A DNA stretch of 58,487 nt, filler included, from Sphacelaria rigidula (Eukaryota): assembly GCA_964200075.2 (NCBI GenBank). It is 8 parts of 8 records of this genome, joined end to end, with 100 filler letters (N's around TTAATTAATTAA, not from the genome) between each part and the next. Parts side by side here need not be neighbours in the genome. Positions count along the whole stretch, not along the records: positions 36,619 to 43,841 come from CAXNAA020015892.1; 7 more parts are not named here. One strand, 5' to 3'. Of this stretch, positions 1 through 58,487 are shown piece after piece. The translations under genes were made by a program, and so were the position numbers. The notes beneath the pieces are model-generated. The model ran no database searches. It saw only the letters and a list, made by a program, of their open reading frames with translations, and was not told where the DNA came from. The number at the start of each line of letters is the position of its first letter. Positions within the stretch are counted from its first letter, which is position 1.

Positions 1-30
1 CGGATGCGCTGGCTGTGTTTCGCGCGCAGG

Positions 31-64
<34 letters not shown>

Positions 65-2039
65 GAGTAGGCATGTGTCTGGGAGAGACGCTGTAAGGTT
101 TATTGTTTACAGACGTTCTGAGTCCCACATAAAGTACTCTCAATTTTTCAAACTGCAACCTTATTTTTGAAATCGGTATAAAAAATTACACTGCTCAACC
201 TCACACCACACGATGCATTCAGATTGGGGACCGCGGATCATTTGCCGGTTCCCCGCGATGTTGGCCTCCTCGATGGAACACTCAGTCAAGGCAACGTGAA
301 CGAACGTGAAAGCCCGTACCCCTCGAACCCATGCCTATTCCTTGTCATACTTGATACGACAACGTCCAGCGAAGCAGGAAAAATGAGTTTTTATCAAAGT
401 TGGTACTGTTTTTTCCGATGCCCGTCGTGTAGAGTTGAAGCCCTCGATAAGAATTTCACCGGAGGATATGCGATCACAATATTGTACGCCCGATGAAAAT
501 TTTCTCAGCGTACGTTGACTGAATAATCTGCCGTTCGGATTGAGAGCGTAGACAACCGGGGAGTCGTCCCTGTCTGAACAACTCGTAGGTCTTGATGGCG
601 GCCAGTTGTAGAAGTATATGATCAATGCGTTTTGACTTTGAACAATGTAGTATGGCCGCTGCGTTTTCTACCGCCCCCCTCTCCCTTCCCGCCCTCTCTC
701 TCTAATGTAACGATGGACAAACCTCCGTGGGTCTGTCGAGCCTTGAAGCGCGAGAACGAGTCTCGAAAACATGTTTGCTATGTCCACACCTTAGTTCAGA
801 ACGCCAGTGCTCCAGTTCTTACCTCCGTGTGCGCAAAATACCCACGACAGGTATCCGCTCTCATGAGGAAGTTGACTCCTCTCAGCTACTCGGCGTCAGC
901 TCCAGCCATAGGCCGAGATGAGATTTCGCAGCAGTCGGATGCTGCGAAGGAATTGGCGGAGCCATCATTACGCCCCGGCAGTAGTGGTCGCCTTGTTTTG
1001 ACGGACAGCTTGTCTCAGGGGACCGCAAATAGAAGAAGGTAAGAGGATACGTACCCCAGCGTTGCAACTCCTCTATGCAAGGCTCTGCAGGGATTGTTCG
1101 TGACCCCGAAATGACTCGTTGCATCTTGTCGCGCTGATCGAGGTGATGCCCACGCATCGATGTGTATACACAGATGACAACGTTCTTGTGAAATCCAGAC
1201 TACGTCAATTTTTCAGACTGTGCGGCTTTTTTCTAGATTCAACGGTTGACCCGAGTGACTGGCAGTACAACCCATGCACCACAAACATAAGTGGCAGCCC
1301 TCTCTGGCGGAGAAAAATGTCGGGTTTACTTTGTCAGTCCGACAAGATCCGGCGCAGTTAGAGCAGACTCTTTAAAATCGATAAATTGACCGGAACCGTG
1401 CTTTTGATTACATGCACATTGTGAAGATTTCATGGAACCCCACAGCTTACACGGATGTCATCGGACGGAAATAACTGACGCGATACACTGTTCCCGTGAG
1501 CAACGTCTCCAACCTTTGTTCAGGGTGTGTTGGCTGAAGAGCCCATCCATCGTTCAGGTCAAAACTGCACGAGACTAAGATGTGTCACCCAGCATCTGAA
1601 AAAAAGGCCGATCTGGTTCCATCAAGAATATTATTAAATATAAGGTTTCGACTACAACGGTTTCGATGAGCTTTGGTTGGAGTCTAGAGTCTTTGCCACG
1701 TTGAGTTCGGAATGCGCTCTGCTGGCATCGTGCGGTGGTGTCTTCGAAGGGGCATCGTCTGGTGTGTTTCTGTGATACTATGAAGAGCAGGCGATGAGTA
1801 TTGACGACGAAAAAACAGCCGAAGCAGAAGATTGTTCGCTCTTTTTGTGGGGAGAAACATGAGCACCGAGATTCCCTGTCTCCGTGAGTTTTTTGGGCAT
1901 GAGCCTTCAAACGCAACGTGGTAACTAAGCTATCCCGCCAGCCCGACCGTGCCGTCTATTCTGCGTGCAGAGCATGTATCGAGACGGGTTTGAAGGTATG
2001 GGGAGTGCCGCCATTACAATGATAAATGGAGTATCCCTA

Positions 2040-3760
2040 GATGTACGTAAAGTGTTCCACGAATTCGTACTGTACTCGTGATAACAGAGTCAAAACAACA
2101 ACCGCTAAACAGGCTACACGCATTTGCCCATCCTTATTCCAGGACGGAAATTTCCTAATCGGTTTCCAAACCCAATTGCATTGGAAAATCTTCAAAGTGA
2201 CGAGCAACTCTGTGGTTCGACATTTCAGTCTTGGGACCGCGATGGTGGGTCCTCCATCACTGCAGACACGTCCACATAATAGGACGGGTTTTTTCAAAGG
2301 ACATCAACTTTTCACACAATGGTAGAGCGTTCACTTGATTCCCGAGGGTGGCATACGGCTAGGACACCACTATGCAATGCGGCCCAACTGAAGTAATAAA
2401 AGCGTGTAGAGACTCCCACGTCGCCGCTGCCAATAGAGCCAACTAGCTCTCTTCGGTATACGCCTTCGGTACCATTGTGCCGTTACTGTTGTGTTGTACC
2501 GTGTTGTACCGTACTGTCTAAGCACGTGTTGGGAATTATGTAAGGCATCAAGATGAAGGGACACAGAGGATCGGTGCGTACAGCAGTGGTCAACTAGAGC
2601 TTTTTCATACTCCCCTCCTTCATGGTTTCATTTACGGAAATCAGATACTTCGTAGATAGAAACGCACGCTTAACGCATCTGGCTGGGGTGAAACCCCCGT
2701 TATTGCCCCGACCAAGTGATGTAAGTGGTACCATGAAACTATGGTGGCTCGTCAGCTTGTTCATGAGATATGATATGATGGGGTGAAGCTTGGAATCAGG
2801 GGAACTCACCTGCTGTCTCCAGTAATGCTGAGATATTAGACGGCTGACCACATTTCAACACCAAATGCTGCTGTTCGAATCATAGGTTTGGATTTGTGAT
2901 GCTCTTGTCTACGTTGTACATGATGAGCCATCGCTCGTTAAAGAACTTCCAAAATTCATCAAGTTCCAGGAATGTTCCGCAATAATACGGCCGAATGTTT
3001 TGAGAGGGCTGCGGATATGCCAAACCTGCCATATACACGAACAGCAGCTCAACCCGATGGCGGAGCAGTGTTTGCATCGAGAACATCTTGTACGCGGGCG
3101 GCTTTTCCCACGTCATCAATTTGCACTGTTGTCGATGCCATGGGTCTCAATATTGAGGTAACAAAAGCTTTTTGATTTGTTCTAATACATGTTCTCAACA
3201 TTCAAAGGGAGAACGAGCAGCGCATAGCCGTCAGTCAGTCACCGACAACGTTGAAATTTGTAGCCTCTGCCAGACGATCTGGACAAAAGGACTTTCAACG
3301 AGGGCCTCCTCCAGTATTACTGGCCTCGTGCTCGACAAGTCGTTTCTTCTAACTTGCTATTATCTCGGAGTAATCCCCAAATAAATCACATGCCAGACAG
3401 CAAGGGATCACACAGAAAAGGGTCATCAATCTAGGATCCCCTGTCCCCTCCCACTGCTCCAATCATGCATGCAGTAATACTGAAAACCTACGGCTTCGTA
3501 TCATTTGGCTACAAATTCGATCAAGAGCTCGGTGTTTCTGCTTCCGACCCTTTGGCAACAATGGCCATCGAACCCCCTGAATTCCCGTTTGGGTGTGATT
3601 ATTAGCGGATATGTTAAATTGGATGATCGCGACGAGCGACGCTGAATCGATCGAGAATCGATTGCACGGAATTCCAGATAGACTTTTATTGGGATTAGGA
3701 TACACCATACAGAGTACGATACAAATGATGTCGTTCATTAAAAAAGCACCGCGCATCCTT
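2040..3760 (-). pseudogene. Highly decayed Ulp1/SENP (C48)-like protease coding remnant, probably cargo of a large DNA transposon
   Basis: Minus-strand fragments in the Ulp1 order: GAFLMNDIICIVLCMVYP (~3700-3750); GYALLVLPLNVENMY* (~3182-3228, resembles PLNxxxxHW with HW decayed to TAT TAG); WVWKPIRKFP..KDG..(CG)VACLAVVV (~2090-2185). Many stops and frameshifts. Confidence 0.4.
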
Positions 3761-5071
3761 CCCGTCGGGGAGAAGGGAGTGCTTACGAGCGCTCAGTGGT
3801 AACAATCCTGCAAGATGACCTCTGTAAAATGATGGCATCATTTGTATCATGCACTGAATACCGTATCCTGATGGCGTTCTCCCGTCTAACATATCGCTCG
3901 CTCTTTGCTCGCTCGTCTTTGCGTCGATCGTCGCAATCACCCCAATGCCATGACAAATGACCACATAGGAGTATACGGGGGAAATGCGTTTCACCTGATA
4001 CCACGAACCGTGCGTTATCCGCCTTGACGCACGATTAGGGTCCCATTGTTACTACCCCAGAGCTTGTTTTGGACGAGTCTCTTTAACGGTCCCAACCCAA
4101 ACCCTTGCAGGACATACGTCAGCCCATCAATAGACCACGGACACCAAAGAAGCAGCGCTCGCTCAATTCAGAAAAAGATCGCTCATACACGACGACTGAT
4201 GAGTGCAACCAGTAGCTGTCACTGATCACCACACCTCACACGTACCCCTGCTACTAGGCAGTAGGTGGAAACATTTTGCGTAGTAGGTAAGAAGCCTTTT
4301 GCGGCTCAAGAAACAGTAGCAGCGGTAGCTGCAGAGCATGTTCACGGGTTCTATCCGAACCGTGCAGGATATGTCTGTCTACAGAATAACACTTGCAGTA
4401 CTCTTGTACGGTACAGAAATCGTACATATACATGCACGAGAGGTTTGTATTACTTTTCCTCGAGAATTGCTGAGGGGCAGCGTTGGAGGTTCTGGACCCG
4501 AGGCAGAATGCTACGGTAGCGTGTTCAAACGCTTGCCAACTCTTGCTAGCCAGATGCGCAGCAGCTGGCGCAGGTTCTGGTTGACGAAGACTACATGCGC
4601 CATCTATGCTCCGTCTGGTGCAGGCTCCAGCTTGATTGACAGCATGTATATTTCAGCGTCGCGGAGATGAAATGTCATTACCCCGCTACTTTCAGCCACT
4701 TGCAAAGCAAACAAACAGAATATCGTATATCCCGATGAATAATCCAGACGCGAAAATTTACTACTGGTACTATTGTAGTGCGAAGATGTTGGGTGTAGAT
4801 GACCAACCCATAGTCGAGTTGATGCTTCAAGTCTTGACGCATGTCACGCTGTTCCAGTGTAAGACCCCCGTTGTGCTCCAGGATTCCCGCTGGTGGAGGT
4901 GCCTACCCGATGACCCTAGATGTGCGCACCGTGCGGGGACGAGGCTCATAGCCTATCGCCGCATATGGTGATGCAGCTAGATGCATCATTGCAAAGACTG
5001 GCGCTGGTCGCAATTAAGCCATCACGTTGATATCGTACAGGACCCCTCCCAGGATCGTGCTCTAAATACTT

Positions 5072-5729
5072 CAAGGGCACGTCGAGTAGAGTGTACTCAA
5101 TACTCAGTAGTTTCGAAGAGTCGTACTCTAAGTACTCAAATTTTGAGTAGAGTATTTGAGGTCGTATTCAATCTACTCAAATTTTCAAGTAGAGTATTTG
5201 AGATCATACTCAATATACCCAAAAATTGAGTAGAGTATTGAGGTCATACTCAAGTGGTACTCTATACTCAAGTATTACTGAGAGTGCCTACTCAAAATTC
5301 GAGAAGAGTCTTTGAGGCTATGCTCAACCTACTCAGAAGTTGAGTAGAGTGTTTGAGGCTATGCCCAACCTACTCAGAATTTGAGTAGAGTGTTTGAGGC
5401 TATGCTCAACCTACTCAGAATTCGAGTGGAGTGTTTGAGGCCGTACTCGACCTACTCAAATTTTGAGTAGAGTATTGAGGTCATACCCAAGTGATACTCT
5501 ACACTCAAGTATTTCTGAGGGTGCTTCCTCAATATTTGAGTAGAGTATTGAAGGTCGTACTCGATCTACTCACAATTTGAGAGGAATATTTGAGGCCGTA
5601 CTCGACCTACTCACACTTTGAAAGAGTATTTTGAGGCCGTACTCGACCTACTCAAACTTTGAATAGAGTGGATACTTGATAATTTTACTCGGGTACTCAA
5701 AGATACATACTCTACTCGACCTGCCCTTG
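5072..5729. mobile_element. Non-autonomous hAT-like TIR element filled with a 41-bp tandem array
   Basis: TIRs CAAGGGCACGTCGAGTAGAGT / ACTCTACTCGACCTGCCCTTG; 8-bp TSD AAATACTT (5064-5071) / GAATACTT (5730-5737); about 14 internal copies of TGAGTAGAGTRTTTGAGGYYRTACTCRACCTACTCAAA at 41-bp period. Confidence 0.85.
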
Positions 5730-7224
5730 GAATACTTACATATTTCTAGAGAAGTTCCCTAATATAAAACATCCAGGTTCAACCAGTAGTTGTAGTGGAT
5801 ATACTGTATGAAGCCAAATGGAACACCTACCCTGTGCTATGTTTCCTCGCATCGCCTAGATACGTCATGTGTGATTGACTACCATAGCACAAACTGCCAG
5901 GTATATAATAATCTACATATGCTACATACCATCGACTGACATAGTCCCGGAAGTTGTAAAGGACATACTTTTTGCACTTGCTGTTGCACTTGGTTGAAAA
6001 AGAGAAAAGTGAAACGATGGAAACAGGGAAGTTTGAGCCGACTAGAATCTCTATTTAGCATATTGCGCTACCGTCGTCGCGGAGAGTCGAACAGCAACTG
6101 GATTGGATCATGTTAGAGCAAATGCGCAATGAGGTATACTGTGCCACTAAAAGATGAAAATGAGTGAGGCGACAAAAAAGGTAGAGGTGGGTACAGGCGG
6201 GAAAAATGTCCTTTAAACCGTGTCTTATTTCCATTTGCCTATTCGGTCAACGCCCCCCGCTGCCTCTCTTCCCTTCGCCCCCCTTTCCTCCGCACAGTTC
6301 AAGCAGCCTCACCATGTTGGAGTCACGGAGTGCACCGGTGCTCCACACCTAGAAGAGACATCGCGACTGCAACTAACGTTGCCTGGGAGAGGGTAGGGGG
6401 GGAGGGGGGTATTATTACGCAGTAGGGAGTTCATTTAGGTTGTAAATGCTCTTGGCTTTTTCCGCATCTGACGAGGCGTGCTGAGCCCGGCTTCAGTTTT
6501 TTACCGGCCATATAACTCCTTCTCCAATAGCGCGGACGTTTTCCAAACAACAAGTGTCCTTACGTAGTGGGTGCGGAGATTTGGGAGGGGTAGGAGAACG
6601 GGGGGGATTTCAAAGCATACCTTGCACGAAGGAGCCGCTTTGGATCATCGTTGCGAGCATCACTGCGAGCAGCAGATTTAATGTGAATGCTCTCGGTACC
6701 AATACAACACACCCATTCGCACCTTTTGATGTCGTTTCCACTCATATCCAAGCGCACAACGAGTGCGTGAAGTCGTGTCACACACATATCGACCCTTTGA
6801 CCCGTACAACGAAGCCCCCCCCCCTCCCGCGTCGGTATCGTAGAAACATCGTGGGGTCGACGGAGAGTGCATGTATCCTATTATTAAAATTGATGTAATT
6901 CGCTTAGAGTGAAAGTGGTAGACCTACAATCAAATAGCAGTGAACCTTCAAGTATTATTGAGGCGATTTGATGGTGTACCATGGATCATCTGCCCGCTAT
7001 ACAGCTGTCGCGTATCTGCGTTGAAGCCGTCTTCTTTCGTGATGAACGCATATAATGCAATGTACATACTTTAATTTGTATATATTATATCGTCTTAATT
7101 TCTGTTCAACGCTCTTCGTCGAAATGAAGATATGGATGCGCGCGCGGGGGGGGGGGGGGTTGACCTAAACAACTTTGTCAACGAGAAGACACACCTTGTC
7201 CGGGAGATAAGCTTGTGCCATTTC

Positions 7225-7324
7225 NNNNNNNNNNNNNNNNNNNNNNNNNNNNNNNNNNNNNNNNNNNNTTAATTAATTAANNNNNNNNNNNNNNNNNNNN
7301 NNNNNNNNNNNNNNNNNNNNNNNN
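7225..7324. other. Artificial 100-bp spacer (44N-TTAATTAATTAA-44N); identical spacers at 14549-14648, 21873-21972, 29196-29295, 36519-36618, 43842-43941, 51165-51264
   Basis: Identical six-frame-stop linker recurring at an exact 7323/7324-bp period; it splits the window into 8 independent segments. Confidence 0.98.
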
Positions 7325-8344
7325 GGTCCGCGTTTGATACCTACTACCTCACGCCAGTCTCTCACCCACCGACGACCTGGGAAGCCATAAGCTCGACGCT
7401 ATCGGTGCAGGCGCGATGTGCAGTGCACACGGCGGAGTGCGAAACTGTTGGATACGGCTTCACATTGTGAACAACTTCTTCGTTGAAGCCTTTCATGTGT
7501 TCACCAAGGGTTCTGCATGCACAACAATCGTTTGGGTTGTACTGCAGGTGCGACATGTGCGTCTGCAATCTACCTTCAACTCTTCGGGGCACTTGGACAC
7601 AGAAACTACCAAGCGCTGCAGTACAGCAGTGTTCATTGATACATGTAAAATCACGTTCGTGTTGCTTCTTCTGTTTCCTTGCTCACGGCTCCTGTTGTCC
7701 GTGCCATCGTTTCGAACCGTCGCTTGGTGCATAGCTCTGACTGGTGAGCGAGAAAAACAGCGGATTTTGAACTTTTCTGTGGGTACTCCGATCCCGTCAT
7801 GAGACTCTCGAGGTTTGCTCTTTTTCTCGCGTCTTATCCTCCAGTGATGATGCTTCTCTGCATGGTCAGCCTCCGGCATATTGTTGTTACCTTGCTCTCG
7901 ATGACTGGACCAAAAACGGACAATTTGTCTCCGTGAGCGACCAAAACGCTTGACTCTTCGATGGCTGAACTTCTCTTCATTTGCTTCCTGAATAGTGGAT
8001 GCCGACTTCACCGCTGGTCATTTTTGCGCCTAAATTTGTTGAATAATTCTCAATGAAAACCGAGACATGGGCGCGCGTTACTGATTAGAGGCCACCATGG
8101 TACAGGACCATGTACATTTGCCGTAGGTCCGTTTTCACACCTGTAGCGCAAAGCACAGGTTACAACATCATTCTATAATCAGGCACTACAGTATGCGAAT
8201 AGCAATCGTCACTTTTTCGGCTGGAACAAATGCATGCGTCACACATACTTTGAGAGATGATGGGCGTCGCATGTCCAACCTTCCCATCTGACCTCAGACA
8301 CGAGTCGTGGGCAATACTTGGGGTTCACACGACGACGGCCGAAA

Positions 8345-8749
8345 CTACGGGTGACCCGTCTGACACGTCGGACATACTCGCAGCTCCAGAAGCCACAGCG
8401 GTTCTATTTCACGGGGGGTTACCTGGTATCTCGGCGTGTTTCCCAGCGCCCGATAGGCGTCGGTCTGCCTGACGACCTGCGCCTTTCCCACCAACGCCGT
8501 CATTTTGTCTAGGTTCATTGCCGCGTCTAGGACACAGGACATCATCCATGACGAGAAGAAACAGTTACCATCACCCCTCAGACGGACGAGGAGTTGCCCG
8601 AACCATGGCTCCACCCGCTCAACACCCGGGTAACTGCCACTGAACAGCCTCTCCACGTCCTGAAGAAGCGTCTGCGAAATGCATGGCGTACGGTTGTCGT
8701 CGCGGGTCGGTGCAAAGAGTCGGCGGTCGAGATCCGCCAACATGAGCAA
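8345..8749 (-). pseudogene. OTU/otubain-like cysteine protease fragment
   Basis: LVRLRGDGNCFFSS matches the OTU catalytic R-x-R-G-D-G-N-C-F motif; surrounding frames are broken. Confidence 0.55.
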
Positions 8750-9171
8750 GTAGCTTCTAACGCAACCAGACTTCGCAGTGTAGGCGAATGTCTTCGATGG
8801 CCAGACTCAGTGGCCTATATAACAACTCAAAAACGCCACCAGAGGGCCATTGTCACACTGCCTGCCCTCCATCAGCGTAGGTACCGTGGACACTACTGCT
8901 GTCACCGCCCCAAAGCAAGCATCTTCGTCACCCCGGGGCACCACCCTGCCGGAACGCCAGGTTTTTCAAGCTATACATGGATGCTAGAGGCATCGGTACT
9001 GGAACGAGCGTGTCATTCCACGGGCCTGATCATCTTGTAACCCACCTGGATCCCCGTCGATCAGTTCTTGGACGACTGATATTTTCGAGAGCTGCTGTAC
9101 TTGGCGTGTTAGGCAGGGGTTTTCCGCTATGGCGCATGTTTTCAGGCCCACATTTTCTGCCCTACAGGTGA

Positions 9172-11260
9172 CTAGGTTACGTACGCCACGACAGGAAATA
9201 TCCCCCGTCTCGAGGCAACAGATGGCTTGGCATACTGTCGCCACTTTCGAACAAAACGAGGTATCAAGTAGGCAGACAAGACGCAAGACAAATCAAATTC
9301 ATTGAAACAAGTCACGCACGAAACAAGAGCAAGATATAGCAAGATATATTGTACCAACCACGAAATGGACAGTAAAAACCAACGCATCCAAAGCAACATG
9401 CGGCCCATCGACAGCGTCTCGCGTGTTGCAGATCAGCACCACGCAATACGTTGTAAGGCGCAATGTCTCGTACCTTTACCCCTGGCCCATCTCGATCCAG
9501 TCCTGCCCCACGTGTCACGTCGTTGCTCAAGCCCTGTGGCCCACTCCCCGACCCTCTCGCAGAACCGCGGCACAGTCCTCTGCCTGCTCCTCCCGATCCA
9601 CCGCGTGGTGATCTGTCTTTGGCGGGGTCGCCGACACCTCTCTTGGAGACCTGGAATGTACAGAGCATCGGTCAGTCAAGATGTACTGCTGTACACTTTG
9701 CACGTTCTTGATATGATCGTGTCGTGTCGTGTAGCACGAGGCTTTCGAGGCGTGTGCGCATACCCTGGACGCTGTACTGTCTCGGCGCACACAACAGTAG
9801 GTCGAGTCGAAATAGCGAACGAAGGCTTGCTTGCTCCATGCTCGAAATGTACTACTGTATGGTGTGGCACATTCCACCCGACGGGTTTCGTCGGCAGTGT
9901 GGGCGGAAGTCTCGCTGCAGGGTCTTATTGTACCGTCAACGAAGGTGCGACAGCTGGTAGTGGTCCGCGTAGTACCGGGTGCATACAGGGTGGAGACAAA
10001 GGCGGAAGATGAGCCTCGGGGCTAAAGGGTCTATCAACGGGGCGATGTTTTCAGACTGTGCTCACCGTCCCCGAAAAAAAGGGACATTATTTCCGATTCC
10101 CCCACCCCCCAAAACAGGTCAATGGTCAAATGACTAAGGCAAGCAACAAATGAGTACTCCCCCCCCCCCCACCCAAAACAAACAAATTGCTGATGAACAC
10201 ACAAGTTCCGACGCTAGACTTCCGAGCACATCCGTAGGCAGTCCTAAATTGATCTATTGCCTGACCTGCTTGAGCAACATGCCCTCATACTCTTCGGAGA
10301 AAGCTCTCTTCTCCCCACGAAGTCGGAGATTTCGGGAAACAAAAAGTAGACCCGTTGATACTACCTCAAAGTTTGGGGAGCCGGGATGCCGAGAGCAAAC
10401 AGGGTTTCTTCAAAGGCTGAGCACGTCTATCGGAAAATACAGATTGAGCAAGTACCCAGTTGCTACCAGCAAGCCAGGGTGTATCGGTCGCGTCGTTCCA
10501 GTAGTTGAGGCATGAGCTCTCATCCGACTTTGAGCCCCTGTGAACCGATTCGAGTACCCAAAAGACCGGGAGTAATAACGATACTAGGGCAGCACGCGTG
10601 TTGTTAACCTTCTGTGACCGTGACCTCCGGAGGCCTCCACCATCACTTCGCCCAGTGGTGGCCGCACTACCCCATCCGAAGCCGTCACCACCCGCAGCCC
10701 CGCCTGCACGCTTCCCAGTCTTGGCCGTACTGCTGGCGATGGACGAGGCCTGTGAAAGTGGAGGGTTGTGCAGTTGCCATGTGCACATTGGAATATTCAG
10801 ATGTATTGGGATCACCTGTAATCCACCCTGAGTACTCATGTCTCCGCCCATCCATCACCCCCAATATCGTGGGCGGGCTGGTTTTACACCTGTGATCACC
10901 GACTACTACACCAGAAAAATCAAGGATTCCAGGTCAAGGACTTGAGCAATATTCCGGAATCCGGCATAATACATGACGCCATACCGATACGAAATTAAAG
11001 ATCGGAAAAGGGATTCCGATTGCGGGGCATCACACAACTCCTTGACCGCAAATGTTTTCCTCTTTTGAGAGCTCCTGACTAAAGCTTTGAAAACAAGCCC
11101 ACCCATGACGTCGGGGATGATGTATGACACAAGATCCAAGTTTCAAAATGGTCCCCCAGGCTGGAATAAGTATTAGCTCTTCGCCACTCAACCCAACAAG
11201 GACGAATGTACACGGTTTTCCACATGGCAAGTGATGATGATAACTGGAACCTCGACACAC
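9172..11260 (-). pseudogene. Decayed Ulp1-like protease fragments (possibly two copies)
   Basis: (W)LSGEEL/NTYSSL across a frameshift (~11150-11200), then VLDLESLIFLV, then VIPIHLNIP..W after an AG acceptor (~10815); second set SWLVQYILLYLALV..VCLLDTSFCSKV..RGVRNLV (9180-9365). Confidence 0.3.
10117..10157 (+). repeat. 3' fragment of the (C)n-associated dispersed repeat
   Basis: GGTCAATGGTCAAATGACTAAGGCAAGCAACAAATGAGTAC, identical to 21650-21690, lying between C-tracts. Confidence 0.8.
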
Positions 11261-12864
11261 GTGCGCGCGACGACTTCACACACAATTTCCCTCCGTCATG
11301 GTTCGGTTTTGAGAATGAGGAGGGGAAGCGTTGGCGCGCTTCTGCCGATTTTGGTGGTGTAACTTTGATAATATTCCGTCGAAATCCGGGTACATAAGTC
11401 ACACACCCATTCCTTACCCCGCGTTTCGGGAGCCCTCCTCCCGCTATTGTTGCAGAGGTGTTCATTGTGCCCATGTTACGATTTTGTTGTTCCACTTTTC
11501 GCTTCCGGATTGAGCATTATCCAAATTTTAGGAACACGAATAGAAACATAACACAGCCATGTTCCCAGATTGGGCGAAGGGGGGGGGGGGGATTCCCAGG
11601 AGACGGACGTTATGATCGAACACATGTTGTATGGGGGGATAGCAGGTGATTCCGTCATGCGCACATGACGCATTCGTAAAGTATGCACACGACACATTTT
11701 TCCAAACGCTATCGTATTCGGCGCAGCAAACCAGGCTTCGGCGATCAATGCTTAAAACCACCAAAGCAGGGAAACGCAGTAGGGGCCTTGGGCTGTGGCT
11801 TAATAACATCGGGTCCGTGCAAGTGCCGACTTTACAGGCGAGCGCCCGATGGGCACGTCGTTTTCACCCGGCAAATCACGCACGCTTAATCCTTGAGCAT
11901 GCAGGCAGTCGTAGACGCTGGGGGAGTGATTACGCGTCGGTGTGACTGAGCGGGAATGGGGAGCATTCGAGAGCGAACGCAAGCAGAAAACAAAAACTCA
12001 TACCAGCGTTACGAATACAGGCTCCGGGCGGTACGAGTACGAGCGTGCATCTACAAACGTTGGTGTGTGTTTGGAGAAACACACGTGCCACGTGAGCGTG
12101 GACTTCTGGTGAACAGTACAAGCACGGTGATGCAAAGATCGGCATCGGTATTTACGCCGAACGCTGTTCTCAGGGAGCCGTATGGCGTTGGAAGAACAGG
12201 CGGAGGACAGCGTTTGTGCCGGTGACTGCACCTAGCGGGTACCCTGGTGTTGGCAGAGCACGAGCTACGTTGGATTGCGGAGTGACCAACTGCGTTTATT
12301 ACGGCGAGAACCCCTCTTTCCCAGTGTGGATACACAACCAGCCCAGCTGCCCATGATTCTCCAAAGCAGACTTCATATTTACAGCGCTCACCTGGTGGGT
12401 CACGCTGGTGGTGGCATCACCTCGGCCTCCAGAGATTGATATCCCCAGGAGACAGTCAGCATTCCTCCACGTCACTCTCTTGTGGCGGGGTTTACCACCA
12501 GCCTGCGCGGTACCATTAGATCACAGACGGAGGTGGGGTCGAAGCGTGTGACTTACTGCCGCTGTGGCGTCCAGCGCCTGTTGGTGATACAATCCAGCCG
12601 ATGGACTTCTCTGAGTCGGTGAGAGCACTCGCCAAGTTTCGTGGATCACCACTGCAATCTCTGGTTTTACTCATCGCGCAGCCGCCCGATGGGAGCCACA
12701 TGGTTCTAGTGTCGAAGGAAGAAAGGAAAACGGCGACAAATACACAGAGTCACCTACACGAGTTAGATCCGCTCGCAGCACAGCAGAACGTCTCGAACCA
12801 AGATATTGACTGTATTGCAGTCCAATCTCGCGATATGACTTCCGCTTAGTCCAACGAGGAAACG

Positions 12865-13932
12865 TCACACCTTCACCTGTGCCTGTATCTGTGCTGACGC
12901 CCCTTCTCTTGCCCGCGTGCTTTCGGAAGATGCAGAGCCTGACCAATCGACCCCGGTTGCCGGTTTCTGATGCCGATCGCCCTCGGAGCTAGGCAGCTTC
13001 TGTCCTACACTCACGCCCACAGCCGCGGCTACCGCACCCTTCTGCACGATGCATTGTTCCACCACGGGGGCAGTAGATATCTCGGGGAGCTTACTCACGT
13101 GCATCGAGGACCCTACGGAACCCGACTTTTCCTCCTTCTGTATATGTCGGAGTTTTCGGGCCCTCGCCTTTCTCCTCGCCTTGCGGCTGCTCGGGTCGAC
13201 AAAGCCGTCGACCGGAGCGAGAATCGTCATTCCGCCACCGCTCGCTCGGGCTGATCGCGGTGTCCCGTCCATCTCTGTCGTACCTTTGCCGCGGTGGGGC
13301 TTCTTCGTCTCCCAAGGCACGCCTCCCCCCTTGCTGCCACCGGCAAAGACCACATCACCGACATCGTGGTCCGACGGCGCTGGGGTGTTGCTCGACGACG
13401 ACGCAGCGCATGGTGGTGACTCCTCCTCGCCCTTCTGCTCTACGCCCACGGCTGGCGTGGAATCAGCTGCCGCCGCGGGCTGCTTGACGCCGTGCGCGCC
13501 GCAGCCGGCGAAGGAAATATCGCCCGGCCTAATGGGCAACGAGGCCCTGTCGTTGAGTCCGGCGTCATTGCCACTGCTGCTGTCTCTGCTGTTGGCGTTG
13601 TCGTTGTCTGCGGCACCGCCGCGACCCATGTGGGACGGGACACAGCTGCGCCTGCAGCTAAGGGGGTCGAAAGCGACGCCCTCCTCGGTCTCATCACTGC
13701 AAAGTGGAGGAGAGACCATGTTTGTGTCGGCACAGATAAGAGATGAGGCCATCTGCAACACCTTGTCCTGCTCGCTGTTGACGTCAGCGTTGCGGCTGAC
13801 GGCCGGGAGTCCATCAACATCGACATCGTCATCCGCATCCTCGATCACCACACGCGACACCGGCGTTGCGGGCGCCGCTGCTCGAGTCGCCGCGTCCGCG
13901 CCCACAGCCGTGCGCTTCACACAAACTTTCAT
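12865..13932 (-). CDS. Long low-complexity Ala/Ser/Gly-rich open frame, probable exon of the same (TE-associated?) minus-strand gene
   Basis: Over 350 codons open (MKVCVKRT...), GC-rich, with a basic NLS-like stretch RKARRKARARKLR; no recognisable domain. Confidence 0.4.
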   Translation of the reverse strand: MKVCVKRTAVGADAATRAAAPATPVSRVVIEDADDDVDVDGLPAVSRNADVNSEQDKVLQMASSLICADTNMVSPPLCSDETEEGVAFDPLSCRRSCVPSHMGRGGAADNDNANSRDSSSGNDAGLNDRASLPIRPGDISFAGCGAHGVKQPAAAADSTPAVGVEQKGEEESPPCAASSSSNTPAPSDHDVGDVVFAGGSKGGGVPWETKKPHRGKGTTEMDGTPRSARASGGGMTILAPVDGFVDPSSRKARRKARARKLRHIQKEEKSGSVGSSMHVSKLPEISTAPVVEQCIVQKGAVAAAVGVSVGQKLPSSEGDRHQKPATGVDWSGSASSESTRAREGASAQIQAQVKV

Positions 13933-14484
13933 GCCGCTGTAAGACACATGCACAAACACGGCTACTGTAACTTGGCCGGACGTCACAACGAATGCGGATG
14001 TCCTCGTCCACGGTATCGCCACTTGACGGTCAGCGGGTGCACGGTTGCCGCCGATCAACCAAGCCTCATGTCTCACCGAACCAGCAGGCGAGAGCCATCC
14101 CGTCCCCGCCCCGTACACCGACACTGTAGGGCCGTCCGTTGCTGCTGCATACCGGAGGTTTCTCAGGGTCCACGTCGGGGGGCGGAGAGGGCGTCTTTCT
14201 CCCGTGGAGCATGCTACCGTTCGCTGCGTTGGGCCACCTCGGTCTGACTGCTGATAGTTACCCCGGAGTCCCAGGCCGTATAGAGGGTGCGCGGGTTGGT
14301 CGAGCGCTCCATCCGATCTGAACCGAGTGGTGCACACCACCGTCTGCCGCCAAGAGGCCGCGGAATTGCACTGACAGTGATTCGCTGTCCCGCTCCTGCG
14401 AGTCACCCAAAAGCACCGGGGCATGAAATAGCGAGAGCGGGAGGAGAGGGGCAGGCAGCGCATGCGAAGAAGGGGTTGGGAGGT

Positions 14485-14548
14485 GTACTCATGATCATGC
14501 ATGCCATAGTCATAAGACCATTGACCTCGCATCCCTACAAAGCCAAAA
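14485..14548 (-). repeat. 3' end of the (C)n-associated dispersed repeat (cut by spacer)
   Basis: Reverse complement TTTGTAGGGATGCGAGGTCAATGGTCTTATGACTATGGCATGCATGATCATGAGTAC matches 29296-29352. Confidence 0.85.
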
Positions 14549-15599
14549 NNNNNNNNNNNNNNNNNNNNNNNNNNNNNNNNNNNNNNNNNNNNTTAATTAA
14601 TTAANNNNNNNNNNNNNNNNNNNNNNNNNNNNNNNNNNNNNNNNNNNNACGAGGTGCGCCCCCCCCCCCCCCCTTCGGGTGGGGGGAAACACGTTGAGAC
14701 TACTCGTAGAATGTAGTGCAGCTATGCTTGGATACGTTTGCAAGGAAACGAGCATCGGCTATTACGGACAACGTACGACAGCAACGTGAACCCACCGAGA
14801 CAACAGACTCTCACCTCGGGTAAGGATCGAACCCTGTTGTGCCATAAGCACAACTTCCTGGATGATTCCTCATTCTTGTTGCCACCGGCGTTGAATCCAA
14901 ACATTTCTTGCACCTCGTTTTCCTGTTTTGGAAACCTTCTCGGTCATGAATGCAACTTGATCTTCGTCTGTGAGCCGACTCTCACGCCTATACTGAGGTT
15001 CGCAAATGCAGCCATTGGAAGAAGCTCGAAATATGTTTAAGTAATCAACCCCTTCACCACGAGGGTAGGTCATCTCTTGAATCGGCACCCCCTTCACGAG
15101 AAAAATCAATGCATGACCCAGGTGGCGGCCAGGGGGTTAGGGAACTCGAAGCAAACGTACAGAAAAAAATCCTACTATTGATAGAGTGGAACCAGCAAAG
15201 AAATGGGCAAGGAACGAGATCAGAAATCAGCAAGAGTACAGCAAGCAATCTGTACAGAGCATAACCGCGCATGTCTAGTCAACAACTTGTCTAGCGGGCG
15301 TACTACGCAGGTGATCATACCGTCCTTGCGTTGCTGTCTATCATAGGAGAGAGCTGTCACCAGCTTACGGCCTACTGCTCGAGGCGGATACATACCGCAA
15401 TATATCAACATGCACCCTTCTTTACGTGTTTCTGCTGAACCTCCGCTACTACTACGGATCATCCTCGTTAATCCAAAGGGTCAAAAAGTACACCGTACAA
15501 ACCATGCTGTTTGTCCGCAGGGCAATATTTAATTGCTGAGTATAACGTAGTTTTCCCTTGGACGGAAACGGCGTGTATGCATGAGGAGCATATGCAGAG

Positions 15600-15749
15600 A
15601 GGGGTGGGTGGGTGGGGGGGGGTGGGGGGGGGGGGGGGGCGACGAAGCAGGCGCTCTGCCCGAACACGATGCCCTCGCCCCCCCCGCACCCCTGCGGAGG
15701 AGGTGGTGAGNNNNNNNNNCGGGGGGGGGGGGGGGGGGGGGGGGGGGGT

Positions 15750-15786
<37 letters not shown>
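15600..15786. repeat. Poly-G tracts with small internal N gap
   Basis: Long G runs; 9 N at 15711-15719; the poly-Pro and poly-Gly ORFs here are artefacts. Confidence 0.9.
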
Positions 15787-15787
<1 letters not shown>

Positions 15788-16689
15788 GAGAAGCAACCGG
15801 GTCACTACGTAAATAATGACACGTCACACCCCCTACCACCATACGGGACGCGGTTCACGGTTTACGCCCGTGCAGTATTCATATTACGGGCTATCATCCC
15901 AAAAGATTGGTCTGCCAAAACCCCATGCCGTTTATCACGTCATTTTCAGGAGATAAACCCTGAAGTTTTGCACGCAAACACGAGGAGTCATTACAAGTAT
16001 CTCGATGGACGTTTTCCCCCCTTCACTTTCTTGTATTTCCACCGGTTTTCGGGGGTTCCGGGGTCCTCGGGGGAATTTTTCTCGGCGTCCTTGAACACCG
16101 TGGGACCCCGAAAACCGGTGAGAAGTCGGCGAGTGAAAGGGCCTCGTCCATCGATTGTTTTTCAAGTGACCCGTAGTACGTATGTGCAACATTTTATGGT
16201 CTTCTGTACCTCGAGGTGACGTTTTTTCGCGCTCGTGTGCGATGAAGTGAGGATGAAACGGACAAATTCCCAACTCCTTGATTTGAGAGTGAGGACGTAT
16301 TTTTCGGGTATTTTGAGAAAAAAAAAGTTATATGGGTTTTTCGAGTTCGCAACTAAACTTTGTACGTAGTAGGTCCTTGGTCTACCGCGGGGACGCATAG
16401 TTTTACTCTTTTTATTTTGAGGCACTCTGTATCGCCTTCCGGAAATCCTCACGCTGGGACTCTCGGAAGCCGGTAAACCCCGAAAGGACGTTGAGACATT
16501 GTCAACAAGACATATTTCCCATTTGGAGCCACAACACCTACGGAACTGCCAAGTTTGAGGGCGACCTGAGCTTTGCTACGGCAGATATAATGGAAACCTT
16601 GCATGCTGCGTCTTCCGTCCGTATCACCAGTGCAAATCCGACGACGTCAGAACCCTCCATCACTGAAGAATCACGGTTTGGGGTTTAGC

Positions 16690-17600
16690 TCGACCCCATA
16701 GTAAAAACGCTATCAAACGTGTGTTTCCTCTTCGCCTCCCGAGCTGATGGCGATCACGCCGATTTAAAGTATGTGGAAGTTGGGAAGCGCTTGAATCAAG
16801 AACACTTGTTTTTGATTTCAGAACAGTTTCAAGGGCGCTGATTGGTCGAGGTACCTTTCGCCGCTAGCAAGCAAAACTCCGGCTATGTCGCCCTCTTCGA
16901 TTGTTCATGGCGGTCAGTATAATGCCATGTGCGCGACTATTGGGCAGGTATGGCGGAACGCATTTTCTGGTGACACAATTTGGGATAAAAGCGTGAACCA
17001 GCCTGTAAGGATACGTGTACACACGTTCACAGGGAACTGTCCGCGTTTTGCAGGATAGCGAGAAGAGAACGACGAGGCACCGAAGACATCTGGTGGCGAG
17101 AAATCAAACTTCAAGGCTGTGCCTTCTTCGTAATATGCATGATATGCCACGCCATTCTTGTTTCATTCCTACTATGGAACAGCGAACATCGAAGGAATAT
17201 CATGGAGCGGGGCTGGGATGGAGGGTGTTACCCATCGTCATCGCTGGAATTGCGTCGGAATTATGGCGGTTACAATATTTGGCAGGCGAAGATCTTTGAA
17301 ACGACACATGCCAGGTGCAGCCGATCAAATTGCAAGCCTCAAAACGCTCCGGAGAGTGCGCCGCCTCGCTGTCTCATCAGCATCGGAGGTATGACCGGCA
17401 AGATGAAGTGAGCAAACGTCGGTGAGTGAGGCAATCGCAGTCAGAAGCCCCGAGTACGTCGGCATGGGTGTAGAGCAGACCGATTGTATTTTGGATTAGA
17501 ACCCCCGTATGAGCTCGTATCTACAACAGTACCACACTGTACGTGTCTCCTCTGTTTTGCCCACGGTACAGCAAAATCACAGGAATCGATCTGTCCTACA
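16690..17600 (+). pseudogene. Possible decayed CMC/Plavaka-like DDE transposase
   Basis: Broken frames VCFLFASRADG..., SGYVALF, AFSGDTIWDKSVNQPVRIRVHTFTGNCP (resembles G..WD....VRIR...F.GDxP), later CFAHGTAK; recognised by eye only. Confidence 0.3.
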
Positions 17601-18879
17601 CCAACAGCAGCACAAAAAACAGGCGATGCCGATGAATGGGAACATGATTTTTCTATGGGACCGAACTGAGGTCGAAGTTGTACTCGTTTATGGTATTCCA
17701 CCTCGTACCCGCGTTTGCAGGCATCCCTTGACGCGGGCAACCTTGGACGGGCACTATAATACTAGGAGCAGCGCCATACTTAGTTCCGAATAAGCGCACA
17801 TCATCAGGCTATCCCTTCCGCCTGGGCGGGGAGCTGAAGGCGGGTGTCGTACACTCAGCAGCGTAACGCCTCTTGGGGCTTGGTCATACCATTGATAAAA
17901 TACCACCTCAATGAATGTGAATCGACTGGTTGAGCGGACATGATGAGGCAAGATCCAGAGAAAACACATGAACGAAGTCGCGGCCCCGATATGCCACCGG
18001 GTACTAGCATAATATTATAGATCTATCTCCCACGCGGTGTAAATCGATCAACCGTCAACATTAGCTTCGAGTCGCAGGGGAATAAAGCCGTCCTTGGGGA
18101 TTCAAACAACGATGCTAAATAGGTACAGTATATATAGCCCTACTCCGGGGGTTCTCCGCCGAAAGGTCACCCCGCCGCGCATCAGGTATGTACGCATCGA
18201 CGACGCCCACGTTGAATCACAGTAATATCAACCGTTGGTCGATCAGATCCCAAGGTCGGTACGAGCTGGTCCAGCCTACAAACGGGTTTAAGCTCTCGAA
18301 GCAATATATCTCTCATCGATACAGACGAGTTGGGCCGTAATCCGCATATGCATCGCATTCGCCATCAAATAATCAAGGGGAAGATGCCCAACTGCTCAAA
18401 AGTCTTGGCCAACTGTTGTTGATTGAACACCATGTCTCGCAGTTCATATACCGTACGAAGAGAGGACCCCCCGTACAGTCTATCTGGAACCCCAGTGGAT
18501 ATATTCAACGGATGACGATTTTTGGTGTCGACATTTCCTGAAGCACGGGGAAGCGATGAATACCCCCACCTTCACCTAAGTCATCTTCTAGCTGGAGACA
18601 TGGTGCACATGATATTTCCTACTGAGAGTCAACATATATATGACGAGTTGATGCATCCGATGTACTATATCTGGATGTCGCGCCTCATTTGTTTTCAGAA
18701 GTTGTCCTGCTTTGAAATTTCGTAATGATAATCGTTAGGGCATGATGATGTGGAACAAACCCTTTAGCTTCTCGAGAATTTCACCGTTTTTTTTCGTTTT
18801 TCAGGGGCGTTCTGAGGGACAGTGGACGTTGTGCTTGGCCCTTATCTCAACGTCTCAGCTTTTTAGCTCATTTTTCAGA

Positions 18880-19495
18880 ATTGTGATTTGAACATTAGAA
18901 TGGAGAATCGCAGAGGTATTCTGAAAATACGACAAAAGTGGGCCTTGTTGGATTGTCTTTGGAGAGGTAAGGAGGGCGTTCTCGTGAAACAAAATGGTCT
19001 TTACTATACTCATACGTCCTGCAGCCATGAAAAAAAAAAAAAAACCTGTCCCACCTTTGTTGTTTCATTATGACCTGGCGAGGGACCACACATAAGTCCA
19101 AACCACAAGTACGACGTGGGCCGGTAAGTGGCCTGCAAGATATTATTCCGAATCGCGACCGACTCGGCTTCTAAATCGCCTCGCCTCACCTCAATTTTGA
19201 GAGGTGAACTTTCAAAACTGGTACGGAGGTTGAAGAGGGCATGGTAATCGTATTTGTTTTCGGAACCCTGAGGTGTTCTTATCACGAGTTGAAGGCAATA
19301 ATCAGTATCCAGTTTCCAGTCGAAAGCCGTTGGCACATGAAAAAAAGAAGAGAAACTCAGGGTCCCCATTTCTTTCTTGTCATCATCTCCTGTTCATTCT
19401 CCTTACCAAATTTGAGCGTCCAACTCTCAAAATTGAGGTGAGCCTGGGCCTGCAAATCACGAATTCGCGTCTAGGCTGGACCAGCTCGCAGAATC
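18880..19495 (+). mobile_element. Dispersed ~600-bp non-autonomous repeat with internal inverted repeat and terminal mini-hairpin (Helitron/Helentron-like?)
   Basis: Homologous to 20150-20720 and 44190-44815 (ATGGAGAAYCRCAGAGGTAT..., CGTGGGYCGGTAAGTGGCCTGCAA..., end AGGCTGGNCCAGCTCG); inverted repeat 19185-19220 vs 19405-19443. Confidence 0.6.
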
Positions 19496-20149
19496 TGTAC
19501 GAAACCCCAAAATATATACAGCGGATGTCGAGTGGTTTGGCAGCAGCCCCGCCAAGGAGTGTGGATGGCTTGAGGAGGAGACAAAATCTTCACATGTGAA
19601 ACAAAGTGAGGAAAGCCGGGCACACCCAACAGCTGGGAACCCCCACCCTTGGAATTGTTTTCGCCAACATCGCCGATATGAAGGGCTCCATGCGGTCTGA
19701 AACCAGCCACGCATCATGCTGTATGGCAATTTTCTTCGTGACAGGATTGGGGCTGGTTTTGGGGGGGGGCTATGCGGCATCACTCTAACGCTGACCTTCG
19801 GTGTGAACATTTATTGGGGCACGGAGTGACGATCGGTACCCTCACTTTCACCAGATTCGTTATCCGTCGAGAGATACCGCGTTTCAAGTATTCCACACTA
19901 AAACTTAGGTTATCACGAGGAGAGGCGCTAAATGCACTAATTCTGGATTTCGCGTCTCAGTTTCGAGAGCTGTGCTTTGAATATTTGGTATGGAGCATCG
20001 CCAGAGGCAAATGGAAGATTACATACGGCACCGTGAGATTTGTTTCCAGTAGTCACGTATATTCTCGTGGAAAACGGATATTCGTTTCTGACTTAAACTC
20101 ACACCACACTGAGTCTGGATCCAGCAGCTCCGTTTTGGGAGTTGTGCTT

Positions 20150-20720
20150 TGAAATTTAGCGTGGAAGACTACAAGGGCATATTTGGACAACAAACTCCGG
20201 GACCTTGTTTTTTCCTTGAGCGAAGGACGTTCTCGTGAAAAGGTTTGGTATTTCATGATAACGTCCTTGACTCACGAGAACAAACACTCCATGTCCCGTC
20301 TTTTTTTGTTTTCGATCCTACCCTTGCGATTGTCCACTCTGACTTCCAACGCACAACCTGAGCTGCTAAATGGCCTGCAAGATACAACTTCGTTTCTAGG
20401 TTGGCCCAGTATGTATATCTGGATTCTGCAGCTCATTTATGAGAATTGCGCTTTGGAGGTTGGTATTGGCAATCGCTAGGGCAAAATAAAAGAATGATCT
20501 GTGGGGCCTGCGATTTTTGTCCTTGATGAGTTCAGGACGTTTTGTGAAGAATGAGTATTGTGTTTCACCCTAAGACGAAGATAAAGTCCCAAGGTCCTCT
20601 CTTTTTTATTGCTATGCCCTTGCGATTCTCCACATCGATTGTCACACCAACTTTCAATAGCGAGCTGCAAACCCGCCTGCTACCTAAAGACCCGTTTGAA
20701 GGCTGGTCCAGCTCGTAGAT
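20150..20720 (+). mobile_element. Second, more diverged copy of the same ~600-bp repeat
   Basis: Shares GGxCGTTCTCGTGAAA, TGGCCTGCAAGATA and the terminal GGCTGGTCCAGCTCGTA. Confidence 0.5.
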
Positions 20721-21625
20721 GATATTTGTGTGCCATGCCCAGCAACGCAGTTCAAAGTATTTGATTGATTCGTTTGATTGTGACACAATATCTGATCCCG
20801 CAGGGACCGAACTGTGGTCACACGATAGGCGTACCTAAAGTATACAAAACGGAAACGCTCGTTGAAGAGAGAGAAAAAGGTGGGAGAACAAGAAGATGGG
20901 AAAGACACGGAGTACACTAGAACACAAAAACAAAACAAAACAAGTACGAAAACAAGAACGAAACAAGTACAAAATAGCAACGGAAGGGAAAAGAAAGGAA
21001 CTCGAACAAAATCGGTCCCGGTGGAAGCAAAATAGATACAAGAACAGAAGCAGAGGAATAAGACCAAGAAAGGCCGGTCCCTGCAGCATGGCTGCAGCTG
21101 AGAAAAGGACGTGCGCAAAAGCACATGCACCCCTACAGTACCCGACACATGTCAAGCAACTCCTGTTTGGCTATGGGTCGCTTCTTGTTCCTCTCTGATT
21201 TCGACAGAAATGCTCGAATCCAATTTCTTATTGGGCGAAGAAGTGCAACAAGCTCAATTCATGGTTGAAATTCAAATTCTTGTTTTACAAAGAGGCGTTC
21301 AATTCGATACGTTCTACTTCAGCGGTAGTCAAGAATGTGTTTCTCCCACACGACGTTTCCCACTCATAACCCACAGGATGTCGCTTAGAAGTGATGCTGT
21401 TCAGGACTGCAGGAGGGATCGAAGTTGGTCTTGCCGCACCGTCAACGACTCCTGTATCACACTACCGCAGCACTATACTGTATAGCCATGACATCCATCC
21501 AATCGACATGGTCTACACTACGCACATTGGGCGGTAATGCTTCCACGCCGCTACTGACTGCCGGTATTTCTCCACCTGCCTCTGAATCTCCCCGCTGACT
21601 GCCTCCCCCCCTCCCCTCCCCCCTC

Positions 21626-21872
21626 TGCTCCGTCTCGAAAGGGATGCGTGGTCAATGGTCAAATGACTAAGGCAAGCAACAAATGAGTACGCCCCCCCCC
21701 CCCCCCCCCCCCTCAGCCTGGTCCGGCGAAAACCCGGCGTGCTCCGTTCCGGCTTTGTAGGGGCGGATCCCCTGATGGGGTTGGCGTCGGTTGGCGATGA
21801 CACTGCAAAACACGCCACTCACTGCGTAAGCCAGGCAACCAGGTTACCGTTTTTTTGCGCGCTTGCGTTTTT
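21626..21872 (+). repeat. Two adjacent pieces of the (C)n-associated repeat (3' end, C-run, 5' end)
   Basis: ...AAATGAGTAC, then a ~21-nt C run, then GCCTGGTCCGGCGAAAACCCGGCGTGCTCCG... Confidence 0.85.
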
Positions 21873-21972
21873 NNNNNNNNNNNNNNNNNNNNNNNNNNNN
21901 NNNNNNNNNNNNNNNNTTAATTAATTAANNNNNNNNNNNNNNNNNNNNNNNNNNNNNNNNNNNNNNNNNNNN

Positions 21973-24180
21973 TACACATGGTCTACGCAACTACGGTTTG
22001 GTGTGAATCCTGCTTGCGCCTCGCTGATTTTGTCGTCATCTTCTAGCATCGTTCCTACTCAATCGTTCAGGATCCTACAGAATGTTTTCCCTACCGTGCT
22101 CAGTAGAGTTATCCCTCTGTAGTTCGCTGGGTCAGCCTTGTCTCCGTTTTTGAAAATATTGACGACTACTCCTTCTCTCCACCTCTTGGGTGTGTACTCA
22201 TTCTCCCACATCCAGTTGTACAGCATAACCACCATGGTAATCATTCCTTCTCCCCCGTACTTTAGAAAGTCATTCACTATTCCGTCTGCCCCTACTGCCT
22301 TTCTGTTCTTGAGTTTAGCTACGCACTCCTTCACTTCATCTCCATAGTAAACTCTCTCTGCAACTCTTTCGAGCCACTATCCGACCGTTTTGACGTTTGC
22401 TTCTGCCCACGCGTTGAATTCTTTTTCGAATTCCGTGTCGAACTTCGTGTTAGTTGTTGGTGTTGGCAGTTTACGGTATTTTGCTCGACTAGCACTTCTC
22501 TCTTTCCCTTCGAACTGCTGACCACTTTACCGTTCTGTGCCCGGACTGTAGCTATCGCCTTGTCCATTTTCTCTGCCTAGTTTCCCATAATCCCTTCTAT
22601 CCCTGACCACATTTGTTTCATCCTGCCGTCCAAATCTTCATTTGTTTTTTCCACTACATCTCCCCATACTCTCTTCTTTTTCTGTTGTACCATCCTTTTT
22701 ACTTCCTTCGGAGCTTTCGTATACCCCTCCCATTCTGCCGTAGTTTTAATCGGTATCCACCTTGCGTGTGCCTCTCTCCTTACTCTCATGGCCTCTGTTA
22801 CTTCCTCATCCCACCATTTTACTGCTCTGTTGCATACGATCAGTTTCCTCCCTATGACTTTAGTCGCTGTGTTCTTGACCAGCTGCTCCCCCCCTTCTAC
22901 AATCTTCGCTCCTGCCCGATTTCTTTCCATTTCGGTATCTACTGAACCTACGCGTTCCAACAGCTCGGAAAATTTCGCGCATTTTGGGCCATCTCCTCTT
23001 GGGACTCTTGCCGTGTCTCTTCCATATCTAGTTCATCGATTCTTCATTCGTACATCTTCCTTCCCCGCCTATTTCTTTTAGCTTTCATCTGTTGGCTTGC
23101 TGTCCATAGTAGGCAGTGATCTGTGGTTCCCGTGTCCTCCGCGCATACATGCACTTCCATTTCTTCACTACTTCCATGCTCTACCACTATATAGTCAAGA
23201 ACGGAGCGTTCTAATATATCGCTTTTGCATTTTCTTGTCCATGTCCATTGCCCCTTTTAGCTTTTGTGTTCTATCGCTCAGCGTCTTCATCTCGTTATGC
23301 TCGAGGAACTTGAGCATCTCTACCCCATTCGTGTTCTTCCATCTTCCCCGTATTGCTCAATGATATCATCCGGTTGACCTGCTCTTCCTACTCTTGCATG
23401 AAAATCTCCCACTAACATTACTTCTCCTTTTATATGTATGTACATCTGCTGCTATCTCTCTAAACCTCCGTTGTACATCGTTCACCCTACTCTTCGATTC
23501 TGGGGGCATGTAGATGTTACCTACGGAGAAGTCCTTCGTTCCCCGCTCTCCTGGTACCCTTAGCCATATGCTCTCGTTGAATTTCGTGTGATCACTTCTA
23601 TACTGTCACACAGATATTCCTTGACTAAGAATCCCACCCCTCCCGCTCTCCTGCTCTTGGACTTCTGCCCCTTCCGCTTTTTCCCTACACATGCGTACTC
23701 CTCACCTTTGCATCCTATTTCCGCCCCCTCTTCACCCCATGACTCTTGGATTCCTACTATATCTAGGTCGTGTTTACTCACTTGTTGTGCTATCTCCTCT
23801 CTTATGCGCTTGTCAGTGACGAACCCACACACGTTCCACGATCCTATGCTTAACTCATTCTCCGAATTATCTGCTCTCGTGTTGTCTACTGTTTTCCCAC
23901 CGTCGCTTTTACTATTTCTCTTCCTTGCTTGGTTTTTCTTCCCGTTTCTGCGTTGGTCTTTGTCTATTTTCCTCGGGCCGCTATGTTCCCTGCCCTTCCC
24001 CTTCCGGGCACGCACCTGTTCCTGCCTCTCTCCCCCTCCGTTTACCCGTGGCCTACGACCTGGGTTTGTTGTTCTATTAGCTGTGCACACTCTCCACCCT
24101 ACTCTTCTAACCCATGCCGACACCTTACTTGTCTCTGTTCTTTCCCACTCCGTGCTCGCGCTCTGTTTTGGCGTGACTTA
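21973..24180 (-). mobile_element. Degenerate LINE (non-LTR retrotransposon, APE endonuclease + N-terminal RT; RTE-like), truncated by spacer
   Basis: APE motifs IGSWNVCG, DIVGIQESW, GGVGFLVK, GNIYMPP, VMLVGDFHARVG; RT region KAVGADGI..FLKYGG..W..GVVVNIFK.GDKADPANYRGITLLSTVGKTF..QAGF; several frameshifts and stops. Confidence 0.93.
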
Positions 24181-25459
24181 GAAGTTTTTTCCCTCCCTTT
24201 CTACTTTTCCCTTCACCAAACAGCATAGTCCAACTCCACTGCATTTCATTTTGAACTCTATTCTTGTCATGTCGCTACGAGCCCCGATACTAGCACTACC
24301 AGCACTTCACCCGTCCACTCTTTACTTCTCCATCCTCCCTTCCTTACCGTGGTCTCGTGAAAGACGTACCCAACAAAACAAAATTAAAACACTCGCTGAA
24401 ATAAAAAAGGAACGGAAGAAAAAAAAGTCGAACATAACGACATAGTAGACTGAGACGTAACAAAAAAAGGAATAATAATTTTTAAAATAGAAAAAACAAA
24501 ACACAAAAAAAAAATGGCCGACCTAGAACAAAAAAAGGAAACAAGAGGAAAGTAAATAGCAAATATATATAAAAAATAATATGATGAAAAAAAGAAAAAA
24601 CCCAAGGGATTCAGGGTAGCAGAGTAAATACAGATACAAACCAGTGGGCAGCGCAGAACCACCGACTAAGGACATAATCAACAACCGATATAAGCAGACA
24701 GGATTCTTCGGTTGGCAGCCCTCGACGCAGCAGCCTCTCGCTTGTGACGATGGTCTGATTCTCGCTTGTCCGCACGTCGCCACGTGTCCTGAACTCTTCC
24801 GCTCCCTTTTCGACTCCAATATGCTATATGCCCATGTTCTTCGCCGAAGGGATGTCCCGTGCAGTACTTTTCCACTTCGTATACGGTTCACCATGGATCG
24901 CTGCTCCACTGATGCTTCCGAGTAGGCCTTTGTTGCCGAAAGCTTGGCCAAGGATTACCCCACGCTGTTTACCAGCTTCTATCCTTCAAGATCTCAAGAA
25001 GTCTACGTATCGCTTGATGATCCTTCTCGTAGGTCATGTGATCGGTCATCGCTAAGGCGTTTGTTTCATGAGTGCAGTAGGTCTTGACGTGTATGTCATG
25101 CATTGTCCACCCCTTCCCTCCATTAGGCGCTTTTTGCACCTGATGTGGGAAATTTCCGGAAATGACTGACCAGACTCCCCCGCCCCGTGGAAACCCGGTG
25201 AGGTTTTACGGGTATCTCATCACGAGACCCCAACCTCCATGTGAATTTGACATGAAGGGGGTGATGACCCTACCTATCCGTACTGGTAAAATCTTCTGTA
25301 CTTTCGATTTGCATGAAAGGTGGTCAACCAACACGCTATTACTTGCATGTCTAGGTTTTGGCATTTATTCTTGCCTTATGTTTGTTATGATATGGGGGGG
25401 GAGAATCTCGGTTGTTTTTCAACTTGATATGGGAAAGCATATCTGTCATTTTTTTGCTA

Positions 25460-26975
25460 TTTTACGTTTATGTCTGGGCTGCGCTAACCTATGCTAGGTA
25501 AAAGAAAAAGGGCGGTCAGCTTCTTCATTTCATGTCTATGTCTGGGCTGTGTTGTGGTATGTGAGAGAAAAATGGAGGGTCAGCTTCTATATTTCATGTC
25601 CATGTCCGGGCTGTGTTATGGTAGGTGATATGTAATGCAGAGTTAACTTCCTGATTTCTTGTCTCTGTCCGGGCTGTGTTATGGTAGGTGAAAGAAAAAG
25701 GAGGGTTAGCTTTCTTATTTCATGTCTATATTTGGGCTGTGTTATCATTAGTTAAATAAAAACGGAGGGTTATCGTCCCTTTTTCATGTCCATGTCCGGG
25801 CTGTGGTATGGTAGGTTTAAGGAAAAGGAGGGTGAGCTTCTCTATTTCATGTCTATGTCCGGGCTGTGTTATGGTAGGTAAGAGGAAAGGATGGTTAGCT
25901 CCTTCATGTCATGTCTGTCTGGGCTGTATAGGTTAAATATAGATCAGGGACAGCTTCTTTGTTCCATGTCTATGTCCGGGCTGTGGTATGGTGGATTAAA
26001 GAAAAGCTTCTCTATTTCATGTCCATGTCCGGGCTGTGTTATGATAGGTTCAAGGAAAAGGAAGGTCAGCTTCCCTTTTTCGTGTCTATGTCCGGGCTGT
26101 GTTATGATAGGTTTAAGGAAAAGGAAGGTCAGCTTCTCCATGCCATGTCTATGTTCGGGCTGTGTTGTGGTAGATAAGGGGAAAGGATGGTTAGCTTCTT
26201 AATTTCATGTCTGTCTGGGCTGTATTTTGGTAGGTTAAATAAAGATCATGGACAGCTTCTATATTCCACACCAATGCTACGATAGGGGTTGTACTTTTGT
26301 TCCTGGGTCTCATTTTTGTTGGAGCCCAAATATATGGGGCTTATTGTGCAACCCAAATCTGCGGGGACAGGACATGGAAATGCACACAGGGGCCTTCCTG
26401 TGAATCGGCACCAATTTCAGTCTTTTTCAAGTGAAAATGATGCCGATTCTCAGAATGATCCGTGCAACACCCCGAGAAACATTTTCGCTAAAACAATGCA
26501 GCCCTACCGTAGCATCACTCTCCATGTCCATGTCCGGGCTGTGGTATGGTGGGTTAAGGGAAAAGGAGGGTTGGCTTCTCTATTTCATGTCCATTTCCGG
26601 GCTGTGGTATGGTGGGTTAAGGGAAAAGGAGGGTTGACTTCTCTATTTCATGTCCATGTCCGGGCTGTGTTACGATAGGTTTAAGGAAAAGGACGGTTAG
26701 CTTTCCCTTTTCATGTCCATGTCCGGGCTGTGTTATGATAGGTTTAAGGAAAAGGATGGTTAGCTCCTCCATACCATGTCTATGTCCGGGCTGTGTTGTG
26801 GTAGGTTAAATGAAAGGAGGGTTAGCCTCTTCATTGCTATATCTATGTCCGGGCTGTGTTATGGTAGGTTTAAGGCAAAGGACGGTTAGCTGTCCTTTTT
26901 CATGTCCATCTCCGGGCTGTGATATGGTATGGAAGAGAAAAAAAGCTTTGGTATATCACGTCTATATCCATCTTG
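25460..26975 (+). repeat. ~63-bp minisatellite, about 20 copies
   Basis: Unit TTTCATGTCYATGTCCGGGCTGTGTTATGGTAGGTTTAAGGAAAAGGAGGGTTAGCTTCTCTA; starts at 25592, 25655, 25718, 25782, 25845... Confidence 0.95.
26269..26520. mobile_element. 252-bp MITE inserted in the 63-bp array
   Basis: Inverted repeats ATGCTACGATAGGGGTTG (from 26274) / TGCAGCCCTACCGTAGCAT (to 26515), each 5 bp inside the ends; TCCA duplicated at 26265-26268 and 26521-26524; the array unit resumes in register. Confidence 0.75.
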
Positions 26976-29160
26976 TGTGTTACTGGGGGAAAACAAATAT
27001 AGTTACTCAGGTTTTTTCACGTCTGTTGTGTCTGTCGGTCCGGGACTTTCTTTGTCCAGTGGCGGTCCCTGGCAATGCGCGGTGACAGTACATTTCATGT
27101 CCAGGTTTCGGTGGTTTGTTGTACAGCACCGTCGCCACTCGACGCCAACCCAAGGGTCCTGAGGTGAGGGGTCGGGGGGAGGGGGATTGTCCAGTTGTTA
27201 CATATCGCCTTCGAGCTTCCAAACTGCAAAACACTAAAATGAAGGGCACGTAGATATCGAGTAGCTATTTCCGAGCAACACATCCATCGCCTCCGACCAC
27301 GTTTTGGAAATAGCGCAATGAAGAATATAGCGACCAACGAACGATCAATAAATGAAAAGCCAGTTCGTTGGTTGAAATGCAACTTTATACATATCTCATC
27401 CGTCTCATCTCTGGGTCGTTGTGGGGAACAGGTCGTATCACTCTAACGCTGGCATTTGGGATGCTATAGGCGTTGTCATTTCAAAGGTAAAACCGAGGGG
27501 GGAGCGGTGGAACAATATATACACATATACAGGAGATGTTTCCCACATAATTTTCCGGTGAAAAATAGACCGACTTCGCCCATGTGATACGATTTGTCTT
27601 GGATTTAGCTGTTTTCCGCCGTTTTTTTCAGTGAAAAGCAGCATGTGATCACTCAAACACGCTGCGACAAGGCATAGGTAGCGCGGCCTGAAGAAGAGCA
27701 GAGCGGTGTCAAGAGCTCTTCCCGCGTTTTGTTTGTCATTCTATCGTTTCTCCGCACTTCCCATTTCCTTTACTTCATGTCCAAATAACGGCGGATACCA
27801 GCCAATTTCGGGCTGATATATATTAGTCGTTCGTTCGGACGCCTGAAGAAATGACAGCCTGCCCCAAAACCTGATGGGTTCTGACGCAAAAAATGCCTCG
27901 AAATGAAACAAAAAAAACTGCATGAACTTGGACACCGTCAACAGCCCGTCCGTACAGTCACAACCACCCAGACTTATGAGACAATGGGAGTACGTATTTA
28001 TTGATGAAACATACGTCATCTGAGACTTCAAGACAGCACCCTACGCGTTTTTCCACTGCCTCACATCAAATTCGTTTTCATTTCCGCAAATTCATCGTTC
28101 GCGGTGTACCGTATCGACAGATTCCAGAGGAGAGAACCCGAAGTACATCACGTACTCAACAACCGAACGATACATTTACCCATCCGGATGACAGGACTTG
28201 ACTTCAGGTAGAAACGATGGGTTTTATGTACCGTACAGTAGAGCACAGTGTGTATCGACCTCCGCTCCATAACTTGTCGAAAAACAAGGGCGGTTACGGC
28301 CATAGCTAACAGATTGTAGGAATCCTCCGGCGAAGGAGAAAGTTTGACAGTGTGGCAAAATTTCGTGTAGATAAATAAATCGAGGTTTGAAGCTTCACCT
28401 GTGGGTGATCATAATATATATTGTCACCTACAGTACACAAGATGGTTATGATCCAAAAGGAGACAGTTTTCTACACTTCCCTACGCCACATTCGAGGCTT
28501 GTCCGTCATGAACCTCCAAGTTCCCCGGGTGGAAGCACAAACACCGTAACTGTTGCACATGTCGTTCTTTCCAGTCGTAACTCTAGGCACACGGTAGTTC
28601 ATCGATTTCGGGACATTTTGAGCACCTTCGTGTTGAGATATCTTGTTATCAGAGCCAAGAGGGCCGACAAGCGTGTGCCATTCTCATTTACCACCGCCAC
28701 ATGTGCGTGAACGATCGAGTCGTGAGACGTATGCTTTATGGATGAAAACTGAGCTCAAAGCAGCCGTGTTCACCGTGTTCGTCCCTCATCTAGTTTGCGA
28801 TACCTTTCAGTCCATGGTCATGACGTGGGTTTTCACGCACGTGTTTGCGTTCACGTACAAAGGTCGTTACAGTGCTCTATTCCTATCACCGATTTCCAAC
28901 CCCACGGACCCGACAAACAACGACACAGTGCTGCGATATGACCGATAGCTTAACATGTTATCTTGCAAAGGAGTACGAGTTATACTGTCATTTTTGTGTT
29001 ATTACTGTATGGTGCGCACGCGTGTTTCCGCCAAACTCAAAACATATTTCATGAACGCCATCTGAAAAATTTCAGTTGTACTCCCGACCAGCTTGTATGG
29101 TCCGTGTCGTGAGACATTTTTCTCATTCTGTCACACACCGTATAGGCGCACTTTTCTTCG

Positions 29161-29162
<2 letters not shown>

Positions 29163-29195
<33 letters not shown>
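29163..29195. repeat. (GT)n microsatellite
   Basis: About 16 GT units up to the spacer. Confidence 0.95.
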
Positions 29196-29295
29196 NNNNN
29201 NNNNNNNNNNNNNNNNNNNNNNNNNNNNNNNNNNNNNNNTTAATTAATTAANNNNNNNNNNNNNNNNNNNNNNNNNNNNNNNNNNNNNNNNNNNN

Positions 29296-29620
29296 TTTGT
29301 AGGGATGCGAGGTCAATGGTCTGATGACTATGGCAAGCATGATCATGAGTACACCCCCCCTCCCCAGTCCCTTCCCCTCGAAGGGTTGGCGCCGGGTGAC
29401 AACAACGCTGTAAAACACACCACTCACTACGTAAGTTACGCAACCAGGCAGGCGACCGTTTACTTTCATCGCTTGCATTTATCGCGGTAAGCACGAACGT
29501 TGGTCGAGTTGAATCATACTGTACGAGATGGCGAACCTCCCCTCCGCGTAAAGGGTACAAGCTACGTAGTGTATAAACGATGAAACACCCATGAGGCAGT
29601 GTACCCCATGGCTGTATCTC
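29296..29620 (+). repeat. (C)n-associated repeat: 3' end, C-rich tract, then a truncated body
   Basis: Matches 40718-40772, then 40272-40510 (GGGTTGGCG...CCACTCAC..CGTAAG...ACACCCATGAGGCAG). Confidence 0.8.
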
Positions 29621-32585
29621 TCTCTGTGTGCTTCCATCCCATCTATTCTGGACGCCAGTCTTATATGTGGGCGCATCAACCCGGGTCACACAGGAGGAAG
29701 GCCAACGCAGGAGTTTTTTCTGCTTTTTCTCTTGTTTCAGTACTCCACCTTCCTTCTGAGGTGCTTGCCTTATTTTTTATCGCAAGAGAGGTGCAGCAGC
29801 GATTTTCCCTCGTCGACCGTGAAATCGAATTTGTATGCCACGATATTGTCGCTCTACACTGTAGGGCAATGTGTGAGGAAGAATGCCGGGTCGTGCGACT
29901 GCATAGAGATGGGAACCCACGACCCAACAGTCAGGGGTTCGAGGTTGATGGACACAAGCTTTATATTGGTGTCATGAGTAAGCATCAAGAGAATCAAATT
30001 CTGACAAATAACGAGGCTAGTTTACCGGCGTTGGGCTACAAATATCCATGGTTCACACAATTTCACAAGGATCATTCCCCCCTAACCCTAACCACAACCC
30101 AACGCATACCGAGAACCCTCGGGAAAGGGCGGTACATGAACAGTGTTATTCCTTTTCGATAATATGGAGGCTGTGTTTTTGAATGTTAGACGCCAAGAAA
30201 ACCCGCACCTCGCTTGCCATGACACCGAAACTTGGAGGATGTGTTGATTGGTACTACAGCAAGGTGTCGGAGCCGCAGCCGTGGCTGCACAAGGCTCTGA
30301 TGGCCCGATCTGCATTGAAACGGTGGATACCATTCTCATCAGATCCTTCGTTTTTTTCACCACCTCCTGTCTCATGACGAATATAGTATGTACAAATTCG
30401 GTCAGGCTCGCAGACCGTACGGATCCTTCAGGCGTCATCGTCAATCTTCGCCCAGCTAGGGATGATAGCTTGCAAAAAACCAGAGAATAAACAGGATGTA
30501 AGCCCAACCATATACGTGAGGGTTCAGGCTGAACGTTTGCCGGTCTGAAAAGCTCGACACGTCAAGGTTAAGCTTATCTCACGCGACCGTTGCGTTCTGC
30601 CATGCACCCTGCCCCACGTATCCGACAAGTGGGCAACATGCCCGCACAGCCAGTAACGATGCTAGTGGATACACGATCCTGACAGTCTGGCAGCCGGCAA
30701 GGTAGTTATGGTAGTGCCCCTCTAACGATATCAACACTGCTGCAGAGTTCACAGGTAACTGCAACACTACACTTCGAGACAACAACAGTGTGTAAAAATC
30801 TCCAGGGTATCAAGTGCTACAGGCCGCTTTCGCGCCATAGCGGCTGTGTTACCATACCGCTTCGCCCAAGATACAGGAAGCCATGGTAGCAGCAGAGGCA
30901 ACCTTTCACTCCTGCGTGCGCAACCTGGGGCAAACGCACGCTGTAGCTACAACACGGAGAGCTTTACAAAATGATATCCCGCGTGCACGTTGACCGCAGA
31001 TACAAGCGGTTGCGTGCATGGTGTGGCAAACTGCATAGGACAGCGCGAAGTCAATGCAGCACAGGAGTAGGCTGAGGATATGGCATTCTGTGGCGTGCTT
31101 TGTCACCCTGCACCCTGCCGCTGTGCAGTGAGCAGGTGGTACCACCGAAGGTGTAACGTCGCGGTTGGTACGCAGTGTCGAACATATAGCAGCAAACAGC
31201 AGATTTCATGTACAACATACGAGGATGTGTGTTTCAAGACCGATGCGCACAAAGAGGGATCCGCATCTAGAGAATCCTGCACCAACTCGCCCTGTTCTAG
31301 TGGATACATGAGTATTTTCAGCAAAAAGCGCTTGCAATGTGTGCTGTGACGGATGTCATGCGTCATGCAGCTTTCTCTCATGTGCGGCATCGCCCGTGAA
31401 GCGAGCTGTTAAGCTAACAGTGCCCAACCCTCTTTCCACGATGACCTCCTCTCTGAGCTCGAGATAATTGAAACTGCGGAACACGACTTCAACTAGTAGA
31501 ACGTACACCTCACCGTGATAAAAGCTTCCATATTATCGGAAAGGAATAACACTGTAAATGCCCTAGGCAAAGTGCGTCCTTGGTAGACCCCAAATCGGCG
31601 CCTGTGGCGACGATTTGAACAAAAACGCGTTCTGCGCACGCGAAGAGCACACGGGATTGTCGGTCCTACTAAAATCCCGATTCTCGTTGTACACATTAAA
31701 ATCGACTAATATCAATCATGGGCATTTGTAGCTCATGGGGGTGCGGTATCAAAAGGGATCGTTACGTTACGCAAATATATGAATCGCAACATTTGCGCAC
31801 ACATTACATGGAGTTGGCTAGCTTCTGGGAAATGGGGTTCAACATTGAAATGGGGCTCCAACCCCCTTTCGAAATTTCACATTCTTGCCAAAGTAGTTTT
31901 ACAAACGCAAGCGATTTCGGAATTTTTGTTTTTCCCAGAAGCTAAGCAAGTGTGGCTGGAGGCACCCTGTAGATGTGGTGTATACGTGTGTCGATGGCGA
32001 TGCCACCAGGGGCGCAATGGCGGCGAGGAAGCTCCTCGCCCACGTCCTTGGTGTGTCGTCGTTCGACATTTCCTATCACTGGAGAGATGAGCATAGGTTA
32101 CCACCACATACCCAATTCGCCACCCTTTTCGTCGGCACAACAACGGCAGACGATTTGTTGTGCAGCCCTCTGAGGAAGACCGGAGTGCCCAGGTTTGACG
32201 CATCTTGACTGACGTATTCGTGTCTTGTCTGTCGCGTTGATCAATGCAAATATCGATTTTTTCTGCCTCTCTTCTGGATGGGATATGCCTCTGTCCGCTA
32301 CAGAACGTGTCGTCGAGAAACAGGGCGATGATCCTGTCACCGCTGTCCACTAATCATATAGGCACGCAACGACCGTTCCGCCAAGATGCAGTCGCGTGTG
32401 TAGGGGTGTTGTCGGTTTCAGCCCCTCGCTCGGCTTGAGGAAGATCGTTCACATCGGGGTTGAAGGAATGTAGTAGAGATCACCACGACTATGGAGACGA
32501 TCTTGACATGCGGAGTGAAACGAAATACCTCTGGCGGTGACTTAGCTGCCGCTGGCGTGGCCCATATGGGGGCTGACTTCCTGTA

Positions 32586-33621
32586 ACCTGTAAGCTGCGG
32601 CGGGTGTAATGTACAGTCACCAGTGCGCGTGCGGAGCGATGTTTTGTTCAAATTTCGACTCTGCGGGGGCCATCACAAGCTTTCGCCTGGCGCGAGATAT
32701 GGTTCCACCAGGAGCACGGCACGGGCATTTTGGTAGCATATATAAGCTATTTGCCGTTTTGTTCGTGGCCCACACCGTCAAGCGCTGACCGAATAAGTCT
32801 TGTGGGGGATGGGTTAAGCAAGCTTTCAAGGAGCGTACGAGAAACTGAAAAAAAAAGCGAAGACAGTGCCTTGTTACTGACTGTTCGAAACTGTTCCTGT
32901 GTAGCACAGATACGAAATGCTTCAACAAATCAAGCTCACTCGATACCCCCACAACGGCCGTCAAAATCTGAGAGAGTGCCCATTCCCCGGTTCCAATAAA
33001 ACGAAGAAAAAACGATGCCACTTTTTTGTCAATCATGTGAAGAAATTGTACGTGACGATTAGTACAGGATCTAACCAAAGTGCACCCGTTCACGTTGGGA
33101 ATAGGAAATTCGGTGCTGGAAACGCTTCGCAGGTTGAACACGGGAAAATTTGGTCAGTAGAAAATTATTTGTCCTCGCCAATTCTCCCTAGGGTTCGAAA
33201 CAGAGGGGTGTAAATTTTCTTCATCTGACGGGAGCAAGGAAATGGGCACTCTCTCAGATTTTGACCGCCGTTGTGAGGGTCTCGAGTTACTTCGAAGCTT
33301 TTTGCACCGTGTTAAACAGGAACAGTTCTGTACGGTCAGTGACGAGGCAGTGTCTGGGCTTTTTTCAGCCTCTCGTACGCTGCTTGAAAGCTTGCTCAAC
33401 CTATCTCACACAAGACTTGTTTGGTCAGCGCTTGACTGTGTGAGCCACAAATGAAACGGCAAGCTGTTCATACGTTATCAAAACGCTGGTGCTCCCGGTG
33501 GAACCATATCTCGCGTCAGGCAAAAACGTGTGATGGCCCCCGCCGAGACGAAAATTCGAACGCAACACCGCTGCCCACGCGCACTAACGACTGTACATCA
33601 CATCCGCTGCAGCTCACAGAG
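32586..33621. mobile_element. Foldback element with ~400-bp inverted arms (possible TA TSD, Tc1/mariner-like)
   Basis: 32586-~32990 is the diverged reverse complement of ~33235-33621 (e.g. GCGCGAGATATGGTTCCACC / GGTGGAACCATATCTCGCG); TA at 32584-85 and 33622-23. Confidence 0.8.
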
Positions 33622-35076
33622 TACATTATCTGCTGTTGAACGATGCCTTGTAGCGCGTTTCCGGCAGTTTTAACACGCAGTGAGCACATCGGTGTTTGTG
33701 CTAGCCTGCAACATCTACGCTAAATGGGCGCGATAATCAATCACCTGCGCACAGATGGGACTGTGCCGAGGGAGAGCGTGCGTGGGTTAACGGATGAGGG
33801 CTACGAGAGTAGTGGAACCAACCGGGGTTGAAATCACAGTCTTCTGGGGTAGGGGTTGGTGAACTCACGGTAGACTTCGTCCACACAACAGAACGCATGC
33901 GTAAACACGTTGTGCACCAACTATCGAACTCTACGTATGGTTTCGTTTGAAATAAAGCATCGGTACAAGTTCTTTTTATCTTCGTATCCCGCCCTCTCTC
34001 CAGCCCCTCCCTTTCTCCCTCCCGCGCGCGGCAAAGAAAACATTTCATGTTGCCATCGATGGCGCAGTCTTGTTAGTTTTTTCTACGCCTGAGCATACTT
34101 ATCGCAATGACGTATATCATTCCGTACAAAAGTTTCAGATCTTGGCTGCTCCTCTCTGCACTCGCAGCGTAACAACATCGAAAGTGCACTTCCTACGTGA
34201 CCTACCCCCCGCCCGTCAGCCCGTCAGCCCGCCCGCCCGCTTTTTCAAATGAGATTGTGCTACTGATATCATCGATGACTCGAGAGATGGAAAAAAACTA
34301 GCACCCTCCCTGCGAACTAGCCACAGATTCTCCAGTACGCAAAACATTGTTCGAAAATTCTCGTCCGCGTTTCACCATCTCCGTGTCGTCGTACTAAGTA
34401 CCTCGTCGAGCGTTTGCTACTTTCTCTTCTAAAGGTCCTCCGTATCCTCGATCCGTAACCCCTAACCCCCAATGCCCAACCCCACCGCCATTCGACCCTG
34501 ACAGACCGGGCGGTGCATCCCGCCATGCTGACCGCCACAAAACACGCGCCCTCCGGGAAGGGAGGCATGTCTACGGCACAGGGTCTAGGGAACCAGTCTC
34601 CGGGTGCGATAACCACAGAAGGCAACCCAATTATCGGGGCGCAAGGGACGACGAGCGGACATTCGCTCGGCAAAAGCGGCGCGGTGACAGCAGGGGTAGG
34701 CCCTGCTGCTGTGGGGGAAGGAAATTGTTGCGAGGTTCAGGTATTCTTCGTGAAAGCACCACCAGTACGTACGATATGTATATATATATATATATATGTG
34801 TGTGTATAAGGATGTTTGCATATACTCAAGAGTGTATGGAAGCTGGTATTTTGCTCAGCAGACGTACCCCTCACAAAATTGTTGAGGCGAACACTCGCGG
34901 GAGAGAGTGCTGCACACCTCAGCTCTTTGACTGCGGGGTATGCTGTCATGTTTCAGTGTTTTCATGTTTATCTGCCTATACGGGAGGTAGTGTAGTGCCA
35001 CCCGTAGTTCCATCACTTCGGGAACGTAGCCCACGCTACAGGAGTTGCGTTTGTATGCGTGGTTGCGGGAATCTTT

Positions 35077-35692
35077 CACACGCCGGACAACTCAACTCAG
35101 GTTACCACGAGTCAGCTCTTTTTTGCACAACTCACCAGTGAGTTATAGCAGCATCACTCAGCGGTGCCCATTTCGGCCGGGTGACTTGTACAGCAACACT
35201 CAGCGATGCAAAATCTGGCCAGGTAAGTTATAAAATATAACTCAGTTATGTGCATTCTGGCTGGGTGAATTATTAAGTATTACTAAGTAATGCATATCTC
35301 GGGCAGGTGAGTTATAAACTAAAACTCAGCCATGCGCATTCTGGCCGGGTGAGTTATAAACTATAACTCAGTTATGCATATTTTGGTCAGGTAAGTTATG
35401 CGCTACAACTCAGTTATGCACATTCTGGCCGGGTGAGTCATGAACTAAAACTCATCAATGCATATCTTGGTCAAGTGAGTCGTACAGTATAACTGAGCGG
35501 TGCGCATTCTAACCGGGTGAGTTATAAATAATAACTCATCGATGTATATCTTGGTCAAGTGCGTTAGGCAGTATAACTCAAGCGGTGCATGTTCTGGCAG
35601 GGTGAGTTATACTGTATAACTCAGCGGTGCACATTCTGACCGGGTGCGTTATAGAGCATAACTGAGGTAGCTCAGGAATTGTTCGACGTGTG
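35077..35692. mobile_element. Non-autonomous hAT-like TIR element filled with a 42-bp hairpin tandem array
   Basis: TIRs CACACGCCGGACAACT / AATTGTTCGACGTGTG (13/16); 8-bp TSD GAATCTTT (35069-76) / GAATCGTT (35693-700); about 12 units CTGGCCGGGTGAGTTATAnnnTATAACTCAGYKRTGCAYATT. Confidence 0.8.
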
Positions 35693-37525
35693 GAATCGTT
35701 GACCGTGGGCCTGAATAGACTTGACTGATGCAATGGTTAGGAGAGAACAAGTGGCTCACACCTTTGAATGGATTTCAAGCTGAAAATGAATGCTGTCTGC
35801 AATGAAGTTGGTAAAAACTTCATAGCGCTGAAAAGCTTCAATCTTTGTCATCGTTGCATGATGCCAAGCGCTATCGAGTTGTTGAGACAGGAGTGATATC
35901 CTTCGCACGTACGTACGTCGAATCCTCAATGAACTGGTGATGATTACTCACAGCAGCTTCTTCGAAGCCCTCCACGCTTTTGTTTGTTATCAAGTTCTAC
36001 TCCGCTTCTCGTGTTAGTCCTGTGTATTTAGTGCCTGCCAAAACGTGCATCTCTTCTTGTAGTCTGCCTGATGTTCGTCAACGAAATAGATTTGAAATTT
36101 CCAGGTCGGATGTAAAAAGCAAAATCAAATCAACTCTCAGGGTGACATTCTGCACGGAGATCGATTCAACTCAAAGCATGTTTTTATGATGAAGATAAAC
36201 AAGTGGCTATCGGATTCTTAAGGTGCCTGAAAAAGATATGAGAGGGAGGCTTAGGATCCGTATACCATTCAGTGAGGCCTCCTTGTCTTCATTCCCGGAG
36301 GCGGGGGGCAAGAGGGGAGGATTTTTGGGTCCAGCATACAAGGACGTTGTCCCACGAACAATTGTGAGGCCGACAACACAAAACGCCGTCGAGATGCGCT
36401 AGCTTTGCACTTACTTGGTGGTTGTTCGCGTGTTCATGCGAAAGTATCCAGGGTGACTAGTGTACAGAGTCGAGCTAGGGGACATTGTAGGAGGTTTGGT
36501 CGGTGAGGGACACTTTTGNNNNNNNNNNNNNNNNNNNNNNNNNNNNNNNNNNNNNNNNNNNNTTAATTAATTAANNNNNNNNNNNNNNNNNNNNNNNNNN
36601 NNNNNNNNNNNNNNNNNNGCTTCGCTCGGTCGCAAGTGTTTCGCGTCTTCCCTGAAAAAGATAAGTGTCACTTCAACTCCATATTTTGTATCAACCCGAT
36701 TTTCTAGGATCCACTGTTCACAGATGATTTTTCCTTGGATTGTAGAGCAGATACAGGTATCCTCAGATCCCTAATGTGACGAGCGGTGGCAAGCGAAAGA
36801 GCACAGGGTAAAAAGCCAATTTCGAAGAAATTACAAAATTAATAGTTTTTTTCATGATTTATCGGCATTTTGCTGATACCTAAAAACTGATGATTGCCGT
36901 TAACTAAAAAAAACTATTCACGTTCACGCATAACTTTTTTTATCATGTAATATTCATTGACCATATCGAATATCAAGCTTCGACTCGAAATATTGGCCGG
37001 CGAATGGGCCGATTAGTAACCGCTTCGGTAAAATTCGGAACAGTATTTTGCATGGCACTTACCGGCCCACGTTTGGTGCGTGTGTGTTGAAATTTTGTGT
37101 GGGACTTCGCTAGAGCATAATGAACCAAAATAAGTGGGTTAGGGTATTTTCGATTGCTTTTACCCCTAGTTTAGGGCGTTTTAGTATAGTAACAGTCATG
37201 TTTTCACGAGAACCCCCGAACCTCCGCCCCCCCCCCAAATTAAACTGAATGCCCATCGTTATTTTTTAGCACACCTTATCCCCGCGTGCTGCAAGGCTTG
37301 GTTTGTTTCCATCCTCCTCTCTTCAAGGAGAGTATATCCGGCTACATATTACAGATGAATGATATTCGAATCATCTAAGACGCTTAGCTCCTCAATGTGA
37401 GGGGTCACATTGTCCAAACGTTTTCAACATTTCTAAAGGAGAAACAAGCCAAATACCCCATTTTTTACCCGCCTCCGGCGGCACTCCCGCGGGCCCCCCT
37501 CATCAGCCGGGGGGGGAGCGCAGTA

Positions 37526-37867
37526 GACTTTACTACTCGGTAGTTGACGGATAATCCGGTTTGTGACAGGTGCAGTATTGGATTTTAGTGTGGACGCCTA
37601 AGTCCGGACCTTTGGAGGGGCTATGCTCCTGGCGTGCTCCTAGCGTGCGCAAAACGCGTTTTTGTCTAAATCGGCGCCTGGGGCGCCGGTTTGAGGTCTG
37701 GCAACGCACACCTCGCCTAGAAAACACGTTCTACCCCCCTTGACCGAGGGTACTCGATATGTCTTCGTTGGGATTGGGGTTAGGGTAAGTGTTATTCGAA
37801 ATGCATCAGCATCTGCACAAACCATAAATTTCCGAGAAATATCTGTCAACTACCGAGTGGTAAAGTC
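37526..37867. mobile_element. 342-bp MITE-like element with 28-bp terminal inverted repeats
   Basis: GACTTTACTACTCGGTAGTTGACGGATA / TATCTGTCAACTACCGAGTGGTAAAGTC; no clear TSD. Confidence 0.65.
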
Positions 37868-37914
37868 ACCACGGGGGGCGTCTGCGGCCCGGCGAAGCCC
37901 GATGAAATGGGAAA

Positions 37915-39570
37915 GGGTAATGCTATTTCCAAGTCGCGACTTGGAAATAGTAATGTCCACCTCCAGCTGAGATTTGACTACCCGCCCGCCTTCATCTCAT
38001 GTTCCTTGAATCGACATCACAACACTCAAAATACACTCATACAGCCCGTGGCCATCGTTCAAGCCATCGCACGGCGTAGACGGCCTCGTAGCGGTCGAGA
38101 AACGGGCCTACCGCACGGTGCCAAAAAGTACCGCCAACCGACTGGAGGTGGACATACGCTATGTCCACCACCAGCGAGTGGAATACCTGTCCGCGCTGGT
38201 CCCATGTGCCTTGTATCGACACCACAGCACCTGATATACACTCACACATTCCGTAGCCATCGTTCAAGCCATAGCACGGTGCAGACGGCCTCGTAGCGGT
38301 ACAGAAACGCGCCTGCTGCACAGAGCCAAAACATACCGCCACCCGACTGGAGGTGAACATAAGTTATGTCCAAGTCGCGAGTTGGACATGGCCTATCTTA
38401 TGTCCGCGCTAGTCCCACATGCCTTGTATCGACACCACAGCAGCTGCAATACGCTCACACATTCTAAAGCCTCCGTTCAAGCTATTGTGCGGTGCAAACG
38501 GTGTCGTAGCGGACGAGAAACGCGCCTGCTACACACATCGCCAAAAAATACCGCCAACGAACTGGAGTTGGACATCATAAGCTACTACTGTATGCCCAAG
38601 TCCGGCGAGTGCAATACCTACCCGCGTCGTCCCATGTGCCCTGTATCGACACCACAGCAGCTGCAATACACTCATGCAGTCTGTAGCCACCGTTTAAGCC
38701 ATCGTGCCGTGCGAAGGTGGAGCACGCGGGAGCAGTATCACGATGCTGTAGCCTTTGGGACTAAATATAAGTCGCGTTTTTGGCAAAAGCTATGTCCAAG
38801 TCCAGTCCGGTACCGATGTATTGTTTGGCGCTGTGTGCAGCAGGCGCGTTTCTCCTACGCTTCCAGGCCTTTTTCACCCCACGATGACTCTAACGGTGGC
38901 TACGGACTGTGTGAGCGTATTGCAGCTTCTGTGGTGTCGATGCAAGGCACGTGGGACTAGCGCGGACAGATTTTCCACTTGCTGGTGGTGGACATGAGCT
39001 ATGTCCAACTCGCGACTTGGACATAGCTTATGTCCACCTCCAATCGGGTGGCGGTATGTTTTGGCACTGTGCAGCAGGCGCATTTCTGGACCGCTAAGAG
39101 GCCGTCTGCACCGTGCGATGGCTTGAACGATGGCTACTGAATGTAACAATGTTTTCGTGAGATTGAGAGTAGAGCGCTAATTGAGAGTAGCTTCTCTCAT
39201 TTGCTTCAACTTCACTACTTTTTCATTCCGTGTGTCTTTTTTTTTTGCTTCCACCACTGGCGTGTGCTCACAGCTACACGTCGATATCCTTCTCAGGGAT
39301 ACCAAGGGTCTCAGTGGCAAGCTACTACAAAAAAGGTATTGGGCCTCGTGGAGGAGCATTCCGGGACTAAAACGGGTTATTCACGAATTGACAGCTTTTC
39401 ACTCTCAATTGCATCCTCTACTCTCAATCTCACGAAAACCTTGTTATGTGTGAGTGTATATCAGGTGCTGTGGTGTCGATACAAGGCACGGACCAGCGCG
39501 GACAGGTATTCCACTCGCTGGTGGTGGACATGAGCTATGTCCAAGTCGCGACTTGGAAATAGAATTACCC
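37915..39570. mobile_element. Mutator/foldback-like non-autonomous element with palindromic TIRs and ~190-bp internal modules in opposite orientation in each half
   Basis: TIRs GGGTAATGCTATTTCCAAGTCGCGACTTGGA / TCCAAGTCGCGACTTGGAAATAGAATTACCC; 9-bp TSD AATGGGAAA (37906-14) / AGTGGGAAA (39571-79); GGG termini plus 9-bp TSD are typical of MULEs. Confidence 0.85.
39145..39445. mobile_element. 301-bp MITE nested in the Mutator-like element
   Basis: 30-bp TIRs AACAATGTTTTCGTGAGATTGAGAGTAGAG / CTCTACTCTCAATCTCACGAAAACCTTGTT; 4-bp TSD ATGT (39141-44, 39446-49); the host module GAATGTGTGAG is restored on removal. Confidence 0.85.
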
Positions 39571-39719
39571 AGTGGGAAAACATCGATGTACTGGCCGCTG
39601 GCGAGGCCAGTTTCAACTCAAGTGACCAGAGCAACCAGTTCACAGCCCTCGTTCTTACGGGTTTTCACGCTTTTCTTCAGGTCTTTCCATAAGCATATCT
39701 TTATAATGCTGCTTTATTT

Positions 39720-40097
39720 CTGATTCACGAATGGCACCCACAGACGAAAGAGTATCAATAATAGTGAAGAAATTCACTTCTTAACCACCAAAATGTAAAC
39801 TTGAAGAAGAAAATTGTGGAGCTAAAGCAAACATTGTAGCACAAAATGTAGGACCAAAACATACAACAATACCTAAAATCGACGAAGCCAAATCAAAATC
39901 ACCAATGCGATTTACCAGCATTGCTTTAATCGCTGCTTTATTTGTTTGGATACGACTCAACCGGAAGTTAGGAAGAAGGTAAGGGCAAAGACCCACACCT
40001 TGCTAACCAACAAACATTTGGATATAATCGTCACCAGTCACGAAGATAAGCATGAAGAAGTAGATAACGAAAGATAGCTCATAAAACGAGGACGATG
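39720..40097 (-). pseudogene. nad5: NUMT: nuclear copy of an internal fragment of mitochondrial NADH dehydrogenase subunit 5
   Basis: [66 protein letters not shown]...ATMFALAPQF...*EVNFFTII..VGAI: the Nad5 signature ([29 protein letters not shown]) with one frameshift, stops and AT-rich composition. Confidence 0.92.
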
Positions 40098-40201
40098 CTT
40101 CACACCGTTTTAAACCGAATACAAGCGCACCGCAAGTGTGGCAGGTCGTCTGACACACCTATGAGCCTTTTTTGTCGTGCAATCGAATACCCCCCCCCCC
40201 C

Positions 40202-40772
40202 TTGTATCGAACCTGGTTCGGAGAGAACCCGGCGTGCTCTGTTCCGGCTTTGTAGGGGGTGGACCCCCGATGGGGTTGGCGTGGGTCGGCGATGATGCTA
40301 TATAACATGCCACTCACAGCGTAAGCTAGGCAATCAGGTTACCGATTTTGTTTTGCGCTTGCGTTGTTTTGCAATAACCGTGATGGTGGTCAAGCTAGAT
40401 CATGCTGTGGGGGGTGTGAAAAGTCCAACTCCGCGCGAAGGAGATGATCGTACTAGGTAGTGTTGAAATGGTGGGACACCCATGAGGCAGCGTATAGAAG
40501 TCGTGGCTGTCTCTGGAAGTGGCGATACTCAGAAAATGAACCAACTCATTGGAGGCTGTAATTCAAACGCAAGATAATCAGTACGCTTTTGGCCAAACAA
40601 TCTTAGCAGGAGGCAGCTTACCCTTCATGCGACTCGCCGAACACTTCACGTCGCTTCGCGCTTGGTGATTTATTGCAAGCCTGGTCTGGCGAGAACTCGG
40701 CGTGCTCCGTCCCGGCTTTGTAGGAATGCGAAGTCAATTGCCTTATGGCTATGGTAAGCATGATCATGAGTA
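40202..40772 (+). mobile_element. Near-complete ~570-bp copy of the (C)n-associated dispersed repeat with a ~47-bp internal direct repeat
   Basis: Preceded by a C run (40190-40201); CCTGGTYCGGCGARAACCCGGCGTGCTCYGTYCCGGCTTTGTAGG at ~40212 and ~40681; ends ...GATCATGAGTA. Confidence 0.8.
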
Positions 40773-40882
40773 TCGTAGGATGGGTCCACAGTTGTGCGAG
40801 ACGGTGGCACAAGCGTCTCGCCAGTGTTCAGGTCCGATTTTGACAGGTATGGGATGTTTCTGTATCGTGTACTGCATCGCAG

Positions 40883-41008
40883 GGCAAGTACAGTGAGGCG
40901 GAGCCACTGTACGAGCGGTGCCAGGCGATTCAGGAGACGGTTCTCGGCCCGGAGCACCCGTATTTAGCCACCACGCTCCATAATCGTGCCGGGTTGTTGA
41001 AAGCTCAG
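40883..41008 (+). CDS. TPR cassette exon 1 (42 aa, phase 0)
   Basis: CAG|GKYSEAEPLYERCQAIQETVLGPEHPYLATTLHNRAGLLKAQ|GT. Confidence 0.9.
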
Positions 41009-41301
41009 GTGGGAGTCCATGGAATATCCTCGTTGTCGTGCGTGGACGTGTGGACGACGTTGTTGATGTGTTGGGTGGACTTGTGGTCTTGTGGACCAAC
41101 ATGGAGTGACGGGGTGCGTGCGGAGAGGCCGACGCGTTGTACCTGTGAGCTTTCGAGACGGGGCACGATATCGTTGGCCCTGTACACACAGCGTTGACGG
41201 GCTGCACAGCTGTGCGATATAGGGGCGTAAGTGCCTCGCCAGCGATGTAGGTCCGAGGTTGACGGGTATAGCATGCTTCTGTGTCGTACCCTCCATTGCA
41301 G

Positions 41302-41427
41302 GGCAAGTACAGTGAGGCGGAGGCACTGTACGAGTGGTGCCAGGCAATTCAGGAGAAGGTTCTCGGTCCGATGCACCAGTATTTGGCCACCACGCTCGGG
41401 AGCCGTGCAGGGTTATTACAAGCTCAG
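41302..41427 (+). CDS. TPR cassette exon 2
   Basis: CAG|GKYSEAEALYEWCQAIQEKVLGPMHQYLATTLGSRAGLLQAQ|GT. Confidence 0.9.
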
Positions 41428-41731
41428 GTGGGAGCCCATGGAACTTTCTCGTAGTCGTGCGTTGACGTGTGCGTTGACGTGTGGACGACGTTGTTGATGT
41501 GGTTGGGTGGTCTTGTGATTTTGTGGGCCAACGTCGCGTGACGGGGTGCGTACGGAGAGGCCAAGCCGTTGTACCTGTGAGCCGTCGAGATGGGGCACAA
41601 ATTCTTGGCTCGGTACACACAGCGTTGATGGGCTGGACTTTTGTGCGGGACGATGGCGCGAGCGTCTCGCCAGCGGCGTAGGTCGGACTTAGACGGAATA
41701 AGATATTTCTGTGTCGTGTACTGCATTGCAG

Positions 41732-41857
41732 GGCAGGTACAGAGAAGCAGAGCGACTGTACGAGCGGTGCCAGGCGGTGCAGGAGACGGTTCTCGGCCCG
41801 GAGCACCCAAGCTTGGCTATCACGCTCGGGAACCGTGCGAGGTTGTTAGAAGCCCAG
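41732..41857 (+). CDS. TPR cassette exon 3
   Basis: CAG|GRYREAERLYERCQAVQETVLGPEHPSLAITLGNRARLLEAQ|GT. Confidence 0.9.
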
Positions 41858-42134
41858 GTGAGGGTCGATGGAACTTCGGCTTGGTCGTGTGTCCACGTGT
41901 GGATGACCTCGTGGAGGTGGTTGGTTGGTCTTGCGGGTCTTGTGGGTCAACATTGAGTGACCGGGTGCGTACGGAGAAGTCAAGCCGTTGCATCTGTGAC
42001 GTGTCGAGATGGGACAGTATTCTTGGCTCTCTACGCACAGCATTGTCCGCCTGCGGAGCTGGCGGGGACGGTGCCGCTCGCGTCTCGCCAGCATTGTACG
42101 TCCGACGTCGGCAGCGTCGCGTTCTGCGTTGCAG

Positions 42135-42260
42135 GGCAAATACAGTGAGGCTGAGTCACTGTACGAGCGGTGCCAGGCAATCAAGGAGAAGGTTCTCGGC
42201 CCAGAACATCCGAGCTTCGCCGCAACACTCCACAACCGTGCAGGGTTGTTGGAAGCTCAG
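42135..42260 (+). CDS. TPR cassette exon 4
   Basis: CAG|GKYSEAESLYERCQAIKEKVLGPEHPSFAATLHNRAGLLEAQ|GT. Confidence 0.9.
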
Positions 42261-42553
42261 GTGAGAGGCGTTTGAACTTCCTCGTAGTCGTGTGTGCACG
42301 TGTGGGCGACGTTGTTGATGTGATGGAGTGATCTTGCGATCTTGTACACCAAGATGGGGTGACGGGGTGCGTGCGGAGGAGCCAAGTCGTTGTACCTGTG
42401 AGCCGTATAGATTGGGCAAAGTATTCTTGGTCCGGTACACACAGCGTTGACGGGCTGGACAGCTGTGCGAAACGATGGCGCAAGTATCTCACCAGCGTTG
42501 TAGGTCCGATCTGGGCAGACATGAAATGTGTGGAATTGTGCACTGCATCGCAG

Positions 42554-42679
42554 GGCAAGTACAGTGAGGCGGAGCCACTGTACGAGCAGTGCCAGGCAAT
42601 TCAGGAGAAGGTTCTTGGCTCGGAGCACCCGTATGTGGCCACGACGCTCCACAACCGTGCGGGGTTATTGGAATCTCAG
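42554..42679 (+). CDS. TPR cassette exon 5
   Basis: CAG|GKYSEAEPLYEQCQAIQEKVLGSEHPYVATTLHNRAGLLESQ|GT. Confidence 0.9.
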
Positions 42680-42970
42680 GTGAGAGCCGTTGGACCACCC
42701 TCGTAGTCGTGTGTGCACGTGTGGACGACGTTTTCCATTTTGGGGGTCTTGCGGACTTGTGGACCAACGTGGAGTGGCGGGGTGCGTGTGGAGAGGCCAA
42801 ATCGTGGTCGCTGTGAGCCGCCGAGGTGGGGCACAGTATCCTCGGCCCGGTACACACACCGAGTTGACGGACTGTAAACCTGTACGGGACGGTGGCATAA
42901 GAGTCACGTCAGCGTTGTAGCTTCGACTTGAGCAGACATGGAATGTGTCGCATTGTGCACTGCATCGCAG

Positions 42971-43096
42971 GGCAAGTACAATAAGGCGGAGCCACTGTAC
43001 GAGCGGTGCCAGGCAATTCAAGAGAAGGTTCTTGGCCCGGAGCACCCCTATGTGGCCACGACGCTCCACAACCGTGCGGGGTTGTTGCAAGCTCAG
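42971..43096 (+). CDS. TPR cassette exon 6
   Basis: CAG|GKYNKAEPLYERCQAIQEKVLGPEHPYVATTLHNRAGLLQAQ|GT. Confidence 0.9.
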
Positions 43097-43397
43097 GTGA
43101 GAGCCGATAGAACTTCCTCGTGGTCGTGTGTTGACGTGTGGATGTTATTGATGTGGTACTGTAGGATGGTCTTGTAGTCTTGTGGTCCTGTGGGCCAACG
43201 TGGAGTGACAGGGTGCGTAGAGAAAGGCCGAGCCGTTGTACCTTTGACCTGTCGGGATGGGGCACCGTGTTTTTGGCCCTGTACCCACGGTGTTGATGAG
43301 CTGTACAACTGTGCGAGACGGTGACGCGAGCGGTACGTCCGCGGTGTAGGTCTGACGTCGACAGAGATGATATCCTGCGCGATGTACGGCATCGCAG

Positions 43398-43523
43398 GGC
43401 AAGTACGGTGAGGCGGAGCCACTGTACGAGCGGTGCCAGGCGATTCAAGAGAAGGTTCTCGGCCAGGAGCACCCGTATTTGGCCACCACTCTCCACAACC
43501 GTGCGGGGTTGTTGCAAGCTCAG
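43398..43523 (+). CDS. TPR cassette exon 7
   Basis: CAG|GKYGEAEPLYERCQAIQEKVLGQEHPYLATTLHNRAGLLQAQ|GT. Confidence 0.9.
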
Positions 43524-44189
43524 GTGGGAGCCCATGGAACTTCATCGCAGTCGGGTGTTGACGTATGGACGAGGTTGTTGATGTGGTTAGGTGGTCGTTT
43601 GGTCTTGTGGGCCAACGTTGAGTGATGGGGTGCGTGTGTAGAGGCCAAGCCGTTTCACTTGTGAGGCATCGAGATAACAGAAAAGTCTATAAAATGAGGT
43701 TCATCAATGAAATGAGGTTCGAGCCCAAAACAGTACTTTCTCCACCCTTTCAGCGATGGTGCCCGATGACTTTTTTGTCGGCCTAATGCCCCTCGATCGC
43801 GTAGATACTTTTTCAGCGCATACTACCGACTCTGTGAGCTTNNNNNNNNNNNNNNNNNNNNNNNNNNNNNNNNNNNNNNNNNNNNTTAATTAATTAANNN
43901 NNNNNNNNNNNNNNNNNNNNNNNNNNNNNNNNNNNNNNNNNAGTCAACTTATTACACTAAAACCAAGTAATTTCCTGACGAATCATTATTTGTCCCAACC
44001 GTGAAAAGATGCAAGTTCGGCCAAACACGAAACTGTGACCTACGGGAAACGCAAAGGTGCTCTGGAACGGTCTCAGCGAGTAGAGCAAGTTATCCCAAGG
44101 TGTCAACATCCGCCTAGCACTTTTTTCGGGCGAAAAACGACGGAGCAGGGCCAAAAATGCACTTTTCAACAGCCTAAATTTTTTTTATA

Positions 44190-44815
44190 CGTGAGAAGTA
44201 GGTCCAGTATGGAGAACCACAGAGGTATGCTGGGAAAAAAAGAAGTGGACCTTCATTTTTTTTGGGGGGGGGAGCGGTTCGGGTCATCACGTAAAAAATT
44301 GGCGTTCTCACAATAGATCGCCCTGAACCAGTAAACCCCCCCCGTCAAACTGACCCATTTTTTTTCGGTTCGGTATGCCCCAGCGAGGTCCCACACAAAA
44401 TTTCGATACACAAACACCGAACGTGGGTCGGTAAGTGGCCTGCAAAATACTGCTCCAAATTTCTACCGACCCGATTACTAAACGGCACATTCTCCCTTCA
44501 ATTTTTAGGGTTGGCCCCTGAAAGTTTGGTATGGACAATGAATAGGGCATCATAGAGAAAATTATTTATCAACCCAAATATAATTTTTCTTCATGAGAAA
44601 GAGGCCATGATCACTTTTCAGGTCTCAGTAAAATGCCGTTAAATCATGGAAAAAAATCTTCGGGTAGATATCTATATATCTGTATATATTCATGTATTTA
44701 TTATTCCCTACTCATTGTCCATATCAACTTTCAGCGGCCAACTCTAAAAATCGAAAAGAGAATGAGGCTGCAAACTACAAATCGGTTTCTAGGCTGGCTG
44801 GCTCAGCTCGTATGA
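44190..44815 (+). mobile_element. Third copy of the ~600-bp repeat seen at 18880 and 20150
   Basis: Shared motifs; ~55-bp inverted repeat 44492-44548 vs 44706-44760; further 3'-end fragments on the minus strand at ~18260, ~47990-48075 and ~51121. Confidence 0.6.
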
Positions 44816-47800
44816 CATTCTTCTCCCAATATTCGCCTTAGAGTAAGGCAATGTTGCGCCAAAATATAGAAGAAGCATTTTTCGGAACATAATCTGACCG
44901 CTTTTCCCTCGAGTCCGCCCTGCTGTAGCGCACAGTATCAGATATAGCGACGGGGAACGGTTGGCTGTGGTTCGCATAATATATGACCGTAGTTTCAGCG
45001 CCTTGCAGCGGCTACAGCGCGCGTAAAGCCGTGCGTCATGAACTGCGCACCTCTTCAGGCTGTACGCCGATCGGTACACTACCGATGGTCATGATCCAGA
45101 AAGGCTCGCAGTACAGACCGGTGTCAGTTTGCTACCACACCGGCCGCCCAGGCGCTCAAGATGTTGAAGCTAGTGGATCGCGCGTGCGTATATGCATTCA
45201 TCTCTAATGCAGGGAGTCTGGACCGCGGGATAGCCGTGTTGTGGGCGCATCGACGGCATTCCCCGCAATTGCTTGTGGCCATGTTAGTAGTTTGTGCGGG
45301 GCCCAATGGTGCGGGCGCTTGGCGCATATGTTGCCTGTGATGTGTCCGACTCATACGCAAAATTTAATGAGGGAATGCGAAGTCGCAGGCGAGAAATCCA
45401 CAACAAAATTTGCTCTGAAAAGTGGGAATTTACCGTGGAAAAGTATCCAAATAAACATGAGATGCGGTTACGCCCTGGTTACGCCGCATATGAGATGCGG
45501 TTATGCCGTATTACGGTACGGGTACTGCAATACTGTATTACAGTACGGTCAAATGCAACACGCAGTACAGACAGTACATTGCATCAGCAATCATACTGCA
45601 CTTATAATATAATAATGGTCGGGACGAAGTTTTCAAATTGAAAGCCACCAGGTGCGCCGCCAGGTATGCATGCAAACGATCACGCCGTTCTCATTTGTGC
45701 CGAAAGGAAATAAGATACTTCTTCTTCAGGCGGATTGCACGGTCCATATACTACACCCTCGGCGTGGTGACGGGCGGGACCGCGAACCGTGGCCACCACC
45801 TATCGGCGTACCATGAGGCCCGCAAGGCACCCCTGCCGAGCAACACCATGCACACCACCGAACGCGGGACATGATCACGCTCTCAACCTGCAACTTGTGC
45901 CGACGATCCAGCCTTAATCATAGCCCTTCAGATGTGCCGCGTGTTGGGTCGTAGGTCCTTCCCAAGGTACTCCTCGCTCGTGTGGATTATACCTACTTTG
46001 GGGATGCTCCAAGCTGATATTTTATACGATGACTTTTGTACGCGAAAATCCGGATGATTTTTACTCTTTCTTTCTTTTGGCGCAACACTGAAGGCGGATC
46101 AACGTTCGTCATGAATACTCCAGTAACTACAAATTCGCCGAGCTCTTGCAGAGCATTTAACTATCCAACAAAGTGACACGTTATACAAGTCTAGTTCCAC
46201 GCCAGAAAATCAGTAGTACGACAGCAGTACTGTTGTGAGCACAGGACGGCGCCCACAGCTCTGAGAACACAGTACTAATTTAGTCAAGTCCGGCAGATAG
46301 GAGTCGTGTAGCAACCGCTTGCGATCTGTGCAGTGACATTCCTCCCGTACCATGTGATCCTTCCATCTAGGGTCGATGCTTTCTGCGCCAGCTGTCCGTC
46401 CTGATTGTGATGTCCCCTCTTCCCACAGCGGCCTCTTGTCTGGGCTTATTACACTTGAGACTGTGGGGCATGGCTGCTTCAACTGGAGTGCTACAACCGG
46501 TGATATATAAGGAAAGTAATCGAGAAACAAGCCTGCGTATCACAGTGTTACGCCGATAGAAAAAAAAATCAAAACCAGCCCGCATGCAAGAATTATTGTG
46601 CACGAAATGAGACATTACGGTGGCGTATAGTTAGCGAAGGCTCAGCGCCAAATCTCTATTTTTTGGGCGACTGGAACGTTCTATGGCTTGAAAGAACCGC
46701 ATGGATAAGGGTGTCACGCTGGAGAAACCAAAACGGAAAAACATATTTTCGTAATGAGTTATGCCTTAATATCCATGATTTTGGACGTTACTGTTGGGCT
46801 GGCTCGGGGCGGATCGCGCCGAGGGGATTTTTGATTGATTGTCGCACTTTATCTGACCCCCCAGGGGTCCAGCCGTGGTCTCCTGATAAGAGAGCACAAT
46901 GATTTGCGTCGTTTCGACATTGCATCGGTGTAGACACCGACCATATCCGTAGCCTCTTCATGTGTAACACCCGTGATGCAAGATTTAAATACGAGACAAC
47001 ACTCGTTCCATCCTTCGACTGCACTGTCCCGCGCTTGCTGTCAGTGGTGCGTTTCCCGTCAGGTAACCGCAGGGATGGGCGCCGAGGGGTGTCGCGGATG
47101 ACCTACATAAGCTCGGAATGGCGCCAGGCCGGGTACGGTATTCGTTCCTAACCATGCTGAGCGAATTGGTCACCCGTTTTTGAAGCGATGGTTAGGAAAC
47201 TGGATGTAGATTTTTGCGGCTATTATGACGTAGTCGGTGACAAAGGGTCTACTGGGCGTCCTTTGCTGTGCGATGATGCGGATGCAAGCGCACGCCATAG
47301 CCCGCTGTCGATCGACGCCGGAGTGGAATCCGTTCTGGCGCAGCCTCTTAGAATGCACCTCGTATTTGTTTTTGTCATGGCTACGGTTTGAGGGCTATGT
47401 GAAAATATGTTCGAGAGTCAGGTCCTTACTGGCGACGGTGAAGGCAGTACATATGGTGGACTTCTTCTGGAAGAACCCTGTAGGGTACATCGTCTTCATT
47501 CATGGTGCTTACAAGGGGAAAAATAAGAAATGTATTTCAACCGCAAATGCCCTTTCCAACCACCGCTGACGTGATCGGAGCACGTCTCCATGCTCCGGCA
47601 GAGGACCGGACTGGAATTTTCGCCACACATGATGGTGTGCGGCGTAGCATGCCAAAACAATTTCCCTCTTCCCGCGCATGTGCCAGTGACCAGCATGTTC
47701 GCAAATATCTGTATGCCTTACTATTGTAGGGGGGCGATGCTCTTGCTCACATTCGTCTCCCACACATAAGTTGTAGCAATCGTGTAAGTCTTCTTCGGAG

Positions 47801-50800
47801 ACAAGTTGTATTATTTGGGAGACCGCAGCACCTGGCGGCGGGCGTTGGCTATACCGGGGCCAGCAATCGTGACTTGTAACATACCCCGACATACAATTTC
47901 CTTCTCTGATCCTTGAAGGCGCTTTCATATTACAATTAAAGGCCCGGATCGAATGGGGGAGCCGTAAGCACCGGGGAGCTTGCAAAACATGTACGAGCTG
48001 GGCCAGCCGACACTTATTTGCGAATGTATCCGGGCCGGGCAGTGGGTAATCCGAAGCGTGGGGCGCTGAAATTTCAACAAAATATTTCCATCATCACTGC
48101 GCACAACCTTCCCGGGGATGCCAAGAGAAAAAAAATAACAAGCAGTTAAAGCGATTCGAAGTTTCTGCAAATACTAGAAAAATGCGATCACTCAGTGAAA
48201 ATAAAGAAATACAGGGGCATCCCCGTGTGTCCTTGTGCGAAGAGATTGTGGTTCAATTTTGGCCTAAAATTCCAGAAATTTGGCGCAGTATCCAACTTCT
48301 CGTGTGGCACGGCTGCTCTTCTTCAATCCAAGTAATGCAGATGTGTCCAGTTATGGAGGTCACGATTTCGAATCACGACGGATTCTTTTTTCTTATTGTT
48401 CCGCCGGCTAGGTGATACATTTACATTATGCAGTACTTTTTCTTCGATTTTTTCTTTGTTCAGCGGCGGTCCCGTGCGCCACCACGTGGATCCTCAGGTC
48501 ACACCGACATACTCAAGTATGGCTGATGTGGTAGATTTGATAAGTTATGGTGTGACACGCAAATGTGGGATTTACTGCTGGTCCAGCTCTTGAAACAAAA
48601 AGGTGCAGTCGTGGACCTCGTGTCAGTCGACAAAATATGCCGCGACAAGCCAACGCTCAATGTTGCTCCAGATTTTCACCTGCACGACACCTCGGTTTGC
48701 ACCGAACGATTCTGCGGATACCACTACAACCGTACCGCGTCAAGGGGACATGTGCAGAACCTTTACAGTCACGCTGTTACGTACTCTTGCGCAAATCTCT
48801 CGAGCTGTGCCGTGTGGCCCAGGAAAGCACTTATGCCGCAAGGACGTTCCCGTACGTGGGATATGCGGCGCAACCCCACCTCATGTATCTTGTCACGATT
48901 GACCAGTGTCTTTCCCCGCATTTTGCCCGCATGTCTGAAAGTTTTCTTGACATCGACTGCGGGTGAGTAAGTGAAACTTGGAGCACCAGTCGGGCACATC
49001 ACAAGCAACATGTTTCCCGGGCCCCGACGCTTGCAGTGCGGGAGGCATCAAGAAGGACCCTATTTCCGAAATTCGAAAAATCCGGTAAAACGTACTGTAA
49101 TCGACCTCCCGCTCCCCAGAAATGCGTGCACCGTCAGCAGACAAATGTGTAAACTTCCTTGTCCACTTAATTCGACGTCATCTGCACGTGGGGCGCCGCT
49201 GCGCGGAGAAACGAATGCTGATCGGAAGTGGAACACCCGCTGGATAATGACAATTTATGCGAAACGCCGGTGCGTACTGCCTGTAGAGGTGCTCAATTCG
49301 GGAAACACGGCAGCACGGGCGCTGTGGGTGCTGCGAGTCGCTGAAACTTTGCCCACATGTCATCATAACCACAGAAAACTACCTCATATCGCTGAATCTG
49401 TCTTGGGGCCATGCAGCAGCGTGTGCCGGCGAGACGAAAGGTCAGGCCCTGTTCCGTTTTTTTTTTTTTTTTCTATCGGCGCAACACTGATCATTGAAAG
49501 GGACAACGCTGGCAGCACAGCACATACACAGCACGAAAGGTGCAGGGCACGGTCCTTTCGTACTTGACTGTTTTACTTGCGTGATATCCTGGCTAGATGC
49601 AGACGTTGAAGTTTCACCGTATCTAAAACCTCCCTAAGTTGAAGGATAACGGGTAGAGCACGGTTCTTCCGTATCGACAGCTTTACCCGCGTGACCTGCC
49701 CGCTCGATGCACGGGTTGGAGCATCACCGTATCTAACACCACGCTCAAGTTTAAGATGAAAGCGTAGCGTCATGTGTTGACTGACCGTGCATGCCAGAAA
49801 AAAACGTCCCATCCTCTTGCTTTACATCGCCGCCTGGTTTATATATATTCATATATATATCCCTAACAAAAGCATGGCATAACACTGTGCAGACAACACA
49901 CTACTGCCAAGCAGACGGTATCCAACGCCTCCTTCGCTTGTGTTTAGCCCTTACCTCCGCTGTGCGAGTGTTAGATTGGCGCTTGCGCCGGGGAGCGTCG
50001 CCCATTGATCACCCGGCAGTAGTAATAACACAAAGAGAGGCAGCACAGATGAAAGATTGTCGATTGATGACGGGAAACTTCTCTGTGCTGTAGAATGCCT
50101 GGACAGACGGCCGCACGCTATTTCACTCGGGATCAGCAGCTGGCTGGGCACCGAGTTCTTAGGTACGGGTCGCTATGAAATAATTAAACTGAAATCATCG
50201 AATTTTTCGTTGTTTTCCATGATTCTTGTCGGGATTATAGCTGGACGTATGCGTTACTCCAACCCTAATTGCCACAGAGAGGTCAACAAGATTGCACTGT
50301 TCGGTTATTTGTTGTCCGGGCCTGCTCTTGACTTGAGTTCCCTCCGTTGGCTTACTATAGCCCAGGACAGCAGCAGGAGGAGAGCTGGGGAAAAAAAAGT
50401 GCAGTCAGCATTGATAATATTTTGATACACACCAAGTTGCCCCCAAATCAAAAGAAAGGGAAGCGTACACCTTCGAAAGGAAGCGGCATTCCAGCACACG
50501 GATTGGTAAACACAAGAGAGATACATTATTGCGTTGGGTTTCTGATGTCCCGTGTGTAAAGTACTTGGTTGTCTCCAGCGTTGTACCGCAACAACTTTCT
50601 GTCGCGATACCGACTGTATCTGCATCGCAAGAAGATCTGCCTGCGCTGGCCAGCCAATTGGCACCGTGCTTGATTGTCATGCATGTCTGTACGGCATCGA
50701 TCAACGCGAGTCATCCAGAACAACAGCACGACAGCCTACAAAAGGGGGCCAGCAACATTGATGCCTGTGGAGTCCTTTTCTCGGTTTATGTTCCGTCCGA

Positions 50801-52993
50801 GCAACATGAAACACCACACAATGACAACGATGAAGTCATCTTGAATCGTGGGCCGTGTCCAAGGCCGTGCAGATGCAGCAGCAACCTGAGCGCAAATGGG
50901 GACTGCAACACCAACCCAGGCCACCGCAACCATACCGCGGGCATAGCGACACTCAAAGCGAACGTTGGGTACACTACCCAGTAAACCAATAGGCAGAGCA
51001 CCGCTTGTGAGACTGCCTTCGATATCATCCTGCCTCCGCACGGTGCTCCACCGCGGCTGCGGGCACCAGAAGACCGGCAAAACCATGTGTGACGGAACAT
51101 ATACTAAAATCAAGTTTGTACTAGGAGCTGGGCCAGCCTAGAGGCTGCATGAACGTTTGCAGGCNNNNNNNNNNNNNNNNNNNNNNNNNNNNNNNNNNNN
51201 NNNNNNNNTTAATTAATTAANNNNNNNNNNNNNNNNNNNNNNNNNNNNNNNNNNNNNNNNNNNNAGTAGTATCAGGAATGTGCCATCCACATCGACACAA
51301 GAAAAGATGCTAGTGCTGTCTGTGTCGGCGATGCACGCCTCCTCAAAGAATCGACATGTAACACAGTTCATATTTTCGTGTTCGTCTAACTAGGCCCTAA
51401 ATGCTACTACCGTAATAGTTTTGTATGCCACAGCAATGGCACTAAAGTTATGTACTCAGCTAAGCTAAAGAGGAGAAATAGGTGTACTGAAATTCTAGGA
51501 GTACACCATGAAAGCGCCGCGATTCTTGGGGAACCATTACGGGGGCCGAGTTGCCAACTCGACCTGTTGATCCGTAGACGAGTCACGATAGATGTCATAT
51601 CACGAAAAACGCACTCCGAACACACTACAAGCGCTTGTTACTGACGGGTTTAAAGGCGTCCTTCCGCCCCTGACAAAAAAAAAAAGCAATACAAAAAAAA
51701 TCCTAGACGCAGCAACCGAAATACCAACGGAAGAATATCACGACCGTGGACACCAAAACGAAATTACAAAAAACGTGATGTTGCGTCGCCCGGCGGAATG
51801 ATACATCCACCGAACAGTCATCAACAGCAACAGCAACGGTAACAGCAACAACAGTGATGTAGGTGAAAAACGGCTCATGAAAGCAGCAGCAACGATCTTC
51901 TCGCGCACAGATGGAACAGCGTGGGAAAAACGTTGAGCTCTCCAACTTTCAACACCAAACACACACCACGAAACAAAGATAGCGGAACAAACTAGAATGC
52001 GCAGACTTTCTTTCGGGACGCAAGCAACTCCCTAGAACTCGGCAGATACGAAGTCAACTGCGAGTCACCGTTTCAATATCGCCCCATACTATTAATGCAC
52101 CCTTCCCGCGTTGTTTCCCCCATGTGTTGGCTAGAATACGACGCCCACGGGGGACACGGAAAAGATTGTTGACCTCAGGATGCGCAGCATACAGCCGCTC
52201 GAGACTACGCGGACGCGCAACAGATAGATAGATAGATACGCCTACCCGAGATTATTGTATCCAACACAACACACGGGAAGGCATGCACCGACCGACCCCT
52301 TCGCGATATGCGCTCAGAGGAAAAAATAAAACAAAGACAAAAGTTGAAATCTCGGAACGAACACAGACGACGGCAAAACAAGGCGTCCGTGCGTACTGTA
52401 CAGTCAGCCCAGTCCAATCCAGTTCAGAATATACACCGCGTACGACACACATACAGCATTCGGTATCCCGCAGATGAGAAAAAAAGGAAAAACGGTAACG
52501 AAGAAGAATCAAACACAGCTCACGACCGCGTGAAGACACACAGCACAAGCGATCTACTCCTTGCCAATGGTACACCTTCACAGAGATACATCGCACAACT
52601 AGAAGACAAGACGGGCACACGAGACAATCCCCATCAACCGAGCAGCTCACCAAGATAGTACACGCAGTTTGTTGCCAGCGCGCACGCTTTTGTAACCTTC
52701 ACGTCCACCATGATTGTTCTCTCCACGTTCAGCGCACAGGCACACAATCGATTTTCACACAATTTTCACTTTCCACGGTTGCGCCCGCTCCAGCACACTC
52801 TAGGTACACACAGGCAGACACTTGACTGCATCCGGAATCACACCCGTCTATTTCCAGTATTATCTTCCGTCTGGCCGACCCCCCGAGCACAAGCCAATGA
52901 CGGAAAAAAGCACAACATGTGGTTTTTATTCGTCACAAACCAGAAGATCTTTCGCATCTGCCCCCCTCGTAACACTCAGCGCTGCCCTCCCCC

Positions 52994-55083
52994 CTAAGAT
53001 TCCGTCTGTTCTCTATCACTGCCTGCCTGTCCATCATACGAGCATCGTCCAGCATCCCGTTTACCCCCTGTTTCCTGAGAAATTTCGAAGAATCGTTCGG
53101 CAGACTTCTTCGCGGAATATTCCGAAACCGCCGCCGCTCTTGCCTTCTCTGCCTTCTTCTTATCCGCGGCGAGCGCGGCGGCTGCCGCCGCCGCCCGCGA
53201 ACGAGCTTTAGACAACACGGCGAGTGGGGGATGGCTCACCGCCGGCACCTGCGTGCGAGCTTCGTTATCTGCCAACTTCCGCTTCGTTGAAGTCGTTGAC
53301 ATTCCCGCCGCACCGCTACTGCTACGGACGGCGGCAACGGCGGCGATGGGTCGATCAAGTGGGGCAGTCACCGGCAGGGCTCCCGTGGCGCCGCCGCCGC
53401 GGTGTACCATGGAGGTAGTAGGGAAGGTACTCGTCGCCATAGTCGGAGGTGTAAACGGCGACCTTAACGCCAAAGTTGGGAGGTCTACAGGTTCAGAATG
53501 GTTGCCGGACAATGTGTTGGTTGGGGCGCCGACCGCAGCGGTTGTAGGCAGTTCCTTTGCGGCTGGAGCAGAGCACGACAGGTCATCATGCTGCTGCTGC
53601 CGCTGCTGCGGTTGGGAGAAGGGGGAGGTTTCTCCCCAGGGCGACGCCGGCACAACTGCGATTGGGGTCGTCCCTACTCTCGGCCGTTTCACCGCCGGCT
53701 TGGTGCCATCCGCAAAGGGCGTTGATGCTTCAGCCGCGGCGGCGGCCGCGGCTGATGGTGAAACTGTTTCGGAGAATGGGCACACGCTGTTTGTGAAGGT
53801 ATGGGCACCGTTAGGAGAAGGAGTGACTACAGAACATGAGAGCGGGCCGGATGCAGTCGGCGTCGAGCCCAACGAAGGCTGAGACGAGACAGCCGCTGAC
53901 GGCGTACGAAACGCTGAAGGGTTGAGGACGTGGGCCACTGCGGAACTACTGCGGCGGGAAAAAGGTGATGGCTGTCCCATCCACTCTCTCTGTTGTCGCT
54001 GAGCCATGTCGCTCCCAACCGCGGGTGATTCTGGAGGACAACTTGTAGGAAATGCAGACGCAGATGCGCTAGCCGGCGCCAACTCGTTGTGACCTTCCTC
54101 GACATCAATATCTTGTGTGTCACTTCTTCTCCCAGTCATCTCTGCTTCCTGCGGGCAAACGGCCGGTCGATTGCTGCTCAACTGCCCCGATCTAGTGTTA
54201 GCAGCCGCCACAGGTAACGACGTAATCGACTGCCGTGAAGCAGCCGTTGGCTGCGCCACACTCAATAGTCCTGGTGCCGAATCCATCGCTGTGGGGGCCA
54301 CGGCAGGAGCTGCTGCGACGTCCCTCACCTGGTGCACATCGGCAATTGCCGCCGCCTCGGCCGCGGAAGTTGCCGTTGCCACGGGAAGCTCACCCTTCGA
54401 AAATAAACTCCCGCCGCAACCAGTACCCGCCGTTGTGCTAACCACGGTGTCGAGGCGGGGAACGGAGCGACTGCCCCGGGAGAGCTCGACGCCAGTGTCA
54501 CCATCATCCGCATCATCCATTGCGGTGTCCTCGTCAACACCAGTTGCGGTAGTACTGGGCCACCCCGACGCACCTGGAATTTTCGACGCACCTGCTGCTC
54601 TCTTGTCCTGAGGTGCTGCGTCACCGTAGCGGGAGGCCTTCCTCGAGGCAAGAGATTTTCCCAGGAACACTCGATGACGCTCGTTTGGGTCTTCGCGGCA
54701 GGTGCCGCCTGTGGCTTGCATTTCATCAGTTGCGACCGCCGACGCCGCCGCCCGTGCCGCGGCGGCCGCCCTCACAGCCGCCGCCGCTTTCGCCGCAACA
54801 GTGGCGGCGCCCGTTGTCGGGGCGGAGGGTATCGATCCTGTTGGCAATCCCGACGACGCCATCATGTCGGTGTTACCGAAATCGTCGCTGTCCTCGTTTT
54901 CTCCGTCGCCAGATTCCTCGGCCGAGCTGGACGATTTTTTAAGGTACATGAGGAGACCCTTGGCGTTGAGGACATCCGGCGTGGTTCCCTCGATCATGGT
55001 GCATTTTTTGCTGTCTCCCGCCGCCTTGGCCTCGGAGAGGAGGAGGGCCTTTTCCTTGTGGAAACTGTTGATCTCGTTGCGTC
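52994..55083 (-). CDS. Myb transcription factor, probable last exon (low-complexity C-terminus)
   Basis: Acceptor TTTAACAG|GA in phase 1 matches the upstream donor; the frame is open for ~696 codons to TAG at 52994. Confidence 0.75.
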
Positions 55084-55320
55084 CTGTTAAATCGTTATTT
55101 TTCGTCGTTATTTTTGGTCACCAAATTGTTTTACTGTCATGATTTTTCATCATGGGCAGAGGACGACAGTGAGGCAAATCGGGAGCGATGCAGCGATGGC
55201 GACAATAGGTGGTGCCCCTGGCCAACACCAAACCTCGAAATCGTCATATTCGCTACACCAGCACAGCACGATAGAGAACACAATCAACCCTGCCGCGAGA
55301 GTTGGGGGAGGGGGGGGGGG

Positions 55321-55620
55321 ACTTATGGCCATGCATGCCAAGTGACCTCCCATCCCTACAAAAGCCGGGACGGAGCACGCCGGGTTTTCGCCGGACCAGG
55401 CTCGCACTCAATCACCAAGCGCGAAGCGCCGTGGTGTGTTTGGCGAGTCGCATCAAGGGTGAGCTGCATCCTGCTAAGGTTGTTCGGCTCGAAGCCTACT
55501 AATTGTCTCGTATGAGGGTGACAGCCTTCAATGAGTTGCTTTATTTTCTGGTATCGCCACTTCCAGAGACAGCCACGGCTTAAACACTGTCTCATGGGTG
55601 CCTCACCATAGTACCATAGT
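55321..55620 (-). mobile_element. 5'-truncated copy of the (C)n-associated repeat inside a Myb intron
   Basis: Reverse complement aligns to 40465-40772; flanked on both sides by G runs (55303-55320, 55622-55645). Confidence 0.85.
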
Positions 55621-55854
55621 TGGGGGGGGCGGGGGGGCGGGGGGCATGGAAGTGAGGGAATTCTGTGCATATATCACGCCATCAGGAAGGTTCACGTGCT
55701 TGCACTATGCAGACAATTCAGTCGTCTCGGGAAGCAGAGGAGTGGGCATCTGACTCGACAATACGGCCCGTGAAATACAATAGCAGCCGAATACACAAAA
55801 GAAGCCCTGGATCTCCCTACTAAAACAGCTTTTCTCCCTCATTCTCCCGCTCAC

Positions 55855-57047
55855 CGAAAGACGTCAAGCCGGGGATGCTCCCCCCAAACAAGGCCTGAGC
55901 AGACATGAGTTCCGCCGTCGCGCCGCCTCTGGCTGCAGCCGCAGCAGCCGCAGCAGCCGCAGCACCATTGGCATCATCATTATCTCGCCCAGCAGGAGGC
56001 TTGGTGGGGCCTGGAGCTTTGTCGCGAGCGCCGGCGTTTTCTCCAGCTCTCCTCTCGTCCCTACGACCACCGCCGTTTCCGCTGCCGACGGTCGTCCCAC
56101 TAACTCCCGTCAGGCACGTCGCGGCACTATTTGCGGCAGCCTTCGCTTGGATGAGGGTTTTTAACGGTCTTCCGGCACCCAGCGGTCGTCCATTGTTACA
56201 CCGCTCTCCACTACTGCCCAATGGTTTCCGTGTGTTCGAGGAGCCTCTATTCATGGTGGACTGTGCCATTAACCCGCCGCGCCTGTTTCCTTCGGTAGTG
56301 CCGTGACTCTCACCGAGGTTCTTGCCGCCGCCATTTTCGTCGGCGGGATTGCAAGAGGTGACCGCAGGCGCCGCTCCCGCCCTCAGCCGCTCACCAGGCC
56401 CCGACTGCTTCTTGTTCTTACCGGGGAAGGCTGCAGTGATCGGTGGCGCTGCTGCGACGCAAGTTGTGACATTGTCGTTGCTAGCACTACCGCTGACGCT
56501 GAAAACACTGTCAGCAGTGGGAGAAAAGTCCGCCACAGATGTAGGCGAGGAGGTTCTAGCGCTCCCTTCAGCCGCGGCGGCAACGGAGCCAATCGTTATC
56601 ACGCTGTTGCCCACACTGCTACCGCTACTGCTTCCGCTGCGCTTGTAACCCTTGACATTGTTGTTGGCGCTGCTACTGCTGCTGCTGCTGCTACTGCTAA
56701 CAGGTTGGGCCATGTTTTTACCGCCGTGTCTTCTTCTCGTACCGGTGCTGTCCTTGCTCTTTGAAGACAGTGACTGTGCGGCGCCGCCCCCCATCGCATC
56801 GACCGCCGGTTGGGTTGGATCCGCGCCGTATTCGCGCGCGTCGTTATTCCCCTGCGAAAAGCTGCCAGGCTTGGTCACGTGCCGCGGGACGGCGCCCGCA
56901 CCGGAGACGGCGGCAGAGCCAGCGCCAGTGGTTCCCGTGTTGGGTGCAACGCCCTTCGCTGTTCCTGCTGCGGCAATCTCTGCCTCGTCGTGACACCACA
57001 CTCGTCGGTCAGTCGAGGAAGCGGTCATGTTCAGTTGTCGCGACAAG
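55855..57047 (-). CDS. Myb transcription factor, internal exon
   Basis: Acceptor TTTTTTCTTGCCGGGTTCAG|C gives KR-R-LSRQLNM in phase with the Myb exon; donor TTC G|GTGAGC; open Ser/Ala/Gly-rich frame. Confidence 0.8.
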
Positions 57048-57540
57048 CTGAACCCGGCAAGAAAAAAAATCAAGACGCGACATTTTGCGGCAGCACCAGC
57101 GGCGGCGGCAGGCGGGGGGACGACGATGCGTGAATAGCTCGACACGATTTGATCTGCACTGTATAGTACACTGACTGGCCGACACCGCACGCGAATAAAT
57201 CAAGACAACGGTCTCCCGCACGTCCGAGTGGGGAGAGGCCGTACGCAACGTACAGTGGGTATTGCGCGACATCGGTATCATGATCCAAAGGGGCGAGTGA
57301 CGGATACATACCCCGTCCCCACCCGTCAAGCACGCCTGATGGTCTCCTTTTCGGCCGAACACAGAATAACAAACGAGAAATGCAGAAGCACGCCGAATGA
57401 TACATACTACTGCACTAGTAAGCCGTGTCATCAATCAACACTCGGACACATGAAAGAAACAGATGGCTCTCGCTGTTGGCGGTGCACGACCCACCGTTGT
57501 CAGCAAAACCCACATGAAAACGCAACACATCCGCGCTCAC

Positions 57541-57714
57541 CGTCGTTTCGCGGAGTTCCAGTGGTTCTTTATGGCGTTATCTGTTCGTCCCGGAAGCATT
57601 TTGGCGATTTCCGCCCACTTGTTACCATGCATACTATGCGCCCGCATGAGAATGTCTTCCTCCGCTCTCGTCCAGGGGTCCTTCTTTATGGCAGGGTCCA
57701 GCTGGTTGTGCCAC
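57541..57714 (-). CDS. Myb DNA-binding domain exon (end of R2 + R3), c-Myb-like R2R3/3R type; 5' exons lie outside the window
   Basis: [70 protein letters not shown]. Confidence 0.95.
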
Positions 57715-58487
57715 CTGATCATGCATGCGAGAGGGAACACGTCATTTTGGGTATTGTCATGTGCCGAAAACACTACTGCACAATATTGATAGTATGTGTT
57801 ATGATCATCACTTTTACCTTGGGTACACAGTGTGCATGGGGGTATTTCGAATGTACCCCCTACAGGTTAGACTGTCCGACACATGGACGCAGGAGAGAAA
57901 TAGTCTCTAAGCATGTCACTGCGCTTCTACATGCCAGCGTTTGGTATTTCGTACGTACACTGCAATCCATCATCATATGATTCAAATATTTTCACCCGCT
58001 AAACACGAAATGTTTCCAATATATATATATATATATATTAGCCGGTCATATTGGAATATGGCGATATATTGCCGGTGTGATATAATACTGTTGCCCTGGG
58101 ACTGCACACGTATTGCCCAAAATATTGGTATAGTAGCATGAGATTGATTGCATACATTCTGTCCCATCGAGGGGTCCTACATCGGGAGATCCATGCACCA
58201 CCGCTACCCCCCCCCCCCCTAGCCGCGGTCGAGAATGAGGAAAATGCCAAATCAATTGGGGAAAAAACTTATTTTATCCTGTTTCTCCAACAGTACACGG
58301 AAATGAGCTATCATCTAGATATCTCCGGGTTCGCCTCAACGTGAGCAGCCCAAAAGCGAGGAGTTTTGGCGTGTCAGTTGTTCTTGTGGCGATCGAGGAG
58401 CAATTTTGCTGGCTGGAAAATGACTTTTGAGTCGCGGTGATCACTGGATAATGCATGCCGTGGCCCGCTGGCGTGTTCAAGACCGGA

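Follow-up and report, generated by a model that had tools for sequence, protein, structure and literature searches.

Does an array of equal-length exons in the brown alga Sphacelaria rigidula form the repeat domain of an immune receptor gene, and are its exons being reassorted? Brown algae represent a multicellular lineage of independent origin, in which the NB-ARC-TPR and ROCO families are the main immune receptor candidates. Work on the NB-ARC-TPR genes of Ectocarpus has reportedly been taken further by Teng et al. in 2023 (Plant J), with a model of alternative splicing.

The Ectocarpus NB-ARC-TPR genes have TPR exons of 42 amino acids, and their introns contain inactivated TPR exons in the coding-strand orientation (Zambounis et al. 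2012, PMC3341825). The same study used successive phase-0 exons of one length as a criterion for such loci, and described other repetitive TPR loci besides the NB-ARC genes, with high pseudogene rates. Both this architecture and the hypothesis of exon shuffling, alternative splicing or somatic recombination have been in print since 2011 (PMC3341825).

In the present study, we examined the anatomy of the array, its protein relatives, its flanks, the selection on its exons, and its order in sequencing data. We consider it fairly probable that the locus is a germline array of at least seven exons that supplies the repeat domain of a brown-algal NB-ARC-TPR family gene.

Sequence and data sets

The window, that is, the whole stretch of DNA analysed (58,487 nucleotides), consists of eight pieces, each about 7.2 kb long, separated by N-linkers. 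The real flank of the array is restricted to positions 36619-43841, which provide 4.2 kb of sequence upstream and 0.3 kb downstream. Among the sequencing data sets, only X4, from another study, was counted as independent, because X1 may be the source sample of the assembly. X6 and X7 do not cover parts of the stretch, and these gaps were given no weight either way. The single-sequence structure model of the homologue P0046 was poor overall (mean pLDDT 51); thus, only residues ~150-270 were used.

Results and discussion

The tandem array occupies positions 40787..43675 on the plus strand and consists of 6.9 units of about 419 bp. Tandem Repeats Finder reported the array independently (40787-43675, period 419, 6.9 copies, 74% matches, score 2530), and the units can be aligned with one another. 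At both the 5' and the 3' ends, the array is broken off in the middle of an intron by other repeats. The pattern cag|GGCA..(126 nt)..CAG|gt gave exactly seven matches, all on the plus strand, namely TPR exons 1 (40883..41008), 2 (41302..41427), 3 (41732..41857), 4 (42135..42260), 5 (42554..42679), 6 (42971..43096), and 7 (43398..43523); beyond exon 7 lie a GT donor and 152 nt of sequence that resembles an intron. Every exon is 126 nt long (42 amino acids) and free of stops in frame 0, in agreement with the earlier note, which had described seven stop-free 126-nt exons of phase 0-0 with AG/GT borders. Stops occur in frame 1 in two of the seven exons and in frame 2 in six; only frame 0 is open throughout, and exon starts and ends coincide with codon borders. 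Seven independent 42-codon frames would all be open by chance with a probability of about 7.5e-6 at the local base composition, but the copies are homologous and so are not independent.

The intron lengths are, in array order, 293, 304, 277, 293, 291, and 301 nt, and the period is 403-430, the value given in the earlier note. When units 1-6 were aligned, all 12 distinct indel events were confined to the introns, and the 126 exon columns had none (P = 0.018 under a uniform expectation); the earlier note had likewise described the introns as homologous and carrying indels. The nearest neighbour of a unit differs between its exon and intron parts.

When single exons were scanned against Pfam, six of the seven reached the gathering cut-offs of both TPR_12 and TPR_10 (for example, 35.4 and 33.0 bits for exon 1, and 30.5 and 32.4 bits for exon 4; TPR_12 37.4 bits for exon 3). 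Exon 2, the most degenerate copy (W12, M24, Q26), is under both cut-offs, with 21.8 bits for TPR_12 (cut-off 30.1) and 17.0 bits for TPR_10. None of eight antisense and read-through ORFs across the array matched a Pfam family. The best solved relatives are the TPR domains of KLC1 and KLC2 (E = 6e-27).

Exon residues 1-27 align to positions 16-42 of TPR_10. In the P0046 model, two helices span residues 200-218 and 224-238 of the unit 198-239, where pLDDT is 82-92. On this model, each exon is predicted to begin with helix B of one TPR, continue through a G-P-x-H-P linker, and end with the following TPR's helix A, so that the exon junctions would all lie in the invariant Q|G-K-Y turn. The array has one TPR repeat per exon and is of the brown-algal type, as was originally proposed from the exon anatomy and as the Pfam and protein matches now also indicate. 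Because all exons are 126 nt and phase 0-0, any subset preserves the frame, another point on which the first interpretation was correct, and any two joined exons would rebuild a legitimate TPR; because the exon borders are placed in the turn between helices A and B, any pair would also be structurally compatible.

The introns contain a second class of TPR sequence. A relic of a dead TPR exon was located in intron 1 at 41113..41196 on the plus strand by tblastn, HMM, and aligned translation, and homologous relics on the same strand start at about 41545, 41964, 42366, 42781, 43212, and 43629, some 230-243 nt past the start of the live exon. After masking of the live exons, the relics accounted for 24 of the 25 best tblastn HSPs, on the plus strand. 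An HMM built from 186 repeats of homologues detected the relic in five of the seven units and an extended HMM in six, and neither HMM search found relics on the minus strand. In the aligned translation, all seven relics have a TGA stop codon in common. As all seven introns thus hold a dead TPR exon with the same stop, the amplified unit contained one live exon and one that was already dead. The signal is clear at the protein level alone: local alignment of the exon and intron consensus sequences scored 18, compared with 16.8 +/- 2.3 for shuffles, which is not significant, and nhmmer gave only E = 0.065 on the relic. In the intron conservation profile, the splice sites and the relic stand out, and no further block does so as a conserved signal. 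The idea that the relic includes an upstream helix A as well, making the intron a contiguous TPR coding stretch, was rejected, as the extended HMM aligns only from model position 13-17.

Of the 22 listed matches whose identity to exon 1 is 74% or higher, 16 carry PF00931 (NB-ARC) and six do not; the named sources, Ectocarpus, Scytosiphon, Sphacelaria, and Pylaiella, are all brown algae. A further 80 related loci listed from the exon-alignment search have only 55-74% identity and are likely unrelated TPR genes, and an exact 48-mer search of metagenome contigs gave no match. The exon consensus fits the published signature GKYxEA[E/D]PL[Y/F]..Gx[D/E]xxx[V/I]AxxLxNxAxLLxxQ (PMC3341825) with three deviations: the middle x-run has 11 residues versus 8 as printed (the printed motif adds up to 39 residues instead of 42), L or F occupies position 28 in five of the seven exons, and position 8 is not P in three of the seven.

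In the sequencing data, X1 contigs tile 40934-43437 without mismatches. X4 contigs lie in the same order at 40934-41211, 41603-41807, 41788-42544, and 42637-43013, each with no more than one difference. An X6 contig matches exon 6 at 42984-43083 with no mismatches, and one X6 contig joins the 3' end of exon 5 to exon 6 (42679|42971), with removal of 291 nt that have GT..AG ends and correspond exactly to intron 5. That the runs with this joint are RNA is only a guess; they also include contigs of comparable depth that match intron sequence exactly (41926-42114 and 41513-41696), and the joint could derive from a paralogue at least 95% alike. This ordinary exon 5-exon 6 junction is the only splice-like joint, and no exon-skipping joint was seen among the contigs.

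The flanks bear on the completeness of the gene. A dispersed high-copy repeat (40190..40772), with 82-91% identity to other pieces of the window, adjoins the 5' end of the array; in bins 40600-40817, contig depth sums to 3e5-6e5, compared with tens to hundreds within the array. A second, different high-copy repeat (43676..43841, where the piece ends) cuts unit 7 inside the relic; its depth is 4e5-1.3e6 in X1 and X4, with loose ends at 43686, and it has no match elsewhere in the window. The upstream 4.2 kb consists of repeats and a nad5-like fragment. No NB-ARC exon that could be the head of the same gene lies within 4.2 kb upstream or 0.3 kb downstream, and none of 60 ORFs scanned in the window contained NB-ARC. 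Likewise, none of 1265 tblastn HSPs of 20 brown-algal homologues against the whole window fell outside 40700-43700. The tRNA scan gave no hit, and Rfam gave only one sub-threshold miRNA match on the piece. For the receptor assignment made in the earlier note, the support is homology: most of the listed closest proteins have NB-ARC, but the piece supplies no NB-ARC exon.

Since high-copy repeats lie at both of its ends, at most 15 bp away, the array could be an isolated fragment. According to this explanation, which we regard as plausible but clearly the less probable one, the locus is an orphan or lacks NB-ARC: either a TPR fragment that was cut off by insertions of transposable elements and is slowly decaying, or a TPR-only gene, with open frames and a low dN/dS that record past, not present, selection. 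The piece without NB-ARC, the six listed proteins without PF00931, the weak scores of exon 2, and the published repetitive TPR loci with high pseudogene rates outside NB-ARC genes (PMC3341825) are all compatible with it. However, frame, length, and the two splice sites are preserved in all seven exons, against 12 indels in the introns, and a spliced joint of exons 5 and 6 was observed in one run. Moreover, repeats may occur within brown-algal introns, and an NB-ARC exon could lie at a distance.

Across the seven exons, 19 of the 42 amino acid columns are variable and 23 are invariant. Positions 4, 8, 27, 28, 30, 33, and 40, which the earlier note had singled out as variable on a conserved scaffold, do vary, and so do 12, 19, and 23. 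Positions 4, 8, 12, and 19 are assigned to helix B, and 27, 28, 30, 33, 34, 37, 40, and 41 to helix A. Variable sites in the array correlate with those of the whole family (rho = 0.48, p = 0.0014); the recurrent changes simply fall at surface positions that vary throughout the family. Over the 21 exon pairs, mean dS is 0.46, dN is 0.118, and dN/dS is 0.26, which is an overall value, as seven sequences of 42 codons give site models no power. In three independent pairs, there were 25.5 synonymous differences in 86.2 sites and 30.5 nonsynonymous differences in 291.8 sites (Fisher p = 2.4e-5). Identity by codon position is 0.86/0.90/0.73, and p-distance is 0.17 for exons versus 0.26 for introns. 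The cassettes are old and under purifying selection.

Another idea is that the array is a stand-alone bank of intact, TE-bounded TPR exons that donates cassettes to NB-ARC-TPR genes by gene conversion or ectopic recombination. Such a bank would have no head domain of its own, selection would keep its frames open for donation, and the 419-bp unit of a live and a dead exon would be the recombination module. The cassettes are indeed intact without a visible head domain, exons 3 and 4 are closer to a foreign protein than to any exon within the array (34 versus 33 and 37 versus 35 of 42 residues), and a passage in a 2024 paper voices the reservoir idea for LRR-only loci (PMC11378527). Nevertheless, we judge the bank very improbable: a PHI-type permutation test of homoplasy for recombination among the units was not significant (p = 0.11 and 0.106), and the cassettes agree in subfamily-specific residues at positions 11, 13, 14, and 31, where the family at large varies strongly; this agreement fits local duplication. 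If true, it would be a stramenopile germline analogue of the chicken pseudo-V or lamprey VLR cassette banks.

A module diversified by somatic rearrangement or combinatorial splicing is very improbable: symmetric phase-0 exons and homologous introns would make it mechanically possible, and it has been proposed (PMC3341825), but DNA contigs of two studies are in germline order (although contigs drop rare variants), such DNA joints as occur match over 21-30 letters on the shorter side and mostly have extra letters between, a pattern typical of repeat artefacts, no exon-skipping joint was seen, the introns offer no conserved signal besides the splice sites and the relic, and the 2024 paper (PMC11378527) describes somatic recombinant loci as unreported. 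Nothing supports somatic rearrangement, and the active diversification suggested in the earlier note finds no support in the dS and dN/dS values, the homoplasy test, or the unchanged order in the parts that X4 covers.

We return to the repeat domain of an NB-ARC-TPR family gene as the favoured explanation. Joined by splicing in array order, the exons would yield 294 residues or more, made up of 42-residue TPR repeats of the kinesin light chain type; in this family, the TPR solenoid is the presumed ligand-binding part of a STAND NTPase. The array probably grew by tandem duplication of the 419-bp unit that already carried one live and one dead exon, after which the copies would have diverged for a long time; purifying selection would have held the scaffold and left mainly the surface positions of both helices free to change. 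Exons might be gained or lost by unequal crossing-over in the homologous introns of about 290 nt, or skipped, with frame and fold kept.

With seven intact cassettes, the locus is a clean and easily assayed example. It bears on array evolution in three ways: the unit that was duplicated took a dead exon with it, the cassettes are ancient, constrained, and not rapidly homogenised, and the exon borders are predicted to lie in the helix A/B turn. It raises no new question, as the ideas of shuffling, splicing, and somatic recombination have already been published.

Comparison with known systems

With lamprey VLR and vertebrate V(D)J, the array has in common only the idea of recombinable modular cassettes; unlike in those systems, no somatic joining, flanking signal sequences, or incomplete germline gene was seen. 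The kinesin light chain TPR domain (PDB 5oj8, 3nf1, 3zfw, and others; E = 6e-27 to 4e-23) shares the 42-residue TPR period and the motifs G-K-Y..E-A-E-P-L and L-G-x-x-H-P, but kinesin light chain is a motor adaptor with six TPRs behind a coiled coil; the likeness is one of fold and repeat type and is not orthology. The brown-algal LRR-ROCO genes (PMC3341825; PMC11378527) likewise have one repeat per phase-0 exon and dead repeats in introns, and the same hypothesis of exon shuffling and alternative splicing applies to them. They differ in the 72-nt LRR exons, in the fold, and in the intronic LRR exons that also occur on the non-coding strand.

[quoted passage not shown] In both, the exons are 126 nt (42 amino acids) and phase 0, the dead TPR exons of the introns are confined to the coding strand, and the C-terminal part of the published signature matches the array residue for residue. 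Unlike the Ectocarpus genes, the array has no NB-ARC exon within its 7.2-kb piece; it also differs from the published description in purifying selection overall and in register, with helix B, linker, and helix A' predicted per exon versus 'a 34-residue TPR plus linker'. A further difference is the perfectly regular alternation of live and dead exons with one common stop, which indicates that the dead exon was co-amplified. The locus is a clear instance of a type already known from the candidate immune receptor genes of brown algae.

Anatomy of the exon array

The pattern cag/GGCA...CAG/gt, with 126 nt between the borders, was matched exactly seven times, giving plus-strand exons 1 to 7 that start at 40883, 41302, 41732, 42135, 42554, 42971, and 43398. 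Frame 0 was open in all seven exons, and stop codons were present in two of the seven in frame 1 and in six of the seven in frame 2. The introns are 293, 304, 277, 293, 291, and 301 nt long. Tandem Repeats Finder reported a single array at 40787-43675 (period 419, 6.9 copies, 74% matches). The seven stop-free 126-nt exons claimed in the earlier note were thus borne out by the pattern search, the frame check, and Tandem Repeats Finder. Seven is the minimum number of units in the array, and nhmmer found no additional exon copies elsewhere in the whole window. When units 1-6 were aligned, all 12 distinct indel events were confined to columns of the introns (P = 0.018 for a uniform spread), in agreement with the intronic indels noted before. 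Twenty-three of the 42 exon columns are invariant; the variable positions already recognized (4, 8, 27, 28, 30, 33, and 40) were correct, and further recurrent variation was seen in columns 12, 19, and 23.

Strong G-richness marks the coding strand of the array (40001-44000; GC skew +0.17 to +0.18; G 35% versus C 23%), and most other parts of the window differ in this respect. This richness probably accounts for the long antisense open frames across the array, none of which (0 of 8) matched anything.

Encoded repeats and position of the exon borders

Each single exon matched both Pfam TPR_12 and TPR_10, and all except exon 2 (six of the seven) passed both curated cut-offs. The nearest solved relatives are the TPR domains of kinesin light chain (E down to 6e-27). 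Among the best 120 of 6741 matches listed, the top matches of the seven-exon profile to longer proteins were brown algal, namely the Ectocarpus 'NB-ARC and TPR repeat-containing protein', proteins from Scytosiphon, Sphacelaria, and Pylaiella, and unnamed EukProt entries. These matches and those to TPR_12/TPR_10 show that the array had been identified correctly. In the same 120, 22 matches were 74% or more identical to exon 1; NB-ARC (PF00931) was present in 16 of them and absent from 6. No protein among the matches listed contained the exact array cassettes, and the best foreign match per cassette there shared 33-37 of 42 residues versus 33-38 of 42 inside the array.

Positions 16-42 of the TPR_10 profile aligned with exon residues 1-27. 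For P0046, an Ectocarpus homologue, the structure model is poor overall (mean pLDDT 51) with a pLDDT of 82-92 over residues 200-260, and its 42-residue unit from 198 contains helices at 200-218 and 224-238. From this alignment and these helices, one exon spans in order the turn G-K-Y, helix B (3-21), a G-P-E-H-P loop (22-26), and the following repeat's helix A (27-41). The exon junctions lie in the invariant Q/G turn, so that any two such exons, when joined, form a legitimate TPR. Variable positions occur in helix B (4, 5, 8, 12, 16, 17, and 19), the loop (23, 24, and 26), and helix A (27, 28, 30, 33, 34, 37, 40, and 41). In the account of TPR structure by D'Andrea and Regan (2003), helix A reportedly lines the concave binding groove.

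Dead exons within the introns

After masking of the live exons, 24 of the 25 best tblastn HSPs of 20 homologues fell on the plus strand of array introns at homologous places (best E = 2.9e-4; 9e-6 against the intron consensus). This inactivated TPR exon, or relic, was detected in five of the seven units by an HMM of 186 homologue repeats and in six of the seven by an extended HMM; neither HMM found minus-strand relics. In every unit, the relic starts 230-243 nt past the live exon start. The relic is similar to a second repeat subtype found among the homologues, in which D-P-L-Y-L-R-A-I-E-I-G replaces E-P-L-Y-E-R-C-Q-A-I-Q. The aligned translation has TGA at one common relic codon in all seven units, where the homologues have R, and a second stop is shared by six of the seven. 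The shared stops indicate that the relic was already dead before the 419-bp unit was amplified, and thus the duplication unit was a live exon plus a dead exon. For the Ectocarpus genes, introns that carry inactivated TPR exons on their coding strand have been published (PMC3341825, section 16); a regular, co-amplified alternation of live and dead exons appears not to be described there.

Selection, age, and recombination

The mean p-distance was 0.17 for exons versus 0.26 for introns (15 pairs), and the Jukes-Cantor distance of the introns was 0.32. By the Nei-Gojobori method, 21 exon pairs gave a mean dS of 0.46 and dN of 0.118 (ratio 0.26); in three non-overlapping pairs, synonymous differences were 25.5 per 86.2 sites versus 30.5 per 291.8 nonsynonymous sites (Fisher p = 2.4e-5). 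Identity at codon positions 1, 2, and 3 was 0.86, 0.90, and 0.73. On these figures, the cassettes are old duplicates under purifying selection, neither recently homogenised nor rapidly diversifying. Positions variable in the array track those variable in the family (186 repeats from 20 brown-algal homologues; Spearman rho = 0.48, p = 0.0014). Positions 11, 13, 14, and 31 are fixed in the array though highly variable across the brown-algal family, a pattern that fits local duplication of a single cassette type.

The nearest-neighbour units were 1-7 and 5-6 by exon, and 1-2 and 2-7 by downstream intron. A homoplasy permutation test for recombination among the units was not significant (p = 0.11 and 0.106), and the intron conservation profile showed no conserved block besides the splice sites and the relic.

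Read evidence on order and splicing

X1, a DNA run of organism A that may represent the source of the assembly, had contigs that tiled 40934-43437 with zero mismatches. In X4, a DNA run from a different study, contigs at 40934-41211, 41603-41807, 41788-42544, and 42637-43013 had the same order as the array, with at most one difference each. On their shorter side, the joints in the DNA runs comprised only 21-30 letters, and most had extra letters between; they resemble repeat artefacts. One contig of depth 6 in X6, which is an RNA run by guess only, connects 42679 to 42971 (shorter side, 40 letters), with GT..AG at the ends; intron 5 is thereby removed exactly. This joint speaks weakly for ordinary consecutive splicing; it could instead come from a paralogue at least 95% alike. 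X6 and a further run, X7, also contain exact intronic contigs (depth 3-4), indicating that DNA or pre-mRNA is present in these runs as well.

Flanks of the array and the rest of the window

The 58,487-base window does not represent one continuous genomic segment; its eight pieces, about 7.2 kb each, are separated by N44, a 12-base linker with stops in all frames, and N44 (7225-7324, 14549-14648, 21873-21972, 29196-29295, 36519-36618, 43842-43941, and 51165-51264). Adjacent pieces are not the true flanks of the array; as it lies within the piece 36619-43841, these reach no further than 4.26 kb upstream of exon 1 and 0.32 kb downstream of exon 7. Both array ends are cut in mid-intron, the 5' end by a dispersed repeat (40190-40772) with copies in other pieces and the 3' end by a second repeat (from 43676). 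Summed contig depth was 1e5-1e6 in both repeats versus tens to hundreds within the array. Part of the 5' repeat (40714-40772) has copies of 88% identity at the very end of piece 2 (14486-14544) and the very start of piece 5 (29296-29351). None of the 1265 HSPs of 20 homologues against the window (tblastn) lay beyond the array, and none of 60 scanned ORFs matched NB-ARC; a head domain, if any, therefore lies beyond the available flanks.

Upstream in the same piece, a 73-residue open frame at 39784-40002 (minus strand) is similar to PF00361, the family of NADH dehydrogenase/antiporter membrane subunits (E = 1.9e-4; score 21.2 bits, cut-off 21.5), and may be a piece of mitochondrial nad5-like DNA that was inserted 0.9 kb 5' of the array. 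A 205-bp tandem repeat (37998-38702, 3.3 copies) has an inverted copy just downstream (38792-39144, 74-81% identity); its ORFs matched no Pfam family. In other pieces, 22001-24000 shows extreme strand asymmetry (GC skew -0.35, AT skew -0.40) and, with an endonuclease/exonuclease/phosphatase ORF at 23563-24177 (minus strand; PF03372, E = 1.1e-5), may be a LINE-type retroelement. The Ala/Ser/Thr-rich open frames at 52997-55117 (707 residues) and 55823-57199 (459 residues), both on the minus strand and without a Pfam family, are coding exons of low complexity or else frames open by chance in GC-rich DNA. Minisatellites occur at 5118-5669, 25490-26929, and 35138-35663 (periods 41-42, 63, and 42/168), and extended homopolymer runs of G at 33-63, 15601-15639, and 15721-15786.

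Comparison with published brown-algal candidate receptors

Zambounis et al. (2012; PMC3341825) reported 42-aa TPR exons in 13 of 24 Ectocarpus NB-ARC-TPR genes, along with exon pairs in phase 0, inactivated exons inside introns, and indications of positive selection, and proposed exon shuffling, even somatic recombination. According to Teng et al. (2024; PMC11378527), somatic recombinants were unreported at that time and, citing Teng et al. (2023), alternative splicing is a simpler explanation for NB-TPR genes. A 2024 preprint describes these families as expanded in brown algae. The diversification mechanism put forward in the earlier note is this already published hypothesis, and it gained no support from the array. 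In the structural features tested, the array agrees with the Ectocarpus NB-ARC-TPR genes; its link to NB-ARC is putative, given the short flanks (4.26 kb and 0.32 kb). The array is thus a further case of the known brown-algal TPR-exon class, to which it adds some useful anatomical detail.
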